A stretch of DNA of 64,000 nucleotides from the NCBI GenBank assembly GCA_903901225.1, contig CAIUQE010000020.1, positions 5,092 through 69,091 of the forward strand, in the 5' to 3' direction. The notes under the pieces are model-generated. The model made no database searches, was not told where the DNA came from, and saw only the letters and a list, made by a program, of their open reading frames with translations. The DNA comes from Candidatus Omnitrophota bacterium. GTDB lineage: Bacteria > Omnitrophota > Gorgyraeia > Zapsychrales > Fredricksoniimonadaceae. Every line of letters starts with the position of its first letter. Position 1 is the stretch's first letter. This document shows, piece after piece, positions 1 to 64,000 of the stretch. A program made the translations under genes and the position numbers.

Positions 1-6
1 ATTTTT

Positions 7-930
7 GTGACAGAATTCTTTCCCTTCGGTCGCCTCAATTACATGCCGGAACTTTTACCAACGCTGCAGCACTTGCGCCGGAGAAATGTCGCCATCTACG
101 CGAGCATCGGGTATCCTTACCTGTTAAACCTGTCCGACATGAAGGAAGCAAAATTCAGGGATATGCTGGGACAACTCCTGCAGCTTTATGACAAGATCCT
201 CATCCATACGCCGCCGGGTCTGGAAGATCCCTATTTCGCAAAAACCATATCGTCACCGGGCCCGCAACGGCGTTACCGTGAATTCTTTGACGGGATCAAA
301 GAAAAGATCATCTACACGGGCTATGTCGTGCCCGGCAAGGTATTGAAAGGCACCGCGCCCCTTCCATCGGCAACAACCTCTGGCCAGAGCACGGTCGTCG
401 TCAGCCGCGGTGGCGGCGCGGTCTATCCCAAAGTGATCCTTAACGCCATCCGGGCCCAGGCCCTCCTTGGCAACGCGTATCGCTTCATCATCGCCTGCGG
501 CCCCGCCACATCCGTCGCGGAACAAAAACTTTTTGACCTGCACGTTCGGAAATACGGCACGGGCAATGTCATTTTGCATCGCCATATCCCCAACCTCGGC
601 GAGCTTCTGGCCACCTGTGACGTGTCCGTAAGCCTGGGCGGTTACAACACCGCGGTCCAGTTGATGCGCGCGGGCGCACGGGCGATCATCATCCCGCACC
701 ACATCAAGGACGCGCCCCTCGCCACCACCGACCAGCTGGCACGCGCCCGTCTGATGAAAGAAAAATTCCAAAGCACGGTCATTGACTACGCCGACCTTAC
801 GCCCGTCAAATTGGCGCGCGCCATCGAGAAAAAATGCCGCGCGCCGCGCCCGGGTCAGGCACCAACCGTCTGGTTCGGCGGCGCAACGTCATCAGCAAAC
901 ATCCTCATGAAATACAGGCCGGATAAATAA
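7..930 (+). CDS. GT-B fold glycosyltransferase-like protein (MGT/GT28-like), 5' end may be cut by the window edge; paralog of the next gene
   Basis: Shares FFPFGR..YIPELLP..IYASIGYP..VVVSRGGGAVYPKVI..GGYNT with the C-terminal two thirds of ORF 946-2178; the first in-frame Met lies at the window start, so the true N-terminus is probably upstream. Confidence 0.55.
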   Translation: MTEFFPFGRLNYMPELLPTLQHLRRRNVAIYASIGYPYLLNLSDMKEAKFRDMLGQLLQLYDKILIHTPPGLEDPYFAKTISSPGPQRRYREFFDGIKEKIIYTGYVVPGKVLKGTAPLPSATTSGQSTVVVSRGGGAVYPKVILNAIRAQALLGNAYRFIIACGPATSVAEQKLFDLHVRKYGTGNVILHRHIPNLGELLATCDVSVSLGGYNTAVQLMRAGARAIIIPHHIKDAPLATTDQLARARLMKEKFQSTVIDYADLTPVKLARAIEKKCRAPRPGQAPTVWFGGATSSANILMKYRPDK

Positions 931-945
931 TTACGTAAAAATACA

Positions 946-2178
946 ATGGCGAACCCAAAAAAGATCCTTATCCACTACACGCACAAAGGTACGCTTGGGC
1001 ACACGACCCGCATCCAGAGCCTCTGCCATGAACTTGTCAGGCAATACGGCGCGCGCGTCAAGATCCATGTCCTGCAGGGGGGACTACCCCAGCCGTTCAT
1101 CCGGTTCCCGCGGCAGGTACGGCTGATCCCCATCCCGGCACCTTTTGATTCACGGGCAAGTTTCCGCATCGGTCGGAAGATCCAGAAGAATGACCGCCTC
1201 CGCAGCCATTTTGTCCTGAAAATAGCGCAACGCATCGAGCCCGATGTTTTCCTGACCGAATTCTTCCCCTTCGGACGGCAGGATTACATCCCGGAACTCC
1301 TGCCCGCTCTCCAGGCGTTACACCGCCAGGGCACACGCATTTACGCCAGTATCGGTTACCCCTGTTGCGTTGACCAGATCGACGGGCAGAACAGGGACCT
1401 GGCCGCTGGCCGCGCCGGGATCATCACGCTTTACGACAAGATCTTCATCCACACGCCCGAAGGCCTCGAGAACCGCTATTTCCAGAAGACCCTCCCCACC
1501 CCGGCCCTTCGGCATAACTACGCCAATTTTTACCGTGCGATCGCCCCAAAAACCATTTACACCGGCTACATCGTCCCGGCCAGGCCGGGCAGCACACCGC
1601 GGCGCGCCGCGCTGACACGCCATACGCCCGGAAAATATTCTGTGGTCGTCAGCCGTGGCGGCGGCGCGGTTTACCCGAAGGTCATCATCAATGCCGTCAA
1701 GGCCCAAAAGATCCTCGGAGATAAATACCGCCTTATCATAGCCCTTGGCCCGTCAACCAGCCCGGCGGAACAAAAGGTCTTTCAAATGGTCCTGAAAGAT
1801 CACCCGTCAAGGAACATCGCCATCCTTGACGACATACCGGACCTTCCCTATTTCCTGGAACGCTGCGACACCTCCGTCAGCCTGTGCGGTTACAACACCT
1901 CCGTGCAACTCCTGGGCGCGAGGATCCCCGGCATCGTGGTGCCGTTCGTCAATCCCAATTCACCCTTCCCGTCGAATGAACAGTCCGCGCGCGCCCTGCT
2001 CTTGCGCGACCACGGCGGAAGTTCTGTCCTTCCTTACAACAAAATGACACCCGAAGCCATTGCTGGGACTATCCGTGAGAAATGTGAGAACGGCAGGAAT
2101 GTGTTCAAAAGTCCCGCGGGCTGGTTCAACGGGGCCTCGAACACGGCTGGCTTACTTATGCAAGATGAGCGGCGTTAA
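946..2178 (+). CDS. GT-B fold glycosyltransferase-like protein (full-length paralog)
   Basis: 410-aa ORF; the N-terminal KKILIHYTHKGTLGH resembles the N-terminal Gly-rich nucleotide-sugar site of MurG/MGT-type enzymes; the C-terminal half is homologous to ORF 7-930. Confidence 0.55.
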   Translation: MANPKKILIHYTHKGTLGHTTRIQSLCHELVRQYGARVKIHVLQGGLPQPFIRFPRQVRLIPIPAPFDSRASFRIGRKIQKNDRLRSHFVLKIAQRIEPDVFLTEFFPFGRQDYIPELLPALQALHRQGTRIYASIGYPCCVDQIDGQNRDLAAGRAGIITLYDKIFIHTPEGLENRYFQKTLPTPALRHNYANFYRAIAPKTIYTGYIVPARPGSTPRRAALTRHTPGKYSVVVSRGGGAVYPKVIINAVKAQKILGDKYRLIIALGPSTSPAEQKVFQMVLKDHPSRNIAILDDIPDLPYFLERCDTSVSLCGYNTSVQLLGARIPGIVVPFVNPNSPFPSNEQSARALLLRDHGGSSVLPYNKMTPEAIAGTIREKCENGRNVFKSPAGWFNGASNTAGLLMQDERR

Positions 2179-3148
2179 AATCCTTGAGAAAACCATGGTA
2201 GGCGAAACATCCCGGGCAAGCGGCTGTTGAGCCTTTCTTGATGTGGGCATCACGAGCCGCGAAGAAGGCTTTGGAACAAAAATTATCGTCGTGGATCGAA
2301 CCCGCGGGCGCCATGTAAAGGCAAGGATGGACATCGCCCCGCGACGTTATAAACAGGCACCGGCGGGGTGTCGCGCATTCCCTGATCGCTCCAGTCCCCT
2401 CCTCCACAAGGCGCAGGAGCATCTTGAGCATTTTCGGCTGGAGTGCTTTTACCGGGACACGGGCTTCCTGCTGCAATATCCTCAGGATCTGCGCGCGCAA
2501 CACCGGAAGGATCTCCTCCCCGCGGACCTCCGGCCTTTTTCCAACGGCACCGCGGTGATAATACGCCGGCACGTTCCCTTCAACAACTTTCGGCGTGAAA
2601 CGGAACCCGTGCGCGCGGGCAAGTTCATACACATCAAATAATTCGCGGCAGTTCACCCCGCTCACCGTGAATTTAAGCTCCACATCGAACATCCCGCCAT
2701 AGCGCCCGCTGAGCCGCCGTAATGTCTTCATTGTCTGACGGTAGGCGTCGCGCCCCCGCAGCGCGTCATGGGTCTTTTCCAGTCCATCCACACTGATCCC
2801 GATGCCCATGCCGGCAAGAATGGCCGCGTCCTTCTTCAGGACCCTGTCAATAATATCCGGGAATGCCCCGCTGGAATAAACCCCAAAGGAGCGGATATGT
2901 CGCCGGGCACGCCAGGCCGCGAGGGTTTTCAATATGCCCGCGATATCCGGATGCAGGAACGATTCCCCTCCGGTGATCGATATCCCGTGGATCCGGAACG
3001 ACGCGTGGAGGCTTTTCAACGTTGCCGTTAGCAGCGGAAGGGGTAGCTCATAAAGGCGCTTTTCCCGCCAGATATCGCAGCAGCGGCAACGCAAACGGCA
3101 TTTGTTCGTGACCTCGATGGTCACATCATCGAGACTGGGCTTTGGCAT
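2156..3148 (-). CDS. radical SAM protein with SPASM/twitch-like Cys-rich C-terminus
   Basis: N-terminal CRLRCRCC fits CxxxCxxC; Gly-rich GGESFLH SAM motif; C-terminal C..C..C..CPGC auxiliary-cluster-like cysteines. Confidence 0.75.
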   Translation of the reverse strand: MPKPSLDDVTIEVTNKCRLRCRCCDIWREKRLYELPLPLLTATLKSLHASFRIHGISITGGESFLHPDIAGILKTLAAWRARRHIRSFGVYSSGAFPDIIDRVLKKDAAILAGMGIGISVDGLEKTHDALRGRDAYRQTMKTLRRLSGRYGGMFDVELKFTVSGVNCRELFDVYELARAHGFRFTPKVVEGNVPAYYHRGAVGKRPEVRGEEILPVLRAQILRILQQEARVPVKALQPKMLKMLLRLVEEGTGAIRECATPRRCLFITSRGDVHPCLYMAPAGSIHDDNFCSKAFFAARDAHIKKGSTAACPGCFAYHGFLKDFNAAHLA

Positions 3149-3152
3149 AACT

Positions 3153-4256
3153 TTACACCGTCATGAATTTCCGGCATCCCTCAACAACGCGCAACGCTTT
3201 GTCCTGACTCATGAAGGAATGTATGGGCAAATGCAAGGCCCGCCGATAATACGCATCACTGACGGGGTACTTCCCGCGAGCCACATACCCATGCGCGGAC
3301 ATCAAATGCAGGGGCATATACGGCTTTTGGACAACAATGCCATTATCCGCAAGGAAATCGACGCACGCGTCACGACGATCGCAACAAACCACAAAATTTT
3401 GAGGGACGCTGTCCGCGCCCGCGGGGTCCGTGAATATTTGCAGGCCCTTGATACACCCCAATTCCTTCTCATAAAGCATCTTGATCTTTTTGCGCGACGC
3501 GACGATCTTTTTCAAATGGGTGAATTTCACGCGCAAGGCCACCAAGTCCATGAACGACATCGGAGCGAACCTTTGCCCGAGCTTGAGTAACCCGGGATCG
3601 TTCCGCCAGTCATCCATCCAGCGCCCGATACGCTGGTAAGCCGCCTCATTGCAAACCACCATCCCCCCGCCACCGCCGCACGAAGACAGCGGCTTATAAT
3701 AAGAAAAAGAGAACGCGGCAAAGGCGCCAAAACTGCCGAGCATTTTTCCATTATATGTCGAGCTTTCAGCCTGGCACACATCCTCAATAAGGACGAGCCC
3801 TTTCCTGCGGCAGATCTCCTGCAACGCATCAAGGGCACAAGGCCGTCCAAACATATGCGCCGCGATCACAGCCTTTGTCCTCTTTGTCACGGCGCGGGAT
3901 ACCTGCGCGACATCCAGATTCAGGTCGCGCGCATCCGCATCGACCAGGACCGGCGTCGCCCCCGCGTACACCACCGCCAGCGCCACGGCATGGTACGTCA
4001 GGTTTGGGATGATCACCTCGTCGCCTTTGCCAACCCCGGCCGCCCTCAGGATCATGGCGAGCGCGTCACTGCCGGAGTTCACCGCGAGCGCGCGCTTGAC
4101 GCCGATATACGCGGCAAGATCACGTTCAAATTCCCGGATCAGCGGCTTGATATCGTTCAGCCCCTGCATCGCGCGCAAATACGCCTTCATCTGAGCCGCG
4201 TATTCCGGCGCCAGGGCTTGTTCCACTAGGACTGATTCATAACGGATCTTCGGCAT
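3153..4256 (-). CDS. DegT/DnrJ/EryC1/StrS-family PLP-dependent (sugar) aminotransferase
   Basis: AVNSGSDALAMIL, IIPNLTYHA and SFSYYKPL (Lys-containing PLP motif) are typical of DegT-family enzymes; the alternative start Met at ~4190 would remove the overlap with the next gene. Confidence 0.75.
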   Translation of the reverse strand: MPKIRYESVLVEQALAPEYAAQMKAYLRAMQGLNDIKPLIREFERDLAAYIGVKRALAVNSGSDALAMILRAAGVGKGDEVIIPNLTYHAVALAVVYAGATPVLVDADARDLNLDVAQVSRAVTKRTKAVIAAHMFGRPCALDALQEICRRKGLVLIEDVCQAESSTYNGKMLGSFGAFAAFSFSYYKPLSSCGGGGGMVVCNEAAYQRIGRWMDDWRNDPGLLKLGQRFAPMSFMDLVALRVKFTHLKKIVASRKKIKMLYEKELGCIKGLQIFTDPAGADSVPQNFVVCCDRRDACVDFLADNGIVVQKPYMPLHLMSAHGYVARGKYPVSDAYYRRALHLPIHSFMSQDKALRVVEGCRKFMTV

Positions 4257-5272
4257 GGCATCCTTCCCATGATATCCTGGTCGATACGTTCAATGGCCTC
4301 GCAAAGCCCCAGATAAGCGGAAAAACCCCTGACACGCTTGCCCGGGATTGCGCGCACGGCCAGCCCCGCGTTAAAATTACTCACCTGCCGGTATGTCACG
4401 GCCTTGTTGCCGCAAGCCTTGATAAAACCTTCCAGCGCGCTGAAATAAGCGCGTCCCGATGGCAAGATCAACGGCGCGCTGCCGGAAAGGTCCATCACGT
4501 AAAAATGGCGCCGCACTTTTTCCGGAAAAGATAACAATGTCCAGCTGGGCAGGACCCTGCCCTGCGGGAGGATGACCATATCCCAGGTGCCACGTGCCGG
4601 CGCGCTGTACTCCCGCCCGATCAAACCTTGCCGGCGCTCACGCAATTCCCAGGCACTGGCCTTGCGGTATTCGCGCAGGAACAACGCCGCGGACCGGCGG
4701 TCCCAGTCCTCAAGGAACGCCGGATGCACTTCGATATTCCGGGCACCCAGGCCATCCAGATGCCTGACGTTGGCGAACAAGTCTTGCGCGCCATGCGGAT
4801 AGACGGTCATTGTCGTCGACATAGCGACCCTGGCTTTTTGCAGGACACTGATCGCCCGGCACACACGCTGATAATACCCCGCCCGCGCGCCAGGACGATT
4901 CACCCGCGCCGTGCGCTCATCCCCGTCGGCACCCACTTCAACGTTAACACGGTGTTTCCTGAAGAACGCGGCCTTTGAAGCGTCAAGCAATGTCGCGTTC
5001 GACTGGACAGAAACATACCGGCGCGGGAACGCCGCGCGGACCGCTTTGATCATCTGCCTTGTCCTGTCCCACTCCAGCAAAGGTTCTCCGCCCGAAAGGA
5101 TGAATTCACCCTGCCTTGCCAAACCCGCGCAACGCATCGCGTTGCTGAACACCGCATCAGAGATCACCGCGCGCTGGGTCTTGTGCCTGAAAAAACAGTA
5201 CCCGCAACGGAGATTACATCGGTCCGTCACAAAAAACCAGATATGATTAAGCGGAAATTTTTTTATGGCCAT
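4226..5272 (-). CDS. radical SAM protein
   Basis: CNLRCGYC CxxxCxxC motif and SGGEPLL; paralogous to the next gene. Confidence 0.75.
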   Translation of the reverse strand: MAIKKFPLNHIWFFVTDRCNLRCGYCFFRHKTQRAVISDAVFSNAMRCAGLARQGEFILSGGEPLLEWDRTRQMIKAVRAAFPRRYVSVQSNATLLDASKAAFFRKHRVNVEVGADGDERTARVNRPGARAGYYQRVCRAISVLQKARVAMSTTMTVYPHGAQDLFANVRHLDGLGARNIEVHPAFLEDWDRRSAALFLREYRKASAWELRERRQGLIGREYSAPARGTWDMVILPQGRVLPSWTLLSFPEKVRRHFYVMDLSGSAPLILPSGRAYFSALEGFIKACGNKAVTYRQVSNFNAGLAVRAIPGKRVRGFSAYLGLCEAIERIDQDIMGRMPCRRSVMNQS

Positions 5273-6254
5273 AAGAAAGATGCACCCGTGTCATGAACCG
5301 CATCAGCGGGACGATCTGACGGGTATTGAGATAGTTGCGCCCCATCATCGCGTTCACCATTTCAAAGCCGAACGAAACATGATCGCGATAGGTCCGCCAG
5401 GACGGCCTTTTCCATAAAAGGGCATATCGCCGCCGGTAATACGCGACCATCTGGGGCCGTAACGTCCCGGTCGCCGGGTCCCACAAGCTGAATTTCTTGC
5501 GCGCCTTCCCGGGCAGGCACAGAAAGGCATCACCTAACAGCACATCCCCCGGCGGATGCAGGCTGATATCCATAAGGCCCGCGGGCATGAACTCGCGATC
5601 TTCGCGGGTAAAAAGCATCCGGCGCAATGCCGGTGTCGCAACAATATCCACGTATGCCGCCCTGAAAGCCGCCCGGCGCGCCGCGTCCCAGGGCATGAAC
5701 GCGGCGGGCGTGATATCAACGCACGACAATCCGATGCCTTTCAAAAACCGCAAATTCTCCGCCATACGGGCCACTTCATCAGGATGGACCGTCATGGTGC
5801 AACCGCACGATATCCCCGCGTCGAGCGCCGCGCGGATATTGCGCACAAGGCGGGCGAACATCCCGCGGTCCATCGGCCGTCGCCAGCGGGCTGTTGTTCC
5901 AAGATCCCCGTCTATCCCGAACTCCAGGCCGACGCCCCGGGCGCTCAGCCAGGCAATCTTTGTCCTGTCCAGCATCAGGCCGTTGGTTTGCATGCGCACA
6001 TCGGCGCCGGGGAATCCGGACCGCAGCGCCATCACCAGCTTCTTTACCTTATCCCAGCACATCAATGGCTCTCCACCGCTGATCACGAACGACCGGGGAG
6101 ATCCCCATTCCCGTTTCACCAGCACAAGGAAATTTGCCAGGACCTTCCAGGAAAGGTCATGTTGCCTCTTGTCCCGGAAATAACAATATCCGCACGCCAG
6201 CGGGCAACGTTCGGTCAGGTAGATCACGGCCGAGCGCATACGGATCACCGGCAT
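5247..6254 (-). CDS. radical SAM protein (paralog of 4226-5272)
   Basis: CPLACGYC motif and ISGGEPLM; N-terminal 100 aa align with the previous ORF. Confidence 0.75.
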   Translation of the reverse strand: MPVIRMRSAVIYLTERCPLACGYCYFRDKRQHDLSWKVLANFLVLVKREWGSPRSFVISGGEPLMCWDKVKKLVMALRSGFPGADVRMQTNGLMLDRTKIAWLSARGVGLEFGIDGDLGTTARWRRPMDRGMFARLVRNIRAALDAGISCGCTMTVHPDEVARMAENLRFLKGIGLSCVDITPAAFMPWDAARRAAFRAAYVDIVATPALRRMLFTREDREFMPAGLMDISLHPPGDVLLGDAFLCLPGKARKKFSLWDPATGTLRPQMVAYYRRRYALLWKRPSWRTYRDHVSFGFEMVNAMMGRNYLNTRQIVPLMRFMTRVHLSYGHKKISA

Positions 6255-7066
6255 CTTTCTCTCCCTGACTTTTCAACACGCAACAGATCCGAGAACAAGG
6301 CCAAACGCACGTGGCCCTGATCCCGCAGCAAGGCAAGGAAACGAAAGAATGTTTTGATCGCCGTCATGTCATCCGCGCCCTTGATGGCGCGATGATGGTA
6401 CACAAGGCCGATCACGCCGCGCCCGGCCGCGGCACGGCGCCATTGCGCGATCATGTCACGACTGTCAAACGCCAGCGGGGTCCCGTCAGGGGCATATTTA
6501 TTAAGCGCGACACGGGCGGGAAGGTCAAGAAAAGACCTTCCGGAAAGAGCGGCCTTTTTTCCGGCGGAAAAGATCCTGAATCCCAGGTCTTCGACCGCGT
6601 CAAGTGTCGCCCGGTCATAACCATGGTACGGCGGAATAAATGCCGGCGTGAACATGGCGCCAAACGACCTGTGCATGATCTTCAAGCCAGCACTCATATC
6701 TTTATGTTGACGATCATTAGATCTTCCCGGCCCGAACTCATATTTGGCAACGCCCGCGGCCGCATGGTTCGCATGCTGATACCCGTGCTGGACAATATCC
6801 ACAAGGGCCGGATCGCTCTTTTTGGCGTTCTTCAAAACAACAGCCATGCGTGGTTCGAGGCGCAGCGGAATAACACCATAGATGACAGGCAACCGCAGTT
6901 CTTTCAGAAAACCTGACAATTCAAGGAATACCTCATCATCCGACCAGATATCGTCATCCCGCAGGAAGACGCAGGGCAAAAACATTGCAACTCTGCGCCT
7001 ATCCACCTCACACGCATCAACGATCTTTACCTTGGCATTTCGCCGCTTCGTTGCTAAATTAATCAT
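6245..7066 (-). CDS. NodB/CE4-like polysaccharide deacetylase family protein
   Basis: NodB-like motifs FLRDDDI (TFDD-like), QHGYQHANH (H-x-x-x-H) and IPPYHGY (RPPY-like). Confidence 0.45.
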   Translation of the reverse strand: MINLATKRRNAKVKIVDACEVDRRRVAMFLPCVFLRDDDIWSDDEVFLELSGFLKELRLPVIYGVIPLRLEPRMAVVLKNAKKSDPALVDIVQHGYQHANHAAAGVAKYEFGPGRSNDRQHKDMSAGLKIMHRSFGAMFTPAFIPPYHGYDRATLDAVEDLGFRIFSAGKKAALSGRSFLDLPARVALNKYAPDGTPLAFDSRDMIAQWRRAAAGRGVIGLVYHHRAIKGADDMTAIKTFFRFLALLRDQGHVRLALFSDLLRVEKSGRERCR

Positions 7067-7138
7067 ACGATACGTTCATTTTCCTTCTTTATACGGCCCA
7101 TTGCGGCCTGCTTTGAAAAAGTTCCATGTGATTCTAAC

Positions 7139-8320
7139 ATGCCGCGCAAGGAATATGCCAGTCATTGGTGCCCGGCATCCTTTATATCGGGATCTGTCAT
7201 GAAAACAAGACCAAATGACCCCAATGATCGGGACGAAAGACCGGCAGCCACCCGCCCCGGCGAATTATTGATCTCACTCGGTAATCGCTGCCAGTACCGC
7301 TGCCAATTCTGCGCATATTTAAAAGGCAGGAACCCAAAAGTCCTTTCCGCTTCCGCGTGGATATCCCTGCTGAAAGATGCCCGTAACCTGGGCTTCAAGA
7401 AACTCGAGATCGGCGGCCAGGGAGAGCCCGCTTTATTCAAAGGATTTGTGCGCATCGTGCATGAAGCGCGCGCCCTGGGATTCCGGATAAAGCTCTTAAG
7501 CAATATCCAGCACAAAAAAAATATCCTTGCCATATTACCCGCATTGAGCGAACTGACGGTCAACATGAACGCCCTTGATGAAAAAGGATTCCGCTGCCTG
7601 CACCAGCCGCAAAACCCCGCCTCGTTCAACACCGCCATCGACAACCTGGCTGATGGCGCGCGCCTGATCACTGAAGGAAGATCATCGGCCTTTCTCAATA
7701 TCAGCTATGTCGTTTCAAAAACAACGGCAAGGTCCGTCCTGCTTTTTCCAAAAAAACTTTGGAAGATGCTGCAGCAGCGAACGAACATTCAACACCCTGT
7801 GTATGTTCGCTTCCATCACATCCTGATGGTCCCCAGTAATTATCACCTTTGTCCGGACAGCCGTGACCTGCGGCGCATGATCGTGGCGCTTGATAAGGCC
7901 CAGGATAATGCGTTCCTGATGGCCCATTCCAATATCCGGGACTTCTCGACAGAAACAAAAAAGCTCCTGACTTTTTATAAACTCTGGGGACCATTCACGG
8001 CGGATTCGATCCCCGGCTCAAAAAAACACGCCGCAGCGGGAAAAATATCCCGTCACATCTGGTGCGATGCCGCTGAAAAGATCCTTTTCATTGATTGCGA
8101 CGGCGATGCTTTTGGCTGTTATAATCCGACCAGGACCTTGACCGGCATACCAGCCAGACAGGATGATCTATACCTGGGGAACATTCAGGAAGTCCCGGTA
8201 AGAACAATGCTCCGGCGGGCAAGTAAGATCGGCTGTTTTCATCCTGATATTACCAGGCGATCCTGGAAAGTCTGCGCGGCCTGCGGCCTGAGAACAACAT
8301 GGATGCCACCACACGCCTGA
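7139..8320 (+). CDS. radical SAM protein with SPASM-like C-terminus
   Basis: CQYRCQFC CxxxCxxC motif; C-terminal CDAAE..CDGDAFGC..C..CAAC cysteine cluster. Start uncertain: 7139 or the Met at 7199. Confidence 0.7.
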   Translation: MPRKEYASHWCPASFISGSVMKTRPNDPNDRDERPAATRPGELLISLGNRCQYRCQFCAYLKGRNPKVLSASAWISLLKDARNLGFKKLEIGGQGEPALFKGFVRIVHEARALGFRIKLLSNIQHKKNILAILPALSELTVNMNALDEKGFRCLHQPQNPASFNTAIDNLADGARLITEGRSSAFLNISYVVSKTTARSVLLFPKKLWKMLQQRTNIQHPVYVRFHHILMVPSNYHLCPDSRDLRRMIVALDKAQDNAFLMAHSNIRDFSTETKKLLTFYKLWGPFTADSIPGSKKHAAAGKISRHIWCDAAEKILFIDCDGDAFGCYNPTRTLTGIPARQDDLYLGNIQEVPVRTMLRRASKIGCFHPDITRRSWKVCAACGLRTTWMPPHA

Positions 8321-9150
8321 ATATCCTCCATTACGTCAAGTCAAGAACATCTCCGGGAACAAGCCGCCTGTTGAAGAAATTCTGCTGCCTCAAGCCAAGG
8401 ATCACCGGAAGCCTTGAGATATCCAGCGAATCCACCCAGGGAGCAGGCCGGGATTATGCCCGCCTGGCACTGACCTGCCTGCGCCGTGAACAGGTCATCA
8501 GCCTTTTCGCCGAAGCCGGCCATGCGCGCGCCGCCGTTGAACCCTACATGTTTGATAACCATAAGGACCATTGTTTCGGGATGGGCATCGCGGACTATGA
8601 CGCCACGCGCGACGAACGGCGGATGAAACTGTATAACTACTATCATCTTTCTCTACAGAAAGTCCCCTGGCGCGCCCATATCAGGAAAGTTTGCCATAAG
8701 GCGGGGATCTCCTTGCCGCAAATTGAAAAGGATCTCCTGTATTTCAAAAAAGCGCGGATGTCGGCGGTCGATCTTTATGACAGCGGCAAAGTCGAACTGA
8801 AGGTTTATTTCGGCCCTTTTCTCAGCAGGGATATCACGGGAAAATTCAAAGGACTTTTTAAAAAAAGGACCGTGCTCCGATACAAGGAATTATTATCAAC
8901 CGGCCACCTTCCGGACCTGGTCCTGTTCTGCGCGCGGTATGGCACTCATGGAAGGTCTATAAGGACCGATTTCTGGAACGGCCGGGAACGGCCTCTTGCG
9001 ATCCTCGAAGCATTGGATACGCAAGGCGAAGGACTAAGGTTGTACCATGACCTCGCGGCCATCACCAGCGCATTGCGGCTGACCTTCACATGCGTCGACA
9101 TGGACCAACGCCCAAGGACACAATTTTATTTTGAAATTATAGACTTTTGA
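8299..9150 (+). CDS. hypothetical protein (283 aa); alternating aromatic beta-strand pattern
   Basis: No recognisable motif. Repeated KVYF/LRLYH/FTCVDMD/QFYFEI strand-like segments; sits inside the rSAM cluster and overlaps the upstream gene end by 22 nt. Confidence 0.4.
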   Translation: MDATTRLNILHYVKSRTSPGTSRLLKKFCCLKPRITGSLEISSESTQGAGRDYARLALTCLRREQVISLFAEAGHARAAVEPYMFDNHKDHCFGMGIADYDATRDERRMKLYNYYHLSLQKVPWRAHIRKVCHKAGISLPQIEKDLLYFKKARMSAVDLYDSGKVELKVYFGPFLSRDITGKFKGLFKKRTVLRYKELLSTGHLPDLVLFCARYGTHGRSIRTDFWNGRERPLAILEALDTQGEGLRLYHDLAAITSALRLTFTCVDMDQRPRTQFYFEIIDF

Positions 9151-9196
9151 AAGCGACCTTATGTTCTATTGTCCTGTGTTATAATCAGGCTCTTCT

Positions 9197-10069
9197 ATGG
9201 ACCTTCCCCGCGTGATCTCATCCATCCCTTTTATCCTGATCTGCATAACAGGCGCGCTGACCAGTTATTCGGATATCCGTGAAAAAAAGATCAGGAACAT
9301 CCATTTGTTCATGACAGCTTTTCCCGCCCTGGCGCTCTATGCGGTTTCTTTCTTCACGGCGGGATCCCTATGGCAGGCGCCATTAAGCAGTGCTGTCACC
9401 GCCACAGTGGCGGGCGTATTTTTCTTCAGCATCAACCTTTGGCGCCCCGGGGACGCGAAACTCTTCGTCACATATGCTTTTCTCATGCCGCTCACGGGTT
9501 ATGAACAGGTATTCGCTTTACCGTGCGTCCCTTTGTTCATCAACACATTCCTCATCGGCCTGATCTGCTTTACCCCTTTGTTCCTCTGGTCGGTGCTGAA
9601 GCATCCCAAAACTTTGATCCAGGCAATATTTATGATCAAAGACCCGAAAAACACGCTTATCGCGTTCATGGTCATGATATCCGTATCATGGGCGATCCCT
9701 CATTTATTGGCCATGACTGCGTGGCATATCCAACCCTTCACCCGGTGGATCATCATTTCCACGCTATATTTTCTGATCTTCCGGATGGCATCATACCTGG
9801 AGGAATATCCGCAGATCGTGATCCCCTGCGTTATCATCGGCCTGGGCCTTGGCCTGCGCTGGTCACCGGATTTCTACACGCTGGAACACCTCACCCGCAC
9901 CGTCATGACCCTGTGTGCCTATTCCCTGGGCTTCCAACTGATCCACAACCTGATCCGGCAAACCAGGGACAACAAGGACCGGGTAGCTTTCGCGCCTTTC
10001 CTTTTCGCCGGATGCCTGGCCAGTTACACGCCATTCCTCGGCTGGATGCTGAAGATCTTACACCGATGA
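9197..10069 (+). CDS. peptidase A24 (prepilin peptidase/TadV/CpaA-like) family membrane aspartic peptidase homolog
   Basis: Polytopic membrane protein; SDIREKKIRN matches the first catalytic-Asp motif (D-L-R-x-R-R-I-P-N) and RPGDAKLF matches the second (G-G-D-V-K-L). Its stop overlaps the next start in an ATGA. Confidence 0.55.
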   Translation: MDLPRVISSIPFILICITGALTSYSDIREKKIRNIHLFMTAFPALALYAVSFFTAGSLWQAPLSSAVTATVAGVFFFSINLWRPGDAKLFVTYAFLMPLTGYEQVFALPCVPLFINTFLIGLICFTPLFLWSVLKHPKTLIQAIFMIKDPKNTLIAFMVMISVSWAIPHLLAMTAWHIQPFTRWIIISTLYFLIFRMASYLEEYPQIVIPCVIIGLGLGLRWSPDFYTLEHLTRTVMTLCAYSLGFQLIHNLIRQTRDNKDRVAFAPFLFAGCLASYTPFLGWMLKILHR

Positions 10070-11043
10070 AAAACCCCTCCTCCATCGTCATCGAGATCAC
10101 CGGACAGTGCAACCTGCGCTGCCGCCACTGCACCGGCGCCAGCGCGCGCCGCGCCCGCGTCACATTCGCAACTGTCAAAATGATCATTGATGATGCCAGG
10201 CGCAACAAGGTCACGGCCATCAGGTTCACCGGCGGCGAGCCGCTCCTTCATCCCGAACTCCCGCAGATGCTGGCTTACGCCAAAGAACAAAAAATGTATG
10301 TCCTGCTCAATACCAACGCGACGCTGGCAACACCCGCCTGGCTCAACATCTTTGCGCTCCACGTCGATAATATCCTTGTCTCCCTGCAGGGCTGCGACAG
10401 CGCCTCCGACCGCGACCTGACGCGAACGTCCCTGCCGTTCTCAAAAAAGATCAAAAACATCCTTCTGCTGCGTGACACTGTTCCTGTCGTGCGGCTCGGT
10501 ACGGTCATCACGCGGCAGTTCCTTGACGACGTCCCGCGTTACGCGGCGCTGATCGCGAAGATCCGCCCGTATGCCTGGGAACTCTTCCGCCCGATGAGTA
10601 TCCAGGCGCGCCGCGCGATCCGCCTCAATGCCAGTGATTATCAGTCTCTGGCGACAAAACTTCTGGAGCTGTCACAAGAGGGGCTTAACGTGAAACTCGC
10701 CAACGCCCTGCCTTTTTGCGTCCTGCCGGACCTGAAAGCCGCCTCCAGCATCATGCTCGGCGCTCTATCCGACGACGGGCACACGCGGCTTGTCTGGGAC
10801 GCGCGCGGTTTCTACAAGCCAAGTTACTTTATCGACGAAGATCTTGGAAAGAACATCAAGGTTGCCTGGGCTCATACCTTCCTCAGGAAACTCAGGAAGC
10901 CATCGTTCCTGCCCGCGCGTTGCCGGGCCTGCTCCGTCCTGAAGCAATGTCAGGGCGGCAGCCGTGCTTTGGCCATGGCTGCCAACGGGTCTTATTTTAC
11001 CGCGGATCCTTTGTTCCAGCCCCGCGCTCAGCCCACCGCCTGA
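10066..11043 (+). CDS. radical SAM protein with SPASM-like C-terminus
   Basis: Start at the Met of MKNPSSIVIEITGQCNLRCRHC (internal to ORF 9523-11043, which is an artefactual extension); FTGGEPLL; C-terminal CRACSVLKQC cluster; ATGA overlap with the A24 homolog. Confidence 0.7.
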   Translation: MKNPSSIVIEITGQCNLRCRHCTGASARRARVTFATVKMIIDDARRNKVTAIRFTGGEPLLHPELPQMLAYAKEQKMYVLLNTNATLATPAWLNIFALHVDNILVSLQGCDSASDRDLTRTSLPFSKKIKNILLLRDTVPVVRLGTVITRQFLDDVPRYAALIAKIRPYAWELFRPMSIQARRAIRLNASDYQSLATKLLELSQEGLNVKLANALPFCVLPDLKAASSIMLGALSDDGHTRLVWDARGFYKPSYFIDEDLGKNIKVAWAHTFLRKLRKPSFLPARCRACSVLKQCQGGSRALAMAANGSYFTADPLFQPRAQPTA

Positions 11044-12406
11044 ACACCTCCGCCGCCCAGCCGCCTTCCTCCAGCTTTCCGAAAATATATTCGAACTGAA
11101 AATCAAGGATCTTGAATGCCGATGAACATCGGGTCTTTGACACGACATTATGCTGCAAGGCGTAATTGACCACCGGGCAATACCCCGTCCAGGGGATGAA
11201 CGGCGAGGCATACTGCGCGATATCCGCGCAGGACGCCTGCAAAAGATAAAGCAGCTTGTCGCTGGACATCATGTCCTGATACCGGTCTTGCAGGATATTG
11301 CCAAGCTTGAACATATCGCCCCCGACCATCCGCGCCTCGTCGCACGGGAAGCACCCCCCGTCGGGCATATAGGCCATCTGCGCGCGCCCGGCCCCGCAGG
11401 GATTCATCAGGTCGACGAACATCGGGTCCTTTTTGGCCAGCACCTTCGTAAGGATGACACGGGCCATCCGTTCATGCATCTCAACACCCTTGCGGTTCAA
11501 TTCCAGGATATGCTCCATCGCCACCCGGTAAAATCGCTGGAATGCCTCAGGGCTGTAACCAAGGGCCTCCCAGCCGCACTCCGCGCCACCCATATTATTC
11601 ACCGGACGCAGGGAGATCTGCGTCTGCCCCTGACGGACGTATTCGTCCACGATCTGCCGGGGATGCCGGAGTGAAGCCGCGGTTATCGTCGGCAGGAATG
11701 ATACCTGCCGGCCGAATTTTTTGCTGAATTCCCGCGCCTTGCCGGTCACGACCCGGTAAGTCCCCCGCCCGTTGGGAAGGACACGGTGGCGGTCATGGAT
11801 ATCCGCGGGGCCATCAAGCGAGGTGCAAACTTTAACGTCATTGTCAGCCAGGACGCGCATTTTAGCCTCATCCAGCAGCGTCAGGTTGCTCACAAGGGAG
11901 ACCGTGACGTTCTTGCCGGGGCGGCCCAGACGGCGCGCGCCCTCGATCAGGAATTTTGCCACCGGCCAGTTCACCAGCGGCTCACCGCCCTGCAATTCCA
12001 GCGTGACATGCGGATTGCGGACATCCTCGAGATAACGCAGGACCTGGCGCGCCACCTCCAATGACATATCCCGGCCTTCCGGGACCCTGGCCTGGCAATA
12101 GGAACATTGAAGATTACATCGGGTCGTGACAACAGCGATATGCAGGGATGTGTCGGCAAAGAGGTTGGTATTGACGGAGCGGAAATCGCGGATCAATTGC
12201 CGGACATTATCCGCGTCGGCCACGAGGCCTCTGGATCGGAGCCTCGCGAACAAAGGCGTGGCGCGGGCCAGGCCCAGCGCGTTCAACTGCCGGAATTCAT
12301 CCGGTGCCAGAAAGTCCCAGCCGCACAACCTGTTACTGACAAGATAACGGCCATTGATCCGGCGTGAATTGAAGGGAGGGATGAAAAAATTGTCGGTCTT
12401 TTTCAT
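10997..12406 (-). CDS. radical SAM/SPASM-domain protein (anSME/peptide-maturase-like architecture)
   Basis: True start at MKKTDNFFIP (12406). The upstream 123 codons of the track ORF are Arg/Ser-rich and look like frame noise. CNLQCSYC, LQGGEPLV, and a C-terminal NPCGAG..C..C SPASM-like Cys cluster. Confidence 0.7.
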   Translation of the reverse strand: MKKTDNFFIPPFNSRRINGRYLVSNRLCGWDFLAPDEFRQLNALGLARATPLFARLRSRGLVADADNVRQLIRDFRSVNTNLFADTSLHIAVVTTRCNLQCSYCQARVPEGRDMSLEVARQVLRYLEDVRNPHVTLELQGGEPLVNWPVAKFLIEGARRLGRPGKNVTVSLVSNLTLLDEAKMRVLADNDVKVCTSLDGPADIHDRHRVLPNGRGTYRVVTGKAREFSKKFGRQVSFLPTITAASLRHPRQIVDEYVRQGQTQISLRPVNNMGGAECGWEALGYSPEAFQRFYRVAMEHILELNRKGVEMHERMARVILTKVLAKKDPMFVDLMNPCGAGRAQMAYMPDGGCFPCDEARMVGGDMFKLGNILQDRYQDMMSSDKLLYLLQASCADIAQYASPFIPWTGYCPVVNYALQHNVVSKTRCSSAFKILDFQFEYIFGKLEEGGWAAEVFRRWAERGAGTKDPR

Positions 12407-12443
12407 CTCAATGCCGTCGGCAAGGCTTCCGGCTGATCCTTTG

Positions 12444-13715
12444 TTACTTGCCCAGAAGCGCGAACATCTTCTTTTTGTACGCCTCGACACCGGGCTGGTC
12501 GAAAGGATTGACGCCGAGGATATACCCCGATATCCCGACACCTTTCTCAAAAAAATAATACAGCTGGCCGATATGGAACGCGTCCGCCTGCGCCAGGCTG
12601 ATCGCCATGTTCGGGACCCCGCCCTCGTAATGCGCCTCGGCCGTGGCTTTATACGCCTGGGCATTGACCCATTCCAGCTCTTTGCCCGCCACACAATTGA
12701 ACTGGTCGGTATTTTCCGCCTGGGAAGGGACCACGACCTTGTCCGCGACCTTGTCGATGGTGATGAACGTCTCAAAGATATTGCGCATCCCGTCCTGCAT
12801 CATCTGGCCCATGGAATGCAGGTCGGTGGAAAGGATCGTCGACGCCGGGAATATCCCCCGCCCGCCCTTGCCTTCGCTTTCGCCGTAAAGCTGCTTCCAC
12901 CACTCGGCCACATACTGCACGTTCGGATAGAACGACGCCATCATCTCAATGACCTTCCCCTTGCGGTAAAGGACATTGCGGATGGCGGCATACCGGTAAC
13001 AGCTGTTGCGCGCGCTGTCGGGGTCGGCGTATTCTTTCTCGCCCGCGCGAAACCCGTCGACAAAAGCGCGGATATCAACACCAGCCAGCGCCAGCGGCAC
13101 CAGGCCGACAGGGGTCAGGATCGAGAACCTGCCGCCCACATCGTCGGGAATGACATAGGAACGGTATCCGGCCTTGTCCGCGATCTGGCGCAAGGCGCCC
13201 TTCCTGCCGTCCGTCACGCAAATGACGCGCTTTTTCAGTTCGGCGGCACTGTATTTCTTGCGCATGGCCTCGTCGATGAGGCGGAACGCGAGTGCCGGCT
13301 CCGTGGTCGTGCCGGACTTGGAGATCACGACGACCGTGACATCCTGGCGGGCGATCACATCCAGCACCCTGACGATATCCGCCGAGGACATGTTATGCCC
13401 GGCGTAATGGACCGGGACCGCGGAGGCACCGCCCAGGAATTCCAGCGTGGAGCGGATGCCCAGATAAGACCCGCCAATGCCGATGGAAATAATGGCTTGT
13501 GAATGCCCGGCCACTTCCTTCGCCAATCCGGAAAGCTCCTTGACCAAAAGGTCCGGGGTTTTTGAAGGCAGGTCGACCCAGCCAAGAAAATCATTGCCCG
13601 CGCCCGTCTTCTGGTGCAGGTCCGCGTGCGCCTTGGCCACGGCGGGCGCCAGCGCGTTCAATTCACTCTCGCTCACAAGACCCTTCAAATATCCCGTATC
13701 AAGCCTGATCCCCAT
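12444..13715 (-). CDS. pgi: glucose-6-phosphate isomerase
   Basis: Conserved ISIGIGGSYLG and surrounding PGI sequence; length typical of the short bacterial type. Confidence 0.9.
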   Translation of the reverse strand: MGIRLDTGYLKGLVSESELNALAPAVAKAHADLHQKTGAGNDFLGWVDLPSKTPDLLVKELSGLAKEVAGHSQAIISIGIGGSYLGIRSTLEFLGGASAVPVHYAGHNMSSADIVRVLDVIARQDVTVVVISKSGTTTEPALAFRLIDEAMRKKYSAAELKKRVICVTDGRKGALRQIADKAGYRSYVIPDDVGGRFSILTPVGLVPLALAGVDIRAFVDGFRAGEKEYADPDSARNSCYRYAAIRNVLYRKGKVIEMMASFYPNVQYVAEWWKQLYGESEGKGGRGIFPASTILSTDLHSMGQMMQDGMRNIFETFITIDKVADKVVVPSQAENTDQFNCVAGKELEWVNAQAYKATAEAHYEGGVPNMAISLAQADAFHIGQLYYFFEKGVGISGYILGVNPFDQPGVEAYKKKMFALLGK

Positions 13716-13729
13716 CGCTTTCCTGCTCC

Positions 13730-14407
13730 TTATTTCTTGTCATCGGCCGCATTGGCCGCGGGTTTATCCTGGACCTTGTCCGGGGCATCGCTCTTCACCT
13801 TTGGTTTTTCAGGCGCTTTGGCCGCCGCGGGCTTCGGCAGCGGAGGTTTCTCCTTCAGCAGGCCCGCCCCTGTGTCATAGGTCAAGGTGTTCACCAGGAC
13901 ACCATCCCGATAAGAAGACTCGGACTTGGGCTTGCCGCTGTCATCGTATTCGACCAGCGTCCCGTTAAGCACGGCATTCCTGTAAACCATCTGCTGTTTA
14001 ATAGCGCCGTTAGGATAGTACGTGGAAGCTGAACCGCTCAGGACACCGTTCTCGTAGGATTCTTCCTTTGACAACTTCCCGTCCTTGTCGTAATACTTCA
14101 CAACACCCTCGACGGCATTATTCTTGTAAAAACCCGCCATCCTGGTCACGCCGGACTCGTAATACGTCGCCGCCTCGCCTTCACGGCTTCCGTCGGCATA
14201 ATTCGTGACAGCCTTGAGCTTGCCATTCTCGTAATATTCCCTGACCGTGCCGTCAAGGTTCGTATTCCTGTAATTTTCTTCCCTGAGGATAGCGCCACCC
14301 TGATAATAAACACGGTAAGGCCCGTCCGTGACCGGGGATTTCTTCGCCGCCACCGCGGGGCCGCCGGCGACCAGCAAAACGCACAGCATAATGAACAATA
14401 TCCTCAT
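13730..14407 (-). CDS. secreted MORN-repeat protein
   Basis: Signal peptide followed by repeated YY..G.L...Y.NG MORN-like units; Pro/Lys/Ala-rich tail. Confidence 0.6.
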   Translation of the reverse strand: MRILFIMLCVLLVAGGPAVAAKKSPVTDGPYRVYYQGGAILREENYRNTNLDGTVREYYENGKLKAVTNYADGSREGEAATYYESGVTRMAGFYKNNAVEGVVKYYDKDGKLSKEESYENGVLSGSASTYYPNGAIKQQMVYRNAVLNGTLVEYDDSGKPKSESSYRDGVLVNTLTYDTGAGLLKEKPPLPKPAAAKAPEKPKVKSDAPDKVQDKPAANAADDKK

Positions 14408-14429
14408 GATCCCCTCCGAAGGTTAGGTG

Positions 14430-15515
14430 TCATTCCGATAAAGCAGCGTCGATCACCGCGCCGCCCAGCATACGGTCCCCGTCGTAAATAACAACGGACT
14501 GCCCCGGCGCCACGGCTTTTTGCGGCACGTCAAACCGCACGCGCATACGCCCGTCCTCCAAAAAACTGACCTGGGCGTTAATATCGTTGTGATTATACCT
14601 TATCCGGACGCTGGCTTCGATGGTTTCTTTGGAAAAATTCCCGGCCAGCAGGTTAAGGCCGGATGCCTCCAACCCGCGGCTCAGCAGCAGTTCTTCAGGC
14701 CCCACATGCACCCTGTTAAGCAGAGGATCGATACGATTGACGTAGACCGGATGGCCCAGGGCGATGCCCAGGCCCTCGCGCTGGCCGATGGTATAGCGCG
14801 CGATGCCCGCGTGACGCCCGACCACTTTTCCATGTTCATCGATAAAATCTCCGGCCCGGCCCGCCGACCCCGCGTACGCGGCAAGAAAATCCTGATACTT
14901 CCCGTCGGGAATGAAGCAGATATCCTGGCTATCCTTTTTTTCCGCCACCGGCAGGTTGAATTTTCGCGCGAGGCCCCTGACCTCGTCTTTCGTATAACCA
15001 CCCAGGGGAAAAAGCAACGACGGCAGGCTGGCACGGGGCGTGTCATACAAAAAATAGGACTGGTCCTTATGCCGGTCACAGGCCTTGTGAAGCGCGTATT
15101 CTCCCGTCTTCGCATCAAGGATATTGCGGACGTAATGGCCCGTCGCCAGATGGGTCCCGCCGAGCGCTTGCGCGTCCAAAAAAAGCCGCTCGAATTTCAG
15201 GTAACGGTTGCAGCGCGCGCAGGGATTGGGCGTCCGCCCCCGGCCGTATTCCCGGACAAAATCGTCGATGACGAGCGATACCAGCGCGTCACCATAATTG
15301 AGCACATGATGATCGATGCCAAGGCTGCGGCAAACCCATCGGGCATCCTCAATGGACTGCAAGCCGCAGCAACTGGGCCGGCGGGCGGAAGCGCTGGAAG
15401 GAGGGAGCTCAAAACACATAGTGACCCCCGCGACATCAAAGCCCTGCTCTTTGAGCAACGCGGCCGTCACGGAAGAATCAACCCCCCCCGACATGGCAAC
15501 CATCACTTTGGCCAT
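14430..15515 (-). CDS. mnmA: tRNA-specific 2-thiouridylase MnmA
   Basis: VAMSGGVDSSV PP-loop and typical MnmA length/sequence. Confidence 0.9.
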   Translation of the reverse strand: MAKVMVAMSGGVDSSVTAALLKEQGFDVAGVTMCFELPPSSASARRPSCCGLQSIEDARWVCRSLGIDHHVLNYGDALVSLVIDDFVREYGRGRTPNPCARCNRYLKFERLFLDAQALGGTHLATGHYVRNILDAKTGEYALHKACDRHKDQSYFLYDTPRASLPSLLFPLGGYTKDEVRGLARKFNLPVAEKKDSQDICFIPDGKYQDFLAAYAGSAGRAGDFIDEHGKVVGRHAGIARYTIGQREGLGIALGHPVYVNRIDPLLNRVHVGPEELLLSRGLEASGLNLLAGNFSKETIEASVRIRYNHNDINAQVSFLEDGRMRVRFDVPQKAVAPGQSVVIYDGDRMLGGAVIDAALSE

Positions 15516-17575
15516 ATCGCTCCCTCCTGGCCCGGGTTGCGGCCATCTCCCAGGACATCACCAATGGATCTTTCAACGGCGCCCACCAGCGTATCAAGTT
15601 CAGTGCTGCTCATGGACAAAGGCGGCATCAGGACGATCACATCGCCCAAAGGCCTCAGGATAACGCCATAATGGCGGGCGCGCGCGCAAACCCGCATGCC
15701 CACCCTGTCCTGCCACGCGAAGGGCTGTTGGGAGGGCCTGTCCGCCACAAGTTCTATCCCGACCATGAAACCGCGCTGGCGGATGTCCCCAACGCAGGGA
15801 TGGTCCTTGAGCCGGGCGAGGCGTCCTTTCAGGAACGCGATCTTCGGCCGTAGCGCCGCGACCACTTTTTCTTCCTTGAAAAGGCGGATATTGGCCAGGG
15901 CTGCCGCGCACGCCAGGGGATTGCCCGTGTACGTATGCCCGTGGAAAAATGTCTTCATGTCGCGATAAGGGAACAGGAATCCGTCGAAAACGCGCTGCGT
16001 CGTCAAGGTCGCGGCCAGCGGCAAATAACCGCCCGTGATCCCCTTGGCGACGCACAGAAAGTCAGGGTGGACATCCTCATGTTCGCAGGCGAACATCTTC
16101 CCCGTACGCCCAAACCCTGTCGCCACCTCATCAGCGATCAAAAACACGTCGTGCCGCCGGCACACCTGTTCAAAAAATTTGAGGACGCCCCTTGGCCACA
16201 TGATCATGCCGGCCGCCCCCTGCACCAGAGGTTCGAGCACCAGCGCCGCGATCCTGCCGCGCTCTTTTTTCACAAGGGCCTCGAACCGATCTACCGCCTC
16301 GAAGGCATAGCCCGGATAACTCTTGCCGTCGGGCGCGCGATAACAGTCCGGCATATCGATCCGGAGCGCCTTGAAGACCAGCTTGCGGTACACCTTATGG
16401 AAAAGGTCAATGCCGCCGACGCTGACACTGCCGAGCGTGTCGCCATGGTAGGAATTCCCCAAATGCGCGATGGCTGTTCTTTTTGCATCTCCCTTGTTCT
16501 GCCAATACTGATACGCCATCTTGATCGCGATCTCGACAGCCGTGGACCCGTTGTCCGAATAGAATACCTTCGCGAGGCCGCGGGGCGCGATCCCGACGAG
16601 TTCTTTGGCCAGGAGGATCGCGGGCGTGTTCGAAAGGCCCAGCAAGGTCGAATGGGCAAGCTTGCCGATCTGCGCCCGCAGGGCTTCATCAAGTTGACGC
16701 TTGCGATGCCCGTGCACGTTAACCCACAAACTCGACGCGCCATCGAGGTATTTTCGCCCGGCGGTGTCAATGAGATACGACCCTTCACCGCGGTCGATCA
16801 CCAGCGGCTCACCCGGCACGCCGGCGATCCAGTCCTGCATCTGGGTAAAAGGATGCCAGACATACTTCTTGTCCATGGCAACAAGCCCCCTCCCGTGCGG
16901 TGCGGGGACGGACAAAAGTTTTTTCAAGTTCATCTTGCCGCGGCAGGCGCGCGCGACGGCAACGGCACGGGTGTCTTTCAGGAACGGAACCTCTCCGAGC
17001 ACGGGGACCCCGGCAAGTTCTTTGACCGCCCGGGGATTCGTCCGCTCCGGGATCCCCCGGACGCGGCCGGTCGCGTCGCAAAAAATGATCCCCGCGACGG
17101 GAATGCCCTGCCGTTGGGCTTCCCGCACGGTCAATAATGTGTGGTTGATCGTCCCAAGGCCAAGGCGCGCGACAATGACCAGTTCCCCGCCAAGGTCCCG
17201 CGCAAGGTCTGCCATCAGATAGTTCCCTGTCACGGGCACGAGGAGCCCGCCGGCGCCTTCGACCAGCATCACACTGTGGCGCGCGGCAATGCGTTTGAAC
17301 GCGGCCATGAGCCGCGCGGACGTAACACGCACACCGGCCCGCTTTAACGCAAGATGGGGTGAAAGGGGTTCGCGGGCAAAACAAGGATTGATCTCCCGCA
17401 GGCCATCGGCAAGAGCCAGGTTCTTTTTGAGGAATTCCGCGTCGCCCACCCCCGACTGGACGGGCTTGAAAACACCCGTGTCATGCCCCGCCTTCGCCAA
17501 TAACGCGCCCAGCGCCAGGGTCGTGTAAGTTTTTCCGACACCCGTATCGGTCCCTGTAATAAAAAATGTCCTCAT
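15503..17575 (-). CDS. bioDA: fused dethiobiotin synthetase (BioD) / adenosylmethionine-8-amino-7-oxononanoate aminotransferase (BioA)
   Basis: N-terminal [12 protein letters not shown] (BioD P-loop); C-terminal class-III aminotransferase with [15 protein letters not shown]-lysine region. Confidence 0.85.
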
Positions 17576-18351
17576 GCTTTTGCCTCGATCCAGATCACTT
17601 CAAATGTCACGCGCAACGCCTCATCAAAAGTAAAATGCGCGCGGTATTCTTCCGCGGACGCCTTCAACAAGGCCTTCCCCAGAAAGAACCGCGGCGTCAG
17701 GGCGTTCGCGCCGATCCCCTTGAGCCACGCGAGGATGGCGGCCATGTCCCTGAACCCCGCCGTGCGCTCCTCGGATGTCACAACAACATGCCGGAACCCC
17801 GCCGAACCAAGAGCGGCGCGCACCTCATCCGCCCGCGCCAGCCGCTTCATCGCCGGCAATGTCCGTCCCAAACGCGCGGCACCGCGCTGCAGGCTGGTAA
17901 AAAACTCGTTCAGTGTCGTGTACCCGAACAGCACGCCCGTCAAAGGCCTGCCGGGTTTCAGGACCCGTCGGGCTTGTTCAAACGCCAGGGGAAGGTCCTC
18001 CACCCACTGGTAGGCCGAAGACGACACCACACGGTCAAATTTTTCCCGCGCGAAAGGCAACGCGCACGCGTCGGCCTGGACCCACCAGGCTCCGCCGTTC
18101 AAGCTCTTGCCCTGGCGAGCCATCCCCCACGCCGCATCAAGCGCGACGACCCGCGCACCAGCCCGCGCCAATCCCGACGCCAGCGCGCCATCGCCCGCCC
18201 CGACATCCAGGACCCATGACCCGGGCGCGGCATCGATCCTTTTCAAAAGCTCGCCCGCAATCCCCCGCTGGACATCCGCGACCGCTCCATAACGCGCCGC
18301 GGCGTCCGAGAACTTCCGGCGGATGAGCTGTTGGCAGGATGGGGCGTTCAC
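17572..18351 (-). CDS. bioC: malonyl-ACP O-methyltransferase BioC
   Basis: SAM-MTase motif VLDVGAGDG; sits between bioH and bioDA in a bio operon. Confidence 0.75.
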   Translation of the reverse strand: MNAPSCQQLIRRKFSDAAARYGAVADVQRGIAGELLKRIDAAPGSWVLDVGAGDGALASGLARAGARVVALDAAWGMARQGKSLNGGAWWVQADACALPFAREKFDRVVSSSAYQWVEDLPLAFEQARRVLKPGRPLTGVLFGYTTLNEFFTSLQRGAARLGRTLPAMKRLARADEVRAALGSAGFRHVVVTSEERTAGFRDMAAILAWLKGIGANALTPRFFLGKALLKASAEEYRAHFTFDEALRVTFEVIWIEAKA

Positions 18352-19136
18352 GCGACAGCCCCTTCCAGCAAGGCGTTAAACTCATCGGCACGCGACAAGA
18401 ACGGGAAATGCCCGCACCCCGGCATGATGTTCACCCTGGCCGAAGGGACGATCTCACGCAGGGGCCCAATGACCTCCAAAGGGCAGATCGGGTCATTATC
18501 ACCAAGGACGAACTGCACGGGGACCGTGACGGTCTTCAGGGTCTCCCGCAGGTCCGCCGTCCCCAGGATCCGCAGGAACGCGTGCAATGTTTCCTTTGAT
18601 GGCACAACCTCCTGCTGGCGTGCCTGTTTGATCAAACCATACCAGGGACTGGCGCGTTCCTCAGGTGAAAAAAGCGAACGGAAGAACATCTCAAGGACCG
18701 ACGGGACATCGCCTTCAAGCTGCGCCATGAACTTCCTGATCCGCGGCGCGTCAAGGCCAGCCGGGAACTGAGGCGTATATGTGAACCGCGGCAAGGAACC
18801 CGCCAATGTCAGGGACCTGAAAATACGCGGATAGCTCTTCCACAGCTCCAGCGCCACAAGCCCGCCGAATGAATTCGCCACGGCAATGACCTGGCCATCG
18901 ACGGGCGCGGGACCCAGTGCCCGCGCGACACACGCCGCCATGTCGGGCAAAGTTTCCCCGTGCCAGGGTGCTCCGCCATGCCCCGGCAAATTAACGGCGA
19001 CCACCCGGCCTTTTGTCCTGAAATGAGCGGCCTGGGCGGCCCACAGTTGCGCGCATCCTCCAAACCCGTGAATAAATAAATAGACCGGATCAGCCCGCAT
19101 GCCGGAACGCCTCCAGGCAACGCGCGATATCTTCAT
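18348..19136 (-). CDS. bioH: pimeloyl-ACP methyl ester esterase (alpha/beta hydrolase, BioH-like)
   Basis: Alpha/beta hydrolase with HGFGG and nucleophile elbow ANSFGG; operon context. Confidence 0.65.
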   Translation of the reverse strand: MKISRVAWRRSGMRADPVYLFIHGFGGCAQLWAAQAAHFRTKGRVVAVNLPGHGGAPWHGETLPDMAACVARALGPAPVDGQVIAVANSFGGLVALELWKSYPRIFRSLTLAGSLPRFTYTPQFPAGLDAPRIRKFMAQLEGDVPSVLEMFFRSLFSPEERASPWYGLIKQARQQEVVPSKETLHAFLRILGTADLRETLKTVTVPVQFVLGDNDPICPLEVIGPLREIVPSARVNIMPGCGHFPFLSRADEFNALLEGAVA

Positions 19137-20241
19137 CGGTATGCGCCGCGCTTACCGTCACCCGCAGTCGCGCCGTCCCGGACGGGACCGTCGGCGGGCG
19201 GATCGCCGAAACAAAAATACCTTGCCGCAAAAGTTCTTTGGAAAAAGCCACGGCACGGGCCGCGTCCCTGACCAGCACGGGAATGATCGGGGTGCAGCTT
19301 TGCATCGTGTCAAATCCGGCTTTATTAAGTCCCTCCCTCAATCGGGACGCATTCTCCAGAAGCTTCACCCGGCGCCAGGGTTCATCCCGCATGATCGCCA
19401 GCGCCGCGCGGGTGGCCGCGGCAACCGAGGGCGGGACCGCGGTCGAAAAAACAACGCTGCGCGCGCTGTTGATCAACACCTCTTTCAATTCACGGCTGCC
19501 CGCGACATAGGCCCCACAGGAACCAAGCGCCTTGGAGAACGTCCCCATCTGCACATCAACCGCCTTCTGCAGCCCCTCGTGCGCCACAAACCCCTCTCCG
19601 GCGGGACCGAACACGCCAAAAGCATGCGCTTCATCCACCATGAGCCACGCGCCGTATTTCTTCGCGAGCGCGCCCAGATCTTTCAGCGGTGCCACATCGC
19701 CATCCATGCTGAACACCGTATCGGTCACGATCAGCTTGCGCCGCGCGGACATATCCCGCCGCAGCATATCTTCGAGCGCTGTGGCATCATTGTGCGGATA
19801 ACGCCGCAGGCCTGCCCGGCTGAGGATGATCCCGTCGACGATCGAGGCATGGTTGAGCCGGTCCGAATACACCGCGTCATCCCGGCCTACAAGCGCGGGG
19901 ATGACCCCCGTGTTCGCCGTGTAACCTGATGAAAAAACAAGCGCCGCGGCGGTCCGCTTGAGTTGCGCAACATCTCTCTCTAACGCCTCATGTTCATCAA
20001 AATTCCCGCACACCAGCCGTGACGCGCCGGCGCCAAATCCCCGACGGCCCATTGCCTCCGCGGCCGCCCGGGCCAGGCGGGGATCCCCCGCGAGCCCCAG
20101 ATAATCATTGGAACAAAAATTAAGGCACCGCTGCCCGTCCAGGTCGATCTCCCGGCCCTGAGCGGAACGGACAATCCTGAGCGAACGCCGCAATCCCCGC
20201 GCCTCCAGCGCCCGCAATTGTTCACGCAAGGCCGTATTCAC
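19090..20241 (-). CDS. bioF: 8-amino-7-oxononanoate synthase
   Basis: NFCSNDYLGL and SGYTAN motifs of alpha-oxoamine synthases; operon context. Confidence 0.85.
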   Translation of the reverse strand: MNTALREQLRALEARGLRRSLRIVRSAQGREIDLDGQRCLNFCSNDYLGLAGDPRLARAAAEAMGRRGFGAGASRLVCGNFDEHEALERDVAQLKRTAAALVFSSGYTANTGVIPALVGRDDAVYSDRLNHASIVDGIILSRAGLRRYPHNDATALEDMLRRDMSARRKLIVTDTVFSMDGDVAPLKDLGALAKKYGAWLMVDEAHAFGVFGPAGEGFVAHEGLQKAVDVQMGTFSKALGSCGAYVAGSRELKEVLINSARSVVFSTAVPPSVAAATRAALAIMRDEPWRRVKLLENASRLREGLNKAGFDTMQSCTPIIPVLVRDAARAVAFSKELLRQGIFVSAIRPPTVPSGTARLRVTVSAAHTDEDIARCLEAFRHAG

Positions 20242-21191
20242 AGCAGGATGTCCCCCGCGATGCGTTTGACAAGTTTACCGTCGGGCATCCGCACCAGAAG
20301 GCCACCGTCCTCCGCGAGGTCCTCAGCGATCCCGGCGCGTTGTTCGCCGCGTTCCACGAAACGCACCCGTACCCCGAGCGTCGCGGAACGCTTTTTCCAC
20401 TCCGGCAACACAGCGCCGGCTCCGCTTTTAAGGAACGCGGCATAACGGCCCTCGAATTTGCGCAGCACTTCCTGGAAAAGGGCGACCCGCGGCACGGCGT
20501 GCCCCGCCTCCACCCGCAGCGATGTGGCTTCGGGCAAAAGTTGTGTCGCAAGATTGTTGACGTTGATGCCGACCCCGACGATCACGTACTGCACGCGGTC
20601 GGTCTCCGCGCGCAATTCCGTGAGAATGCCGCAAAGCTTCTTCCCGCCCGCGAGGATATCATTGGGCCATTTGATGCGCGGCTTGACGGCGGGAACAACC
20701 TTTTCGACAGCTTCGCTCAGCGCGACAGCGGCCGCGAGGGTCAGCAGCGGCGCCTGTGACGGGGGTATCCTGGGGCGTAAAATAAGGGAGAAATAAATGC
20801 CTTTGGAACGGGGGGACGACCAATTCCGCCCGAGGCGGCCACGGCCCCTGGTCTGCGCTTCGGCGACAACGACCGTGCCCTCGACCGCGCCCTCCAGCGC
20901 AAGCTGAAAAGCCTCGTCCATCGTCGAGCCGGTGCTGTCAAAATGGCGTATCTCGCAACCGAACTTGCGGGTCCCCAGGCCAGGCTGGATCTCTGTCGGA
21001 AAAAGAAGGTCAGGGGCGGAAACAAAACGGTAACCGCGGTGCGGGAACGCCTCGATCTCATAACCGAGCGCGCGCAGCTGGTCCATGTGTTTCCAGATCG
21101 CCGCGCGGCTGATGCGCAGCGTCCGGCTTATATCTTCACCGGAAAGATAACCTTCATGGGACCTGAGGGAGGAGAGTATCCTGGCCAGCAT
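20238..21191 (-). CDS. birA: bifunctional biotin-[acetyl-CoA-carboxylase] ligase / bio operon repressor BirA
   Basis: N-terminal HTH (ISRAAIWKHMDQLRALG), GRGRxGRxW ligase motif (TRGRGRLGRNW) and KWPNDIL. Confidence 0.85.
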   Translation of the reverse strand: MLARILSSLRSHEGYLSGEDISRTLRISRAAIWKHMDQLRALGYEIEAFPHRGYRFVSAPDLLFPTEIQPGLGTRKFGCEIRHFDSTGSTMDEAFQLALEGAVEGTVVVAEAQTRGRGRLGRNWSSPRSKGIYFSLILRPRIPPSQAPLLTLAAAVALSEAVEKVVPAVKPRIKWPNDILAGGKKLCGILTELRAETDRVQYVIVGVGINVNNLATQLLPEATSLRVEAGHAVPRVALFQEVLRKFEGRYAAFLKSGAGAVLPEWKKRSATLGVRVRFVERGEQRAGIAEDLAEDGGLLVRMPDGKLVKRIAGDILL

Positions 21192-21219
21192 CCAAGTATT
21201 TTACCGGCCGGCGGATCGA

Positions 21220-21252
21220 TTGTCAACCTTGTTGATGGAAGTGGTTTACGAT
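21220..21252 (-). promoter_or_regulatory. candidate BirA operator (bioO-like imperfect inverted repeat) upstream of birA
   Basis: TTGTCAACC-N15-GGTTTACGA resembles the E. coli bioO half-sites TTGTAAACC / GGTTTACAA; lies ~30-60 bp upstream of the birA start. Confidence 0.45.
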
Positions 21253-21263
21253 GGGAAGAACAT

Positions 21264-21347
21264 GCCGAAGGTGGGACTCGAACCCACATGCCCGTGAGGA
21301 CATCGGTTTTTGAGACCGACGCGTATACCAATTCCGCCACTTCGGCG
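21264..21347 (-). tRNA. tRNA-Leu (anticodon CAA), long variable arm, no encoded CCA
   Basis: Manual fold: acceptor GCCGAAG/CTTCGGC, anticodon stem TCGGT/ACCGA, loop CUCAAAA, GGTTCGAGTCC T-arm; 84 nt. Confidence 0.85.
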
Positions 21348-21381
21348 CAAGCGCGTGAAACCAGGGGGAAGATGATAAAAG

Positions 21382-21455
21382 TGGAGCCGATGGGGGTCGA
21401 ACCCACGACCTCCTGCATGCCATGCAGGCGCTCTCCCAAACTGAGCTACGGCCCC
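21382..21455 (-). tRNA. tRNA-Ala (anticodon GGC) with the G3:U70 identity pair
   Basis: GGGGCCGTAGCTCAGTTTGGGAGAGCG...CCTGC-ATGGCAT-GCAGG...GGTTCGACCCCCATCGGCTCCA; G3:U70 wobble present. Confidence 0.85.
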
Positions 21456-21461
21456 GTAAAA

Positions 21462-21653
21462 CTATGCTTTGGCTTCAGCGGCAGACGCGGCGGCCGCGGC
21501 AGCGTCATCCTTCTGCTTCTTCACGAAGGCCTGCCACGACGCCTTGTTCAGGAAATATTTGCCGTTACGGAAATAACGTTTGCGGCGCTTGATCGCCTTG
21601 CCGCTGTGCGCGCACTTGAACTTCCATTCATTCTCAGGCTTGACCTTACCCAT
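21462..21653 (-). CDS. small basic hypothetical protein (63 aa) with poly-Ala tail
   Basis: Lys/Arg-rich ORF immediately upstream of the tRNA pair; no recognised motif. Confidence 0.3.
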   Translation of the reverse strand: MGKVKPENEWKFKCAHSGKAIKRRKRYFRNGKYFLNKASWQAFVKKQKDDAAAAAASAAEAKA

Positions 21654-21796
21654 ACGTCCAAAACTCCTTTTTCATATCCACTTTCCAACCTCCCCTGCCA
21701 CCCGGCAGGTAGGGCGAAAGATGAGGCGTATTATAGTCACGCCCCTGTGTTCACGCAACAGTATTCTTTTTACAAGAGAAAAAAACATCCCCCGGA

Positions 21797-22324
21797 TCAA
21801 AAGAACAGCAAAAACCCGTTGAGGAAATACACGAACCCCGCCACGCCGATCGCGAGCCCGCACAGCCAGGACGACCTTTGTTTCAACAGCGAGCCGATCG
21901 CGGAGAGCATGATCGCGATCTGGAAGAACATCACTGCCAGGCCAAAATTCCCGCCGTGGCGCTTGAGCTCGCCCTGGCGGCTCGACAGCCCTTCCGCCTC
22001 AGTCTTGATCGCCGCCTTCTCCTTGTCGTAACGCGCGATATTATCTTCCACGGCCTTGATCTTGCCACGCAGCTCATCCTTGACCGCCGCGGGATTATCT
22101 TTCAGTAATTCGATCTTTACGAGATCAAGCTCCATTTCCGTAACATGCTGCTTGATGCTCTTCGATTGAAAATAAGACCACTTATTATTCTCCTGCGTGG
22201 TCATCAGCTGGACTTGTGTCGAGAAACCGCCGCCCTTGAGCGACGCGATCGCCGCGCAAACCGCAAGAATGGTTGTTGTCAGCGCCACCCACTTGAGCCA
22301 TTTTTCCTGAACATCACCCGCCAT
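21797..22324 (-). CDS. membrane protein, DUF4337-like (N- and C-terminal TM helices flanking a coiled coil)
   Basis: Hydrophobic helices at both ends; central Lys/Glu-rich heptad region. Confidence 0.4.
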   Translation of the reverse strand: MAGDVQEKWLKWVALTTTILAVCAAIASLKGGGFSTQVQLMTTQENNKWSYFQSKSIKQHVTEMELDLVKIELLKDNPAAVKDELRGKIKAVEDNIARYDKEKAAIKTEAEGLSSRQGELKRHGGNFGLAVMFFQIAIMLSAIGSLLKQRSSWLCGLAIGVAGFVYFLNGFLLFF

Positions 22325-22356
22325 AGATCCCTCCTGATCGATCGTTTATTTTTATC

Positions 22357-22899
22357 TTAAACTGCCCCGGCTCTTGCCCGAGCCTCGGCCATGCGGGCCT
22401 CGGCCACATTCTTATAAATAGCCAGGATCACGGCCTGGACCGCGATCACACCCCATACCGAAAAAGCCAGGCCAAGGGGCTTCCCTCCCGAGATCATCAA
22501 TGACGCGGCCGGAAAGCCAAGCGCCGCGGCGCCGGGAAGCTCAACCCAGGCCAGGCGTTTGCCCCTGCGGCGCGCCACAACGCGCTGGACGATAATGAAC
22601 GGCGCCGCGCACAGGACCCCCAGCATGAACGGTGCGTGATGGACTTCGTATGAAATAATAAAACACGCGTGGGCCACTATCCCGAGGATGATCGCCGGCA
22701 CGAAAGCCTTGCCGCGCAACGATTGCCCCATTAAGAACGCCAGCGCCAGCCCAAGCGCCAGGATACCGCTCTGCCAGCTTGGCGCCACGGCAAAGCCGAT
22801 GACCAGCGCTTCAACAAAAATGTCCAGGCCATCGTAATGCGACGATCCTGTGATCTTGTTCAATAATCCCGCGCCCATACAACTCCTGAAATATCCCAA
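22357..22899 (-). CDS. polytopic membrane protein, unknown function
   Basis: Five or more hydrophobic segments; no motif recognised. Confidence 0.4.
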   Translation of the reverse strand: MGYFRSCMGAGLLNKITGSSHYDGLDIFVEALVIGFAVAPSWQSGILALGLALAFLMGQSLRGKAFVPAIILGIVAHACFIISYEVHHAPFMLGVLCAAPFIIVQRVVARRRGKRLAWVELPGAAALGFPAASLMISGGKPLGLAFSVWGVIAVQAVILAIYKNVAEARMAEARARAGAV

Positions 22900-22922
22900 C
22901 CAAAAGACAAATCGAATTTTTT

Positions 22923-23351
22923 ATGCTAAACTTCAAACATATGAAAAAAACAGCCTTCTATATTATTCTTTTCTATGCGCTCATACCCAACGCGCACGCG
23001 TCCGACATCAAGGTCATCACGCTCCAGAACGGCGCCATCACATCCACCACAACGACGACACCTTCTCAACAGCTTACGGCAACTCCCGGCGCAACGGGAT
23101 CCGCCCGTATTACGGCGACACCGGAATTCCAGTCCATGCAAAACAGGATCCTGGCCGACCCCCAGGTCATGGGCGATATCCAGCAAATGGTCCAGGATCC
23201 CGAGATCATGGCCCTGCTGGCAGACCCGACCCTGCTCGCCGCGATCCAGTCGGGGAACGCGGCCAGCCTCCAGGCCGACCCGCGCATCAAAAAACTTTCC
23301 GAAAATCCCAAAGTCCAGGCCCTGATAGGAAAACTCCAGGCCAAACCCTGA
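22923..23351 (+). CDS. secreted protein with Thr-rich linker and DP/STI1-like repeat tail
   Basis: Signal peptide (ALIPNAHA), TTTTTPS stretch, repeated ADPxxM/LLADP units. Confidence 0.45.
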   Translation: MLNFKHMKKTAFYIILFYALIPNAHASDIKVITLQNGAITSTTTTTPSQQLTATPGATGSARITATPEFQSMQNRILADPQVMGDIQQMVQDPEIMALLADPTLLAAIQSGNAASLQADPRIKKLSENPKVQALIGKLQAKP

Positions 23352-23356
23352 CCCCA

Positions 23357-24382
23357 TCACACCGCATTGCGCAATTGGCCGCAAGCCGCCGCGATATCCT
23401 TGCCGCGAGGCGTGCGAAATGTCGTGACGATACCGCGCTCCTGCAATGATGCCCGGAACCGGCCGATCTCATCCCGCGACGAAGGCTTGTGCGGGAATTC
23501 CCCGACGGGATTGCACGCGATGAAATTGATCTTGCACAGCCAGCCACGCAATATTTCATACAGCTCATCCGCGCATTTGTCCGTGCACGTCAGGCCCTTG
23601 ATCAGGATATATTCAAAGGTCACCTGCCGGTCCGTCTTCCGCGCGTAAGCGCGGCAGGCCTTCATCAATGCCGCCAGCGGATACTTGCGGTTAACAGGCA
23701 TGAGGCTGGAACGCAACGCGTCATTGGACGCGTGCAATGAAACCGAAAGTTCCACCTGCAACCCCTCACCGGCCAGCCGTTCGATCCCGGGAAGAACACC
23801 GCATGTGGAGATCGTGATGCGCCGCGCCGCAATGTGCAGCGCTTCGGGCGCGTTCAAGAGGCGCACCGCTTTCAGGACATTGTCATAATTGTCAAAAGGT
23901 TCACCAACCCCCATGAACACGATGTGCGTGACCTCGCCCGCGTCGGCGCAGGCCTTCTTCGCCAGGAGAACCTGACCGATGATCTCGCCGGGAGTCAGGT
24001 CCCTCTTCCAGCCGCCCAGGCCGCTCGCGCAAAAACCGCAGCCGAACTTGCAGCCCGCCTGGGAAGAAATGCAAAGGGTCGCGCGTTTTTCCGCGGGAAT
24101 AAAGACCGACTCCACGCGCTGGCCATCACAAAGCCCGAACAGGAACTTGCGGGTCCCGTCTTCGGAGAGGTGCATCTCTATCTGGCGCATATCAGGGAAA
24201 GGGAACTGGCGGGACAACTTCGCGCGCAAGGCACCCGGCAGGCTCGACATGGCCTCCCAGGCAAATGACCTTTTTTTATAGATCCAGTCGAAGACCTGGC
24301 CCGCGCGATACTCCGGCTCACCATCAGCTTTCAGGTGCGCCGTCAGTTCAGCCAGCGTCAGGTCGCAAATGGAGGGCGCCAT
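23357..24382 (-). CDS. rlmN: 23S rRNA/tRNA (adenine-C2)-methyltransferase RlmN (radical SAM)
   Basis: ATLCISSQAGCKFGCGFCASG radical-SAM motif and overall RlmN conservation. Confidence 0.9.
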   Translation of the reverse strand: MAPSICDLTLAELTAHLKADGEPEYRAGQVFDWIYKKRSFAWEAMSSLPGALRAKLSRQFPFPDMRQIEMHLSEDGTRKFLFGLCDGQRVESVFIPAEKRATLCISSQAGCKFGCGFCASGLGGWKRDLTPGEIIGQVLLAKKACADAGEVTHIVFMGVGEPFDNYDNVLKAVRLLNAPEALHIAARRITISTCGVLPGIERLAGEGLQVELSVSLHASNDALRSSLMPVNRKYPLAALMKACRAYARKTDRQVTFEYILIKGLTCTDKCADELYEILRGWLCKINFIACNPVGEFPHKPSSRDEIGRFRASLQERGIVTTFRTPRGKDIAAACGQLRNAV

Positions 24383-24384
24383 GA

Positions 24385-25347
24385 CTACCTCTGGTCAGGG
24401 GAAATGAACGCGCCGATCTTGCGGAACTTGGCGTAACGCCGTTCGATCAGCTCGTCATGGTCCAGGCCTTTGAGGCGTTTGAGCTGTTTAACGATCGCGG
24501 CCTTCAACGTATCGGCAACTTGCTGCGGCTCGTAATGCGCCCCGCCGAGCGGCTCGGGGATGATCTCGTCGACAATGCCGAACTTGATAAGATATTCACC
24601 CGTGAGCTTGAGCGCCTCGGCGGCATCGGGCGCTTTGGAAGCGCTGCGCCAGAGGATCGACGCGCACCCCTCGGGGGAAATGACGGAATAATAAGCGTTC
24701 TGCAGGATCAGCACCTGGTCGGCGACGCCGACACCCAAGGCGCCACCGCTGCCCCCTTCACCGATGATCGTGGCCACGATGGGCGTGCGGACCTGCGCCA
24801 TGTCGCGCAGGTTCTCGGCGATCGCCTGGGCCTGCCCGCGCTCTTCAGCGCCGATACCCGGATAAGCGCCCGGCGTATCGATGAAAATAACGACCGGAAT
24901 GCCGAAACGTTCGGCCAGGCGCATCAGGCGCATGGCCTTGCGGTAACCTTCAGGATGGGCGCAGCCGAAATTGCGCTTGATGTTCTCGGAGGTGTCGCGG
25001 CCCTTCTGGTGCCCCATGACGACCACATGCTCGCCGTCGATCGTCGCCATGCCCCCCACGATCGCGAGGTCATCCGCGAACAGCCTGTCGCCGTGGAGTT
25101 CCACAAAATCCGTGGTCATCATCCGGATGTAATCCAGCGTGTACGGCCTTTTGGTGTGGCGCGCGATCTGGATGCGCTGCCATGCCGTGAGCTTGTGGTA
25201 CACCTTGGCCTTGATCTCTTCCATCTTCTGTTCAAGCTTTTTGATCTCGGGATCGAAATCCACGTGCTTGTGATTTAATTTTCGCAGTTCCGCGATCTTC
25301 TGCTCGATCTCAATGATGGGTTTCTCGAATTCCAGGGCCATCGTCAC
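24385..25347 (-). CDS. accA: acetyl-CoA carboxylase carboxyltransferase alpha subunit
   Basis: FIDTPGAYPGIGAEERGQ and IGEGGSGGAL motifs. Confidence 0.9.
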   Translation of the reverse strand: MTMALEFEKPIIEIEQKIAELRKLNHKHVDFDPEIKKLEQKMEEIKAKVYHKLTAWQRIQIARHTKRPYTLDYIRMMTTDFVELHGDRLFADDLAIVGGMATIDGEHVVVMGHQKGRDTSENIKRNFGCAHPEGYRKAMRLMRLAERFGIPVVIFIDTPGAYPGIGAEERGQAQAIAENLRDMAQVRTPIVATIIGEGGSGGALGVGVADQVLILQNAYYSVISPEGCASILWRSASKAPDAAEALKLTGEYLIKFGIVDEIIPEPLGGAHYEPQQVADTLKAAIVKQLKRLKGLDHDELIERRYAKFRKIGAFISPDQR

Positions 25348-26141
25348 TCCTGTATGAGCACTTGCGTCCCGACAGGGACGATCTTGTAAAGTTCTTCGAC
25401 GTCGCTGTTGCGCATGCGCACGCAGCCGGCCGTGATCTGCTGGCCGATCTTGTCAGGCTGGACGGTACCATGGATGCCGTAACCCTGCTTGTCGAGCCCC
25501 ATCCAGCGGCTGCCCAGCGCGTTATCCGGGCTTTCAGGCGGGATGATGGCATTCTGCTTATACCAGACCGGATTCTCGATCTTATTGGTGATCTTGAACG
25601 TCCCCGCCGGCGTGGAGGCGTTGGCGCCGGTTGAAACATTGTAAACCTTGAAAATATCCTCATCGCTCTTCAACATCAGCGTGTTCTGCGTCTTGTTGAC
25701 AACGATCGAGAATTTGCCGGACCACACGCGTAATCTCTGGCCCAAGCGCACCACATCCGATCCAAGGCCATTCGATGCTTTGACCAGGTCCATCGTAACA
25801 TTGTATTTCCGGCATATCTTGCCCAACGTGTCGCCCAGAACCACCTCATGCGTCACGGCCTGGGGAGCCGGGATATCCGAGAACAGGAATTTTATGTTAA
25901 GGGCATACAAGTCTTGTTCAACCTGTTCGATGTCCTTGAAATCAGAATGTTCGGTAATGATCTGCTGCAGGGCCGCCCTGGCATCTACCACCTTGCCTTC
26001 GGTGATCATGGACTTCGCCTTCTCATAAAGGCCGTCCGTGGGAGACGCAAGCAATTTCGCGGCCTTGCCGCCGACCTGCCCGCACCCGGCCAACAACGCG
26101 CTCACCAGCACCACAGCTATAAATAAGGACCTGCGCATCAT
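25344..26141 (-). CDS. lipoprotein L,D-transpeptidase (LysM + YkuD domains)
   Basis: LAGC lipobox; LysM-like HEVVLGDTLGKI; catalytic HGT..GCVRM. Confidence 0.8.
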   Translation of the reverse strand: MMRRSLFIAVVLVSALLAGCGQVGGKAAKLLASPTDGLYEKAKSMITEGKVVDARAALQQIITEHSDFKDIEQVEQDLYALNIKFLFSDIPAPQAVTHEVVLGDTLGKICRKYNVTMDLVKASNGLGSDVVRLGQRLRVWSGKFSIVVNKTQNTLMLKSDEDIFKVYNVSTGANASTPAGTFKITNKIENPVWYKQNAIIPPESPDNALGSRWMGLDKQGYGIHGTVQPDKIGQQITAGCVRMRNSDVEELYKIVPVGTQVLIQE

Positions 26142-26147
26142 ACCTCC

Positions 26148-26609
26148 TCAGTAAAGCAAAACCGCCAGGCTGAAGCCCAGGATGGACCCGACAAGGACCT
26201 GGATGGGCGTATGCCCCACAAACTCCTTGATCCGGGCCACCTCAACCTGCTTATGCCAGTACATATCATCAATGACCTTGTTAAGGACTTCCGCCTGTTC
26301 TCCGGCCTGGCGCCGGACACCCTGGGCATCGAACATCGTGACCATGGCGAATACCGCGGCCAAAGCGAACAGGCCTGAATTGAAACCGTATTCCAATCCG
26401 CAACTGGTTGCGAGTGCCGCGACACCGGCCGCATGACTGGAAGGCATGCCCCCGGTCCCGATAAACCAGCGGAAATTAAACCTCTTGCCCCGCAAGATGT
26501 TAATAATGATCTTGATCCCCTGCCCAATGACCCAGACAGAGAGCGTGATCGTGAATATTTTATTCTGGAACATCTGGGTGAACGCACCCGAAAGGTCAAA
26601 TGCATGCAT
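26148..26609 (-). CDS. divergent PAP2 family membrane protein (DUF212-like)
   Basis: GMPSSHAA motif and ~150-aa size typical of PF02681. Confidence 0.6.
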   Translation of the reverse strand: MHAFDLSGAFTQMFQNKIFTITLSVWVIGQGIKIIINILRGKRFNFRWFIGTGGMPSSHAAGVAALATSCGLEYGFNSGLFALAAVFAMVTMFDAQGVRRQAGEQAEVLNKVIDDMYWHKQVEVARIKEFVGHTPIQVLVGSILGFSLAVLLY

Positions 26610-26784
26610 ACGGACACATCGGATAAAAAGGTTTCTCTAATAATATTACGGAGGTCATTATATCCGGCAAGCTCCAAAAAGCAAGTAAAAGCCATATTTG
26701 ACCAGAACCCGGCCCTATGGTATAAAGGTCATGCCTTATCCCCCCGTAACGCACCCTCTCACGGTCCAGCAGAGAGGGGTTTTC

Positions 26785-28326
26785 ATGCTTGCCAGATCAT
26801 TCAGTTTCGGACTCAACGGCCTTGATGCTTACCCGGTCACCATCGAAGTGGATGTGGGCAAAGGATTGCCCGCGCTCACCATCGTCGGCTTGCCCGACAG
26901 CGCCATCCGCGAAAGCAAGGAACGCGTGCGTTCGGCCATCAAGAATTCAGGCTTCACCTTTCCATCCGCGAGGATCACCATCAATCTCGCTCCCGCGGAC
27001 ATACCCAAGGAAGGCCCCTGCTTTGACCTGCCCCTGGCGCTGGGGCTCCTTGGCGCGACAGAACAGCTCCCCCTGGATAACCTGGCACGGTTCGCCGCCC
27101 TGGGTGAACTGTCACTGACCGGGAACATCAAGGCTGTCAACGGGGTCCTCCCGGCCTCCATCGCTTCCACCATCCAAAACACGGAAAAACTCGAAGGCCT
27201 GATCGTGCCTCGCCCCAACGCTGAAGAAGCCGCCCTTGCCGACAACGCGCGGATATTCCCCTGTGAAACCCTCACGCAAGCCGTAGCGTTCCTCCATGAC
27301 CCCGGAGCCACGGAAAAATTCACACCTTCAGAGAAAGCCGCGCCAGCTTTACCAGAGAACGGGCAAAACCAGGACTTCGCGGATGTCAAAGGCCAAACTT
27401 TGGTCAAGCGGGGGCTTGAGGTGGCGTCGGCCGGAGGGCACAACACCCTGCTCATCGGCCCCCCGGGCAGCGGCAAAACCATGCTGGCCCGAAGATTCCC
27501 CTCGATCCTTCCCCCTTTGAGCCGGGAAGAAGCCCTTGAGGTGACCAAGATCCATTCCATTGCCGGCCTCACGACACCCGGCGCCGCGCTTGCCATGGAA
27601 CGGCCGTTCCGCTCACCTCACCATACGGCTTCTACAGTATCGCTCGTGGGCGGAGGATCTGGCCCCAGGCCCGGCGAAGTGACGCTCGCGCATCACGGCG
27701 TCCTCTTCCTGGACGAGCTTCCCGAGTTCTCGCGCACCACGCTTGAAGCCCTGCGCCAGCCCCTGGAAGACCGGCACATCACCATCGCGCGCGCGGCCAA
27801 AACACTGCGCTTCCCCACAAAATTCATCCTCCTCGGCGCGATGAACCCCTGCCCGTGCGGGCATCTGGGCGACCGCAAGAAAGCCTGCCGCTGTGCCAGC
27901 ACACAGATCCATCACTACCGCGCCAAGATCTCGGGCCCTTTACTGGACCGCATTGACATCCATCTCGAGGTCCCCGGCCTTAAAACCGATGAACTTACGG
28001 CCGCGCCGTCAGGAGAACCGTCAGAGCTGATCCGGGAACGGGTGATCAAGGCGCGGGGCCGCCAGATGAAGCGCTTTAACGGTGAGAAAATATATGCCAA
28101 CGCGCAAATGTCGCACCGGCATATCCGCAAATTCTGCCAGCTGGATAAAACGGCGCACAACCTTCTGGCCAACGCCGTCGAGACACTCGGGCTTTCGGCA
28201 CGCGCCTATGACAAGGTCCTGCGCCTGGCGCGCACCATCGCGGATCTCGATGAAAAAGAGAACATCCTTCCCCAGCATCTGGCCGAAGCGATCGGATACC
28301 GGACGCTGGACCGGGCCGTCGGTTAA
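26785..28326 (+). CDS. yifB: YifB/ComM family Mg-chelatase-like AAA+ ATPase
   Basis: Start at MLARSFSF with an AGAGAGGGG RBS; Walker A GPPGSGKT, Walker B VLFLDEL, C-terminal CPCG zinc-ribbon region. Confidence 0.85.
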   Translation: MLARSFSFGLNGLDAYPVTIEVDVGKGLPALTIVGLPDSAIRESKERVRSAIKNSGFTFPSARITINLAPADIPKEGPCFDLPLALGLLGATEQLPLDNLARFAALGELSLTGNIKAVNGVLPASIASTIQNTEKLEGLIVPRPNAEEAALADNARIFPCETLTQAVAFLHDPGATEKFTPSEKAAPALPENGQNQDFADVKGQTLVKRGLEVASAGGHNTLLIGPPGSGKTMLARRFPSILPPLSREEALEVTKIHSIAGLTTPGAALAMERPFRSPHHTASTVSLVGGGSGPRPGEVTLAHHGVLFLDELPEFSRTTLEALRQPLEDRHITIARAAKTLRFPTKFILLGAMNPCPCGHLGDRKKACRCASTQIHHYRAKISGPLLDRIDIHLEVPGLKTDELTAAPSGEPSELIRERVIKARGRQMKRFNGEKIYANAQMSHRHIRKFCQLDKTAHNLLANAVETLGLSARAYDKVLRLARTIADLDEKENILPQHLAEAIGYRTLDRAVG

Positions 28327-28356
28327 CAAAAAAACGGGGCCCTTCATGGGCCCCGT
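28327..28356 (-). terminator. rho-independent terminator (hairpin ACGGGGCCC-TTCAT-GGGCCCCGT plus T7 on the minus strand); may act on both convergent genes
   Basis: 9-bp GC-rich stem followed, on the minus strand, by TTTTTTT; lies between yifB (+) and the 28381-28623 gene (-). Confidence 0.6.
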
Positions 28357-28380
28357 TGAAAACAGCATTCATTCCCGCCG

Positions 28381-28623
28381 TTATTTTGTCGCAGGCGCAG
28401 GCGTAGCCGCTGGTGCCGTCGTTGTTGCGTCGGCAGCATCCGCTTTCTTGGCCTTCTTGTGACCCTTGCCCTTATGATGTTTAGCCTTTGACTTCTTCAC
28501 GGTCTGACCGGAAGCCGCGTCACCGGCAGCCGCCGAATTTGTGACCGGCGCCGCAGCCGTTTCCGCGAAACTCACCGCGGTGAACATGCCCAGGACAACG
28601 AGTGTTAACAATAACTTCTTCAT
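28381..28623 (-). CDS. small secreted Lys/Ala-rich protein (80 aa)
   Basis: Start at MKKLLLTLVVLGMFTAVSFA (signal peptide); KKSKAKHHKGKGHKKAKK basic tract. Confidence 0.45.
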   Translation of the reverse strand: MKKLLLTLVVLGMFTAVSFAETAAAPVTNSAAAGDAASGQTVKKSKAKHHKGKGHKKAKKADAADATTTAPAATPAPATK

Positions 28624-28672
28624 GACGATCTCCCTTTTCAACTGTTTTTTTATTAAATACCTTTTCCAAAAT

Positions 28673-28939
28673 TTACGCCGCAAAGGGCGGAGGCCGCTCC
28701 TGGCTGGTCAGAAGATACCTTTCAAGGCAGCGCGCCAGCTGGCCCTGTTCAAAATACTCCCGGATAAAAACAACCCCCGGCAAAACGACAGCGAATATAT
28801 CGCCCGGCAGGGCGAACGACGCGGGCTCGAACGACAGGAACGCGACCCGTTCATCCTCAACCGCCGCCGATAACGCCGGACGTCCGAACATGACGAACGC
28901 ACAAAGAATTATCAGGAACACCACAAATATCTTTTTCAT
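28673..28939 (-). CDS. hypothetical small protein with N-terminal hydrophobic segment
   Basis: ORF only; no motif recognised. Confidence 0.25.
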   Translation of the reverse strand: MKKIFVVFLIILCAFVMFGRPALSAAVEDERVAFLSFEPASFALPGDIFAVVLPGVVFIREYFEQGQLARCLERYLLTSQERPPPFAA

Positions 28940-28951
28940 ACCGCCCCGGGA

Positions 28952-29110
28952 TCAAAACAACGTATAAATAAAAGGAGCCACGGCTGAACTCTGAGCAAAA
29001 ATGATCAGCAGGCTCAACAACAACAGAATGATAATGATCGGCGCCAGCCAGAACCGCTTGCGTGTCTTTAAGAAATCCCAGAATTCTTTCACAATGGATA
29101 TTTTGGCCAT
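28952..29110 (-). CDS. DUF5989-like small membrane protein (52 aa), not in the ORF track
   Basis: Hand translation gives MAKISIVKEFWDFLKTRKRFWLAPIIIILLLLSLLIIFAQSSAVAPFIYTLF. From memory, this FW.F...KFWL...LLLL...SAVAPFIYTLF pattern fits the small proteins found next to carbamoyltransferase/SxtJ pairs. Confidence 0.6.
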   Translation of the reverse strand: MAKISIVKEFWDFLKTRKRFWLAPIIIILLLLSLLIIFAQSSAVAPFIYTLF

Positions 29111-29117
29111 ACCCGTC

Positions 29118-29516
29118 TCAAAACTGCTGTAAATACCGCTCTTTCAAAATATTCCCGGACGGACAACGCTGCCAGTACGTGGCCGCGTCCGCGTCCTTTT
29201 TCCGTTGCAAATGATCCTTGCCTGCCAGGCGCAACACAAGGCCGACAGGGACAAAAACAATAAAAAATACAACTCCCAGGATCACCGTCGTCATAATGCT
29301 GCCAATGATCTTGGCAACAGCCATCCACCCGCGGTATCCCGGCTTAAGCGCTTTCCAGCGGAGCAAGGTTACGCCTGTGAAAATAACAGCACAGATAAAA
29401 AACGTTACCGGCGCCCAGGAAAAGCCGTGCCTGAACACGCTGCCAAGGCCAAAGAACAGGGCAATAAGACCCAAACCGTAACCAAAGACGATAACATCTT
29501 TTTGAGCTTTATCCAT
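29118..29516 (-). CDS. SxtJ-like small membrane protein
   Basis: ~130-aa protein with three TM helices located between the carbamoyltransferase and DUF5989 genes. Confidence 0.5.
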   Translation of the reverse strand: MDKAQKDVIVFGYGLGLIALFFGLGSVFRHGFSWAPVTFFICAVIFTGVTLLRWKALKPGYRGWMAVAKIIGSIMTTVILGVVFFIVFVPVGLVLRLAGKDHLQRKKDADAATYWQRCPSGNILKERYLQQF

Positions 29517-29517
29517 A

Positions 29518-31350
29518 TTAATCCAAAATTTGCGATATTTGTTCTTTTTTGTATTTTTTACGCTCAGGCTGCTCGGCCTTGTCCAGGATGAACCTGTTCA
29601 GCACCAGATAATCCATGTCCGTGCACATAAAGCAGCGATAAGCATCCTCAAGCGTACAAACGATCGGCTCACCCCGGATATTGAACGACGTATTGATAAT
29701 AAGAGGACAGCCGGTCTTCTTAAAAAAAGCATTGATGATCCGGTAATAGAACGGATCACGCTCATTGTCAACGGTCTGCACGCGCGCGGAATGATCCACA
29801 TGCGTGATGGCGGGAACACTGGAGCGCCTGACCTTGAGCCGGGCAAGCCCCCTCAGCGTGCTGTCCCGGGATGCAGGATCGATCAGCGCCTCTTTGACCC
29901 GGCCAACCATGAGCATGTAAGGGCTGTCCTGGGGAAGGTCCACAACGTCCTGCGCATGCTCCCGCAGGATGCTGGGCGCGAAAGGCCGGAACGATTCGCG
30001 GAGCTTGATCCTCAGATTCATCTCTTCCTGCATTTTCATCGAGCGCGCGTCGCCAATGATACTGCGCGCCCCCAGCGCCCGCGGGCCGAACTCCATGCGC
30101 CCCTGAACAAGGCCGATGACCTTCTCGTCCGCCACGAGATCAGCCACCCTCTCAAAAATGCTCTCCCCGTCACATTTCTCATAAGGGACGCCTTTGGCCT
30201 GAAGGAACGTTTCCACCTCTTCATCCGCATAACCGGGGCCCAGGAGCGAACCTTTCTGAAGGTCATGCGTACCATCAACCCGCCGGGAATGACCAAGATA
30301 CTGGTGCCAGGCAAAAAGCGCGGCGCCCAGCGCGCCACCCGCGTCACCGGCAGCCGGCTGGATCCATATCTTGTCAAAGATCTTTTCCCGCGCGATCCTG
30401 CCATTGCCCACGCAATTAAGCGCGACCCCGCCCGCCAGGCACAGGTTCTTTTGCCCTGTCACCGCGCGCACATGACGGGCACTTGCCACCATGATCTCTT
30501 CAGTAACGACCTGGATGGACCTCGCCATATCCATATCAAATTGCGACAGGGCCGTCTCTGGCTGGCGCGGCGCGCGCCCGAAAAGGCGATGGAACCTTGC
30601 GTTGGTCATGGCAAGTCCGACGGGATAATTAAAATAGGCCATGTTGAGGCGGAAAGAGCCGTCGGGCTTGACGTCCACAAGCTCCCGGCGGATAATGTCC
30701 GCGTAACGCGGCTCTCCGTACGGCGCCAACCCCATGAGCTTGTATTCGCCGGAATTGACGCGGAATCCGCCGTAATACGTGAACGCGGAATACAGGAGTC
30801 CCAGCGAATGCGGGAAACGGAGCTCGTGCGTTAACGCCAGCGTGTTGCCTTCGCCCGTCCCAAAACTCGTTGTCGCCCACTCGCCAACGCCGTCCATGGT
30901 CATGATCGCCGCGCTTTCGAACGGCGAAGGAAAAAACGCCGAGGCCGCGTGCGCCTGGTGATGCTCTGAAAAAATAAGCTCCCCGCTGAACCCGTTGAGC
31001 TCAGCCAGGAGCAGGTCCTTGAGGAACATCTTCTCCTTGAGCCAGACGGGCATGGCCTTGAGAAAAGAAAAAAGGCCGGCGGGCGCGTAATTGAGATACG
31101 TCAGCAGAAGACGTTCGAATTTAAGGAATGGCTTTTCATAAAAGGCCGCGCACGCGACATCTTTGAGGGTGATCCCGGCTTCCTTGAGGCAATACCGCAA
31201 CGCCTCGACGGGAAACGCCGCGTCATGCTTCTTGCGTGAAAAACGTTCTTCCTGGGCGGCGGCAATGATAACGCCGTCACGCAGGACAGCCGCGGCGCTG
31301 TCATGATAAAAAGCGGAAATGCCAATGGTGTAAACAAAGGGTGTCATCAA
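29518..31350 (-). CDS. carbamoyltransferase (NodU/CmcH/HypF-like family)
   Basis: N-terminal ISAFYHDSAAA and ~600-aa length typical of O-carbamoyltransferases. Confidence 0.85.
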   Translation of the reverse strand: MMTPFVYTIGISAFYHDSAAAVLRDGVIIAAAQEERFSRKKHDAAFPVEALRYCLKEAGITLKDVACAAFYEKPFLKFERLLLTYLNYAPAGLFSFLKAMPVWLKEKMFLKDLLLAELNGFSGELIFSEHHQAHAASAFFPSPFESAAIMTMDGVGEWATTSFGTGEGNTLALTHELRFPHSLGLLYSAFTYYGGFRVNSGEYKLMGLAPYGEPRYADIIRRELVDVKPDGSFRLNMAYFNYPVGLAMTNARFHRLFGRAPRQPETALSQFDMDMARSIQVVTEEIMVASARHVRAVTGQKNLCLAGGVALNCVGNGRIAREKIFDKIWIQPAAGDAGGALGAALFAWHQYLGHSRRVDGTHDLQKGSLLGPGYADEEVETFLQAKGVPYEKCDGESIFERVADLVADEKVIGLVQGRMEFGPRALGARSIIGDARSMKMQEEMNLRIKLRESFRPFAPSILREHAQDVVDLPQDSPYMLMVGRVKEALIDPASRDSTLRGLARLKVRRSSVPAITHVDHSARVQTVDNERDPFYYRIINAFFKKTGCPLIINTSFNIRGEPIVCTLEDAYRCFMCTDMDYLVLNRFILDKAEQPERKKYKKEQISQILD

Positions 31351-31778
31351 GCAAAGGCGATGTTGATGATATCGTGACGGCCGATGACGCCGACAAGCTT
31401 GTCGCCGGCGTAAACGGGGATCGTGGGGACATTGTGCTTGAGCATCAGCCCGATCGCCTTGTCCGCGTGGTCCGTGTGCTCGATCCTCAGGAACTGGCGG
31501 TTGACGAATTTTCCCACCGGCTGGTCAGCCAGCGCGTCCAAAGCCGCCATCTTCTGCGGAAGGCCGGAGATCGCCAGGCCCATCAAATTCAGGAAATCCA
31601 CGGTGGTGAAGACCCCCAGCAGGGATTCCTCCTTGTCTTCGTCGACGACCAGGATGCCATTGATCCTGTAGCGCAGCAGCAGATGGGCGACGTTGCGCAT
31701 GGAAACGCCCGCTTTCACCTTGATAGGATGGTCGTTCATGATGTCGCTGACGACAACGTTCAACATGCGTCCCTTCAA
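31347..31778 (-). CDS. CBS-domain pair protein
   Basis: Two CBS-like units (ILVVDEDK..., IPVYAGDKLVGVIGRHDII). Confidence 0.65.
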   Translation of the reverse strand: MKGRMLNVVVSDIMNDHPIKVKAGVSMRNVAHLLLRYRINGILVVDEDKEESLLGVFTTVDFLNLMGLAISGLPQKMAALDALADQPVGKFVNRQFLRIEHTDHADKAIGLMLKHNVPTIPVYAGDKLVGVIGRHDIINIAFA

Positions 31779-32182
31779 AGGCCAAGGATACGCTCGACCT
31801 TGATCCTTAAAAATTCACTCCTGAAAGGCTTGGCCAAAAAATCATTGGCCCCCATTTTGGCCACTTTCTCAACGCCATCCATATCCAGCGCGCCGGAAAT
31901 AATGATGATCTTGGCATCCCTTCCCCAGGATTCCCGGCGGATCATCGCACAGACCTCATATCCGTCGAGACCCGGCATCCGTATATCCAGAAGGATAAGG
32001 TCGGGCTGGAATATCCGCGCCTTTTCCAGCGCCGCGGCGCCGTCATACACCGCGTCGCAAACAAGCTGCTTGACGGGAAGAAGTATCCGGATGATGGCGC
32101 TGACCATCTCCTGGTTATCATCAACAATGAGGACTTTCTTCCTTGCCGGGGCAGGATCCCGGGGATCATTGGCAGTAGCCAT
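31775..32182 (-). CDS. single-domain response regulator (CheY-like receiver)
   Basis: KKVLIVDD, DLILLDIRMPGLDG, and conserved Lys in DFLAKPF. Confidence 0.8.
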   Translation of the reverse strand: MATANDPRDPAPARKKVLIVDDNQEMVSAIIRILLPVKQLVCDAVYDGAAALEKARIFQPDLILLDIRMPGLDGYEVCAMIRRESWGRDAKIIIISGALDMDGVEKVAKMGANDFLAKPFRSEFLRIKVERILGL

Positions 32183-32191
32183 AACGCGCCT

Positions 32192-32545
32192 TCAGGTCTT
32201 GGGTTGACGCAACAGGCAATAATTATAAAGCTTGTTACAGCCCTCTTCCGCGACAAGGCCGTCGATCAGGAAACTCACGCCCGTGCAGTAATCCCCGTCC
32301 TCATTAGCCGGCCCGGCCCACATCACCTCGCCTGTCATGTTGATCGGACCTTCGAAGGGGACTTCCACGATAATACGCACGGACTGGCCTTCCTGGAATG
32401 ATGTCGGGCCAAAAATACAGCAACCGTGGTGATGCATGTCAACGATCAAGGTGGACTCGTAACGCGGCGGCCCGTCGATCACGCGGCAGCGCGCCCGCAT
32501 ATTGACGACGACCCTCTGCCATTGCCTTTGTTCGGGTTCTTTCAT
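32192..32545 (-). CDS. PilZ-domain protein (candidate c-di-GMP receptor)
   Basis: QRQWQR (RxxxR) followed by a D-x-x-x-x-G-like stretch (DMHHHGCC); ~115 aa. Confidence 0.5.
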   Translation of the reverse strand: MKEPEQRQWQRVVVNMRARCRVIDGPPRYESTLIVDMHHHGCCIFGPTSFQEGQSVRIIVEVPFEGPINMTGEVMWAGPANEDGDYCTGVSFLIDGLVAEEGCNKLYNYCLLRQPKT

Positions 32546-32925
32546 AAAGCCTCCGGAAAAAGAATAGACTTCACGATATTGACAAGCTCATCCCTGTCCC
32601 AGGGTTTTTCCATGAAATACAGCAGGCCGCCGTCGTTCACCGCGCGCGAGAACCCGCGCGCGTCCATCATCCCCGACAGCATGATGGCCTTCACAGACCC
32701 GAAGCGCGCCTGCGCCTGCGCGAGGAACTCGTCGCCAAGCATACCCGGCATCCGCTGGTCGACGATCATCAAATCGACCTTGCCGCCGCGCTGCGCGAGA
32801 ATCTCCAATCCCGCCGGGCCATCAAGGGCCTGAAGGACCTCGAAATTCTCCAGGCTCAAACAACGGTCCAGGCTGTGAAGGACGCCCGGTTCATCATCAA
32901 CGCACAAGATCACTGATTTGCCCAT
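32542..32925 (-). CDS. single-domain response regulator (CheY-like receiver)
   Basis: ILCVDDE, DLMIVDQRMPGMLG, KAIMLSG, EKPW. Confidence 0.8.
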   Translation of the reverse strand: MGKSVILCVDDEPGVLHSLDRCLSLENFEVLQALDGPAGLEILAQRGGKVDLMIVDQRMPGMLGDEFLAQAQARFGSVKAIMLSGMMDARGFSRAVNDGGLLYFMEKPWDRDELVNIVKSILFPEAL

Positions 32926-32934
32926 AAGGCTCCA

Positions 32935-33372
32935 TTATTGCGCAAATTCAAGACCACCATTGACCAGACGACGATAATAGCACCCGAACCGTGTCCGCCC
33001 CGCCTTGTCCTTCACGTGGCACGACCCGGCCCCTTTCATTGTCACCAGGTACAACAAAGAATTCTGCTCGCAATTGACCCTGACCTCGACGATCTCAAGC
33101 TCATCGCCGGACGTCTTGCCCTTGATCCACAGCTCGTGGCGGGACGTGCTCCAGAACGTCGCGAGGCCCGACTCAAGCGTGTGGCGCAGGGCTTTTTCAT
33201 TGGCATAGGCCAGGATCAGGACATCCTTCGTCGCCGCATCCTGCACGATGACCGGGACGACGGGATCAGGGCTCTGGGCGACCTTGCAAAGCTTCTCGAA
33301 ATCGATAAGAACGCCGGTGCCGTCTTCAAGGACCTGGTGCGTGACCTCACCTCTAAAATCTTTTCGGTTCAT
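32935..33372 (-). CDS. hisI: phosphoribosyl-AMP cyclohydrolase
   Basis: PVIVQD...ILAYANEKALRHTLESG..WSTSRHELWIKGKTSG matches the HisI core. Confidence 0.8.
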   Translation of the reverse strand: MNRKDFRGEVTHQVLEDGTGVLIDFEKLCKVAQSPDPVVPVIVQDAATKDVLILAYANEKALRHTLESGLATFWSTSRHELWIKGKTSGDELEIVEVRVNCEQNSLLYLVTMKGAGSCHVKDKAGRTRFGCYYRRLVNGGLEFAQ

Positions 33373-33381
33373 GGCTGCCTT

Positions 33382-34398
33382 TCAAGCGTAGATCTTCGCG
33401 AATTTGCGCGGTTTCCGGGTTTTCCACGACGCGTTATGGTACGCGTAGCTGACGATCAAAGGAACGACGGTCGTAGCCTCGGCGTAAACCATCTGCTCAT
33501 ACACCGTATCGACCTTGCCCCACGACGACGCTTCCTTGAGCGTGGAGCTGGAACAGGCACCGTCACGCACATCCGCGACCGTGACCTGGACCGCGTATTT
33601 GTGCATCGGGACCTCAACTCCCAGGACCTCGGCGCAAACGACCGTGTCCTGCGCGAAATTTTTCGGCACGCCCCCGCCGATCATGAAAAGGCCGGAGGTG
33701 GCGGACTTCATCTTGATCTGCGTCAGCTCGTAAAAATCCTTTACGGAATCAATGCTCAGGTGCGCGCGGGGATTCTTCACCTGGTGCAGCACCAGCCCGA
33801 ACCCGGCCGACGAATCCGTGAACGCGGGGCAAAAGATCGGCACATCATGCTCGTAAGCCACCTGGACCAGGGAATCCTTCTTTTTGGAATTCTTCAGCAG
33901 GTAACGGCCCATCTCGGCGATGAACTCCCGCGAAGAATACGGGCGCGGCTCTAAACTGTCAGCGATCTCGCCGATGGTGCGGTCGCAGGCCTGCAGTTGC
34001 GCTTCATCGATGAAGGTGTCGTAAATGCGGTCGATGTAGAGCGAACGCAGGACCTTGTCATCCACAAAGGGCGACCCCTTGTAATGCTTGAACCCGAGCG
34101 CCTCAAAGAAATCCATGTCGACGATCGAGGCTCCGGTGGCCACGATCGCGTCGATCATGCCCGAGCGGACCATCTCGACGTAGACCTGCATGCACCCGCC
34201 CGCGGACGTGCTCCCCGCCAGGGTAAGGATGTTGGCGGAGCTTTTCTCATTGATCATCTTGACCAGGATATCAGCCGCGCGCGCGGTATCGCGCGAGGTG
34301 AACGACATCTCCCGCATCGCGTCGATGATCTTCGTCGCGTCAAATGACCTGATGTCCACGTGCTTGACCGGGTTCTTGAGAAGGTCTTTTTTCTTCAT
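33382..34398 (-). CDS. deoxyhypusine synthase-like protein (DHS/homospermidine-synthase family)
   Basis: Overall similarity to the DHS fold (AGSTSAGG, IVATGASIVD, MIGGGVPKNF NAD-site-like segments); adjacent to a pyruvoyl arginine decarboxylase. Confidence 0.6.
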   Translation of the reverse strand: MKKKDLLKNPVKHVDIRSFDATKIIDAMREMSFTSRDTARAADILVKMINEKSSANILTLAGSTSAGGCMQVYVEMVRSGMIDAIVATGASIVDMDFFEALGFKHYKGSPFVDDKVLRSLYIDRIYDTFIDEAQLQACDRTIGEIADSLEPRPYSSREFIAEMGRYLLKNSKKKDSLVQVAYEHDVPIFCPAFTDSSAGFGLVLHQVKNPRAHLSIDSVKDFYELTQIKMKSATSGLFMIGGGVPKNFAQDTVVCAEVLGVEVPMHKYAVQVTVADVRDGACSSSTLKEASSWGKVDTVYEQMVYAEATTVVPLIVSYAYHNASWKTRKPRKFAKIYA

Positions 34399-34480
34399 CT
34401 TTTCTCTTTCTTGTGCCGGGTTAAAAAAAAGTCCGCGGTGAACTGCTCCGCGGACTCGAAGTTATGCGCAAGTCGCGTGA

Positions 34481-35110
34481 TTAGCGGATGCTCTGGACAG
34501 GATACACGTAATTCGTGAAACAGATCGCCACCAACGCGGTGCCGAATTTCTTTTTGGGAATAAAGCTCTCGGTTGTCAGGTGTTCGTCGCGCAACTCGTA
34601 TTCCTGGTCAAACCCGTTCTTGTAAAGGGTCTGGAGGCTCGCGCGCAGCTGTGTCCCCGCCTGCTCGGCGGTCAGGGACCCGTTATACTCGCAGACAAGC
34701 CCGCCGTAACGCTGCTTGCTCTTGCGGTTGTAAAGCCACCCGTAAATGATGCCCGCCGTGGCGCGCACCCCTTTTTCCATGCTGGCGCAGGCCATGATGG
34801 TCTCGACGACACAGCCATGGATAAGATCTTTGGGCTGGGCGACCAGGCGCGCGATGCCGGGAAGGATCGAGGAATAGGTCATGATGTTGTAACGTTCAAT
34901 GCCCGCGTCGCGCAAGGCCAGGTGGAACGACCCCGCGTGGACGGTGATGTCGCACTCACCGACGCCGCTCGTCACAAAATAATCTTTCGGGATACGCGTC
35001 CCGATGGTGAGCGACTGGAACTGCCTCTCGTTGACCAATCCTTCAGCGTCACGGATCACGTCATCAAGACCCGCCGGAGCGCTCACAACGATATTCGCGG
35101 CATGTTTCAT
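34481..35110 (-). CDS. pyruvoyl-dependent arginine decarboxylase
   Basis: ~200-aa protein with the MTYSS|ILP self-cleavage serine region typical of PvlArgDC. Confidence 0.7.
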   Translation of the reverse strand: MKHAANIVVSAPAGLDDVIRDAEGLVNERQFQSLTIGTRIPKDYFVTSGVGECDITVHAGSFHLALRDAGIERYNIMTYSSILPGIARLVAQPKDLIHGCVVETIMACASMEKGVRATAGIIYGWLYNRKSKQRYGGLVCEYNGSLTAEQAGTQLRASLQTLYKNGFDQEYELRDEHLTTESFIPKKKFGTALVAICFTNYVYPVQSIR

Positions 35111-35461
35111 TTCACCTGTATCCTTATTACCTGTTTGTTGACTGATCTTTCATCACCGGGAAATCAACGTAAATCTAGCACATATTAAAACAAAAAACAA
35201 CACGGAAGGCGCGCGCAAAACTTCCAACTGTTATTCTATACAAAATACTTTCAAATCATCAAAGAATCTTTGAAAAAAACTTTCGCGCGCCGGGATCCGG
35301 GAACGATGTTCTCCGTCGGAGAATCTACCTGCCGAAACAGGCCAGGCCCAGCAGCGCGCGTTGAATGAAGAATTTAACATCAATTGATATTTTTTGCAAA
35401 TAATATTTATTGATGAGCGATGATTTTCTTGCTGATAAAAAGCGTCCTTCTCCCCGCTTCT

Positions 35462-38398
35462 TTACCTGGCTGCCTCAAAGAACGATCGCGGATCATTTAA
35501 AGTTGTTACGCCAAGAACAACCGGCGTGAAACCATCGATCCGTTCTTCGAGCATCGCGGCATCAATGCCAATGTTAAAATTTATCTTCCCGCCAGTTTCC
35601 AGAAGGCGAAGCTTATCAGAATTAAGATCAATACCACCGTTCAAATTATTGGCATCAACGACTGTTTCACTATGCTGCGGCGTTGCGATCTTATTCTTTG
35701 CTCCTCTTCCCCAGACATGTTTTCCAGTTTTAAATTTTATTTCATCAAGATAACTCTCATCACTTGGTCCAGAAAATCTTATCCCGAACGCATTCGACAA
35801 TGCCTGGATCATATTGATTTTCTTTCTTTTCAGATGCGCGCCCGTGCTGCAGCTCTCGGCTATACCTTTGGCATCGGCCTTGACGAATTTGCTTAACATC
35901 CCCGAAGTCAACCGCCGATCCTCCGTTCGCAACGTTTCATCACCATAGTGCCCGAAGTCAATGGACCAGGGATTACCGTGCCCGCCAATGATCACAAACG
36001 ACGCCGGCTCCTTCCCATCCCCCGTTGCGTCAATAAAAGCATCGACCATTTCCTTGACAGAAGCCACTTCATAATACAGGACTGAATAGCCTTCTTTGAT
36101 CAATTGATCGATCGCCGATTCCCTCATAAATGCGGCATTCCGGTCTGATTTGGGATAAATAACAACAGCCCTTCCTTTCGGGGCTTGGGGGGTTGTCGTC
36201 ATTAATTTGTGCTGTAGTTTTCCGGCACTGGCCTGACGGTTATTAAAGCGATTGATCACGCGATTGATGAACAAATGCGATCTGATCTGCGCCGGCCAGG
36301 CTAACGGACGAAGAATATTTAACTCTTGCCAGTGGCCATACTGCAGCAACCTTTGCCATATATTGAAGCCATCTTTCTCCGATCTTTTTGCCAGCTCAAA
36401 CACCAACAATGAAAGTCTTTCTCTAAAATTATCCGTGCCGGATTTAACCCTGTCAGGTGGAGTCGTGCGCGGGAACATGCGCTCAAATTCATATTTAATC
36501 TCATCCATCCCAAAACGTGCATCTCGTATCAATTCTCCCCGATTGTAATACCTTGCGTATACATTCAGATTATTCATAAGATAATTTTTGGCCTCGTCAC
36601 TGCCCGCGTCAACCAAGGCATCCAATATGCGAATCGCCTTCTCCTGACTCAACCTATCTTTAGCAGCATGACTGACAATCCAACCCAAAGACCCAACTTC
36701 CCGAAAAGTTTTATTCCTGAGGGCATTCCTTCCTAATACCTCTATCACAGCATCTCGCGTCTTGCTTTCCAACCGATCCCATATTGAATTTCCATGATAA
36801 CTCAATAGAAAGCCAAGACCATACAACACGTTTTCATCGTTTTCCCTGGCATACTGGAACAACTCACGCGCGATCTCTACAGGAATGTGCCCACGGGAAT
36901 ACATACGTTCTAAATATGAATCAGCTACATCAACTCCCTTTGACACAAGACTGGCCAAAGCCCTAGTGATCAACACCCTGTGCTGACCATGAATGACTAT
37001 GCCCAGATGAAGAATCTCTGAGGCTATGCTCGTGTTGTTCTTACTAATTGCAGGATCTATAATCCCCTGAACATCAGGATCCTGGTACAGACTTAATAGC
37101 GCTGATACGATCTGCGGCGCAAGGCCAGGGCGACCTCTTCCCAAACTTATAAGCGCGTCCACAGTTTCGTAACTGTGGGCTCCTCGCATCAATGCCAGCA
37201 CTTCAGGAGCGTCAATCGAAGGAAATTTAAATCCCGAGGTCCGGCTTCCCGAAACAGGATCAAACTCAACCTCGGCGACTACATTTTTCCCGATATTCTT
37301 TTGCGCCGCATCAACCATCGCCCGGCCAGAAACCCGTTCTTCTTTGACCATCGCCGGGTCATGATGAAACCCGCCGGAGAAATATTTCCGGGGGATGATT
37401 TCCGAGGTTGTTTCATCCTTCTCTTCCTTGATGTAATTAAAAACACCTTTCCGAAACGCCTCCTCATACTGTTGCCAAATCTTGTCCTTGACCTTTTTAT
37501 CCGCCAGGTCAATCCCCGTCACCTTGTTCTTTGCCGCATATACCTGGCCGACCAGGCTCCGCTTCAAGTTGCGCTTGAACCACGTCGACAGGATCATGGC
37601 GTGATAGATCTGCCGCAACGTGCCAAAGTTTTCGCCGTTGTTGACCTCTTTCTCGATCTCAGGCAGAACGATCTCACGCATGACCTGCCGGGGAATGCCC
37701 CTGGCCTCAGCGAAGCCGTCCCGGGCTTTAGAATTATCGGAGTTCTTCCTCATGGACGTGTAATCAGTATCCAGCATGACCTTCAGGTGACTTTTCGCGA
37801 TAAATGCCGTATCGCCGTTCACATAGACAACCGCCTCATCCGGAACGATCCACACCTTGTTAAAAGTATCCAGCGGTATATCCGTCGTGCCGTATTTTTC
37901 AAAAACACGGGCGTAAATTTTCTTCCATACCTCACGGCCCAACGCCTTTTCGGGATACATCATCGATGAGGTCAATTGCTTGAGGATATAATCTTCGGCC
38001 AGAAGATCACGCCCCATTTCCGTAAGGCCAAAGTTGTCCGGGATGATCCTGTCGCCTTCATAAGGAGACAAATTCACCCAAAGCTCATCCTCCGGGACCG
38101 TCAAGGCAGCCAGAAAATACCTGATCAACCTGGTCGATTCCTGTTGCAACGGCACCCCCTGAAGGGCGGAATTTCCGGTATCAATAAGAAAATCAAAGCG
38201 TAATTGATCGGCAGGATAAACTTTCATGCCCTTAAGGACCGCTGGCACGAATGAAACGCTTGGGGTAACCATTGTGCCCGGTTGAGGCAGGATCCTCTCA
38301 CCTGCAACCATCTGGGCATATGACGGCGGGACGCTGGCGGTTATGAAGGCCACCAGCATGAATGACGCGATTACTCTTTTAGTGATTTCTTCCATCAT
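35462..38398 (-). CDS. large secreted protein (978 aa), unknown function; C-terminal region with a His-Gly...Cys arrangement reminiscent of clan-CD cysteine peptidases
   Basis: Signal peptide (FITASVPPSYAQ). Markedly lower GC than the surroundings. C-terminal ASFVIIGGHGNPW ... AESCSTG. No other motif recognised. Confidence 0.45.
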   Translation of the reverse strand: MMEEITKRVIASFMLVAFITASVPPSYAQMVAGERILPQPGTMVTPSVSFVPAVLKGMKVYPADQLRFDFLIDTGNSALQGVPLQQESTRLIRYFLAALTVPEDELWVNLSPYEGDRIIPDNFGLTEMGRDLLAEDYILKQLTSSMMYPEKALGREVWKKIYARVFEKYGTTDIPLDTFNKVWIVPDEAVVYVNGDTAFIAKSHLKVMLDTDYTSMRKNSDNSKARDGFAEARGIPRQVMREIVLPEIEKEVNNGENFGTLRQIYHAMILSTWFKRNLKRSLVGQVYAAKNKVTGIDLADKKVKDKIWQQYEEAFRKGVFNYIKEEKDETTSEIIPRKYFSGGFHHDPAMVKEERVSGRAMVDAAQKNIGKNVVAEVEFDPVSGSRTSGFKFPSIDAPEVLALMRGAHSYETVDALISLGRGRPGLAPQIVSALLSLYQDPDVQGIIDPAISKNNTSIASEILHLGIVIHGQHRVLITRALASLVSKGVDVADSYLERMYSRGHIPVEIARELFQYARENDENVLYGLGFLLSYHGNSIWDRLESKTRDAVIEVLGRNALRNKTFREVGSLGWIVSHAAKDRLSQEKAIRILDALVDAGSDEAKNYLMNNLNVYARYYNRGELIRDARFGMDEIKYEFERMFPRTTPPDRVKSGTDNFRERLSLLVFELAKRSEKDGFNIWQRLLQYGHWQELNILRPLAWPAQIRSHLFINRVINRFNNRQASAGKLQHKLMTTTPQAPKGRAVVIYPKSDRNAAFMRESAIDQLIKEGYSVLYYEVASVKEMVDAFIDATGDGKEPASFVIIGGHGNPWSIDFGHYGDETLRTEDRRLTSGMLSKFVKADAKGIAESCSTGAHLKRKKINMIQALSNAFGIRFSGPSDESYLDEIKFKTGKHVWGRGAKNKIATPQHSETVVDANNLNGGIDLNSDKLRLLETGGKINFNIGIDAAMLEERIDGFTPVVLGVTTLNDPRSFFEAAR

Positions 38399-38595
38399 CC
38401 CTTGCCCCTTAGAAAAACGATCACCACACCGTTAAATCAAGTATAGTCTATGAATATACGCTGGATGCGAAATTGGATGGTTTGACAAGAAAACGTTACT
38501 ACTACTTCTTGCAAGTAGTTGGGGAATAAAGACTTTGTAGTGTACTCAAATAGAAAACATTTGTAATTTCAACAGGCAAGGCTTGACAAAAAAAC

Positions 38596-39279
38596 CTAAA
38601 ATTTAAAGTTCACGCTGGTGGCCAAAGCCTGTCCCCCTCCAACCGCCCCTTCACAATTGAGCCACACTTTGGGCGTGAGCGGGATATCCACACCCAGGAC
38701 CGCGTCGAACCGGCGGCCCTCGCTCACAAACACGCGGTCCGCGTCATTGTTGATCCGGTGGATGTAGTCGGCCGAGCCGTAGCGCAGGCCCGTGTAAGGC
38801 GTGAATTTCTTCAGGTCATAGGACACCAACGCTGATCCCTGCCAGTCGTCCAGGATGGCATTATGCTTTTCGCCGTTGGCCTTGACCGTCGCGGGATGGA
38901 TACTGATGTGCTGGAAACCGCTGACGACCTTGACCGGGCCGCCCTCATAAAGCCTCACGCGAAATCCATAGCCACCGCCCCAGACAGGCGTGTTGTATTT
39001 GATCCGGGACCCGTCACCGGCCTCATGCTCGATGGTGCCGACGCTTGCCTTAAGGTCCAGGGAGAACCAGTCCGTCACGCCGTAGGTGAGCAGGAAATGC
39101 TCCTGGCGGCTTTTGAGATCGCCGTTGTCCTTGTTGAGGTCGCGGTCAAATATCTCATAATGCTGCAACCCGAAAAAGAATTCCTTCTGCCGCGGCATTT
39201 TCGTGCCGTACGCCGGCGCCGCCTGGGCGCATGTGCCCAACAAGAACAGAACAACTGCGATCATGATCACTTGCCGCAT
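38596..39279 (-). CDS. outer-membrane beta-barrel protein (OmpA-like small porin family)
   Basis: Signal peptide, alternating hydrophobic beta-strand pattern, C-terminal ...SVNFKF. Confidence 0.6.
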   Translation of the reverse strand: MRQVIMIAVVLFLLGTCAQAAPAYGTKMPRQKEFFFGLQHYEIFDRDLNKDNGDLKSRQEHFLLTYGVTDWFSLDLKASVGTIEHEAGDGSRIKYNTPVWGGGYGFRVRLYEGGPVKVVSGFQHISIHPATVKANGEKHNAILDDWQGSALVSYDLKKFTPYTGLRYGSADYIHRINNDADRVFVSEGRRFDAVLGVDIPLTPKVWLNCEGAVGGGQALATSVNFKF

Positions 39280-39328
39280 GCCAACCTCCTGTTATCGGAT
39301 GAGAAATACGCCAACTTACGCGTGAAAG

Positions 39329-39481
39329 CTAGCAGCATCCCTTACGCCCCGACCCGTCGGTCTTGGAAGAACAGGAACAACCGCCGCCCTCATTGGCCAG
39401 CGATTGCATCTTCTTGTCGACTTTGGCGAACAGGTTCGCGAAGAACCCCTTCTTTTCCTTCTTCTGCTTGTCATCACCCAT
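39329..39481 (-). CDS. small Lys-rich / Cys-rich peptide (50 aa), not in the ORF track
   Basis: GGAGG RBS 5 nt upstream of the ATG. Translation: MGDDKQKKEKKGFFANLFAKVDKKMQSLANEGGGCSCSSKTDGSGRKGCC. Confidence 0.45.
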   Translation of the reverse strand: MGDDKQKKEKKGFFANLFAKVDKKMQSLANEGGGCSCSSKTDGSGRKGCC

Positions 39482-39581
39482 ACATGCCTCCTTTTTAGTT
39501 TCGTCGGAAAATCAGGCCTTTGCTTACAATGACGGATTTTCCTATGGCAAAAGCCCGGATTATGTTAATATTCCTCCCGCT

Positions 39582-39653
39582 GTCCCCTTAGCTCAATGGA
39601 TAGAGCACAAGCCTCCGGAGCTTGGGATGGGGGTTCGATTCCCCCAGGGGGCG
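39582..39653 (+). tRNA. tRNA-Arg (anticodon CCG)
   Basis: Manual fold: acceptor GTCCCCT/AGGGGGC (one G:U), D-arm GCTC-AATGGATA-GAGC, anticodon stem CAAGC/GCTTG with loop CUCCGGA, T-arm GGGGG-TTCGATT-CCCCC. Confidence 0.8.
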
Positions 39654-39676
39654 CTCTTTCGCTCCGCGAAAGAGCG
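39652..39676 (+). terminator. hairpin (10-bp stem CGCTCTTTCG/CGAAAGAGCG) starting at the tRNA-Arg 3' end
   Basis: Perfect 10-bp inverted repeat with a 5-nt loop, followed by a moderately T-rich stretch; likely tRNA transcript terminator/processing structure. Confidence 0.45.
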
Positions 39677-39755
39677 GTCTTGTTCGTACCGTTTTGCGTA
39701 GCGACCTATAGAGAGCGCAGCAAAACATTTCTCCGAACAAGACCTATTCCACTGT

Positions 39756-40814
39756 TCATGCGGGTATCTGCTGCGACAAACAATGGCACGTCCCCAGTCC
39801 CACAATGATCGCGCTGCAATCGATCGGAACGATCCTGCGATCCTTAAAAACTCCCTTTAAGATCTTGATGGCCACCTTGTCCTGCGGACAGTTGAACACC
39901 GGCACCAGGACGATCCCGTTGGCGATATAAAAATTCGCGTAACTCGCCGGAAGGCGCTCGTCCTTGCGGTAATAGACGGGCCTTGGCATGGGAAGTTCAA
40001 CGATACGGAATGGCTTGCCGTTCACATCGCGGAAATTTTTGAGGTCCGCGAGATTCTCTTGCAGTATCCCGTAATTATCATCCGCCTTATCAGCTTCAAC
40101 AACGGTCACGATCGTGCGCGCGTCCGTGAACCGCGCGATATCGTCGATATGGCCGTTGGTGTCATCCCCCGCGATCCCGTCCCGGAGCCACAGGACCTTG
40201 CGTACGCCCAGGTTCGCCTTTAACAACCCTTCGATCTGCGCTTTGGAAAGTTGAGGATTGCGGTTCTTGTTCAGGAGGCATGCTTCCGTCGTCAAAAGGA
40301 CACCGGCCCCGTTGACATCGATCGAGCCTCCCTCCATCACCCAGGGAAATGAAAAACATTCCACCCCCAGGAACGCGGCCATCTTCTTCGCGATGCGGTT
40401 ATCCTTGGCCGACGGGTATTTTCCGCCCCAGGCGTTGAAGATCCAGTCGGTGGCGACCACGCGCCCGCTGCCGCGGTGCTTCAGAAAGATCGCGCCATGG
40501 TCCCGGCACCACGCGTCATTCGTCGGGAACAGGTGCAGGAAAACATTACGCCGCACGGCGCGCCGCCGCAATTTCAGCGTGAGCGCGCGGGCCATGGCCT
40601 CATCACAGACATTGACATGGACTTCCTCGACTTTGGCCAGGGCCGCGACAATATCAGCGAACCCTTCCTGGGCGCCCTTGAGTTTTGTAAAGAAACTTTT
40701 TGGATTATGCGGATACGACAGCCACGTGCCCCGGTGGGGTTCCCACTCGGCAGGCATCCTGTAACCTTGAGCGGTCAAGCGATGCGGATCGATATGAACG
40801 GCTGGCATCGTCAC
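39756..40814 (-). CDS. aguA: agmatine deiminase
   Basis: MPAEWEPH N-terminus, CRDHG, and C-terminal GGGIHCITQQ-like TCHCLSQQ catalytic Cys region. Confidence 0.85.
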   Translation of the reverse strand: MTMPAVHIDPHRLTAQGYRMPAEWEPHRGTWLSYPHNPKSFFTKLKGAQEGFADIVAALAKVEEVHVNVCDEAMARALTLKLRRRAVRRNVFLHLFPTNDAWCRDHGAIFLKHRGSGRVVATDWIFNAWGGKYPSAKDNRIAKKMAAFLGVECFSFPWVMEGGSIDVNGAGVLLTTEACLLNKNRNPQLSKAQIEGLLKANLGVRKVLWLRDGIAGDDTNGHIDDIARFTDARTIVTVVEADKADDNYGILQENLADLKNFRDVNGKPFRIVELPMPRPVYYRKDERLPASYANFYIANGIVLVPVFNCPQDKVAIKILKGVFKDRRIVPIDCSAIIVGLGTCHCLSQQIPA

Positions 40815-41707
40815 TCCTGGCCATCCGCGTAACGTTTGAGGATATCCGCGTAACTGTCAATGCGCCGGTCGCGCAGGAAAGGCCACTGGACACGCTTCGC
40901 GTTGATCACATCCAGATCGACCGGGACTACCAGGACCTCTTCTTTTCCGACGGAAGCCCGCTTAATGACCGTGCCGTAGGGGTCGGCCACGAAACTCTGG
41001 CCCCAGAACTCGATCCCGTCCTTGCCAGCCGGATCCTGCTCAAAACCGACGCGGTTGGCGGCCGCCACGTAGCAGCCGTTGGCGATCGCGTGCGACCTCT
41101 GGATGGTTTCCCATGACGCGTGCTGGCGTTCCCCGTAAACGGCCTTATCAGGCGGAAGCCAGCCGATGGCCGTGGGATAAAAGATGATCTGGGCCCCCAT
41201 GAGCGCGGTCAGGCGGGCCGCCTCCGGGTACCACTGATCCCAGCAGATCAGGACGCCGATATCCGCGTATCTGGTCCTGAACACCTTGTACCCGAGATCG
41301 CCGGGCGCGAAATAAAATTTCTCGTAGAACTGGGGATCATCGGGGATATGCATCTTGCGGTATTTTCCCAGGTATTTCCCGTCGGCGTCAAGGACTGCGG
41401 CCGTGTTGTGATAAACACCCTCTGCCCGCTTCTCGAAGAGCGACGCCACGATGACGGCCTTGTGCTTTTTGGCGAAAGCGCCCAGCTCTTTCACCGTCGC
41501 GGAATTTTCCGTGACAGGCTCGGCCAGCTTGAAAAGTTCATAGGATTCCTGCTGGCAGAAATACCGGGACTTGAAAAGTTCCTGGGTGCAGATGACCTTC
41601 GCGCCCTTCTTCACCGCCGAAGCCATGAGCGAAAGGGCCTTGTCAAAATTCCGCCGCGGCGAGGGGCCACAGGCTGTCTGGATCAGGGCGATATCAAGTT
41701 TGGCCAT
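40811..41707 (-). CDS. aguB: N-carbamoylputrescine amidase (nitrilase superfamily)
   Basis: Nitrilase-fold E-K-C triad context (ICWDQWYPE) and overall CPA similarity; translationally coupled to aguA. Confidence 0.85.
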   Translation of the reverse strand: MAKLDIALIQTACGPSPRRNFDKALSLMASAVKKGAKVICTQELFKSRYFCQQESYELFKLAEPVTENSATVKELGAFAKKHKAVIVASLFEKRAEGVYHNTAAVLDADGKYLGKYRKMHIPDDPQFYEKFYFAPGDLGYKVFRTRYADIGVLICWDQWYPEAARLTALMGAQIIFYPTAIGWLPPDKAVYGERQHASWETIQRSHAIANGCYVAAANRVGFEQDPAGKDGIEFWGQSFVADPYGTVIKRASVGKEEVLVVPVDLDVINAKRVQWPFLRDRRIDSYADILKRYADGQE

Positions 41708-41715
41708 GGGTCGTC

Positions 41716-44238
41716 CTAGAATCTTTTTTCGTAAGTGAGCCGGACCATGTGCTGCGTGGAAAGCACCGGCGCCGCGTAATATCCCAACAGAGGATTGGTC
41801 GTCGATGTGTCAACGAAATAGACCGGCCCCACGCCGAACTGCAGCGAGAACGTATTGTCCTTGGGCGCGATATAGCGGCTTTCCAGGAAAACATTGTGGT
41901 AATAACGATAATCCAGGACTTTATCCTTGTTGAACCGGTTAAGGTCATACCCCCGCGACAACGTGTACCGGGCGAAGAACCCGAGGCTTTTCGTCGGCAC
42001 CACGCTGGTCTCAAACCCGAAATGGTCCATGTTGTCGTCGATATTGCCCGCGAAACCGTTGGGGTTGCGCGTGTAATCGAAATACAGGTCCCAGATATTC
42101 GCCGGGCGAAGGTGCAGGCCGGTCTTGAAAATATTATGATAATCATACGGCGACTGGGGCAGGTAACCCTGGTCATACAGCCACGGCATGGGCCCGCGGT
42201 AAAGACGCCCGTTCTGGACGTACGTCTGCGTGCTCATACCGTCAAAAAGGCCGCGCGGGAAATTGTCCTCGGCAAGCGTGAGGTCATTGCTGTATTCCCA
42301 AACACCGTTGACATCCGCCCACTCGGTCAGCTGGTAACGCGCGCCGAGCGTCCCCGTCTCCAGGTTCCTTTTGTCACCGCCGGGGATCGCGTTATTGACC
42401 AGCGGCAGGCCCGTGTCATTGTTGGTGACGAACGGGTCCTCGTTCATGCGTGTCCGTGGCATCCCGTGCCAGAGGGCCAACCCCTCGAGCGTCAATTCAT
42501 CGGTCGTCTTCCAGGTCCATTCTGTCCGCGCCACGTTCTCGATCGTGTTATTCGCGTTGGTCGTCACATGGCGAAAATCGGCCATGCCTTCCACTTTTCC
42601 GTCAAATAAGAGCGTGTCCGCGCGCGCGCCGGCCACATCGCGGCCAATGTCGATCCCGTTGCCGAGCGCGAAAGCTTCCTGGTCCGACTCCGACATCGTG
42701 GCTTTGGCCCCCGGCATCTTGCGGTACAACGACGGATAAAATGTCAAATGCCGGCTCCAGAACGCGTCATCACGGGTCTTGTGATAATTCGACAGCGTCG
42801 ATTCGAACCCTCTGTCCATCCGGGCAAAAAAGAGCTTGCCCTTGTAAAGCGACCCGCCCTCCATCGTCCGCTGGGACATGTAATCTTTCTTCAGGAGGTC
42901 GACAGCATTGGAGATCGCTTCGATGGACGCAAAATACGCTTGCCCCTCTTCCTTGGTGCGGTAGGTATGGTTGCTCCAGTCGTTATGGCTGACCGAGGAA
43001 CTCACCTGCGCCTGCGCCTTGACGCCGTCAACGGGAACGATCGCCGTGTCCGTGCTGGCGACATAATTCTGCTCATCGACCCTCTTGTCAACAAAACCAA
43101 GGTGCATGTTGCCGGTCCCGCCGATATAAGCATTGTCGCCGAGGTACTGCTTGACGCGCAGGCTGCCCGGAACGGCGGTCACCTCGTTATAATCCTGCCA
43201 CAGCGTCTTGGGCGAAGCCACGGTGGCCTGGATCGTCGTGTCCTCCCCGGGATGCGCGTCGAGCGCCACGCCGCGCAGGGCGGTCAAGTGCGTCCCATCG
43301 CTGTCACGGGTCGCGAACGCAAGGCCACTGTCCCAGTACCCCTTGGAAAAATCCTCCGGCAGGGCGGTCAGGTGATTGACCTGCCCGCCGCGCCAGTCAT
43401 TCAGCCACGGGCTTGCTTCCCACCAGGTCTTGTTATTGGAAAGCCTCAACGGGTCATCACTGGTCAGCGCCTGGTCCTGGTAAGCCATGGGGAATATCCG
43501 TATCTTCCCGGCATCCCCCGGCTTGATGTCGACCCAGAACTCGCGCACGGGCTGGAAGGTAGTTTTCACCTTCATATCCGGCGTGCTGAAAGAATCGCAC
43601 TGCCCCCACTGGTTGCAGATCGTGGAAGCCATGGAAGCCGCGGGAACGGTACTGTTCTTGACCTTGAGCTCAGGCAGGGCCAGCACCCCCGCGTAAGTCA
43701 GGGTGTTGACCGAATGGTTGATCGTGTAACCGTTGTTGCCCCAGAACAAATGCTGGACCCGCGCGGTGTCGCCCCAGGCGCTGGTCACGTCCATGGTGCC
43801 GGTCCTGCCCGTATAGCTCCACGGGTCAACGGTCACGTTCAGGTGCATGCCGACGGCATCCTGGACCGCCGCGTCAACAACCACCTTGATCCGCGAATAT
43901 ATCGCCGGGTCATAGGTGTTCTGGTAGTTGTTCAGCTGGGCGCCGGAAAGGATGCGGAAATTCCGCTCGTTAAGGTCGGCGCTGGCGCGGGTAAAAACAG
44001 CGCCGTCGTTGGTATTGAACCCCACCGCGGCATGCAGCTCGCCGGACATCTTGACCTTCACGGGAAGTTTGGCAGAACGCAGCACTCCCGCCCCCTGCTC
44101 GAAAGTGTCCATGACGGAATTGACGATGGACGCGCGCAGTTCATCAAGTTCATTGTATTCCTGGGCCGGCGCCAAGCGCGCGCCCAGGAGCAGGATGAAC
44201 CCGCAGCACACCCATGATCTCAACGTGATTTTACGCAT
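41716..44238 (-). CDS. large outer-membrane protein (840 aa), unknown function
   Basis: Signal peptide (LGARLAPAQE), abundant amphipathic Y/W/N/G/T-rich segments, C-terminal ...LTYEKRF. Confidence 0.5.
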   Translation of the reverse strand: MRKITLRSWVCCGFILLLGARLAPAQEYNELDELRASIVNSVMDTFEQGAGVLRSAKLPVKVKMSGELHAAVGFNTNDGAVFTRASADLNERNFRILSGAQLNNYQNTYDPAIYSRIKVVVDAAVQDAVGMHLNVTVDPWSYTGRTGTMDVTSAWGDTARVQHLFWGNNGYTINHSVNTLTYAGVLALPELKVKNSTVPAASMASTICNQWGQCDSFSTPDMKVKTTFQPVREFWVDIKPGDAGKIRIFPMAYQDQALTSDDPLRLSNNKTWWEASPWLNDWRGGQVNHLTALPEDFSKGYWDSGLAFATRDSDGTHLTALRGVALDAHPGEDTTIQATVASPKTLWQDYNEVTAVPGSLRVKQYLGDNAYIGGTGNMHLGFVDKRVDEQNYVASTDTAIVPVDGVKAQAQVSSSVSHNDWSNHTYRTKEEGQAYFASIEAISNAVDLLKKDYMSQRTMEGGSLYKGKLFFARMDRGFESTLSNYHKTRDDAFWSRHLTFYPSLYRKMPGAKATMSESDQEAFALGNGIDIGRDVAGARADTLLFDGKVEGMADFRHVTTNANNTIENVARTEWTWKTTDELTLEGLALWHGMPRTRMNEDPFVTNNDTGLPLVNNAIPGGDKRNLETGTLGARYQLTEWADVNGVWEYSNDLTLAEDNFPRGLFDGMSTQTYVQNGRLYRGPMPWLYDQGYLPQSPYDYHNIFKTGLHLRPANIWDLYFDYTRNPNGFAGNIDDNMDHFGFETSVVPTKSLGFFARYTLSRGYDLNRFNKDKVLDYRYYHNVFLESRYIAPKDNTFSLQFGVGPVYFVDTSTTNPLLGYYAAPVLSTQHMVRLTYEKRF

Positions 44239-44309
44239 GGTCTCCCGGATAAAAAATTACTATATATTAATGATGATAAATCAATAAAAATTGAAGGACA
44301 AGGGGGAAA

Positions 44310-45254
44310 TCAAAATTCTGCGAGGATCGCCGTGAGGCAGCTTTCCGCCATGAAACCACTGCCCGTAAAATCCGCGTCCTGGCCCAGCGGCTGAAATTTT
44401 TTGACCGGACGGCCGCGCGCGGCTTTCTGCACGATATTCTGAAGGTGGGAATGAAGCATTTCACTGTGATTGGTGGCCACGAACACAACACCGCCCGGTT
44501 CCAGGATGGTGAGGGCGTCCTGCACCAGGCGCGGCAGGTCTTTCTTGACGCTGAACGTCCCACCGTCGTTACGGGAGAAGGACGGCGGATCAAGGATGAC
44601 CATCCCGAAGCGGTTATCTTTCTTGACCGCGCGCGCGAGGTATTCAGACGCGTCGCCGCGAATGAACTCGTTGCGTTCACACGTCAGCGCGTTGAGCTCA
44701 TAATTCACCCTTCCGCGTTCCAGTATTTTCTTGCTGACATCCACATTGACTACGGCGGCGGCTCCCTGGAGACGGGCATGGACACCAAAAGAACAGGTGT
44801 AGGAAAAAAGGTTCAGGACCTTGCGCCCCCCGGCCAGTGAAGCCACAAGCCGGCGGTTGGCGCGCATGTCCAGGAAAAGCCCGGTGTTGAGGGTGTCGTT
44901 AAGGTCGACACTGAATTTCACGCCGGACTCTTCAACGGTCGTGGACGAAGAGCCGCCATCGAGCACAATATTGAACCCGATCTCGTCGGGCCGCGCCGAA
45001 GGGCCGCGCGTGCGGTCCTTGATGATGAAATACCGCGCCCCGTGGCCCTTGACAAAATCGAGCAGGATCTCTTTTTCGGAAAGCCAGCGCGCGTCAAATA
45101 CCTGCGCGACAAAATGCTGCGCGTACTGCTCCAGCACAAGCCCGTCAAGCCCGTCGCCGTAGCCGTTGACCAGGCGCACGGCGTTGGTCGACGCGCGCAA
45201 GGCCTCACGTTTGTTGAACGCTTCTTGCAGGAGATCAAGGGTCGCGCCGCCCAT
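44310..45254 (-). CDS. class I SAM-dependent RNA methyltransferase (RlmI/RlmK-like)
   Basis: Start at MGGATLDLL (45254), one nt after the rho stop; VLNLFSYTCSFG and VILDPPSF motifs of RlmI-type MTases. Confidence 0.65.
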   Translation of the reverse strand: MGGATLDLLQEAFNKREALRASTNAVRLVNGYGDGLDGLVLEQYAQHFVAQVFDARWLSEKEILLDFVKGHGARYFIIKDRTRGPSARPDEIGFNIVLDGGSSSTTVEESGVKFSVDLNDTLNTGLFLDMRANRRLVASLAGGRKVLNLFSYTCSFGVHARLQGAAAVVNVDVSKKILERGRVNYELNALTCERNEFIRGDASEYLARAVKKDNRFGMVILDPPSFSRNDGGTFSVKKDLPRLVQDALTILEPGGVVFVATNHSEMLHSHLQNIVQKAARGRPVKKFQPLGQDADFTGSGFMAESCLTAILAEF

Positions 45255-45255
45255 G

Positions 45256-46230
<975 letters not shown>

Positions 46231-46241
46231 TATGGGATTGA

Positions 46242-46278
46242 TGATAAATAGGCCCTCCAGCCTTGCGGCTGGAGGGCT
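46242..46278 (-). terminator. rho-independent terminator of the csp gene (GCCCTCCAGCC-GCAA-GGCTGGAGGGC + T-rich tail)
   Basis: 11-bp GC-rich stem followed on the minus strand by TATTTATCAT; sits ~25 nt downstream of the csp stop and ~15 nt upstream of the rho start. Confidence 0.65.
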
Positions 46279-46301
46279 TATTTACAGAACCGAAAAAGCT
46301 A

Positions 46302-46502
46302 TTACAGCTTCACGACGTTCTTGGCCTGCTCGCCCTTGGGACCCTGAGCGATCTCAAACTCGACAGCCTGGCCGTCGCTGAGCGTTCTGTGGCCTTCGCC
46401 CTGGATCTCGCTGTGATGCACGAAGACATCTTTGCCGGACTCAGGTGTGATAAAACCAAAACCTTTTTTGTCGTCGAACCACTTCACTTTACCTTTAACC
46501 AT
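46302..46502 (-). CDS. cspA: cold-shock protein (CspA family, single cold-shock domain)
   Basis: [16 protein letters not shown] (RNP1) and DVFVHH (RNP2); 66 aa. Confidence 0.9.
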
Positions 46503-46619
46503 GAAACTTTCTCCTTGTTAGTAGAATTTGAGCAAATTCTGGCGGACCAAACAAAAAGACCACAGGGGTGGTGTTCCTTTTCCCTGCGGTCCAAGATCAC
46601 TTCACCAATCTGCTCGGTT

Positions 46620-46651
46620 GTAAGTATGCATCATGATACCTGTTTTGTCAA
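46620..46651 (-). promoter_or_regulatory. candidate sigma70-type promoter with long 5'UTR for csp
   Basis: Minus-strand TTGACA, 17 nt, CATACT, ~115 nt upstream of the csp ATG. Long 5'UTRs are typical of csp genes. Confidence 0.35.
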
Positions 46652-46678
46652 ATAAATATTTTGCGTGTGTTGCCCGGG

Positions 46679-47611
46679 CTAAAGGGCAAGCGCTTCCAGG
46701 AGGCGGATGTTAAGTTTTTCATTGGCCGCCTGGACTTCACGGAACGCCTGGTGGCGCGCGCTGTGGTCCGCGGGATGGTCGTGCCGGGCAATGAACGCCT
46801 TGATCCTGCCGTCCATTACCGGCGGCGAATAATCCCCCGCGATGTCACAGCCGATGATATCAAAATTTTCCCGGATAAGCTTCAATAATAAAAGGACCTC
46901 GGGCAATCCAAAAAGGCCCGGCTCCCAGTTCGTCCGCGAACAGGATGCCCGCAGGCAGTCTTTATCCAGGCTGACATAAACTTTCTTCGTTCCCAGGCGC
47001 CCCGCCAGATCTGCGATGAATGACGTCAGGTCCATGCCCTGCAACTGCCGCCATTCGATCGTGGCACCGCACAGGCCGGGGCGGACTTTCACGGAAACAT
47101 TATCCACGGGGACTTTTCTGAACAGTGTCACCGTCGGCGCGTGCCGGTAAGGATAGATCTCAACGCGGCCGCCCGCCAAAGCGGCCAGGTTCCCGGTCTG
47201 GATCGCGGGCATGGCAATATCATCGGACCCGACGCCCAGCAGCACGACTTTCTTCACATGGGGACGGCGCAGGATACGGGAAACCCATGAACCGCAGGCA
47301 AGCCTTGGCGGAAGGATATCCCAATCCGGATGGTGGTCAAGGACGATCACGGTGAGCGGCTCATCGAACTGGTCGATCAGGAGGCTTGAAACATGATGGA
47401 AATCGCCGGAGCCGAGGAATGTCACCGCGTTCCTCAGCCGCGGGTCGAACGCGGCACTGACCTTGCGGGCGTTGGAAGAATTGCTCCACAACCTGACAGA
47501 CGGGCCGATAGCCCTCAGGCCGACAACAGCCGGATGGTAGCGCTCAACCAGGGCCTTCTGCTCCGCCACCGTTGCGTCAAAATCCAGGATACGGACCTTG
47601 TCAGAAAGCAT
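46679..47611 (-). CDS. arginase/agmatinase/formiminoglutamase-superfamily protein (divergent, UPF0489-like)
   Basis: Degenerate ureohydrolase metal-site motifs GSGDFHHVS, LDHHPD, SLDKD. Confidence 0.45.
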   Translation of the reverse strand: MLSDKVRILDFDATVAEQKALVERYHPAVVGLRAIGPSVRLWSNSSNARKVSAAFDPRLRNAVTFLGSGDFHHVSSLLIDQFDEPLTVIVLDHHPDWDILPPRLACGSWVSRILRRPHVKKVVLLGVGSDDIAMPAIQTGNLAALAGGRVEIYPYRHAPTVTLFRKVPVDNVSVKVRPGLCGATIEWRQLQGMDLTSFIADLAGRLGTKKVYVSLDKDCLRASCSRTNWEPGLFGLPEVLLLLKLIRENFDIIGCDIAGDYSPPVMDGRIKAFIARHDHPADHSARHQAFREVQAANEKLNIRLLEALAL

Positions 47612-47626
47612 GCGTCCTCTGTCCGT

Positions 47627-49030
47627 TCACGCCGTCGCGGCAATGCCTTTTTTCAGGGCTTCCTCGAAAAGATCCACCGCCAGGTCCATCTCTTTTTCCG
47701 TGATGTCGAGCGATGGCGCCAGCGTGAAAACATTTTTGTAATAACCGCCGACATCGAGAATAAGCCCCTGCCTGCGGCCGCCCGCCGTCAGTTTCCCGCT
47801 GAGGCCGATATTCATGATCTCGTCCGTCAGTTCACGGTTGGGCGTGAAGCCGTCTTTCTGGCAGATCTCGATGCGCAGGGCCAGGCCCAGGCCGTCGACT
47901 TCCCCGACCTGCGGGTATTTTTTCTGCAGCTTCTTGAGCCGCGCCACAAAATATTTCCCCTTCAAAGGAACGGTCTTTTCGTAATCAGCATCCTCGATCA
48001 GTTTCATCACCTCGAGGCCGACCGCGGTACCCAGCGGGTTGGAAGAAAAAGTCGCGTGCGTCGAGCCGGGCGGAAAAACGGCCGGTGATATCAGCTCTTC
48101 CTTAGCCCAGATCGCGGAGATCGGGTTAAGGCCATTGGTCAAAGCCTTGCCGAACACCATGATGTCGGGCGTCACGTCAAAATGCTCGATCGCCCACAGC
48201 TTGCCCGTCCGGCAGAAGCCCATCTGGATCTCGTCGTCCACAAAAAGGATCTTGTAACGGTCGAGTATTTTTTTCAAGGCCGCGAAATAACCTTGCGGCG
48301 GGATGATATAGCCGCCCGTCGCCTGGATCGGCTCGACAAAAAAAGCCCCGAATTCGCACTGGCGGGTCTTGGTGTTGACCAGGGAATAATATTCCGACTC
48401 AAAAAGCCGCTCAAACTGCTGCAGGCACGCGAAATTGCACGTTGCTTTCTTTTTCCCCAGCGGGCAGCGGAAGCAATACGGATAGGGCACGAAATTCGCC
48501 CGGTCGCCGAAATGCCCGAACTTTTCACGGTAACGGTAACTGGAGGTGATCGCGGTCGCGCCCAGGGTCCGGCCATGGTAACTGCCCATGAACGCGAAAA
48601 CCGGATTTTTCTTCGTGTGGTTGCGGACCACCTTGATGGCATCCTCGATCGCCGAAGCCCCGCCGACGTTGAAATGCACGCGGCCCTTGGCGCTGAACTT
48701 TTTCTCGATGTCGCGGGCGATCCTGGCCGACAAGAGGATCTTTTCCTTGTGCAGGTACTGGCAGGCCAGCTGCGGCAGCGTCTCGATCTGGCGGATGAGG
48801 GCCTCTTTCAGCCGCGGCTGGTTATAACCGAACGTCGCCGCCGAATACCACATCTGCAGGTCCAGGAAAGGCGTGCCTTCCTGGTCGTAAAGGTAGCTGC
48901 CTTCGCAACGGGTGAAAATGTTCAGCTCCTTGGCGTAATGCACCGTGTCCCCCCACGAGCAGTACTGCGCCTCAAGCTTCAGCAGCTGCGGGTCGGATAT
49001 TGTCTTTTCAGCTTCGATCTTTTTGCTCAT
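47627..49030 (-). CDS. class III (aspartate aminotransferase family) PLP-dependent aminotransferase
   Basis: GGASAIEDAIK, FVDDEIQMGFCRTGK, and a VFGKAL PLP-lysine region. Confidence 0.75.
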   Translation of the reverse strand: MSKKIEAEKTISDPQLLKLEAQYCSWGDTVHYAKELNIFTRCEGSYLYDQEGTPFLDLQMWYSAATFGYNQPRLKEALIRQIETLPQLACQYLHKEKILLSARIARDIEKKFSAKGRVHFNVGGASAIEDAIKVVRNHTKKNPVFAFMGSYHGRTLGATAITSSYRYREKFGHFGDRANFVPYPYCFRCPLGKKKATCNFACLQQFERLFESEYYSLVNTKTRQCEFGAFFVEPIQATGGYIIPPQGYFAALKKILDRYKILFVDDEIQMGFCRTGKLWAIEHFDVTPDIMVFGKALTNGLNPISAIWAKEELISPAVFPPGSTHATFSSNPLGTAVGLEVMKLIEDADYEKTVPLKGKYFVARLKKLQKKYPQVGEVDGLGLALRIEICQKDGFTPNRELTDEIMNIGLSGKLTAGGRRQGLILDVGGYYKNVFTLAPSLDITEKEMDLAVDLFEEALKKGIAATA

Positions 49031-49769
49031 GGGGCCATCCTTTCAGGGCTTCATAAACATCACGCAGGTCCTTATACCAAATGAATTTCTTGCCTTTCTG
49101 GCGCAAATGCTCGGCCAGGCTGTCCTTGGCGAAAACCATGTGCGCCTGCAACGAGGCGCAAAAATCCGAACGTCCGTCACCAACGTAAACCAGCACCTTG
49201 CCGAGGTTGTCCTCGTTGCGCAGATGCGAGGTCTTGCAGTTGGCGCAGCGCCCGCACGCCGCGTTGCGGTAAGGGAACACCGGCGAAATGCGGTCATCCT
49301 GGACGCGCATGCGGTTCGCCAGGATCTTCACGCCATGCACATCATTGCTTTTCAGTATGGTCTCGATCAGAAAATTGAAACTGTCGCTGACGATGAGCGG
49401 GCGCACGCCGCCGCGCCGCAGCAGGACCAGGGTGCGGTGGAAATACGGGTCTATCTCGATCCCGGAAAGGTAATCCACCAGCTGCCGCCGCGTGGCCCTC
49501 AGCGAGCGCAACTGGCCGCGCAGGCATTCTTCCGACCCGATCTTTCCGGCCTGCCACTCTTCTTCCAGGACGCGCCATTGCCGGTCAACGGCAAAATGCT
49601 CGATCATATCGTCGAGGACATCGATCTTGGATATGGTATGGTCAAAATCGAAATAAAACCGGCACTGCGCCAGGGCAACACGCCGCGCGGCGATATCCGC
49701 CATATCCCAGCCGGACGCGGTGGCATTCACCAGGAAATCCGTCTTCTGGGACACCGGTATTTCAAACAT
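49008..49769 (-). CDS. HAD-superfamily phosphatase, MtnX-like (HAD-IB)
   Basis: Start at MFEIPVS (49769). FYFDFDHTI (DxDxT motif I), VGDGRSD (motif IV), CGRCANCK cysteine pair as in MtnX-type proteins. Confidence 0.55.
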   Translation of the reverse strand: MFEIPVSQKTDFLVNATASGWDMADIAARRVALAQCRFYFDFDHTISKIDVLDDMIEHFAVDRQWRVLEEEWQAGKIGSEECLRGQLRSLRATRRQLVDYLSGIEIDPYFHRTLVLLRRGGVRPLIVSDSFNFLIETILKSNDVHGVKILANRMRVQDDRISPVFPYRNAACGRCANCKTSHLRNEDNLGKVLVYVGDGRSDFCASLQAHMVFAKDSLAEHLRQKGKKFIWYKDLRDVYEALKGWPHEQKDRS

Positions 49770-50661
49770 GCGCCATTCCCGGCTGTGGCAAATGGTCCGT
49801 GAAGAAGCGCTGCATGTTCTCCAGCACCTTGCCCCGCTGCTGGTCGGCCGTAATAATATGGTAGGAGTCATCGAGCAGGACGATCTCTTTGTCGCGGGTC
49901 GCGACCCGGTCATAAATGAACTGGGCATTGCGGACGCTCGTCATGTCATCGTCTTTGGCCTGGATGATCTGCACCGGCGGCGTGATCCGCGGGAGCCTGG
50001 TCTTGAGATGCCTGACCAGGAATTCCAGCTGGCGCAACAGGCTCACGGGAAAGAACGGATAGCCGTAGCGGTCAATGTCAGGCGGTTCGACCGTGCTCAC
50101 TTTCTCGAAATACGCGTGGACCTTGCCGCGGAGCGCCTCATTCTTGATGCCGTAGGGCGATTTTTCCTGGAAATAAATGATGCGGTGCAGCTGGGTCCAG
50201 TATACCACCGGGAGGAAACAGCGGTACCACGGGCAGTTCCAGCCGTCATAAAATATTGTCGGGGAAAGGCAACTGACGCCGGCGATGGTCTGCGGGAATT
50301 CATCCGCGAGCAAAAGCGCCAGCAAGGCGCCCATCGAAAGCCCGCTGACAAAAATGGTGTCGCTGTGTTCGCGCGCCTTGAAATACGCCTGGCGCACAGT
50401 GGCGTAAAAATCCTGCCACGGCGTGCCTTTCAGGACGCTCAAGGGACGGTCATGGTTGGCCAGACGCGGGCACGCCACGGTGAACCCGCCATTGTTGAGC
50501 CGCTTGGCCAGGAAACTCATTTCCTGCGGCGTCCCGGTCAGCCCGTGGATAAGGATGACCGCGGCACCGTTCGTCCCCCGCATGGAGATCCCCGAGCTCA
50601 TGGGCGCATTCCCCGGACCGTCATTCAATTTGCTGACCTGGAACGAAAATTTAACGCTCAT
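49762..50661 (-). CDS. alpha/beta hydrolase (esterase/lipase-like)
   Basis: ILIHGLTG and nucleophile elbow GLSMGA. Confidence 0.65.
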   Translation of the reverse strand: MSVKFSFQVSKLNDGPGNAPMSSGISMRGTNGAAVILIHGLTGTPQEMSFLAKRLNNGGFTVACPRLANHDRPLSVLKGTPWQDFYATVRQAYFKAREHSDTIFVSGLSMGALLALLLADEFPQTIAGVSCLSPTIFYDGWNCPWYRCFLPVVYWTQLHRIIYFQEKSPYGIKNEALRGKVHAYFEKVSTVEPPDIDRYGYPFFPVSLLRQLEFLVRHLKTRLPRITPPVQIIQAKDDDMTSVRNAQFIYDRVATRDKEIVLLDDSYHIITADQQRGKVLENMQRFFTDHLPQPGMAHV

Positions 50662-50740
50662 TTCTTAAACCCTTCTGAAGAAAGCTCATCAAACTAACTT
50701 ATTGTTCATTAAGTTAAGATTAAGGCGGGCTTTGATTTTC

Positions 50741-52189
50741 TTAATCTTGCGCGTAGATCAAGGGAAGGGAAATAATGAACGTCGAGCCCTGGCCGGGTTC
50801 ACTGGCGACGTTGATGGTGCCTTGGTGCGCGAGCACGATCGCCTTGACAATGCTCAGGCCCAGGCCAAATCCCGGGCTGGTCCGCGATTTCTCCGCGCGG
50901 TAAAACCTGTCAAAAACACGCCCCAACTCCTCGCGGGCGATACCCGGTCCGGTGTCATTGACGGTGATCTCCACCGACGCGCCACGACGCACGGCCCGCA
51001 CCGCGATCTGCCCGCGGTCCGACGTATACTTCACGGCATTGTCCACGATATTGGAGACCACCCGCCCAAGCTGACTTTCATCCGCCTCGAGCGACACCTC
51101 GTCACTCGCCAGCAGGCGCAGGGCGATAGCCTTGAGTTCCGCCTGGGGACGGGCATCCTCGATCACCCGACGCAGCAGCGGCAAAAGATCGACCCGTTTC
51201 AATTGCAGCTCGTTCTCGGCCCTGTCCATCCGCGCGAGGACCAGGAGGTTCTCCACCAGCGCGTTCATCTTGTCGATCTCCTCAAGATTGACCGACAGGA
51301 CCTCCTCGTATTCCACGGGCGAGCGCCGCTTGTTCAACGCGACCTCCTGCTTGCCCTTGAGGACCGTCAGCGGCGTCCTTAACTCGTGCGACACGTCCTG
51401 GATCAGTTGCTGCTGCAGCGAGAACGCCTTGTCCAGGCGCGAGAGCATGTCATTGAACGTTTCGGCGAGCCGGCGGTTCTCGTCGTTGGCGGAAGGCACC
51501 GCGATGCGCTGTTTCAGGTTTCGGGACGTTATCTGTCGCATCGCCTTCGTCATGTTGTCAACAGGACGCAGGGTGGCCCTGGTCAGGAAGAACCCCATCA
51601 CCATCACCAGGACCATGGCCAGCGGCAGGAATATCAGCAACACTGTTTTAATACGGCCGAGCTTCACGAGCAAAGGCCTCAACGAGGCCGTGACCTGGAT
51701 AAAATATACGGTACCGCCCTTGTCGACACGCAGGACAAATGTCCGCAGGGGCCAGGCCTCTTCGCCAAAAGAAAAGGCGACCGGGCTGTCCCGGAAATTG
51801 CTCCTGCCCAGATCGGGTGAGAGATCCTCCAAAGCCCGGGGAAAAGGCATATTGCTCGAACGCGTCAATTCTTTCCCGTCATGCTGGAATATCTGGATAA
51901 AAACACCCTCGCCGCGGCTCCATTCGGCCGCGTTGTGCAGGGTGGTGACAAAATCCGCGTTGGACGCCGCCGCCGTCAGCCCTTCCCGCCGGTCGCGCGT
52001 CCGGTCCAGGAGCGCCTCCTCGACAACCTGCCCGACGTGCGCGGCCCGGGTCTCGAGCAGGTAATTGAAGTCCTTGTTCAGGACGCGGCTGAAATTGGCA
52101 TAGAGACAAACGCTCAGGATCAAGGCAATGAGCCCCACGGCGAGGACGTACCAGAACGTCATCCGGAAATAGATCGAATTAATCAGCAT
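50741..52189 (-). CDS. two-component sensor histidine kinase (HAMP + HisKA + HATPase)
   Basis: Two TM segments, H-box HELRTPLT, N/G-boxes (DNAVKY, DTGPGI, GLGLSIV). Confidence 0.85.
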   Translation of the reverse strand: MLINSIYFRMTFWYVLAVGLIALILSVCLYANFSRVLNKDFNYLLETRAAHVGQVVEEALLDRTRDRREGLTAAASNADFVTTLHNAAEWSRGEGVFIQIFQHDGKELTRSSNMPFPRALEDLSPDLGRSNFRDSPVAFSFGEEAWPLRTFVLRVDKGGTVYFIQVTASLRPLLVKLGRIKTVLLIFLPLAMVLVMVMGFFLTRATLRPVDNMTKAMRQITSRNLKQRIAVPSANDENRRLAETFNDMLSRLDKAFSLQQQLIQDVSHELRTPLTVLKGKQEVALNKRRSPVEYEEVLSVNLEEIDKMNALVENLLVLARMDRAENELQLKRVDLLPLLRRVIEDARPQAELKAIALRLLASDEVSLEADESQLGRVVSNIVDNAVKYTSDRGQIAVRAVRRGASVEITVNDTGPGIAREELGRVFDRFYRAEKSRTSPGFGLGLSIVKAIVLAHQGTINVASEPGQGSTFIISLPLIYAQD

Positions 52190-52859
52190 TGTTCGCCCTG
52201 ATCATGTAGCCGCGCCCTCTGATCGTCTGGATGAGCGCCTCTTCGCTCTCGGCATCGAGCTTCTTGCGCAAGGCGTTGATATGCACGTCGATGACATTGG
52301 TCGTGGTGTCAAAATTGATGTCCCAGACATGTTCCAAGATCGCGGTCCGCGTCACCACTTCGTTCACGTGCCGCAGGAGGTATTCGAGAAGGAAGAACTC
52401 CTTGGTCGTCAGGGTGATTTCCCTGGCGCCGCGGGTGACTTTATGCGCCAGCACGTCCAGCGTCAGGTCGCCAGCCCGCAGGACCGTTGCGGAAGGGCCG
52501 GAACCCTGCCTCAAGAGAACACGGATCCTGGCCAGCAATTCCTTGAAGGCGAAGGGCTTCGTCAGATAATCGTTGGCGCCGGCGTCGAGGCCGCTGACCT
52601 TGTCATCGACGCTGTGTTTTGCCGTGAGCATGATGATCGGGACATTGTTCTTGTCGCGCCGCAAGTTGCGGCACAGGGTTATCCCGTCCATCTTCGGGAT
52701 CATCAGGTCCAGCACGATCACGCCGTAATTCTCCGTGCCCGCCAGGAAATACCCCTTCTCCCCGTCATAGACCACATCGACGGCATAGCCTTCTTCCCGA
52801 AGGCCCTGCTGGATGAAATCAGCGATATGTTTCTCATCCTCGATGACAAGTATCCTCAT
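52179..52859 (-). CDS. OmpR-family response regulator
   Basis: MRILVIEDE receiver and C-terminal winged-helix (TKEFFLLEYLLRH...). Confidence 0.85.
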   Translation of the reverse strand: MRILVIEDEKHIADFIQQGLREEGYAVDVVYDGEKGYFLAGTENYGVIVLDLMIPKMDGITLCRNLRRDKNNVPIIMLTAKHSVDDKVSGLDAGANDYLTKPFAFKELLARIRVLLRQGSGPSATVLRAGDLTLDVLAHKVTRGAREITLTTKEFFLLEYLLRHVNEVVTRTAILEHVWDINFDTTTNVIDVHINALRKKLDAESEEALIQTIRGRGYMIRANNAD

Positions 52860-52876
52860 CCCATCCGTCCATATCC

Positions 52877-52938
52877 GGGGACACGTAACAAATTCAAAGG
52901 ACGAATTTGGTACATGTCGTACATGTCCCCGCTCTATT
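52877..52938. repeat. ~50-bp palindromic repeat element, copy A (GGGGACACGTAACAAATTC-AAAGGAC-GAATTTGGTACATGTC..CCCC + GCTCTA)
   Basis: Imperfect hairpin with the same AAAGGAC loop and GCTCTA tail as the copies at 53673-53764; intergenic between the RR start and the toxin gene end. Confidence 0.7.
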
Positions 52939-52948
52939 TAAAAAATGC

Positions 52949-53227
52949 TCAATTTTGCTTCAAGAATCGTTTTACATCCTCGTGATTACCCGCAAGCAGG
53001 AACTCCGCCAGGTCCCCCTCCCAACGGAACAGGATCCTGACTTTCAGCCCGTAACGAACTTCCCAAAAATTGTTTTTCAGGCGCTTCAGACCAAGTCCCT
53101 GGTAAATTTCCCTGTCTTTGGATAATACTTCGATAAGCTGGCTGGCCGCTGACTTGACGTCGGCTTTATCATGCAAAGGCAATTGCTTGATCGAACGGTC
53201 AAATGAAGGTTTAAACTCAAATCTCAT
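52949..53227 (-). CDS. type II toxin, RelE/ParE superfamily
   Basis: 92-aa basic protein with the RelE/ParE-like secondary pattern; overlaps the upstream antitoxin by 4 nt; low GC. Confidence 0.6.
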   Translation of the reverse strand: MRFEFKPSFDRSIKQLPLHDKADVKSAASQLIEVLSKDREIYQGLGLKRLKNNFWEVRYGLKVRILFRWEGDLAEFLLAGNHEDVKRFLKQN

Positions 53228-53487
53228 AATCCGGCAAGATGTGCCTTCGCGGCTTCATCATATGAAAAAACCTTGCCCTTGGCTGATGCCAATTTTTCGA
53301 TCTTCTGCCACTCACTGGAAGTGTAGGGTGATCGCGCGGTCACTTCGCACGGCATGAGCATGATGCCGTCTTTACTAACGCCAAAGGCGACCGAAGAACC
53401 CTCTTGCAAATGTAAAAGCTTACGGATCCGGTTAGGGATCGTGACCTGCCCCTTGGTGGTCATTTTTGCCGTTTCAATAATGGTCAT
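53224..53487 (-). CDS. type II antitoxin, AbrB/MazE/SpoVT-type (looped-hinge helix)
   Basis: N-terminal TTKGQVTIPNRIRKLL is the AbrB-like swapped-hairpin DNA-binding motif. Confidence 0.6.
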   Translation of the reverse strand: MTIIETAKMTTKGQVTIPNRIRKLLHLQEGSSVAFGVSKDGIMLMPCEVTARSPYTSSEWQKIEKLASAKGKVFSYDEAAKAHLAGL

Positions 53488-53672
53488 AAAAAGCGCCTTT
53501 CTTTATAATTCCTTACTTCCTTACAATAAGGATACTTCGAGCAGGCTCGAAAGTCAATAGCCCTACCTTATCACCCCGCGGCCGATGTGGGCGTTGCGGA
53601 TGATGGTCGGGCCGCCGTTGTTGTAGAGCGCGGTGACATCGGCGGGAGTCAGGGCGCGGTTGTAAAGGTTCC

Positions 53673-53764
53673 GGGGACACGTACCAAATTCAAAGGACGA
53701 ATTTGGAACATGTCCCCGCGCTACGAAATCCAAAGGACGGATTTGGTACATGTCCCCGCTCTAA
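53673..53764. repeat. palindromic repeat element, copy B (full) plus copy C (right half), tandem
   Basis: GGGGACACGTACCAAATTC-AAAGGAC-GAATTTGGAACATGTCCCC-GCGCTA then CGAAATCC-AAAGGAC-GGATTTGGTACATGTCCCC-GCTCTA; same orientation as copy A. Confidence 0.7.
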
Positions 53765-53765
53765 T

Positions 53766-55368
<1,603 letters not shown>

Positions 55369-55382
<14 letters not shown>

Positions 55383-57174
55383 GATATTCCTTCCTTGCCC
55401 GAAAACGATCCTTAAGATGTGTCTGACCCAAAATACGCAGGGCCTTCGCGATCAAAGAGGCGTTCGCCGGATTCTGTGACTGCAGCAAAGCGCGCTGCAT
55501 GGCGCGGTCCGTGTCTTTCTTGACGACATGGACGGGTTTTCCCGTAAACGGGTCTTTGCCCGTGTGGTACATGCACGCGGCCGCGGTCATCGGCAGGGGC
55601 AGAAAATCCTGCACCTGCTCGGGGCGCAGGCCGCGCGCCAAAAGCTCCTCGGCGCACGCGCAGGCATCTTCAAGCCGCGCGCCGGGATGGGCGCTGATGA
55701 AATAATTAACGAGATACTCTTTTTTACCAAGGCGCGCGTTGATCGCCGCGAACGCCGCGACGAACGCCTCATAGCGGGCGAACGGGGGCTTGTTCATCAG
55801 GGCCAGCACCTCATCCACCGTGTGTTCGGGCGCGACCTTCATCTGGCCGCTGACGTGACGCGCGCACAGCGCTTCGAAATATTTCTTTGCCTCCGGTTCA
55901 AGGAGTAAATCATACCTCAACCCGCTCTGAACGAAAACATGTTTTACTTTGGGTATCGCGCCCAGAGCTTCATAAAGGGCCAGCGCCTGGTCACTGCCAA
56001 TCCGCAGCGACGGGCACTTGGACGGCATGAGGCATTGCTTGCCGACGCACGCCTTGCCCTCGTCCCAGCGGCGGCAATGCGCCGCGTAAAGATTGGCCGT
56101 CGGGCCGCCCACATCCGTGATCGTCCCGCGGAACGCCGGGTCTTGGGTCATGGCCCGCGCTTCCCGCTGGAGCGAAACCTGCGTGCGGCTTTGGACGATA
56201 CGCCCCTGGTGCATGGTGATCCCGCAAAAACGGCACTCCCCCGGACACCCGCGCACCGCCGTCATGGACCAGCGCACGGTTTCCAGCCCCTTCACCCCGC
56301 CCTTCACGTTGTAAGACGGATGGGCCTGGCGCGTGTACGGCAGGTCATAGCTGATGTCCATCTCGGCAGGACTTAGTGGCAGCGCGGGCGGCAATTGGAG
56401 CACGCCCTGATCGCCGTGGCGCTGGAACAACGCTTTCCCGTCGGCCGGTGACGTCTGTTCATACGCCTGGCAGAACGCCTTGTTAAAAAGGTCCGCGTCC
56501 ACCGCCACTTCCTCGAACGACGGCAACGGAACCGCGTCCGCCGGTGCTTCGGCCGGTTTCACGCGCACCACGGTACCGCGCACATCACGGATCGAGCCTA
56601 TCGCCTCGCCCCGGCCCAGGCGTTCCATCACCTCAACGACCGGCCTTTCCGCCATGCCGTAAATGATCATGTCGGCCTTGGCGTCAAGCAGCAACGAACG
56701 GCGCACCGCGTCATCCCAGTAATCGTAGTGCGCCAGACGCCGCATGCTGGCCTCGACACCGCCGAGTATGACCGGCAGGCCCTTGAACGCCGCGCGCGCG
56801 CGGTTGACGTAAACAATGGACGCCCGGTCTGGCCTCTCCCCCGGTGAGCTATCATCCCGGCGGTGGCGTTTGTTCGCCGTATAATTGGCGATCATGGAAT
56901 CGACATTGCCCGCGGTCACGCAAACGCACAGCCGCGGCCGGCCCAAACGGGTAAACTCCTCCTGATCACGCCAGTCCGGCTGGGCAATGATCCCCACCCG
57001 GTAGCCCTTGCTTTCCAGGAGGCGGGCGATCAAGGCGGCGCCGTACGCGGGATGGTCAACATACGCATCCCCTGTGATAACAATGACATCCAACTCTGTC
57101 CAACCCCGGGCGGCTACCTCGGCCAGGCTCATGGGCAGAAATGATGTTTTTTTCTTATTGTCGGGACTACTCAT
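55369..57174 (-). CDS. ygiQ: YgiQ-family radical SAM protein (UPF0313)
   Basis: ARGWTELDVIVITGDAYVDHP N-terminal signature of the YgiQ family; CPGECRFC radical-SAM motif. Alternative start Met at 57132. Confidence 0.8.
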
Positions 57175-57263
57175 GGCAAATTCTTATTTCAATGCTATAC
57201 TTATTAAGGGTTTCGATCACGTGCTTGACGAAACCTGATAAAGATGTTAAAAAAAGGTCCAAT

Positions 57264-57491
57264 ATGTTAAAGCTACTGCCACTTTTAATGCTGATCATGA
57301 CCGCCGCGTGCGCGACCCTCTGGGTCGACAACGCGCGCGCTGAATCTGTCACATTCGATCTGAGCGTCGTGCTCCCGCCTCACGTGGTGACACCCGCGGC
57401 CGGCGTGGCCGTCGCCGCCCAGAGCATCCAGCAGCAGGCAGCGGTGCGCGACAATGCACCGGTATTGATCCAGTCTGTCGTTGTCCTCTAA
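57264..57491 (+). CDS. small secreted/lipoprotein-like hypothetical (75 aa)
   Basis: Hydrophobic N-terminus with AAC lipobox-like segment; weak RBS. ORF only. Confidence 0.25.
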   Translation: MLKLLPLLMLIMTAACATLWVDNARAESVTFDLSVVLPPHVVTPAAGVAVAAQSIQQQAAVRDNAPVLIQSVVVL

Positions 57492-60490
57492 GATCTCCCC
57501 TGGTTTTCCGAAGACGTTGCCGCCACTTTCCTTTTCACGGGTATGTGGAACGTATACGTCGTGCCTTCCGTGATATTGATCCCGTTGCGCAATTTGACGA
57601 GCGGGATCACATCCTGCGGCATGGTGACCATATCCAGCGTGATAACATGCGCGCCGGCGGGAACATTCTTGAAGAAATACGCCCCCTGGCCGCCGCTGAC
57701 CTGGGACAACTTGCCGTCCAGGATGACTTTGACCCGGCCGACGAACTCATCACCGGCATCAGGCGTATTGTTGCCGTTCTTGTCCACAAAGACCACACCG
57801 AAGATCCCCGACTCCATCCTCAACCCGAAATCAGCCCGCTGGCGCAAGCCCTGGCGCACATCAACCCGCGCCAGCGCGGGCGTTGAAAAGACAAATCCCG
57901 TCGGCAGGTTTTCCATCACAGGCGTCACGGCAACCCTTTTCGCGCGCACATCCATGTGATACCAGCCGTGGGCATCGGTGACGGTCTCATTATCGCCCAC
58001 CTTCACCTTCACATCGGGCACACCTTCATCGGAACGGTCATAGCGGCCATTGCCATCCTTGTCTTTGAACACGATGCCTTCGACCACCCCCGCCGGGTCC
58101 CAGCGCACGGGCGTGCCCCAGGCCGCGCGCATCCCCAGGCGCAGGTCCAGGTCATTGTACGACGGCGACCCCGTGACCTTGCCCCAGGCGTCGCGCGAAC
58201 GGCCGTCGAAGAAAAGGCTCACGTCGCTCGACTGATTGTAGGTGAGGCCGACCGAACCGTCAACGCTGTCTTCACCCGAAAGGAAACTGTTGCCGCCGCC
58301 GGCCCCTTCCTCCTTGCGGTAAGAGAGGCCGAAACTGCCGTTCAATTTAGCGGTCAGCTTCCTGTTCAACGTCAACCCCGTGGTCAGCACATTGGGCTGG
58401 TAGTCCATGCCGGAATACGGCTCATGCAGCCGGGAAATTTCATAATTCGCCGTCCAGGCAAGGTCCGGCGTCAACGGCAACTGGACCCCCGTCAGCACGC
58501 CCGCGCGGTCATAATCCGACGCCGACGCGACCTGGTAGCGGTTGCGCTGGCCTGAAACTCCCGCGTAGCCCGACCCGCGGCGGCCGTGCCATACCCCGAA
58601 AGACCGCGTCACGCGGGACATTCCGGACACATACTGCCGCGGTGAAATATCGCCGGGCGTATCCGTGTAATTGACATTCGTGTTGAGGCTGTAAGTTTCG
58701 TTGATCGGGACATTGACGCCCGCGCTCGTGTCATAATTGTACGCCTGCGGCCGGTCCGGATTGAAAATGACGCGATTGCGGTACGCCTCCACCGACGTGG
58801 TGATGCCCGCCTTGGGCAGGTCCGTGTCCGTGGTCCACACCGCGCCGATATCGCCCTGGTTGGACGCGCTGCTGGTCACCGTCGTAAAATCCTTGTTAAT
58901 GTCACGGAACTTCACGCCCGTCCTGAAAATGCCCCCGTCCCACTGCGCGCCGGCCAGCGAGGCCGTCGTGCGGTCATCGCGCGCCAGCTCCCCGTCAAGC
59001 GTGACCGCGGCAAGCTTCTGCGTGCCGCTGACGGAATAAACATCTTTCGTGAGCAAGGGGTCGCGGCCCGCGCCCGAAGCGGCGGCGTAATTGAACGCGT
59101 AATGTTTCTGGGGATCGCCGGGGAACAGCGTCACTCTCCCCGCGTCGATCTCGACATCCTTCATCGTGCCCGTGCCGAAAGAATAAAACCCGAACGTGGA
59201 TTCCTGCTGCCCGTGCACGGCGTAAAGCCCCACCTTGTTATCCAGGACATTGGCCCCGGCACTCACGCCCCGCAATGGCGAGCCCGGCAAGGTCAGCGGC
59301 GTCAGCGCCCCGTTCACGTCAAAGAGCCGTATATTGAAATTCGTGACGGCCGGGGCGGGAATGCCACTCAGCCCAACGGTATACGCGACGACGTTGACCA
59401 GCGGCTGCAGGCCGACCGTGCTGGCGGAGGCGTCAAAGAACCCGTACGGCGTTTCGCCTTCCATCCCGAAATTCTGCTGCGAGCTAAGGCTTTGCCGGCG
59501 CAGGTAGGTGGCCGTGTTCCCGCGATAATACGAACCCCAGTCGGTCGAATACCGCAGGCGGAAAGGCTCGGCATGTTCCACGGTTGCGGACTGTTTGAGA
59601 ACGCCACCCTCGGGCTGCGGCAGGACCACGTCGATGTAAACAGTATGCCGGGCCAGCGCTCCCGTCGACTCGTCCCAGATATGCAGGAAGGTGCCGCCCC
59701 AGCGCCGGGATTCGACCTGGAGCTGGTCGCGCGTCACTTTCCGGGCCAGGATCGCCGTTTCATCGAGCACCAGGAACCTCTGGATATTTTTTCCCTCAAT
59801 GATAACAGAGGTGCCGGTCTGCAGTTTGATCGACGCCCGGCCGCCCTGGCTGGCCGCCAGGATATCACTGAGCTCGATCACATCGGCAGAACCTGCTGTT
59901 TTTTTAGAAAGCGAAGGGACCGAAGGCAGGCGGGCCACCGGCGGACCCATGGCCACGCTTGCCGTAGGGGCTGCCTTAACCGGCGCGTTAACCGCGACCG
60001 GCCCTGCCCGCGGCTGGAACTTGTCCAATGCCGCGGTAACAGCGCCCTCCCGGTCAACGATCGGCGAAGCATCCTCCCTGGCCTGCTTCACCATTTGCAG
60101 GTACTTTAAAGGTTCTTCGGAGTCGCGGTCAAAAAGGTGCGCGGTATAAAAATGATCCGCCGCCGATTCATAATTCTTCCCGGCCAGCGCGGCCTTGCCC
60201 TTGCGCATGAGTTCCTCAAAATAAGGGGCAAAGGACTTGGGCGTAGCGGCAGCCTGCTGGCGCGCGTTCAACATGTCAATGTAACGTGATGGTTCTTCCG
60301 CGGAAGGGTCGAGCTGGTGCGCCCAGGACAGATAACGGGCAGCTTCTTCATCTTCATGCTGTCCAAAGGCTTTGATGCCTGCGTTAAGGTAATACTGATA
60401 AACGTGTGCTGGCTCGGCGGCAATCGCGGGGAATGCCCGGAGCGTTCCAAGGAGAATGCCAAGAACGCATATCACCCGTTTTTTCATCAT
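57488..60490 (-). CDS. large secreted outer-membrane-associated protein (1000 aa): N-terminal TPR-like segment, central beta-rich region, C-terminal Cna-B/SdrD-B-like (carboxypeptidase-regulatory-like) repeats
   Basis: Signal peptide; repeated FKDKDGNGRYD / FVDKNGNNTPD motifs typical of Cna-B/SdrD-B-type beta-sandwich repeats; first gene downstream of the chaperone-like gene. Confidence 0.45.
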   Translation of the reverse strand: MMKKRVICVLGILLGTLRAFPAIAAEPAHVYQYYLNAGIKAFGQHEDEEAARYLSWAHQLDPSAEEPSRYIDMLNARQQAAATPKSFAPYFEELMRKGKAALAGKNYESAADHFYTAHLFDRDSEEPLKYLQMVKQAREDASPIVDREGAVTAALDKFQPRAGPVAVNAPVKAAPTASVAMGPPVARLPSVPSLSKKTAGSADVIELSDILAASQGGRASIKLQTGTSVIIEGKNIQRFLVLDETAILARKVTRDQLQVESRRWGGTFLHIWDESTGALARHTVYIDVVLPQPEGGVLKQSATVEHAEPFRLRYSTDWGSYYRGNTATYLRRQSLSSQQNFGMEGETPYGFFDASASTVGLQPLVNVVAYTVGLSGIPAPAVTNFNIRLFDVNGALTPLTLPGSPLRGVSAGANVLDNKVGLYAVHGQQESTFGFYSFGTGTMKDVEIDAGRVTLFPGDPQKHYAFNYAAASGAGRDPLLTKDVYSVSGTQKLAAVTLDGELARDDRTTASLAGAQWDGGIFRTGVKFRDINKDFTTVTSSASNQGDIGAVWTTDTDLPKAGITTSVEAYRNRVIFNPDRPQAYNYDTSAGVNVPINETYSLNTNVNYTDTPGDISPRQYVSGMSRVTRSFGVWHGRRGSGYAGVSGQRNRYQVASASDYDRAGVLTGVQLPLTPDLAWTANYEISRLHEPYSGMDYQPNVLTTGLTLNRKLTAKLNGSFGLSYRKEEGAGGGNSFLSGEDSVDGSVGLTYNQSSDVSLFFDGRSRDAWGKVTGSPSYNDLDLRLGMRAAWGTPVRWDPAGVVEGIVFKDKDGNGRYDRSDEGVPDVKVKVGDNETVTDAHGWYHMDVRAKRVAVTPVMENLPTGFVFSTPALARVDVRQGLRQRADFGLRMESGIFGVVFVDKNGNNTPDAGDEFVGRVKVILDGKLSQVSGGQGAYFFKNVPAGAHVITLDMVTMPQDVIPLVKLRNGINITEGTTYTFHIPVKRKVAATSSENQGRS

Positions 60491-60525
60491 AAATATCTAC
60501 ACTCAAGGAAACCGCGCCGGAACCT

Positions 60526-61326
60526 TCAATCCTTGACGGCCGTGATCACGGCCCCCGCGGCGCTGTTCGTGAACTCTATTTCCTTGACGATGACATCACC
60601 CTCCTCAAGATCGGCGTTCAGGACCAGGGAATACCTGCCATCCTTGAGCTCTTTGGGCAAATTCAGCGTGAATGGCGCCGACGCCCCGGGCGGAAGGTAC
60701 AATTTCTGCACTTCGCCGCGATCGACCGCCATGCCCGCCTCATCCATCACGTAAAATGTGATGTGCGGGATCATGACCGCGTCGCCGCGATCGACAAAAT
60801 TCCCGGAAAGCTTGCCGCCTTCGATCTTGAAGTCCGTCAACGCCGCGCTCTTGTCCTTATCCCTGGCTTCGATGAAGAACAAGGTGCCGGTGCGCGTCAC
60901 AATGGTCACGCCCGTCCTCATGTCCCTCACCGGCTCGCCGGACTTCTCAAAGAACAAGGCGCCGTAATGCCCGCCCTTGATATCCGCGGGCACACTCACA
61001 GTATACTCGATCTTCTGCTTGCTGAAAGCGGGTAATTTGAATTCCTGCGGCGCGTAACTGACCCAGGCGCTCGCGGAACCGGGGACCGTCCCGGCGGGAA
61101 GGAACGCTTTGGAGCCGTCGTAGGGCGCCTCGTAGCGGAAATCCTCCCAGTAGACCTTGACCCCCACATCCGCGCCCGTGGTGTTATGGATCGTGATGCT
61201 TTTGTTGACGCGCTCACCGCCGGCCACAGGCAGGACGACCTTGCCTTCCTCGATCATGAACTGGGCCGCGGCGGGCCTGACGCCAAGGCACAGCAGGAAC
61301 AAAGCAACAGCGATATTTTTCAGCAT
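60526..61326 (-). CDS. secreted two-domain beta-sandwich protein, candidate periplasmic pilus-assembly chaperone-like
   Basis: Signal peptide; ~240-aa mature size; position between putative subunit genes and the large OM protein. No diagnostic motif confirmed. Confidence 0.3.
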   Translation of the reverse strand: MLKNIAVALFLLCLGVRPAAAQFMIEEGKVVLPVAGGERVNKSITIHNTTGADVGVKVYWEDFRYEAPYDGSKAFLPAGTVPGSASAWVSYAPQEFKLPAFSKQKIEYTVSVPADIKGGHYGALFFEKSGEPVRDMRTGVTIVTRTGTLFFIEARDKDKSAALTDFKIEGGKLSGNFVDRGDAVMIPHITFYVMDEAGMAVDRGEVQKLYLPPGASAPFTLNLPKELKDGRYSLVLNADLEEGDVIVKEIEFTNSAAGAVITAVKD

Positions 61327-61351
61327 ACCCGTCCTTGTGTGTTACAGAGGC

Positions 61352-61948
61352 TCATTGCACCGTCGATGTCACGGTCAGCGTTCCCGTGTAAGCCCCGGGC
61401 GTGTCCGCGTTCGTGAACGGCTCGGCGCCCGCCACGACCGGGAACCCCCGGTAGATCCCCAGCGCGATATCGAGCGAATCACCGCCCAGCTCGGCCGGCG
61501 TCACCGTCACAAGGCCGATGTCCTTGAGCGCCTGCGACGGGTGGGATGCCATCAGGTTTTGCTGGCCCGTGGCCGTCAGGCGCGTGAACGTCAGCACGAC
61601 CTTCGCCCCCAGCGCGTGATTCTGGTTCCCGTTGGGGTTGGCGCCTTCCTTGTAAGACACCGTGACGTTGGGGCTCACCCCCTGGACCGCGGCCACCGTG
61701 ATATAAAAATACGAGGGCGCGTACCAGACCTGGTTCTGCCCGTCATAGAGCAGCGTGCCGAAATCGAACAGCACGTCATTGAGGAGCTGCGCGCTGCCGC
61801 CGGTGACCTTGTAAGCGGACATCGTCGTGCCGCTCACGGTGGGGACAAAGGCCGTGGCCATGAACAACTGGCTGTCAGCCCTCGCCGCCACCGCCTGCAG
61901 GCAGAGCACTCCCGCGATCAGAACAAAACGAAAGAACGATCTCATCAT
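61352..61948 (-). CDS. secreted beta-rich protein, candidate fimbrial/pilin-like subunit (paralog of next)
   Basis: Signal peptide; C-terminal ...GAEPFTNADTPGAYTGTLTVTSTVQ aligns with ...GAEGFTNADVPGAYTGKVTITATAT of the next ORF. Confidence 0.35.
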   Translation of the reverse strand: MMRSFFRFVLIAGVLCLQAVAARADSQLFMATAFVPTVSGTTMSAYKVTGGSAQLLNDVLFDFGTLLYDGQNQVWYAPSYFYITVAAVQGVSPNVTVSYKEGANPNGNQNHALGAKVVLTFTRLTATGQQNLMASHPSQALKDIGLVTVTPAELGGDSLDIALGIYRGFPVVAGAEPFTNADTPGAYTGTLTVTSTVQ

Positions 61949-61957
61949 GCCTCAGCC

Positions 61958-62587
61958 TCAGGTCGCGGTCGCCGTGATGGTCACCTTGCCCGTATACGCC
62001 CCGGGCACATCCGCGTTCGTGAACCCTTCGGCGCCGGTCACCGCCGGGCTTCCCGTGTAAACACCCAGATAGACCCGGCACCAACCCCCGGTCAGCGTGG
62101 CCGAGGTGATGCTCGTGCCCGCGGCCAGCGTGGCCAGCGGCTTGTTCCAGATCAGCGATTCGGTCGGATTCTGCGCGACGCCGCCCACCGGGGCATTGAA
62201 TGTTTCTTTATTGGCCGACGCGACCACCTTGACGCCCAGGCTCTTCGTGGCCCCGGTCGGTTTATTCCCTTCCGTGTACGATATGGACACGGTCGGCGAA
62301 CCCGCGGCGAGGTTGGAAATGTCAACCGCGAAGAACTGGCTGCCCAGCCACATATTGACCGGCTTGGCCACGGTCCCGGGGGTCCATACGAGGTCCCCGA
62401 AATCCATGTTCAAATCCGGGAGCGTCGACGCGGACCACACACCTGCCGCCGTGATCGAATGCGCCACGATGCTCACGCCCGACGAGGGCGGGAGGTTGGT
62501 GCTCAGCGCGTAATCCACCGCGCCCGCCGTTCCCGCCTGGGCGAGGATAACTATACCTGTTAAAAGCAAGCTTAACATCCGTTTCAT
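61958..62587 (-). CDS. secreted beta-rich protein, candidate fimbrial/pilin-like subunit
   Basis: Paralog of 61352-61948; signal peptide. Confidence 0.35.
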   Translation of the reverse strand: MKRMLSLLLTGIVILAQAGTAGAVDYALSTNLPPSSGVSIVAHSITAAGVWSASTLPDLNMDFGDLVWTPGTVAKPVNMWLGSQFFAVDISNLAAGSPTVSISYTEGNKPTGATKSLGVKVVASANKETFNAPVGGVAQNPTESLIWNKPLATLAAGTSITSATLTGGWCRVYLGVYTGSPAVTGAEGFTNADVPGAYTGKVTITATAT

Positions 62588-62602
62588 GTCCTTCTCCTTT
62601 TT

Positions 62603-63982
62603 TTAATTCTGATTCACCGAAAACCTTATCGGAGCCGCGTAATTGCCTCCGCTCATTTGGGTATAACCCTGCAACCTGTAGACAACCTTGAACCGCGCCG
62701 GATCCCCCTGGCTGTCCGAAGAGAACACCGGATACTCGCCGACCTGCATCGGGGCGAATTCCGGGAACTTCGTATGGCCCCTGCCGCCGGGCGCGACCTG
62801 AACCTGGAACGTGAAATACTCCTTCTTCACCTCACTGCCTTTTTCATTCGCCAGCGCCGACGCCAGACCCTGCGTCACCTGGTAGGGCTTGCGCAGGTTG
62901 GTACGGACCGTCACCGTCACTTCCTTCTCCACCGGCGGGCTGATGGGCAGGACATTGGCAAAACTGACGCCTTCCGGCGGGAACGCCATATCCATCGCGA
63001 AAACCGGCGGCACCTCACATTCAAGGTCGATCGGGAATTCCTGGCGCGCGTCATCCGTTTCCACCGTGAACTTCATCTTCGCCGCATAAAGGCCGGCCGC
63101 CTGCAAAGGGCCTTTCACCGGGTCCATCATGAAATACACAAGAAAATCATCGGCCGGCTTTGGGGCTGAATAAATGAGCGTCTTCGCGCGCGCGATCGGC
63201 GAGGGGTCAACCACCCGTATCCCCTGGCCCGAACTGCCCGCGGCAAAGAACCTCACCGCGTCGGCGGCGATCTCCTGCGCGGCCGCGTCCTGCGGCAAAT
63301 TTTCAAACTCCTGGTAAACCCTGACCTCTTTGCCCATATTCCCTGAAAAAGAAACCTTCACGAAATCCGCGGTCTTGTCCGTCGTGTCAATGTCCTTGAT
63401 ATGCACGCGCCCCGCCAGTTTGCCGCCCGTGACCGAAGTTTTCCAATCCGCGGTGCTGTCGAGATAAACGTTCATCAGCACCTGGTCCTGGTTGCCGCCG
63501 CCGGCGGACCTGACCGTAAAAGCGAGCTTGCCCGAAAAATTCCCCGCCGCGTTCATAAGGTCGGGCCGGACCGCGTAAGCGATGGTGAACGCGTCACTCT
63601 CGCCGCCACGGCCTGACGTATACACCAGCTGGTCGCTGAACGTGAGGCCCTCGGCATTCTGCAAGTACAGGGTCCCCGCGCTGTTGGACCCGAGCGCCGC
63701 GGCCGTTTCAATGGCCTTGAGATCCAGCGTTTCGCCTTTTTCATTCACCACAGGCTCAACAACCCGTTGAAAGACCTGGTACTGGGTGCCGCCGTCCGAC
63801 GATACGCGGATGCGCAACTCCTTTTTATTGTCCAGACCGGAAACAACACGCCCCAAACGCAAGGCATTGCTGCCATCCACAGAATTGACAACCAGGTTCA
63901 AGGTCGCGGAAAAAGCCGACCCCTGGCCCAGAAAGAATAAAATGACCAAAAAAAACACTGATTTCATCATATTTCGCCGCAT
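62603..63982 (-). CDS. secreted hypothetical protein (459 aa), first gene of the surface-structure-like operon (candidate tip/adhesin-like component)
   Basis: Signal peptide (LGQGSAFSA); no motif recognised; operon position only. Confidence 0.3.
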   Translation of the reverse strand: MRRNMMKSVFFLVILFFLGQGSAFSATLNLVVNSVDGSNALRLGRVVSGLDNKKELRIRVSSDGGTQYQVFQRVVEPVVNEKGETLDLKAIETAAALGSNSAGTLYLQNAEGLTFSDQLVYTSGRGGESDAFTIAYAVRPDLMNAAGNFSGKLAFTVRSAGGGNQDQVLMNVYLDSTADWKTSVTGGKLAGRVHIKDIDTTDKTADFVKVSFSGNMGKEVRVYQEFENLPQDAAAQEIAADAVRFFAAGSSGQGIRVVDPSPIARAKTLIYSAPKPADDFLVYFMMDPVKGPLQAAGLYAAKMKFTVETDDARQEFPIDLECEVPPVFAMDMAFPPEGVSFANVLPISPPVEKEVTVTVRTNLRKPYQVTQGLASALANEKGSEVKKEYFTFQVQVAPGGRGHTKFPEFAPMQVGEYPVFSSDSQGDPARFKVVYRLQGYTQMSGGNYAAPIRFSVNQN

Positions 63983-64000
63983 TGGATGTTGAAAATATAA

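What the first reader, a model, noticed from the sequence alone, without database searches (positions are those of the whole stretch)
1..12406. Cluster of six radical SAM enzymes with sugar-modifying enzymes and an A24 peptidase homolog, no product assignable
Within 12.4 kb there are six radical SAM genes (2156-3148, 4226-5272, 5247-6254, 7139-8320, 10066-11043, 10997-12406). Four of them carry SPASM/twitch-like auxiliary-cluster cysteines. They are interleaved with two tandem GT-B glycosyltransferase paralogs, a DegT aminotransferase, a NodB/CE4-like deacetylase, a 283-aa protein of unknown fold and an A24 peptidase homolog. The locus ends abruptly at pgi, the first housekeeping gene, and continues off the left edge of the window. 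This composition fits neither a typical RiPP cluster (no precursor ORF visible, no PCAT/M16/S8 protease) nor a standard aminosugar pathway (too many SPASM rSAMs). It could be a novel glycosylated RiPP or a heavily rSAM-tailored amino-sugar/glycolipid metabolite. The precursor or remaining genes may lie upstream of position 1.
Basis: partly seen in the sequence, partly recalled or inferred. Interest (0 to 1): 0.8.

Follow-up and report, generated by a model that had tools for sequence, protein, structure and literature searches.

The report
Radical-SAM, sugar and prenyl tailoring locus
A rare gene cluster of the uncultured phylum Omnitrophota combines six radical-SAM enzymes, amino-sugar enzymes, a dedicated prepilin-type peptidase and a previously unrecognised prenyltransferase-fold protein, and in related genomes it is joined to the His-Xaa-Ser (HXS) peptide-maturation system, so it most likely decorates a small pilin-like membrane peptide that is encoded outside this window.

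Summary
All six radical SAM genes, two GT-B paralogs, DegT, a DUF2334/CE4-like deacetylase and an A24-type peptidase are at the stated coordinates.

New results:
- The "283-aa protein of unknown fold" is an ABBA (PT-barrel) prenyltransferase-fold protein. Its family has only 23 representatives among 1.84 billion proteins.
- The last rSAM (10997-12406) is an ortholog of HxsB, the maturase of the His-Xaa-Ser system. That system was published in 2026 as an antiphage system.
- The gene set is conserved in Omnitrophota, including Ca. Velamenicoccus archaeovorus. Some relatives carry 11-13 rSAM genes and GT-rSAM fusions.
- In two diverged lineages a full variant Hxs module (HxsD, HxsC-like, HxsB, a ~95-aa HxsA3-like peptide) lies inside the cluster.
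- That peptide family (at least 160 clusters) has a near-invariant prepilin-like DEDG|FVSKE site, a hydrophobic helix and a Thr/Ser/Asn/His tail ending H-x-S-Y. It often shares contigs with the A24-like peptidase.

The window has no precursor gene. A probable same-genome contig carries one, next to a catalytically dead HxsB.

Best reading (about 0.4): a peptide maturation and decoration locus. Rivals are an anaerobic aminoglycoside-like metabolite or an envelope glycoconjugate. No product can be assigned.

The parts
1..930 (+). GT-B glycosyltransferase a (5' end cut by the window edge; 408 aa in the full contig)
   Evidence: PF04101 Glyco_tran_28_C, E 1.8e-9. Full length. It is 46% identical to the next gene.
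946..2178 (+). GT-B glycosyltransferase b, a paralog of the previous gene
   Evidence: PF04101, E 2e-5. Orthologs at 34-36% identity in L001, L002, L006, L009 and L010. No PDB sequence relative.
2156..3148 (-). Radical SAM 1, with twitch/SPASM-like C-terminal cysteines
   Evidence: PF04055, E 9.5e-15. SPASM 19.3 bits, below the cut-off. Motif CRLRCRCC. Orthologs in all related loci at 27-44% identity.
3153..4256 (-). DegT/DnrJ/EryC1-type PLP sugar aminotransferase
   Evidence: PF01041, E 2.5e-77. Best NCBIfam hits are LegC, PseC and WecE-type at about 160-168 bits, all far below their cut-offs. Orthologs at 47-48% identity in L001 and L002.
4226..5272 (-). Radical SAM 2, without an auxiliary-cluster domain
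   Evidence: PF04055, E 8e-17. Motif CNLRCGYC. Best NCBIfam hit is PapB at 89.6 bits against a cut-off of 340. It is 36% identical to radical SAM 3.
5247..6254 (-). Radical SAM 3, a paralog of radical SAM 2
   Evidence: PF04055, E 2.2e-18. Orthologs at 36-44% identity in L001, L006, L009, L010 and L011.
6245..7066 (-). DUF2334 / CE4-like putative deacetylase (start possibly at 6985)
   Evidence: PF10096, E 4.4e-10. Polysacc_deac_1, E 6e-4. It is 50% identical to the L011 ortholog. Also present next to the A24-like gene and 7 kb from it in L018.
7139..8320 (+). Radical SAM 4 with a SPASM domain (start possibly at 7199); adjacent to the ABBA gene wherever an ortholog of it was found
   Evidence: PF04055, E 1.3e-8. 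SPASM 22.8 bits, above the cut-off. Orthologs at 36-48% identity lie directly upstream of the ABBA gene in L001-L004 and L006-L009. L010, L011 and L013 have no detected ortholog; in L013 another rSAM occupies that position.
8299..9150 (+). ABBA (PT-barrel) prenyltransferase-fold protein, a new family
9197..10069 (+). Divergent A24 (prepilin-type) aspartic peptidase paralog, polytopic membrane protein
   Evidence: 25 of 28 homologs hit PF01478. G85-D86-A87-K88-L89 is invariant and D26 is at least 90% conserved. Sources name homologs 'prepilin peptidase' or 'CpaA'. The AF2 model is all-helical. The Foldseek search was uninformative.
10066..11043 (+). Radical SAM 5, with a partial SPASM-like CxxCx5C
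   Evidence: PF04055, E 3.6e-17. True ortholog only in L011 (58% identity). An rSAM in the same position, convergent on the HxsB-like gene, is called in the related strain.
10997..12406 (-). HxsB-type radical SAM/SPASM maturase (His-Xaa-Ser system), co-oriented with pgi
   Evidence: TIGR03978 340.8 bits against a cut-off of 370, full-length alignment. It is 61-62% identical to the HxsB proteins of L011 and L013; the L011 protein scores 396.8 bits, above the cut-off. Intact CNLQCSYC motif.

Best explanation
The window holds the right-hand 12.4 kb of a locus of at least 17 kb. The locus belongs to an Omnitrophota-specific family of radical-SAM 'super-clusters'.

Recurrent parts of these clusters:
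- a dedicated A24 prepilin-type peptidase paralog
- a DUF2334 deacetylase
- a DegT aminotransferase
- GT-B glycosyltransferases
- a PaaK-like adenylating enzyme and an ApbA-like reductase
- several radical SAM enzymes
- in a rare subset, a new ABBA-fold prenyltransferase paired with its own rSAM

I propose that the locus matures and decorates a small HxsA3-like membrane peptide of about 90 aa. The peptide has a basic leader, a near-invariant DEDG|FVSKE site, one hydrophobic helix, and a Thr/Ser/Asn/His-rich tail with one Cys that ends in H-x-S-Y.

Proposed steps, all inferred:
1. HxsB (10997-12406), probably together with rSAM 5, installs a radical-mediated modification in the tail. This follows the precedent of HxsB/C/D on HxsA in the published HXS system.
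2. The GT-B enzymes attach a sugar. DegT, the deacetylase and further rSAMs convert it to a tailored amino sugar.
3. The ABBA enzyme transfers a prenyl group to an aromatic or His/Tyr side chain.
4. The A24-like peptidase removes the leader at G|F, leaving an envelope-anchored or exported product.

Shown: the enzyme families, the fold, the conservation, and the physical linkage of these genes to Hxs modules.
Inferred: the substrate, the order of steps, the chemistry and the cleavage site.

In this genome the peptide gene is not in the window. It probably lies on another contig beside a catalytically dead HxsB, and the window's intact HxsB could complement that dead copy.
For: 1. rSAM 6 aligns full-length to TIGR03978 HxsB at 340.8 bits. 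It is 61-62% identical to the HxsB proteins of L011 and L013; the L011 protein passes the cut-off at 396.8 bits.

2. L011 and L013/L014 have ABBA proteins only 41% and 30% identical to the window's. In both, a full module sits inside the homologous cluster, in part on the same strand: response regulator, HxsD, a 74-aa protein, an HxsC4-like rSAM, HxsB, an HxsA3-like peptide and a Cys-rich secreted protein.

3. The A24-like gene lies 3 kb from an HxsA3-like gene on the 8.4-kb contig and 7 kb away in L013. The two families have matching longest-contig lengths in five further cases, which suggests shared contigs; for one (66 kb) the locus tags place the two genes 17 apart, the other four were not checked.

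4. 116 of 120 HxsA3-like proteins carry DEDGF[VI]SKE. This gives Gly at -1, Phe at +1 and Glu at +5, followed by a hydrophobic helix, which is the pattern cleaved by A24 peptidases. 111 of 120 end in H-x-[STA]-Y.

5. In Ca. Velamenicoccus-type loci an HxsC-like rSAM domain (best hits HxsC4 at 133 bits and HxsC at 111 bits, next best 63) is fused to a GT4 glycosyltransferase. Other loci carry GT2-rSAM and GT28C-rSAM fusions. These fusions tie glycosyl transfer to radical SAM chemistry, in one case of the Hxs type.

6. The best NCBIfam hits of rSAM 2, 3 and 6 are peptide maturases such as PapB, AmcB, DynA, anSME and HxsB/C.

7. The ABBA fold is shared with cyanobactin peptide prenyltransferases of the same size.

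8. The published HXS system shows that HxsB/C/D mature a protein by N-terminal processing plus a site-specific modification in an HxS motif (PMC13128918).

9. Contigs L015-L017 carry HxsD, the 74-aa protein, an HxsB lacking CxxxCxxC, and an HxsA3-like gene. Their tetranucleotide signature matches the window as well as the window matches itself (r 0.96-0.97, against 0.71-0.94 for all other loci).
Against: - The window has no HxsA-, HxsC- or HxsD-like gene, and none is apparent in the 5 kb upstream.
- Most ABBA-containing loci (L001, L002, L006, L009, L010) have no Hxs module within 10 kb on either side.
- HxsA3-like genes (at least 160 clusters) are far commoner than the ABBA family (23 representatives) or the A24-like family (31). 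The peptide therefore does not need this cluster.
- DegT, a CE4-like deacetylase, an APH-like kinase (in relatives) and B12-rSAMs are also the typical toolkit of aminoglycoside-type small-molecule pathways.
- The HxsA3-like peptides score below the NF038309 cut-off (44-50 against 65 bits; two of the four scanned have no hit at E <= 1e-5). They do not hit the Flp or pilin Pfam models.
- Position -2 of the proposed cleavage site is acidic, which is unusual for classical prepilins (my own knowledge).
- The same-genome assignment of L015 rests on composition alone.
Confidence: 0.4

Rival explanations
1. The cluster makes a peptide-free small molecule: an anaerobic, radical-SAM-driven amino-glycoside, aminocyclitol or prenylated aromatic glycoside. 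In this reading the rSAMs replace oxygenases and dehydrogenases (BtrN-, DesII- or AprD4-like steps). DegT aminates a keto-sugar. The deacetylase unmasks an N-acetyl sugar after glycosyl transfer. The ABBA enzyme prenylates an aromatic aglycone that the PaaK-like ligase activates. The Hxs genes are only neighbours, or share regulation.
For: - DegT, two GTs, a CE4-like deacetylase, a ketoreductase-like ApbA and a PaaK-like ligase are present. Relatives add an APH-like kinase (by eye) and B12-binding rSAMs with weak AprD4, PhpK and HpnJ similarity.
- There is no precursor ORF in most loci.
- The cluster is patchy among species, and its content differs between two strains that share the same pgi junction. 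That pattern is typical of secondary metabolism.
Against: - The window genes include no 2-deoxy-scyllo-inosose synthase, NDP-sugar nucleotidyltransferase or 4,6-dehydratase.
- No transporter or resistance gene is present.
- This reading does not explain the conserved A24-type peptidase, the intact HxsB ortholog, the HxsC-like-GT fusion, or the repeated embedding of complete Hxs modules.
Confidence: 0.3
2. The cluster builds or modifies a cell-envelope glycoconjugate, such as a glycolipid, a surface polysaccharide or a peptidoglycan/pilus-associated glycan. GT28-like enzymes would glycosylate a lipid acceptor, rSAMs would tailor the head group (as HpnJ does in hopanoid cyclitol ethers or Cds in calditol), and membrane partners would export and acylate the product.
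For: - The GT28_C family includes the lipid-directed enzymes MurG and MGDG synthases (my own knowledge).
- Related loci carry MBOAT plus GDSL/SGNH pairs, a FemAB-like transferase, Cys-rich secreted proteins, and next to the stand-alone Hxs module two epimerase/dehydratases, a Polysacc_synt flippase and a GH1.
- Several partners are membrane proteins.
Against: - The window has no flippase, polymerase, ligase/oligosaccharyltransferase, lipid-synthesis gene or polyprenyl-phosphate GT.
- ABBA enzymes are soluble aromatic prenyltransferases, not lipid-carrier enzymes.
- The very narrow distribution argues against a core envelope component: 23 ABBA representatives, and six loci among 185,579 species genomes.
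Confidence: 0.2
3. The twelve genes are a chance juxtaposition of unrelated radical SAM and sugar genes, and are not a functional unit.
For: Radical SAM genes are abundant in anaerobes. The sixth rSAM is transcribed with pgi rather than with the rest of the locus.
Against: - Ten of the twelve gene families recur together, in shuffled order, in loci whose proteins are only 27-57% identical.
- Consecutive genes overlap by 4-31 nt, which suggests operons.
- The pgi, HxsB, rSAM 5, DUF2334, A24-like block is kept in a related strain.
Confidence: 0.03

Closest known systems
HXS (His-Xaa-Ser) antiphage system, HxsA/B/C/D, of Pseudomonadota (Li et al., Nat Commun 2026, PMC13128918; TIGR03976-03979)
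   Same: The window encodes an HxsB-type rSAM/SPASM maturase. It gives a full-length match at 340.8 bits and is 61% identical to an HxsB that passes the cut-off. Related loci contain HxsD, an HxsC-like rSAM and a small His/Ser/Thr-rich substrate. N-terminal processing plus an rSAM modification of an envelope-targeted protein is the published mode of action.
   Different: - The window lacks HxsA, HxsC and HxsD.
- The Omnitrophota substrate is about 90 aa. It has a pilin-like N-terminus and no peptidoglycan-binding domain, and has 'H-T-N / H-T-S-Y' motifs rather than five basic HxS repeats.
- The gene order is D, 74-aa protein, C, B, A rather than D-B-C-A.
- The module is embedded among 5-12 further rSAMs, glycosyltransferases, an aminotransferase, a prenyltransferase-fold protein and a dedicated A24 peptidase.
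- An antiphage role was not tested here.
ABBA / PT-barrel aromatic prenyltransferases (cyanobactin F-family PagF/PatF/LimF; NphB/CloQ; bacterial DMATS such as CymD)
   Different: No detectable sequence similarity: there is no Pfam or NCBIfam hit, and the family profile reaches no known prenyltransferase among 1.84e9 proteins. The host is an anaerobe of an uncultured phylum. Wherever an ortholog of rSAM 4 was found it lies directly upstream of this gene, and other rSAMs take that place in L012 and L013. Donor, acceptor and even prenyl-transfer activity are untested.
Peptidase family A24 (PilD, TadV/CpaA, FlaK prepilin and preflagellin peptidases)
   Same: A polytopic membrane protein whose family matches PF01478. 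It has the two Asp motifs, D26 and G-D86-A-K-L. The candidate substrate has G at -1, F at +1, E at +5 and a hydrophobic helix.
   Different: It is highly divergent: the window copy misses the Pfam model altogether. It has no methyltransferase domain. It is encoded in a biosynthetic cluster rather than a pilus operon. The putative substrate has an acidic -4 to -2 stretch and a long basic leader.
rSAM-rich aminoglycoside pathways (butirosin BtrN/BtrS/BtrM/BtrD; gentamicin GenK/GenD1/GenP; apramycin AprD4)
   Same: The combination of a DegT-type aminotransferase, glycosyltransferases, a deacetylase and radical SAM (including B12-dependent) enzymes, with an APH-like kinase in relatives.
   Different: There is no 2-DOI synthase. 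The GTs are GT28-like, not GT4. No rSAM reaches any family cut-off. An A24 peptidase, an ABBA protein and HxsB are present.

Membership tests
Radical SAM superfamily | PF04055 match and a CxxxCxxC cluster motif | tested here: met
   All six genes match: E 1.3e-8 to 2.2e-18, with one CxxxCxxC each.
SPASM/twitch subfamily | C-terminal auxiliary Fe-S domain (PF13186 at or above 21.5 bits) | tested here: inconclusive
   rSAM 4 scores 22.8 bits (passes). rSAM 1 scores 19.3 and rSAM 6 scores 20.0 (just below). rSAM 5 has only CxxCx5C by eye. rSAM 2 and 3 have none.
HXS system | HxsB maturase (TIGR03978, cut-off 370 bits) | tested here: inconclusive
   The window protein scores 340.8 bits over the whole model, which is below the cut-off. 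Its 61%-identical ortholog in L011 scores 396.8 bits.
HXS system | Paired second rSAM HxsC adjacent to HxsB | tested here: not met
   There is no HxsC-like gene in the window. rSAM 2, 3 and 5 give only 39-42-bit partial hits or none. HxsC-like genes are present in L011 and L013, and fused to a GT4 in L009.
HXS system | HxsD partner protein | tested here: not met
   No tblastn hit in the window. Present in L011, L013 and L015 (PF27806).
HXS system | HxsA substrate with His-Xaa-Ser repeats | tested here: not met
   A six-frame regex scan and tblastn find none in the 64-kb window. HxsA3-like peptides in L011 and L013 score 44-50 bits against a cut-off of 65.
ABBA prenyltransferases | PT-barrel fold (five alpha-alpha-beta-beta repeats, ten-strand barrel) | tested here: met
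ABBA prenyltransferases | Sequence membership in a known prenyltransferase family (DMATS, Orf2/NphB, cyanobactin F-family models) | tested here: not met
   No Pfam or NCBIfam hit even at E 10. The family profile finds only 23 proteins, none of them a known prenyltransferase.
ABBA prenyltransferases | Prenyl-diphosphate binding and transfer activity | not testable with these tools
   Invariant R55, K110, K168, R213, R222, R271, R273 and Y112, Y114, Y170, Y214, Y277 lie on barrel strands. This is consistent with a diphosphate site but was not superposed on a known one or assayed.
Peptidase A24 | PF01478 match | tested here: inconclusive
   The window protein has no hit even at E 10. 25 of 28 homologs hit, with a best E of 3.2e-8. 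The fold search was uninformative.
Peptidase A24 | Two catalytic Asp residues, the second in a G-x-G-D/GD-x-K-L motif | tested here: met
   D26 is at least 90% conserved. G85-D86-A87-K88-L89 is invariant in 28 sequences.
RiPP biosynthetic cluster | Precursor peptide gene in or next to the cluster | tested here: not met
   None in window positions 1-12406 or in its intergenic regions. Present in the homologous clusters L011 and L013/L014 and on the 8.4-kb contig.
2-deoxystreptamine aminoglycoside pathway | 2-deoxy-scyllo-inosose synthase (DHQ-synthase-like) with a BtrN-type dehydrogenase | tested here: not met
   No DHQ-synthase-type hit among the twelve window proteins. No rSAM approaches a BtrN, DesII or AprD4 cut-off.
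Cyanobactin pathway | PatA/PatG subtilisin-like proteases and a PatE-type precursor | tested here: not met
   No S8 protease or PatE-like gene in any locus.

The most novel reading that the evidence does not exclude
Omnitrophota make a new class of ribosomal, pilin-like envelope peptide. Its short His/Thr/Ser/Asn-rich tail is cross-linked by HXS-type radical SAM enzymes, O-glycosylated with an rSAM-tailored amino sugar and prenylated by a new ABBA prenyltransferase family. A dedicated prepilin-type (A24) peptidase then releases the leader. That would be the first A24 peptidase recruited as a RiPP-like leader protease, and an elaborated relative of the HXS antiphage effector in predatory or epibiotic nanobacteria.
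Probability: 0.3. Interest if true: 0.85.

Novelty: new variant of a known kind. Interest (0 to 1): 0.7.

Why it matters
- It would link three things that have not been connected before: the recently characterised HXS rSAM maturation system, prepilin-type peptidases, and peptide or small-molecule prenylation and glycosylation.
- The host phylum, Omnitrophota, has no isolates, and its members are thought to live as predators or parasites of other microbes.
- It defines a new ABBA-fold family for enzymology. It also points to unusually rSAM-dense loci (up to 13 rSAM genes in 20 kb) and GT-rSAM fusion proteins, which are candidates for new anaerobic sugar or peptide chemistry.
- It gives a concrete, testable substrate hypothesis for an HxsA3-like peptide family that has at least 160 sequence clusters.
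- If the product sits on the cell surface, it may bear on phage resistance or on host attachment in Ca. Velamenicoccus-like predators.

Tried and rejected
- **Short precursor ORFs.** I found no His-x-Ser-repeat ORF (six-frame regex), no prepilin-like G[FM]xxxE-plus-helix ORF, and no ORF of 20 aa or more of interest in the 6986-7198 divergent intergenic region.
- **Extending the contig to the left.** The gene table was obtained, but no DNA ('sample has no file'). No longer contig carries these genes.
- **Known-family assignment of the rSAMs.** Every NCBIfam hit is far below its cut-off except HxsB. PADLOC gives only generic viperin-like rSAM similarity, and the NCBIfam viperin model scores 62 bits against a cut-off of 180.
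- **PDB sequence searches.** Searches with rSAM 4, GT b, the A24-like profile and the HxsA3-like profile gave nothing informative.
- **EF-hand resemblance.** The DEDGFVSKE motif resembles an EF-hand loop (E 0.35). I judged this to be chance, because loop positions 1 and 12 are not acidic.
- **Foldseek with the A24-like model.** It returned only insignificant ABC-transporter helices.
- **Flp or pilin Pfam membership of the HxsA3-like peptides.** No hit. The Flp-like 'KDESG|ATAIEY' resemblance comes from my memory only.
- **afdb50 fold library.** Unavailable.
- **Literature.** I found no description of this cluster, of ABBA-plus-rSAM clusters in anaerobes, or of prepilin peptidases in RiPP pathways.
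- **Other readings considered and rejected.**
  - Hopanoid, calditol or tetraether lipid pathways: no cyclase or Tes-type hits above noise.
  - Quinone biosynthesis: no UbiA- or Mqn-type genes.
  - Mycofactocin, PQQ or heme d1 pathways: scores far below the cut-offs.

Full report
**1. The observation**

The layout falls into four transcription blocks:
- GT a (1-930, cut at the 5' end) and GT b (946-2178), on the plus strand.
- rSAM 1 (2156-3148), DegT (3153-4256), rSAM 2 (4226-5272), rSAM 3 (5247-6254) and DUF2334 (6245-7066), on the minus strand.
- rSAM 4 (7139-8320), the 283-aa protein (8299-9150), the 290-aa membrane protein (9197-10069) and rSAM 5 (10066-11043), on the plus strand.
- rSAM 6 (10997-12406), on the minus strand directly downstream of pgi (12444-13715).

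Consecutive genes overlap by 4-31 nt. All six rSAMs match PF04055 and carry one CxxxCxxC motif.

The SPASM claim is right in outline but mostly sub-threshold. Only rSAM 4 passes the Pfam cut-off.

The contig continues about 5 kb to the left. That stretch holds the rest of GT a, an ApbA-like reductase, a 396-aa gene at the position that PaaK-like ligases occupy in the related loci (no Pfam hit on record for it), a short Asn-synthase-like protein and a 520-aa unknown. The sequence of that stretch could not be fetched.

**2. The two unknown proteins**

*The 283-aa protein*
- It has no Pfam or NCBIfam hit.
- It has only 12 homologs in 5.8 billion proteins, all named ones from Omnitrophota.
- A profile search of 1.84 billion representatives finds just 23 proteins and reaches no known family.
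- An AlphaFold model built on the family alignment is confident (pLDDT 88.9). It shows five alpha-alpha-beta-beta repeats.
- Foldseek ranks the cyanobactin enzymes PagF, DciF and KgpF first.
- Invariant Arg/Lys and Tyr residues sit on alternating positions of the barrel strands. This is the arrangement these enzymes use to bind the prenyl diphosphate. That comparison is my inference and was not superposed.
- The two fold rankings disagree on whether peptide or small-molecule prenyltransferases are closest, so the acceptor cannot be read from the fold.

*The 290-aa protein*
- It misses the Pfam A24 model itself. However, 25 of its 28 homologs match PF01478.
- The second catalytic motif G-D-A-K-L is invariant, and the first Asp (D26) is at least 90% conserved.
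- Some sources name homologs 'prepilin peptidase' or 'CpaA'.
- A fold search with its model was uninformative.

**3. Conservation**

Ten of the twelve gene families recur together, in shuffled order, in the following loci:
- L001/L005 (Omnitrophota MAG nCal2bin1)
- L002-L004
- L006-L010, which include the complete genome of Ca. Velamenicoccus archaeovorus LiM
- L011, L012 and L013/L014

Protein identities run from 27 to 57%.

Wherever an ortholog of rSAM 4 was found (L001-L004, L006-L009) it lies directly upstream of the ABBA gene. L010, L011 and L013 have no detected ortholog, and in L013 another rSAM takes that position. Relatives add:
- Peptidase_U32-like proteins
- an APH-like kinase (motifs read by eye)
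- B12-binding rSAMs
- Cys-rich secreted proteins
- fusion proteins: GT4-rSAM, GT2-rSAM and GT28C-rSAM-SPASM

Searching with the A24-like protein uncovers a wider set of Omnitrophota loci with the same accessory genes and 11 to 13 rSAM genes in 20 kb. These loci do not always have the ABBA gene.

A strain whose pgi is at least 90% identical keeps the block pgi, HxsB-like, an rSAM in the rSAM 5 position, DUF2334, A24-like. It then continues with MBOAT, GDSL and other rSAMs instead of the window's genes. The locus is therefore real, modular and variable.

**4. The link to the His-Xaa-Ser system**

- rSAM 6 aligns end to end with TIGR03978 (HxsB) at 340.8 bits. This is just under the 370-bit cut-off.
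- rSAM 6 and rSAM 5 have true orthologs in L011 (61% and 58% identity). The HxsB of L013/L014 is also a close relative of rSAM 6 (62% identity).
- In those loci the HxsB ortholog belongs to a complete variant Hxs module that sits inside the cluster. The module runs: response regulator, HxsD, a 74-aa protein, an HxsC4-like rSAM, HxsB, a 95-98-aa HxsA3-like peptide, a Cys-rich secreted protein. The L011 HxsB scores 396.8 bits, above the cut-off.
- The HXS system of Pseudomonadota was described in 2026 as an antiphage system. HxsB, HxsC and HxsD mature HxsA by N-terminal processing and a +8 Da change in an SHRSS motif. The product acts in the periplasm (PMC13128918).

The Omnitrophota peptide family is large, with at least 160 clusters, and highly stereotyped:
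- a basic leader
- DEDGF[VI]SKE in 116 of 120 members
- a hydrophobic helix
- a Thr/Ser/Asn/His-rich tail with one Cys in 101 of 120
- an H-x-[STA]-Y terminus in 111 of 120

Gly at -1, Phe at +1 and Glu at +5 ahead of a hydrophobic helix is the pattern that A24 peptidases cleave. That statement rests on established knowledge of the family. The cleavage itself is inferred.

Linkage between the A24-like gene and an HxsA3-like gene:
- 3 kb apart on an 8.4-kb contig.
- 7 kb apart in L013.
- Matching longest-contig lengths in five further cases, which suggests shared contigs. For the 66-kb contig the locus tags place the two genes 17 apart. The other four were not checked.

In Velamenicoccus-type loci an rSAM domain whose best matches are HxsC4 and HxsC is fused to a GT4 glycosyltransferase. 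This fusion ties Hxs-type chemistry to glycosyl transfer.

**5. What is missing here**

The window has no HxsA, HxsC or HxsD. None appears in the upstream gene table either.

A candidate lies elsewhere. Contigs L015-L017 carry HxsD, the 74-aa protein, an HxsB-like gene that has lost CxxxCxxC and most SPASM cysteines, and an HxsA3-like gene. Their tetranucleotide signature correlates with the window at 0.96-0.97. That equals the window's internal value, and all other loci score 0.71-0.94. This suggests, but does not prove, that the same or a very close genome carries the peptide beside a dead HxsB, with the intact HxsB encoded in the window.

**6. Mechanism and rivals**

My preferred reading (confidence 0.4) is a maturation and decoration locus for the HxsA3-like peptide. 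It comprises radical modification by HxsB and partners, glycosylation with a tailored amino sugar, prenylation by the ABBA enzyme, and leader removal by the A24-like peptidase.

The main rival (0.3) is a peptide-free, rSAM-driven amino-glycoside or prenylated aromatic glycoside.
- For it: the DegT, GT, deacetylase, kinase and B12-rSAM toolkit, and the absence of a precursor gene in most loci.
- Against it: it leaves the peptidase, HxsB and the HxsC-GT fusion unexplained. It also lacks a 2-DOI synthase or NDP-sugar genes.

A third reading (0.2) is an envelope glycoconjugate. Neighbouring MBOAT/GDSL, FemAB-like and flippase genes in relatives suggest it. The very narrow distribution argues against a core envelope component.

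Chance juxtaposition is excluded by the synteny.

**7. Comparison and novelty**

- The locus works partly like HXS, but it fails three of the four HXS membership features within the window.
- The ABBA protein has the fold but not the sequence membership of any known prenyltransferase family.
- The peptidase is a divergent A24 member.
- I found no paper describing this cluster, the ABBA family, or the pairing of A24 peptidases with HxsA3-like peptides.

I rate it a new variant of a known kind (HXS/rSAM peptide maturation) with a new enzyme family. The product is still unknown.

Noticed in passing
window 29518-32925 (-): A carbamoyltransferase (NodU/CmcH type, 610 aa), a CBS protein, a receiver-only response regulator, a PilZ protein and a second receiver. 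The first regulator is 58% identical to the HTH-response regulator that heads the Hxs module in L011, and the PilZ protein is 25% identical to the small protein encoded just upstream of it there. This stretch lies 17 kb from the cluster.
   Followed up: partly
window 34000-40000; ORFs 35462-38398 (-) and 41716-44238 (-): A low-GC stretch (0.48-0.53 against about 0.58). It contains a 978-aa ORF with no Pfam hit, and a nearby 840-aa ORF also has no hit.
   Followed up: no
window 13730-20241 (-): A MORN-repeat protein, mnmA, a BioD-BioA fusion (AAA_26 plus Aminotran_3, 690 aa) and ORFs beyond it that were not scanned. The related strain keeps this synteny up to pgi and its gene table shows a biotin operon there (BirA-like ligase, BioF-, BioH- and BioC-like genes).
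   Followed up: partly
L015 8653-10008 (+), also L016 and L017: An HxsB-like protein (236 bits to TIGR03978) that has lost the CxxxCxxC motif and most SPASM cysteines. It appears to be a catalytically dead maturase, and it is encoded next to HxsD and an HxsA3-like peptide.
   Followed up: partly
L015 10288-10698 (-): A 136-aa Cys-rich protein with a pilin-like N-terminus (TLIEF plus a hydrophobic helix) and a weak Flp_Fap hit (E 0.053). It is convergent with the HxsA3-like gene.
   Followed up: no
L009 16943-19051; L012 1000-3213; L018 11984-14113: Glycosyltransferase-radical SAM fusion proteins: GT4-HxsC-like, GT2-rSAM and GT28C-rSAM-SPASM. I do not know of a characterised precedent for these architectures.
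   Followed up: partly
HxsA3-like family (alignment A5): The near-invariant DEDGFVSKE motif also resembles an EF-hand Ca-binding loop (myosin regulatory light chain DRDGFVSKE; E 0.35). It lacks acidic residues at loop positions 1 and 12.
   Followed up: partly
window 4226-5272 (-): The public gene call for this rSAM is 275 aa and starts downstream of the CNLRCGYC motif. As a result the precomputed annotation shows no Radical_SAM domain. The 348-aa ORF is the plausible gene.
   Followed up: yes
window 57488-60490 (-): A 1000-aa protein with an SdrD B-like domain, possibly a surface adhesin.
   Followed up: no

What the first reader, a model, noticed from the sequence alone, without database searches (positions are those of the whole stretch)
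9197..11043. Prepilin-peptidase (A24) homolog translationally coupled to a SPASM radical SAM enzyme
The 290-aa membrane protein carries both catalytic-Asp motifs of type IV prepilin/Flp peptidases (SDIREKKIRN; PGDAKLF). Its stop overlaps the rSAM start in an ATGA junction at 10066-10069. No pilin, Tad/Flp or secretion genes are nearby. An A24 aspartic peptidase embedded in an rSAM locus would be an unusual leader-processing enzyme if the substrate is a peptide with a prepilin-like (G|F/M..E) leader. Alternatively, the protein has been recruited for another membrane function.
Basis: partly seen in the sequence, partly recalled or inferred. Interest (0 to 1): 0.65.

Follow-up and report, generated by a model that had tools for sequence, protein, structure and literature searches.

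The report
Prepilin-type peptidase dedicated to radical-SAM peptides
A membrane protease of the kind that normally trims pilus subunits sits here inside a radical-SAM gene cluster, and in related genomes its clade is consistently linked to radical-SAM-modified 'His-Xaa-Ser' peptides with pilin-like leaders, which suggests an undescribed way of processing such peptides.

Summary
ORF 9197-10069 encodes a 290-aa polytopic membrane protein, and its TGA overlaps the ATG of a radical-SAM gene (ATGA, 10066-10069). The protein itself misses the Pfam A24 model, but 25 of 28 homologues hit it. Both Asp motifs (D26; G85-D86-AKLF) are conserved across the family.

This 'W..GDAKLF' A24 clade has about 1,900 cluster representatives. 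It is not found with pilus genes. It is found next to radical-SAM genes in Omnitrophota, CPR bacteria, DPANN archaea and Clostridia. In Clostridia it lies inside a complete HxsA3-HxsD-[A24]-HxsC-HxsB operon.

In half of the Omnitrophota loci, an HxsD-HxsB operon nearby encodes a small precursor. The precursor has a Lys-rich leader ending in an invariant ...KDE[DS]G|F.., usually Glu at +5, then a hydrophobic helix. That is a class-III (prepilin-like) signal. Loci picked by the precursor alone carry the peptidase in 18 of 21 cases.

The window holds a variant cluster: an HxsB orthologue, five other radical-SAM genes, a PagF-like ABBA prenyltransferase fold, DegT and two glycosyltransferases. It has no HxsA or HxsD, so the substrate here is unidentified. 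I read the protein as the leader peptidase of a RiPP-like pathway. This is inferred, not shown.

The parts
9197..10069 (+). 290-aa polytopic membrane protein, a divergent A24 (prepilin/Flp-peptidase family) member of the rSAM/Hxs-linked 'W..GDAKLF' clade. Candidate catalytic residues are D26 and D86.
   Evidence: Translation. Family alignment and invariant residues. 25 of 28 homologues hit PF01478. The 58%-identical orthologue P0002 scores 28.1 bits against a gathering score of 26.5, covering model positions 3-102 of 104. AF2 model: pLDDT 85.9, all-helical, about 10 helices.
10066..10069 (+). ATGA stop/start overlap between the peptidase gene and the downstream rSAM gene.
   Evidence: Read directly in the sequence. 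A 4-bp overlap occurs in L004 and a 25-bp overlap as called in L006. In CPR loci the rSAM-then-A24 junction overlaps by 1-4 bp (coordinates).
10066..11043 (+). 325-aa radical-SAM enzyme with a SPASM-like C-terminal domain: CX3CX2C at 15-22, C218, and C286-X2-C289-X5-C295, with the fourth Cys replaced by Ser.
   Evidence: PF04055 3.6e-17 and Fer4_12. Near full-length alignments to SPASM families NirJ2 and GeoRSP, all below their cut-offs. Cys map and orthologue alignment. Orthologues lie directly downstream of the A24 gene in L004, L006, L020, L021, L023, L024, L032 and L041.
8299..9150 (+). 283-aa protein with an ABBA (PT-barrel) prenyltransferase fold, closest to cyanobactin-type peptide prenyltransferases. 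It is in the same operon, directly upstream of the peptidase.
   Evidence: No Pfam or NCBIfam hit. AF2 pLDDT 88.9 with five alpha-alpha-beta-beta repeats. Foldseek against PDB: PagF 6pgn E 7.9e-8 at TM 0.60, then DciF, KgpF, PirF, PatF.
7139..8320 (+). 393-aa radical-SAM/SPASM enzyme, first gene of the + strand operon. The true start may be internal; elsewhere it is called as 373 aa.
   Evidence: PF04055 1.3e-8 and PF13186 SPASM at 22.8 bits, above the 21.5 cut-off. Gene call of 373 aa.
10997..12406 (-). 469-aa HxsB orthologue (His-Xaa-Ser system rSAM maturase). It converges on the rSAM above, and their 3' ends overlap by 47 bp.
   Evidence: TIGR03978 at 339.6 bits, below the 370 cut-off. It is 53% identical (496 bits) to the L004 HxsB, which passes the cut-off at 377.9.
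6245..7066 (-). DUF2334 / polysaccharide-deacetylase-like protein.
   Evidence: Recurs in related clusters.
4226..6254 (-). Two paralogous radical-SAM genes (4226-5272 and 5247-6254) resembling peptide-modifying maturases.
   Evidence: Orthologous pairs occur in L001, L003, L004 and L006.
3153..4256 (-). DegT/DnrJ/EryC1-family PLP aminotransferase.
   Evidence: PF01041 2.5e-77. It is 65-71% identical in L001, L003 and L004.
2156..3148 (-). Radical-SAM enzyme with a weak SPASM signal.
7..2178 (+). Two GT28-C-type glycosyltransferases (7-930, cut by the window start, and 946-2178). In relatives the homologue follows the precursor gene.
   Evidence: The first gene is 408 aa on the full contig. 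Homologues in L004 and L006 lie downstream of the precursor and the 230-aa protein.

Best explanation
The 290-aa protein is a two-aspartate (A24-type) intramembrane peptidase. It belongs to a distinct clade that has left type IV filament systems and is dedicated to radical-SAM peptide-maturation systems of the His-Xaa-Ser (HxsA3) kind.

In the fuller versions of the system the precursor has three parts: a Lys-rich cytoplasmic leader ending ...[FLM][ILM]KDE[DS]G, a Phe+1/Glu+5 hydrophobic helix, and a His/Thr/Asn-rich C-terminal core. I infer the following sequence. HxsD, HxsB and other rSAM and tailoring enzymes handle the precursor in the cytoplasm. The helix inserts into the membrane. The A24 enzyme then cuts after the invariant Gly at the cytoplasmic face, as prepilin peptidases do with class III signal peptides. 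That would release or anchor the modified peptide outside the cell.

The stop/start overlap with an rSAM gene fits co-production, and perhaps a physical complex at the membrane.

The window carries a derived cluster without HxsA or HxsD. It holds an HxsB orthologue, five more rSAM genes, a PagF-like prenyltransferase fold, DegT, two glycosyltransferases and DUF2334. Here the peptidase most likely processes a precursor encoded elsewhere in the genome.

Shown: homology, motif conservation, and two-way genomic linkage. Inferred: proteolysis, the cleavage site, the order of events, and the substrate in this genome.
For: A24 membership:
- 25 of 28 homologues hit PF01478.
- Six homologues, including the 58%-identical orthologue, exceed the gathering score over nearly the whole model.
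- D26 and GDAKLF are conserved, as is a C-terminal PFAPFL motif that aligns with GspO FGPWL.

Linkage starting from the peptidase:
- 18 of 37 distinct Omnitrophota-type loci have an HxsA3-like precursor within 10 kb, and 16 of those also show HxsD.
- 32 of 45 loci from other phyla have HxsB, HxsC, HxsD or HxsA markers.
- In Clostridia the operon is HxsA3 (103.8 bits, cut-off 65), HxsD, A24, HxsC (324 bits, cut-off 268), HxsB (511 bits, cut-off 370).

Linkage starting from the precursor:
- 18 of 21 metagenome loci with at least 4 kb downstream carry the A24-like gene.

Precursor features:
- Gly-1 is present in all 91 hits.
- Phe+1 occurs in 51 of 54 and Glu+5 in 41 of 54.
- The leader has a median length of 29 aa.
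- These match the published definition of class III signal peptides (PMC4471445).

Peptide chemistry in the window's own operon:
- PagF-like ABBA fold.
- HxsB orthologue.

Absence of pilus genes.
Against: - No precursor, HxsD or conserved small ORF lies in the window, in the 5 kb upstream of it, or in its closest relative's locus.
- The window protein itself does not reach any A24 model.
- Only the Gly directly before D86 is kept. The family consensus is W-R-G-G-D and the window has W-R-P-G-D, not the canonical G-x-G-D.
- The precursors do not hit Pfam Flp or pilin models.
- Residues +2 to +6 are polar, so the hydrophobic tract starts later than in pilins.
- rSAM enzymes are cytoplasmic while the core would end up outside the cell, so the proposed order of events is speculative.
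Confidence: 0.6

Rival explanations
1. It is an ordinary Flp/Tad or type IV prepilin peptidase (TadV/CpaA-like) that happens to lie next to rSAM genes. Its real substrates are pilins encoded elsewhere.
For: Public annotations of family members read 'prepilin peptidase' or 'Flp pilus assembly protein protease CpaA'. The D..K/R-I-x-N and GD.KL motifs are those of the family. Omnitrophota are reported to carry Tad cassettes (10.64898/2026.06.07.730766).
Against: The clade sits next to rSAM or Hxs genes in Omnitrophota, CPR, DPANN, Clostridia and others. The association also holds when loci are chosen by the precursor alone. No pilin, ATPase or platform genes were seen in the window. The clade has a specific insertion of about 130 aa with several helices that the 225-aa GspO lacks.
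Confidence: 0.07
2. The A24 fold has been recruited for a non-proteolytic membrane role. It might anchor or scaffold the rSAM enzymes at the membrane, or act as an export or flipping component for the cluster's product, with the Asp residues retained for binding rather than catalysis.
For: The window-type clusters lack any recognisable precursor. Start/stop overlaps with soluble rSAM genes recur. There is an extra C-terminal multi-helix module. The canonical GxGD is reduced to GD.
Against: Both Asp positions and the surrounding motifs are invariant or nearly so across very divergent members at 25-30% identity, including loci with and without precursors. The partner precursors carry exactly the feature that A24 enzymes cleave, an invariant Gly before a hydrophobic helix.
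Confidence: 0.15
3. The window cluster makes a non-peptide product such as a modified amino-sugar, glycolipid or cell-envelope glycan. The peptidase would then mature one of the pathway's membrane proteins, or be a passenger gene.
For: The cluster holds DegT aminotransferase, two GT28-type glycosyltransferases and a DUF2334/deacetylase-like gene. Relatives add MBOAT, GDSL, carbamoyltransferase and PMT-type GT-C genes. No precursor gene is present.
Against: An HxsB orthologue, PapB/DynA-like rSAM maturases and a prenyltransferase fold closest to peptide prenyltransferases all point to a peptide substrate. In relatives the glycosyltransferase lies in the same operon directly after the precursor gene, which suggests peptide glycosylation instead.
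Confidence: 0.15

Closest known systems
TadV/CpaA and FlaK/PibD-type A24 prepilin/preflagellin peptidases (Pfam PF01478)
   Same: Polytopic membrane protein with no N-terminal methyltransferase domain. The first Asp lies at the end of helix 1 in a D-x-x-x-K/R-I-x-N motif. The second Asp lies in a G-D-x-K-L motif about 60 residues later. A C-terminal PF(A/G)P motif is present. The likely substrate has a hydrophilic leader ending in Gly followed by a hydrophobic helix.
   Different: It is not linked to pilins, assembly ATPases or platform proteins; it is linked to radical-SAM maturases. It has an insertion of about 130 aa with several helices before the last helix. It has GD rather than GxGD. 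It scores weakly against the Pfam model, at or below the gathering score.
HXS antiphage system, HxsABCD (PMC13128918; NCBIfam TIGR03976-03979, NF038309 HxsA3)
   Same: HxsB orthologue in the window. Relatives have HxsD-HxsB followed by a small His-rich precursor that matches HxsA3 weakly. Clostridial relatives have a bona fide HxsA3-HxsD-HxsC-HxsB set. N-terminal processing of HxsA is known to be required and its protease is unidentified.
   Different: The described proteobacterial system has four genes, a Sec-type signal peptide on HxsA and no peptidase gene. Here a dedicated A24 peptidase is present and the precursor has a class-III-like signal. The window lacks HxsA, HxsC and HxsD by model cut-offs and is embedded in a cluster of at least 12 genes. 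An antiphage role was not tested.
RiPP leader peptidases (review PMC10885120)
   Same: A protease encoded inside a cluster of peptide-modifying rSAM/SPASM enzymes, together with a PagF-like prenyltransferase fold.
   Different: The terms aspartic, A24 and prepilin do not occur in that review; the intramembrane proteases it covers are M50 metalloproteases. No paper in the searched library links A24 peptidases to RiPPs or to Hxs.
Archaeal non-pilin substrates of PibD (the bindosome sugar-binding proteins with class III signal peptides, as summarised in PMC4471445)
   Same: Precedent that A24 peptidases process class-III-signal proteins that are not filament subunits.
   Different: Those substrates are large solute-binding proteins that depend on a type IV filament-like assembly system. 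Here the candidates are 80-140-aa rSAM-modified peptides with no assembly machinery nearby.

Membership tests
Peptidase family A24 (Pfam PF01478, type IV leader peptidase) | Significant match to the family profile | tested here: inconclusive
   The window protein gives no hit at E<=10. However, 25 of 28 homologues hit at E<=0.01. P0002 (58% identical, same length) scores 28.1 bits against a gathering score of 26.5 over model positions 3-102 of 104. Clostridial and archaeal members score 36.6 and 28.4.
Peptidase family A24 | First catalytic Asp at the cytoplasmic end of the first core helix | tested here: met
   D26 in SDIREKKIRN is conserved in at least 90% of the family, with I32 and N34 invariant. 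It lies at the end of predicted helix 3-29. Its offset in the Pfam match equals that of the first Asp of E. coli GspO. Equivalence is by profile coordinates, not by structure.
Peptidase family A24 | Second catalytic Asp in a GxGD motif at the start of a later helix | tested here: inconclusive
   G85-D86-A87-K88-L89-F90 is invariant and lies at the start of helix 84-96. The Gly at -3 of GxGD is absent: the window has W-R-P-G-D and the family consensus is W-R-G-G-D.
Peptidase family A24 | Fold in which the two Asp residues face each other, and proteolytic activity | not testable with these tools
Type IV filament / Tad system component | Co-occurrence with pilins, a traffic ATPase and a platform protein | tested here: not met
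   None found among 38 ORFs scanned in the window, nor among the called genes of L001-L006. Small ORFs were screened only by motif and HMM.
His-Xaa-Ser (HXS) system | HxsB radical-SAM maturase (TIGR03978) | tested here: inconclusive
   The window ORF 10997-12406 scores 339.6 bits against a cut-off of 370. It is 53% identical to the L004 HxsB, which passes at 377.9.
His-Xaa-Ser (HXS) system | HxsC radical-SAM maturase (TIGR03977) | tested here: not met
   The best window score is 42 bits (ORF 5247-6254) against a cut-off of 267.9. The rSAM coupled to the peptidase shows only 40-51-bit BLAST similarity to the HxsC-like rSAMs next to A24 genes in CPR loci.
His-Xaa-Ser (HXS) system | HxsD and an HxsA repeat protein | tested here: not met
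   Six-frame jackhmmer for HxsD and hmmsearch --max for the precursor found nothing in the window. tblastn and motif scans were negative. Both are present in 16-18 related loci.
RiPP biosynthetic gene cluster | Precursor peptide gene in or near the cluster | tested here: not met
   There are no intergenic gaps longer than 75 bp in 1-13,700. No conserved small ORF was found. No small gene is called in the 5 kb upstream on the full contig. The rest of the genome could not be searched.
RiPP biosynthetic gene cluster | Peptide-modifying enzymes | tested here: met
   SPASM and SPASM-like rSAMs resemble PapB, DynA, YhhB and HxsB maturases, all below equivalog cut-offs. The ABBA prenyltransferase fold is closest to PagF, DciF and KgpF.

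The most novel reading that the evidence does not exclude
A24-type intramembrane aspartyl peptidases form a widespread, unrecognised class of leader peptidases for radical-SAM-modified peptides. HxsA3-type precursors would carry a class-III (prepilin-like) signal. They would be modified in the cytoplasm, inserted into the membrane, and cut after an invariant Gly by a dedicated peptidase encoded in the same locus. This would hold from Clostridia to CPR bacteria, DPANN archaea and Omnitrophota. In Omnitrophota the module has expanded into clusters with many rSAM genes alongside prenyltransferase and glycosyltransferase genes. It would also identify the processing protease in one branch of the HXS antiphage family, where that protease is unknown.
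Probability: 0.5. Interest if true: 0.8.

Novelty: new variant of a known kind. Interest (0 to 1): 0.68.

Why it matters
Prepilin peptidases are regarded as dedicated to type IV filament subunits. RiPP leader removal is attributed to serine, cysteine and metallo-proteases.

A conserved A24 clade wired to radical-SAM maturases and to precursors with class-III-like signals would add a new protease class to peptide natural-product biosynthesis. It would also add a new export and processing route for rSAM-modified peptides.

It gives a concrete candidate for the processing step in HxsA3-type relatives of the HXS antiphage system. That step is unresolved even in the characterised E. coli system.

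It also marks large, unexplored clusters in uncultured Omnitrophota that combine many rSAM genes with prenyltransferase and glycosyltransferase genes. The prediction can be tested directly by co-expression and mass spectrometry.

Tried and rejected
- Direct Pfam and NCBIfam assignment of the window protein gave no hits.
- A profile search of PDB sequences with the family alignment, and with a clostridial member, found nothing meaningful.
- hhalign of the family against single-sequence E. coli GspO aligned only the C-terminal FAPF/FGPW motif, with probability below 1%.
- jackhmmer from GspO into the loci found nothing. Pairwise alignments to GspO were uninformative, except for the clostridial member, where both Asp motifs aligned together.
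- I searched for a precursor in the window with tblastn, a G[FM..]xxxE-plus-hydrophobic scan, an HxS-density scan, hmmsearch --max, a relaxed DE.G motif scan and small-ORF clustering across loci. All were negative for the window and for its closest relative's locus.
- Pfam Flp/pilin models do not detect the precursors.
- PADLOC gave only generic viperin-like rSAM core matches, so there is no defence-system assignment.
No such hits appeared in any scan.
- I considered whether the coupled rSAM is HxsC. This is not supported.
Full report
**1. Observation**

The + strand ORF 9197-10069 encodes 290 aa. It contains SDIREKKIRN (D26) and RPGDAKLF (D86). Its stop TGA (10067-10069) overlaps the ATG (10066-10068) of a 325-aa ORF that ends at 11043. 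That ORF is a radical-SAM protein: PF04055 3.6e-17, CX3CX2C at residues 15-22.

**2. Is it an A24 peptidase?**

The window protein itself hits nothing in Pfam or NCBIfam, even at E<=10. A word-indexed search of 5.8 billion proteins found 31 homologues, mostly from Omnitrophota MAGs, and many carry a precomputed PF01478 hit.

In a 28-sequence alignment these residues are invariant: I32, N34, G85, D86, A87, K88, L89, F90, F118, W165, R262, G272 and F280. D26 is at least 90% conserved. Scanned individually, 25 of 28 members match PF01478.

The 58%-identical orthologue P0002 scores 28.1 bits (gathering score 26.5) over model positions 3-102 of 104. Five other members I re-scanned individually, including one clostridial and one archaeal, score 28.4-36.6 bits. 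In E. coli GspO the same model spans residues 82-190, which places its two Asp at the same profile offsets.

The AF2 model (pLDDT 85.9) is all-helical. D26 lies at the end of helix 1 and D86 at the start of the fourth helix.

Fold-level confirmation failed or was unavailable. Only the Gly directly before D86 remains of the canonical GxGD. I conclude that this is a divergent A24 family member, with sequence-level but not structural proof.

Compared with a 225-aa prepilin peptidase, the clade has an extra module of about 130 residues and several helices before the conserved C-terminal PFAPFL helix.

**3. Context in the window**

Positions 1-12,406 form a tightly packed cluster with no intergenic gap above about 75 bp:

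| Coordinates | Strand | Gene |
|---|---|---|
| 7-930, 946-2178 | + | two GT28-C glycosyltransferases |
| 2156-3148 | - | rSAM |
| 3153-4256 | - | DegT aminotransferase |
| 4226-5272, 5247-6254 | - | two paralogous rSAMs |
| 6245-7066 | - | DUF2334 |
| 7139-8320 | + | rSAM/SPASM |
| 8299-9150 | + | 283-aa protein |
| 9197-10069 | + | the peptidase |
| 10066-11043 | + | the coupled rSAM |
| 10997-12406 | - | convergent HxsB-like rSAM |

The HxsB-like gene scores 339.6 bits on TIGR03978, below the 370 cut-off.

The 283-aa protein has no family hit and only 12 homologues. Its AF2 model (pLDDT 88.9) shows five alpha-alpha-beta-beta repeats. Foldseek places it with the cyanobactin-type peptide prenyltransferases PagF (E 7.9e-8, TM 0.60), DciF, KgpF, PirF and PatF, ahead of DMATS and NphB enzymes.

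Gene calls on the full 72,750-bp contig show five further complete genes upstream of the window's first full gene. These are a 520-aa protein, an Asn-synthase-like protein, a 396-aa protein, ApbA, and the full 408-aa first glycosyltransferase. There is also a 38-aa fragment at the contig end. No complete small gene is called there.

The rest of the window is housekeeping: biotin synthesis, ACC, RlmN, deoxyhypusine synthase and others. No pilus or secretion genes appeared among the ORFs scanned.

**4. Comparative context**

Six loci fetched by exact protein identity all place the orthologue inside clusters rich in rSAM genes. Each shows 4-12 ORFs with the rSAM Cys motif within ±10 kb. Other genes include DegT, MBOAT, GDSL, DUF2334, carbamoyltransferase and PMT-type GT-C. 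In L004 and L006 the peptidase gene overlaps the orthologous rSAM exactly as in the window.

A scan of one genome per GTDB species with the family's W[RKA][GPA]GDAKLF pattern returned 80 loci.

- Omnitrophota-type loci (37 distinct, counting the window and the loci from the identity look-ups): 18 have an HxsA3-like precursor within 10 kb, and 16 of those also show HxsD.
- Loci from other phyla (45: Saccharibacteria and other CPR, Woesearchaeota and other archaea, Clostridia, Poribacteria, Spirochaetes, Myxococcota): 32 have HxsB, HxsC, HxsD or HxsA markers. Often an HxsC-like rSAM overlaps the peptidase gene by 1-4 bp.

In Clostridiaceae the operon is:
- a 295-aa protein
- HxsA3 (NF038309, 103.8 bits, cut-off 65)
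- HxsD (61.2 bits, cut-off 50)
- the A24-like protein (339 aa, PF01478 36.6 bits)
- HxsC (324.3 bits, cut-off 267.9)
- HxsB (511.2 bits, cut-off 370)

An exhaustive HMM search of 1.84 billion representatives found 1,929 family members at E<=1e-3 and 119 at E<=1e-30. Public names for members are 'prepilin peptidase', 'CpaA' or hypothetical.

**5. The precursor**

In the Omnitrophota loci the order is HxsD, HxsB, small ORF, a 230-aa Cys-rich protein, a GT28-like glycosyltransferase. This operon converges on the rSAM and A24 pair. In L004 the HxsB scores 377.9 bits.

The small ORFs are 81-143 aa and match HxsA3 weakly (E about 1e-4). They share four features:
- a Lys-rich leader, median 29 aa;
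- an invariant ...[FLM][ILM]KDE[DSGNAE]G, with the Gly present in all 91 hits;
- then F (51 of 54), V/I, x, K, and E at +5 (41 of 54), followed by ILK[VI]GLxT[VI]aaLG;
- a variable His/Thr/Asn-rich tail that often ends TTH[TS]SY.

An HMM of these peptides also detects the His-Xaa-Ser repeat proteins next to the A24 genes of Clostridia, CPR and archaea. Their leaders read ...F[LM]x[DES]E[ED]G-x-[IV]-[SDN]-[KR].

These features match the published definition of class III signal peptides. That definition is a hydrophilic leader of 6-26 aa ending in Gly, then about 21 mainly hydrophobic residues with Glu5, cut by a dedicated prepilin peptidase at the cytoplasmic face (PMC4471445). The ...FLKDESG| form also resembles Flp prepilin leaders, though I am recalling that from memory.

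Two differences stand out. Residues +2 to +6 are polar, and Pfam pilin/Flp models do not detect the peptides.

**6. Reverse test**

I picked loci from JGI metagenomes by the precursor pattern only, which gave 61 loci. Of the 21 with at least 4 kb downstream of the precursor, 18 carry an A24-like ORF. These score 121-309 bits to the family HMM and lie 1.1-7.7 kb away. Six shorter contigs end inside a partial copy. The linkage is therefore mutual.

**7. What the window lacks**

No HxsA-like precursor, HxsD or conserved small ORF is present in the window, and the same searches were negative for its closest relative's locus (L001). None is called in the upstream 5 kb either.

No window rSAM reaches the HxsC model. 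The coupled rSAM is only distantly similar to the HxsC-like rSAMs next to A24 genes in CPR loci, at 40-51 bits. Its SPASM-type CX2CX5CX3C, intact in L004 and L006, has Ser in place of the last Cys in the window and in L001.

The window therefore holds a derived, precursor-less form of the cluster.

**8. Mechanism**

The best reading is a dedicated class-III-signal-type leader peptidase for rSAM-modified HxsA3-like peptides. In this genome it would act on a precursor encoded elsewhere. Its operon also carries a peptide-type prenyltransferase fold.

Proteolysis, the cleavage site and the order of events are inferences.

Rivals:
- an ordinary pilin peptidase, which is unlikely given the two-way linkage across phyla;
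- a non-proteolytic scaffold or export role;
- a non-peptide glycan or lipid pathway.

**9. Known versus new**

The HXS system (HxsABCD) was recently shown to be an antiphage system. Its effector HxsA needs HxsB/C/D-dependent N-terminal processing by an unidentified route. It is described as a four-gene system found 99.7% in Pseudomonadota (PMC13128918).

A 2023 review of RiPP leader proteases contains none of the terms aspartic, A24 or prepilin (PMC10885120). Full-text searches found no paper linking A24 or prepilin peptidases with Hxs or RiPPs.

I rate this as a new variant of known kinds: the A24 peptidase family and Hxs-type rSAM maturation. The support is comparative-genomic, with no biochemistry.

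Noticed in passing
window 8299-9150 (+): A 283-aa protein with no family hit and only 12 homologues in 5.8 billion proteins. It is predicted to be an ABBA PT-barrel, and its closest structures are the peptide prenyltransferases PagF, DciF, KgpF and PirF. A second, more distant paralogue family (282 aa) sits next to the A24 gene in L004 (9044-9892).
   Followed up: partly
window 10918-10962 (rSAM residues 285-299); L001, L004, L006 orthologues: The SPASM CX2CX5CX3C motif is intact in L004 and L006. In the window and L001 the fourth Cys is Ser, which suggests an altered or lost auxiliary Fe-S cluster in the precursor-less cluster type.
   Followed up: partly
window 10997-11043: The convergent HxsB-like gene and the A24-coupled rSAM gene overlap by 47 bp at their 3' ends.
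   Followed up: no
L004 13048-13740 (-); L006 15273-16013 (-): A conserved 230-246-aa Cys-rich protein with no family hit lies between the precursor and the glycosyltransferase in many Omnitrophota loci. The window has no homologue.
   Followed up: no
L042 8819-9037 (+); L044 8832-9035 (+): In CPR loci a conserved 67-72-aa soluble protein (…YQSQEH.EVLGY…LLPEAKYY…) sits directly upstream of the HxsC-like rSAM and A24 pair. It has no hydrophobic segment and may be a different precursor or a chaperone.
   Followed up: no
L037 (3385-3816 and 11675-12088), L038 (3379-3795 and 9251-9520), L127, L130, L133: Several loci carry two HxsA3-like precursor genes with different C-terminal cores.
   Followed up: no
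window 29518-31350 (-): A carbamoyltransferase (PF02543/PF16861) lies 17 kb from the cluster. The same family is inside the A24/rSAM clusters of L005 and L006.
   Followed up: no
window 35462-38398 (-) and 41716-44238 (-): Two large ORFs of 978 and 840 aa have no Pfam hit. The first lies in a low-GC stretch (0.48-0.53, compared with about 0.58 elsewhere).
   Followed up: no
window 7-930 (+): The first glycosyltransferase is cut by the window start. On the full contig it is 408 aa and is preceded by ApbA, a 396-aa protein, an Asn-synthase-like gene and a 520-aa protein (gene calls only, no DNA).
   Followed up: partly
L011, L013, L015, L022, L027, L034, L037 (e.g. L011 ORF beginning at 3455, - strand): A conserved 73-85-aa protein (MYPFLQK…FLNYLIYLER) lies between HxsD and HxsB in one Omnitrophota subclade. 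Its function is unknown.
   Followed up: no

Follow-up and report, generated by a model that had tools for sequence, protein, structure and literature searches.

A single-gene insertion in an Omnitrophota chromosome and the probable exported protein with a caspase-fold cargo that it encodes

Among the polyamine genes of the Omnitrophota DNA analysed here (the window, 64,000 nucleotides) lies one large gene for a 978-aa protein, set off from its surroundings by a different base composition. Omnitrophota are uncultured, widespread and ultra-small bacteria that are thought to depend or prey on other microbes. This raises the question as to how the gene came to be at this position and what its product does. 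A first-pass annotation of the window had proposed a secreted protein with a clan CD-like peptidase domain that was acquired horizontally. The features on which our answer rests are collected in Table 1.

Table 1. Features of the 978-aa protein gene and its surroundings (window coordinates; residues are those of the protein).
Feature	Position	Strand	Remarks
Head-cargo-tail protein gene (978-aa ORF incl. stop)	35462..38398	-	ATG start
Predicted Sec signal peptide, residues 1-29	38312..38398	-	K7/R8 n-region, hydrophobic core, SYA/Q site
Conserved head module, residues 30-345	37364..38311	-	motifs WVNLSPYE, TEMGRDLL, NFxxLRQIY, IPRKYFSGG
Linker/middle region, residues 346-653	36440..37363	-	conserved only among ~8 full-length homologues
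Helical pre-domain, residues 654-734	36197..36439	-	conserved together with the protease domain
Caspase-hemoglobinase-fold (clan CD-like) domain, residues 735-905	35684..36196	-	Foldseek and family matches
His807 codon (GGHG), putative catalytic histidine	35978..35980	-	after strand 799-805
Cys850 codon (SCSTG), putative catalytic cysteine	35849..35851	-	after strand 839-848
Conserved C-terminal tail, residues 915-978	35465..35656	-	~60 residues; GGIDLN...IDGFxPV...
Upstream spacer	38399..38595	.	197 bp, AT-rich, GC 0.37; promoter and RBS presumed here
Downstream spacer, before arginine decarboxylase gene	35111..35461	.	351 bp, AT-rich, GC 0.40
Genome-specific segment vs relative locus L085	about 35129..38596	.	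blastn; one gene and AT-rich spacers
tRNA-Arg(CCG), borders the variable slot, outside the gene	39582..39654	+	ARAGORN; Rfam RF00005, 64.7 bits

An atypical gene in a variable slot

The single large ORF that had been noted is there, with a Shine-Dalgarno-like AAGGGG just 5' of its start, and the protein (recorded in its 978-aa form as P0263) is identical across three independent assemblies. When window ORFs of at least 150 aa are compared, it ranks last of 45 in GC (0.481, vs. 0.581 +/- 0.028 in the other 44; z = -3.6), and its GC3 is 0.532 vs. 0.691. The composition is therefore atypical in the direction that the first-pass annotation had judged, although its figures of 45% vs. 60% somewhat overstated the size of the difference. 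The AT-rich noncoding flanks that it described are both present (Table 1); a consensus promoter scan of the upstream spacer gave nothing above background, and a terminator-like site on the minus strand of the downstream spacer (35216-35200) scores at background level. The polyamine neighbourhood, too, was described correctly: genes for a pyruvoyl arginine decarboxylase (34481-35110) and a deoxyhypusine-synthase-like protein (DHS; 33382-34398) adjoin on one side, and an agmatine deiminase (39756-40814) and a CN-hydrolase (40811-41707) are encoded further along.

A presence/absence check in close relatives, as had been recommended, was carried out on four genomes in which the adjacent DHS is 82-88% identical; the gene is missing at this position in all four. 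The tRNA-Arg(CCG) is 91-96% identical in relatives. In the blastn comparison with L085, homology reaches down to window position 38597 and picks up again at 35128, which places the genome-specific segment between a 227-aa gene and the arginine decarboxylase gene. The slot between the tRNA and the arginine decarboxylase has four different contents in the four relatives and is empty in two of them, L084 and the ERZ1426597 relative. The region is a ~3.5 kb single-gene insertion of atypical composition, and the slot of the Omnitrophota chromosome that it occupies is a variable one. A tRNA gene also adjoins classical tRNA-integrated genomic islands, but the integrase, the direct repeats and the insertion at the tRNA 3' end that mark those are all missing here: no integrase or transposase was seen near the gene, no direct or inverted repeats were found flanking the segment, and it is the 5' end of the tRNA-Arg gene that faces the slot. 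With neither repeats nor integrase, and with promoter and terminator matches at background, no mobile-element signature was found. Of the proposed horizontal acquisition, the atypical composition and the absence in relatives hold up, and the transfer itself is what we infer from them. The host DHS is closest to Ca. Omnitrophica sequences (85-89%), and the source of the gene is most likely another Omnitrophota bacterium of lower GC rather than a foreign phylum.

A divergent caspase-fold domain with a conserved His/Cys dyad

The C-terminal His-Gly and Cys motifs on which the suggestion of a clan CD-like peptidase was based are present as FVIIGGHGNPWS (His807) and IAESCSTGAHL (Cys850). Residues 640-978 were modelled with AF2 (core pLDDT above 90), and a Foldseek search with this model against the PDB returned 103 matches at E<=1e-3, the best 50 of which are all caspases (CED-3, caspase-7, -3, -9 and -6; E 7e-6 to 3e-4, prob 1.00), with modest superpositions (TM-scores of 0.33-0.40 on the target, rmsd 6-9 A). 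His807-Gly808 follows the third strand and Cys850 the fourth, as in clan CD. The two residues align with His121 and Cys163 of caspase-3, in a weak profile alignment that is insignificant alone (hhalign prob 4.5%); the sequence used for this comparison was validated. Conservation of the dyad was judged over 9 close and 51 distant homologues: His807 is invariant in alignments A1 and A2 and at least 90% conserved in A4, and Cys850 is invariant in all 51 sequences of A4. The domain is preceded by a pre-domain modelled at high pLDDT as three helices (654-676, 680-686 and 703-724), with F658, W690, RP697-698, W701 and R713 conserved. No Pfam repeat family was detected in the middle region 346-653, homologues included.

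An exhaustive profile search places 1,967 representative clusters in the domain family, which has its own motif set (YPKSDxNxAF, GYxVxYYE, GGHG, SCSTG and NMxxA) and occurs in giant proteins of 3,400-6,200 aa as well as in many short ones of 200-500 aa. Distant members match DUF4347 (20/51), CHAT (12/51), Peptidase_C14 (6/51) and C80 (1/51, E 0.0045) in Pfam, with a best E of 4.6e-9; the 978-aa protein itself matches no Pfam family at E<=1. Its close homologue P0008 reaches 21.9 bits against DUF4347, under the cutoff of 24.6, whereas the distant P0141 passes with 28.4 bits. Because it falls under the Pfam threshold while some distant members pass, we regard the query as a divergent relative and do not call it a member of C14, CHAT or DUF4347. 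PDB chain sequences gave nothing meaningful, whether searched with the protein in full, with profiles of the domain or with that of the head. C14, CHAT, DUF4347 and C80 peptidases share the same alpha/beta fold, with His-Gly after strand 3 and Cys after strand 4; what differs here is the motif set, the conserved helical pre-domain and the predicted export behind a signal peptide. Caspases proper (C14A) have the pentapeptide QACxG where this protein has ESCST, and neither a p20/p10 linker nor an Asp-pocket signature was identified in it. Taken together, the model, the caspase-only best 50 matches, the conserved dyad and the Pfam matches of relatives bear out the clan CD-like assignment: they support a caspase-hemoglobinase fold with an intact His807/Cys850 dyad, and hence a putative peptidase. 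Within clan CD the domain is part of a DUF4347/CHAT-like branch that is widespread and uncharacterised.

Head, tail and a family confined to Omnitrophota

The cargo is only one part of the protein. Its N-terminus, MMEEITKRVIASFMLVAFITASVPPSYA/Q, is arranged in the n, h and c regions of a Sec signal peptide, as judged by a heuristic only and in agreement with the first-pass annotation; the same heuristic accepts 50/60 members of the family, Q29 shows at least 90% conservation, and in the model of the region a helix leads into a disordered stretch. The protein would thus be exported via Sec and its signal peptide cleaved at SYA/Q. More than 3,700 protein clusters match residues 5-385, which take in the head, at 50-70% identity, and the 978-aa protein has all of the head motifs. 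The AF2 model of the head (pLDDT 85.4, pTM 0.83) has no significant match in fold searches of the PDB and of the viral BFVD; the faint best Foldseek matches, to ClyA-type pore-forming toxins (NheA, MakA/B/E, SmhA), were dismissed as not significant (E 0.08-1, TM about 0.1). Pfam, NCBIfam and PDB sequences likewise hold no match to the head. At the other end, residues 915-978 match the tails of many members whatever their cargo. The tail sits at the extreme C-terminus in 106/120 family matches and in 60/66 head-bearing ORFs of reference genomes, the exceptions being truncated or split genes. It is modelled with pLDDT below 50, in a part of the alignment that is shallow. Head and tail make up two thirds of the protein's conserved sequence.

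We defined the family operationally, by a signal peptide with the head directly after it and, no more than about 40 residues from the C-terminus, a tail of the GGIDLN type; the 978-aa protein has both head and tail so placed. Protein clusters of the family number more than 3,700 and its loci in reference genomes at least 589, nearly all in Omnitrophota MAGs, and among the best 80 loci a single MAG may hold 5-6. It is, in other words, large, multi-copy and confined to Omnitrophota. Members are 0.8-2.3 kaa long, with one or a few cargo domains each, and these include kinases, PGK, NDK, HATPase_c, NUDIX, GNAT, PP2C, DRAT and transketolase. Such cargos are mostly cytoplasmic-type, nucleotide-using enzymes, which makes residence in the periplasm hard to reconcile. 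Only the protease cargo is particular to the 978-aa gene; head and tail are general to the family. Tandem paralogues are 65-72% identical in their head DNA and share nothing elsewhere, and with identities this low a shuffling of cassettes by recent gene conversion is unsupported. Across 79 loci no recurrent neighbour family was found except generic response regulators, and no conserved machinery. A viral origin was rejected as well, since the head gene occurs in just 3 of 2.9 million viral contigs and PHROGs gave no match. No description of the family, of the tail motif or of a DUF4347 function was found in the searchable literature, and the family is also missing from Pfam and NCBIfam; it appears to be undescribed before now.

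Several known systems resemble this layout in part. Cargo of the T9SS, a Bacteroidota/FCB system, likewise combines an N-terminal Sec signal with a C-terminal element common to unrelated proteins. Here, in contrast, the tail is about 55-60 aa long with a GGIDLN...IDGFxPV motif, there is an extra head of ~315 aa, the cargos are mostly cytoplasmic-type enzymes and the phylum is another; T9SS CTD models (TIGR04183 in NCBIfam, and Pfam) have no match in the protein at E<=1. Polymorphic toxins and modular effectors (Rhs, CDI, MARTX) also join conserved trafficking to variable enzymatic modules in large paralogous families, whose members are often lower in GC than the genome and variably present. 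Their variable part is C-terminal, however, whereas here it is internal and both termini are conserved; no immunity or dedicated secretion gene recurs next to the 79 loci, the cargos are enzymes of metabolic or signalling type and not classic toxins, and no recent displacement of cassettes was seen. Within the phylum itself, giant multi-enzyme proteins termed 'Archaeovorins' have predicted signal peptides and a proposed role towards host or prey (bioRxiv 10.1101/2023.11.21.568195; 10.64898/2026.06.07.730766), and neither of these reports mentions the head and tail modules. Their domains overlap with those considered here (HEAT_2, HATPase_c, PPDK_N, TPR, HAD, NUDIX, glycosyltransferases), and the caspase-fold domain is likewise found in 3-6 kaa proteins; the head-tail proteins are smaller and carry fewer domains.

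What the protein may do and how it came to the locus

The protein most likely functions as a protease after export, and host or prey cells may be those to which it is delivered or toward which it is displayed. What the analysis shows is the architecture, the fold, how well the dyad is conserved, how large the family is and in which taxa it occurs, and that relatives lack the gene at this position; what head and tail do is inferred. On this basis we consider it probable that the locus is a single-gene insertion, derived from lower-GC Omnitrophota, which encodes a Sec-exported head-cargo-tail protein with a caspase-fold cysteine endopeptidase as cargo. The protein would pass the inner membrane through Sec and lose its signal peptide; head and tail, being common to all cargos, would then route it to a shared destination, for which surface display, secretion and delivery into a host or prey cell are candidates, and there the domain would cleave target proteins as a cysteine endopeptidase. 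The gene itself would have arrived from another Omnitrophota genome.

As to the arrival, the gene could instead be ancestral at the locus and lost in the sampled relatives, its low GC reflecting a family-intrinsic bias or relaxed amelioration. Head-tail genes do tend to have a slightly lower GC than the genes next to them (mean -0.016, lower in 31/46, p = 0.003), so that part of the anomaly may be a family trait and not a sign of recent transfer; mobility genes and repeat scars are absent at the locus, and the GC3 of the head (0.62) is nearer to the host value than that of the cargo. The delta-GC of this gene (-0.10) is, however, far beyond the family mean, and slot contents that differ in every relative, two of them empty, speak against this reading. 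Moreover, the head finds its best database match, at 70% identity, in a paralogue whose cargo is different, and the best homologue with the same cargo is only 45% identical and in another genomic context. We therefore hold an ancestral gene to be unlikely, and return to acquisition from another Omnitrophota bacterium as the preferred origin.

As to the cargo, a caspase-fold domain might cut its own polypeptide and no foreign substrates, like the cis-acting C80 domains of MARTX and large clostridial toxins, for example by freeing the cargo from head or tail once the protein has been exported or has entered a target cell. One distant member does match Peptidase_C80, self-cleavage would fit the giant multi-domain proteins in which the domain occurs, and the 978-aa protein shows no other obvious enzymatic cargo. 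Yet C80 is the weakest of the clan CD matches, behind the prevailing DUF4347, CHAT and C14, many of the short domain relatives have nothing to release, and no cleavage site could be identified in the protein, all of which makes autoprocessing a rather improbable role. Its clan CD fold, together with the same head and tail as its supposed substrates, also recalls PorU, a clan CD (C25-like) enzyme that itself bears a T9SS CTD and removes the C-terminal domain of T9SS cargo. A comparable maturation peptidase or 'sortase', stripping heads or tails from exported members, should be conserved as a housekeeping enzyme; few full-length homologues have this cargo (about 8 among the >3,700 family clusters) and the gene is missing in close relatives of a phylum in which the family is ubiquitous, so that we find this role very unlikely. 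The reading to which we give least credit, and scarcely any, is that of an inactive caspase-like scaffold or binding module, or of a cytoplasmic CHAT-type protease in defence or signalling. Conflict systems associated with CRISPR or NTPases commonly contain CHAT domains, and some relatives have weak CHAT matches, but the invariance of the dyad and of the motifs around it disfavours a pseudo-enzyme, and the protein has a signal peptide, if by heuristic. PADLOC gave 0 matches, and the adjoining genes are polyamine genes with no NTPase, TPR or CRISPR partner among them; a role in a defence system was rejected on these grounds. An exported endopeptidase that acts on target proteins is thus the function that we prefer.

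A conserved head and tail that bracket diverse enzymes behind a secretion signal are the typical layout of a shared trafficking device. A bolder proposal, which we put forward tentatively and regard as less likely to hold than to fail, is that the head, as a new fold, and the GGIDLN tail serve for recognition and translocation in an undescribed Omnitrophota display or delivery system, one that exports hundreds of different cytoplasmic-type enzymes, here a caspase-fold protease, onto the surface or into the cells of a host or prey, with the family as the main effector repertoire of the phylum. Published work has inferred that Omnitrophota are nanobacteria which depend on a host or live as predators (PMC10066038; bioRxiv 10.1101/2023.11.21.568195). 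The locus offers a clean example of a variable slot beside a tRNA gene within an otherwise conserved polyamine operon, and with the protease domain the caspase/CHAT/DUF4347 clan gains a large uncharacterised branch of about 2,000 representative clusters. If a shared trafficking device is indeed at work, the family would be a concrete, searchable list of candidate effectors of these bacteria, with head and tail as experimental handles.

A shared head and tail around unrelated cargos

The AT-rich gene in the window encodes a 978-aa protein, here the query, in which a predicted signal peptide (residues 1–29) and a head (30–345) are followed by a variable cargo and a short tail (915–978). Its ORF has an AAGGGG Shine-Dalgarno-like stretch on the 5' side, and the identical protein is on record in three independent assemblies, as 978 aa or as a 965-aa form beginning at Met14. 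Searched against 5.8 billion proteins, the query has more than 3,700 matches, nearly all covering residues ~5–345/385 only, at 50–70% identity; a second, short match (residues ~915–978) recurs at the extreme C-terminus of head-matching proteins. The tail HMM is positive in 106 of 120 family matches, mostly 0–25 residues from the end, and most of the 14 lacking it are annotated as partial. Of 66 head-bearing ORFs in 79 reference-genome loci, 60 have the tail too; the rest are either split genes, with head and tail on separate adjoining fragments, or ORFs cut off by the end of a contig. Head-tail proteins in these loci are 795–2,334 aa long, and the cargo sequences are mutually unrelated. Cargos in a first sample match PEP-utilising/PPDK, transketolase, protein kinases, HATPase_c, GNAT, NDK, thymidylate kinase, EPSP synthase, UDP-glucose pyrophosphorylase, macro, DnaJ, metallophosphatase, GDSL lipase, glycosyltransferases, WD40 and TPR families in Pfam; those in an independent sample match PGK, PP2C, NUDIX, DRAT, CofD, response-regulator receiver, HEAT and LysM. 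Since the head-tail members of the independent sample have no Pfam family in common, head and tail themselves are absent from Pfam. The first-pass annotation had missed this family altogether.

Heuristic criteria give 50 of 60 members a Sec signal-peptide layout, with a positive n-region, a hydrophobic core and, usually as ...SYA↓Q, a small-x-small site. In 54 of 60 members the head closes with ...KYFSGG (query residues 336–343, IPRKYFSGG) and the tail begins with GG[IV][DN][LFM] in 52 of 60 (query residues 921–926, GGIDLN). Judging from these motifs, the cargo could be an insertion at the Gly-Gly of an ancestral protein with the head joined directly to the tail; none of the proteins examined lacks a cargo. 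The head is modelled confidently (pLDDT 85.4, pTM 0.83), and neither the PDB (best E 0.08, TM about 0.1) nor BFVD offers a significant match to its fold; its profile found no PDB sequence. The tail model is of low confidence, with a shallow alignment.

The family is essentially restricted to Omnitrophota MAGs, some auto-labelled 'Planctomycetales'; lone matches in a 'Bacteroidales' MAG and in one labelled 'Heimdallarchaeota' resemble binning noise. It is multi-copy, with at least 589 confirmed loci, some single MAGs contributing 5–6 of the top 80, and tandem copies at 6 reference-genome loci. The domain repertoire of published giant Omnitrophota proteins overlaps that of the cargos, and no description of the family, the tail motif or DUF4347 function was found in the searchable literature. 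The scaffold represents a large Omnitrophota family that seems not to have been described before, and no fold relative of its head can be recognised.

A caspase fold with an intact dyad

The whole query has no match in Pfam, NCBIfam, PDB sequences, PADLOC or PHROGs. Eight full-length homologues (33–45% identity) have in common a strongly conserved C-terminal block with the motifs AVVIYPKSDxNxAF, GYSVLYYEV, IGGHG, F and SCSTG; neither His807 nor Cys850 varies in it. The alpha/beta portion of the block proved to be a domain of wide occurrence when 1.84 billion representatives were searched exhaustively with a profile: 1,967 clusters score at E ≤ 1e-3, 715 of them at E ≤ 1e-10, in many architectures that include proteins of 3–6 kaa. 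The domain lies, at times in more than one copy, inside the giant database proteins P0121, P0124, P0125, P0133 and P0134 (3,400–6,200 aa), and HEAT repeats upstream of it recur in shorter relatives, e.g. P0137. Across a 51-sequence domain alignment Cys850 and Gly808 are invariant, and conservation is 90% or higher at His807, Asp752, Asn754, Glu777, Ser849 and Gly853.

An AlphaFold2 model of residues 640–978 is confident over the domain (10-residue blocks mostly 85–97). The top 50 Foldseek matches in the PDB are all caspases (CED-3, caspase-7, -3, -9, -6 and Sf-caspase-1; E 7e-6 to 3e-4, probability 1.00), with 103 matches at E ≤ 1e-3 and modest TM-scores of 0.33–0.40. His807 immediately follows strand 799–805 and Cys850 follows strand 839–848, in the model the canonical clan-CD positions. 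A weak local profile-to-sequence alignment with human caspase-3 (prob 4.5%; reference checked against PDB entries) places GGHG on SHG (His121), SCSTG on ACRGT (Cys163) and IDFG on IIFG. Independent evidence comes from the 51 domain members, whose Pfam matches are to DUF4347 (20, best E 4.6e-9), CHAT (12), Peptidase_C14 (6, best 2.4e-7) and Peptidase_C80 (1). The clan-CD-like peptidase domain suspected in the first-pass annotation is thus supported on three levels, those of fold, motif and family; by sequence the query is a divergent clan-CD relative that passes no curated family threshold, and we place its protease domain in the DUF4347/CHAT-like branch as a new and divergent member.

A variable slot beside tRNA-Arg(CCG)

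At 0.481, the gene has the lowest GC content of the 45 window ORFs that reach 150 aa; the remaining 44 average 0.581 ± 0.028 (z = −3.6). GC3 is 0.532 vs. 0.691 in the other window ORFs; synonymous sites thus contribute to the contrast, which is not a matter of amino-acid content alone. The proposed contrast of 45 vs. 60% was right in direction and overstated in size; both flanks are indeed non-coding and AT-rich. Neither of the other two below-average-GC stretches contains a head or tail homologue by tblastn. The gene lies among polyamine genes, namely those for pyruvoyl arginine decarboxylase, a deoxyhypusine-synthase-like (DHS-like) protein, agmatine deiminase and a CN-hydrolase. Bacteroidales homologues 77–79% identical to the DHS-like protein are named '1,9-bis(guanidino)-5-aza-nonane synthase' by NCBI, a name that suggests an agmatine-based polyamine route.

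Features of the locus and other low-GC stretches in the window
Feature	Position	Strand	GC	Remark
Low-GC stretch	6245–9150		0.52–0.54	
Low-GC stretch	28500–29750		0.45–0.53	
ArgDC (pyruvoyl), DHS-like and small PRA-CH (HisI-like, 145 aa) genes	32935–35110	−		Order kept in every relative examined (L083–L085)
Non-coding flank	35111–35461		0.40	
978-aa ORF (query)	35462–38398	−		ORF call
Non-coding flank	38399–38595		0.37	
227-aa gene	38596–39279	−		In the slot; no Pfam or PHROGs match
50-aa ORF	39329–39481	−		Called; in the slot
tRNA-Arg(CCG)	39582–39654	+		Conserved 73-nt element at slot edge
840-aa protein	41716–44238	−		No Pfam match; immediately upstream of CN-hydrolase; position kept in relatives, as 840 aa (L085, 67% DNA identity) and 851 aa (ERZ1426597 contig)

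The host is an Omnitrophota bacterium, its DHS-like protein being 85–89% identical to proteins labelled Ca. Omnitrophica. The interval between the tRNA and the arginine decarboxylase gene differs among four relatives, all of which lack the head-tail gene there: two (DHS 88% identical) have agmatine deiminase, the tRNA and then directly arginine decarboxylase, a third carries alpha-2-macroglobulin and alginate-export genes, and a fourth a 141-aa gene, ArsP and a 227-aa gene. DNA homology to the fourth runs down to 38597 and resumes at 35128, which delimits a genome-specific segment of about 35129–38596, in almost exact agreement with the coordinates first proposed for the island (35111–38595). 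The 227-aa gene is present in this fourth locus, L085, without a head-tail gene, and the two are therefore independent. The tRNA is 91–96% identical to those of the relatives' loci, vs. about 73–76% for flanking coding DNA. The variable side is 5' of the tRNA and no integrase, transposase or repeat scar was found at the locus, which is therefore not a classical integrative island.

The low-GC single-gene finding is real and its interpretation holds. Atypical composition and absence from relatives support horizontal acquisition, with differential loss as a rival. As a class, head-tail genes have a GC content a little below that of the genes around them (mean −0.016, 31/46, Wilcoxon p = 0.003), which may account for some of the anomaly; the query, at −0.10, lies at the extreme, and we regard ancestral presence with loss in the relatives as unlikely. 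The relatives' loci have a GC of 0.50–0.53, near the query's 0.48, and the closest same-cargo homologues are only 43–45% identical and lie in other genomic contexts. The most parsimonious reading is that the gene came from another Omnitrophota genome. A viral origin found no support: only 3 of 2.9 million viral contigs carry the head; these IMG/VR contigs (L086–L088, 50–51% identity) may be misclassified cellular contigs or prophage-adjacent genes. Recent cassette exchange found no support, tandem heads being only 65–72% identical at the DNA level.

Possible destination of the cargos

Beyond the modular architecture, the caspase fold with its dyad, the extent of the family and the presence/absence polymorphism, all of which are shown above, the query would be exported via Sec and its signal peptide cleaved, and head and tail would give all cargos one common destination. 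Most cargos are nucleotide-dependent, cytoplasmic-type enzymes. Because these would be useless in the periplasm, and because published work infers that Omnitrophota depend on hosts or prey on other microbes (PMC10066038; 10.1101/2023.11.21.568195), we prefer a reading in which the proteins are displayed toward another cell or delivered into it; there the query would act as a cysteine endopeptidase. A test for conserved machinery neighbouring head-tail genes gave no support. The caspase-fold domain might instead process its own chain in cis, like C80 CPDs, to which the single Peptidase_C80 match would correspond; we consider this rather improbable. That the query is a PorU-like maturase for the family seems very improbable, and a non-catalytic or defence role, against which stand the intact His807/Cys850 dyad and the lack of a PADLOC match, is hardly credible. 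Returning to display or delivery, there is a fair, though less than even, chance that head and tail mark a truly new system for it; overall, the query and its family would be modular secreted effectors, itself a known kind.
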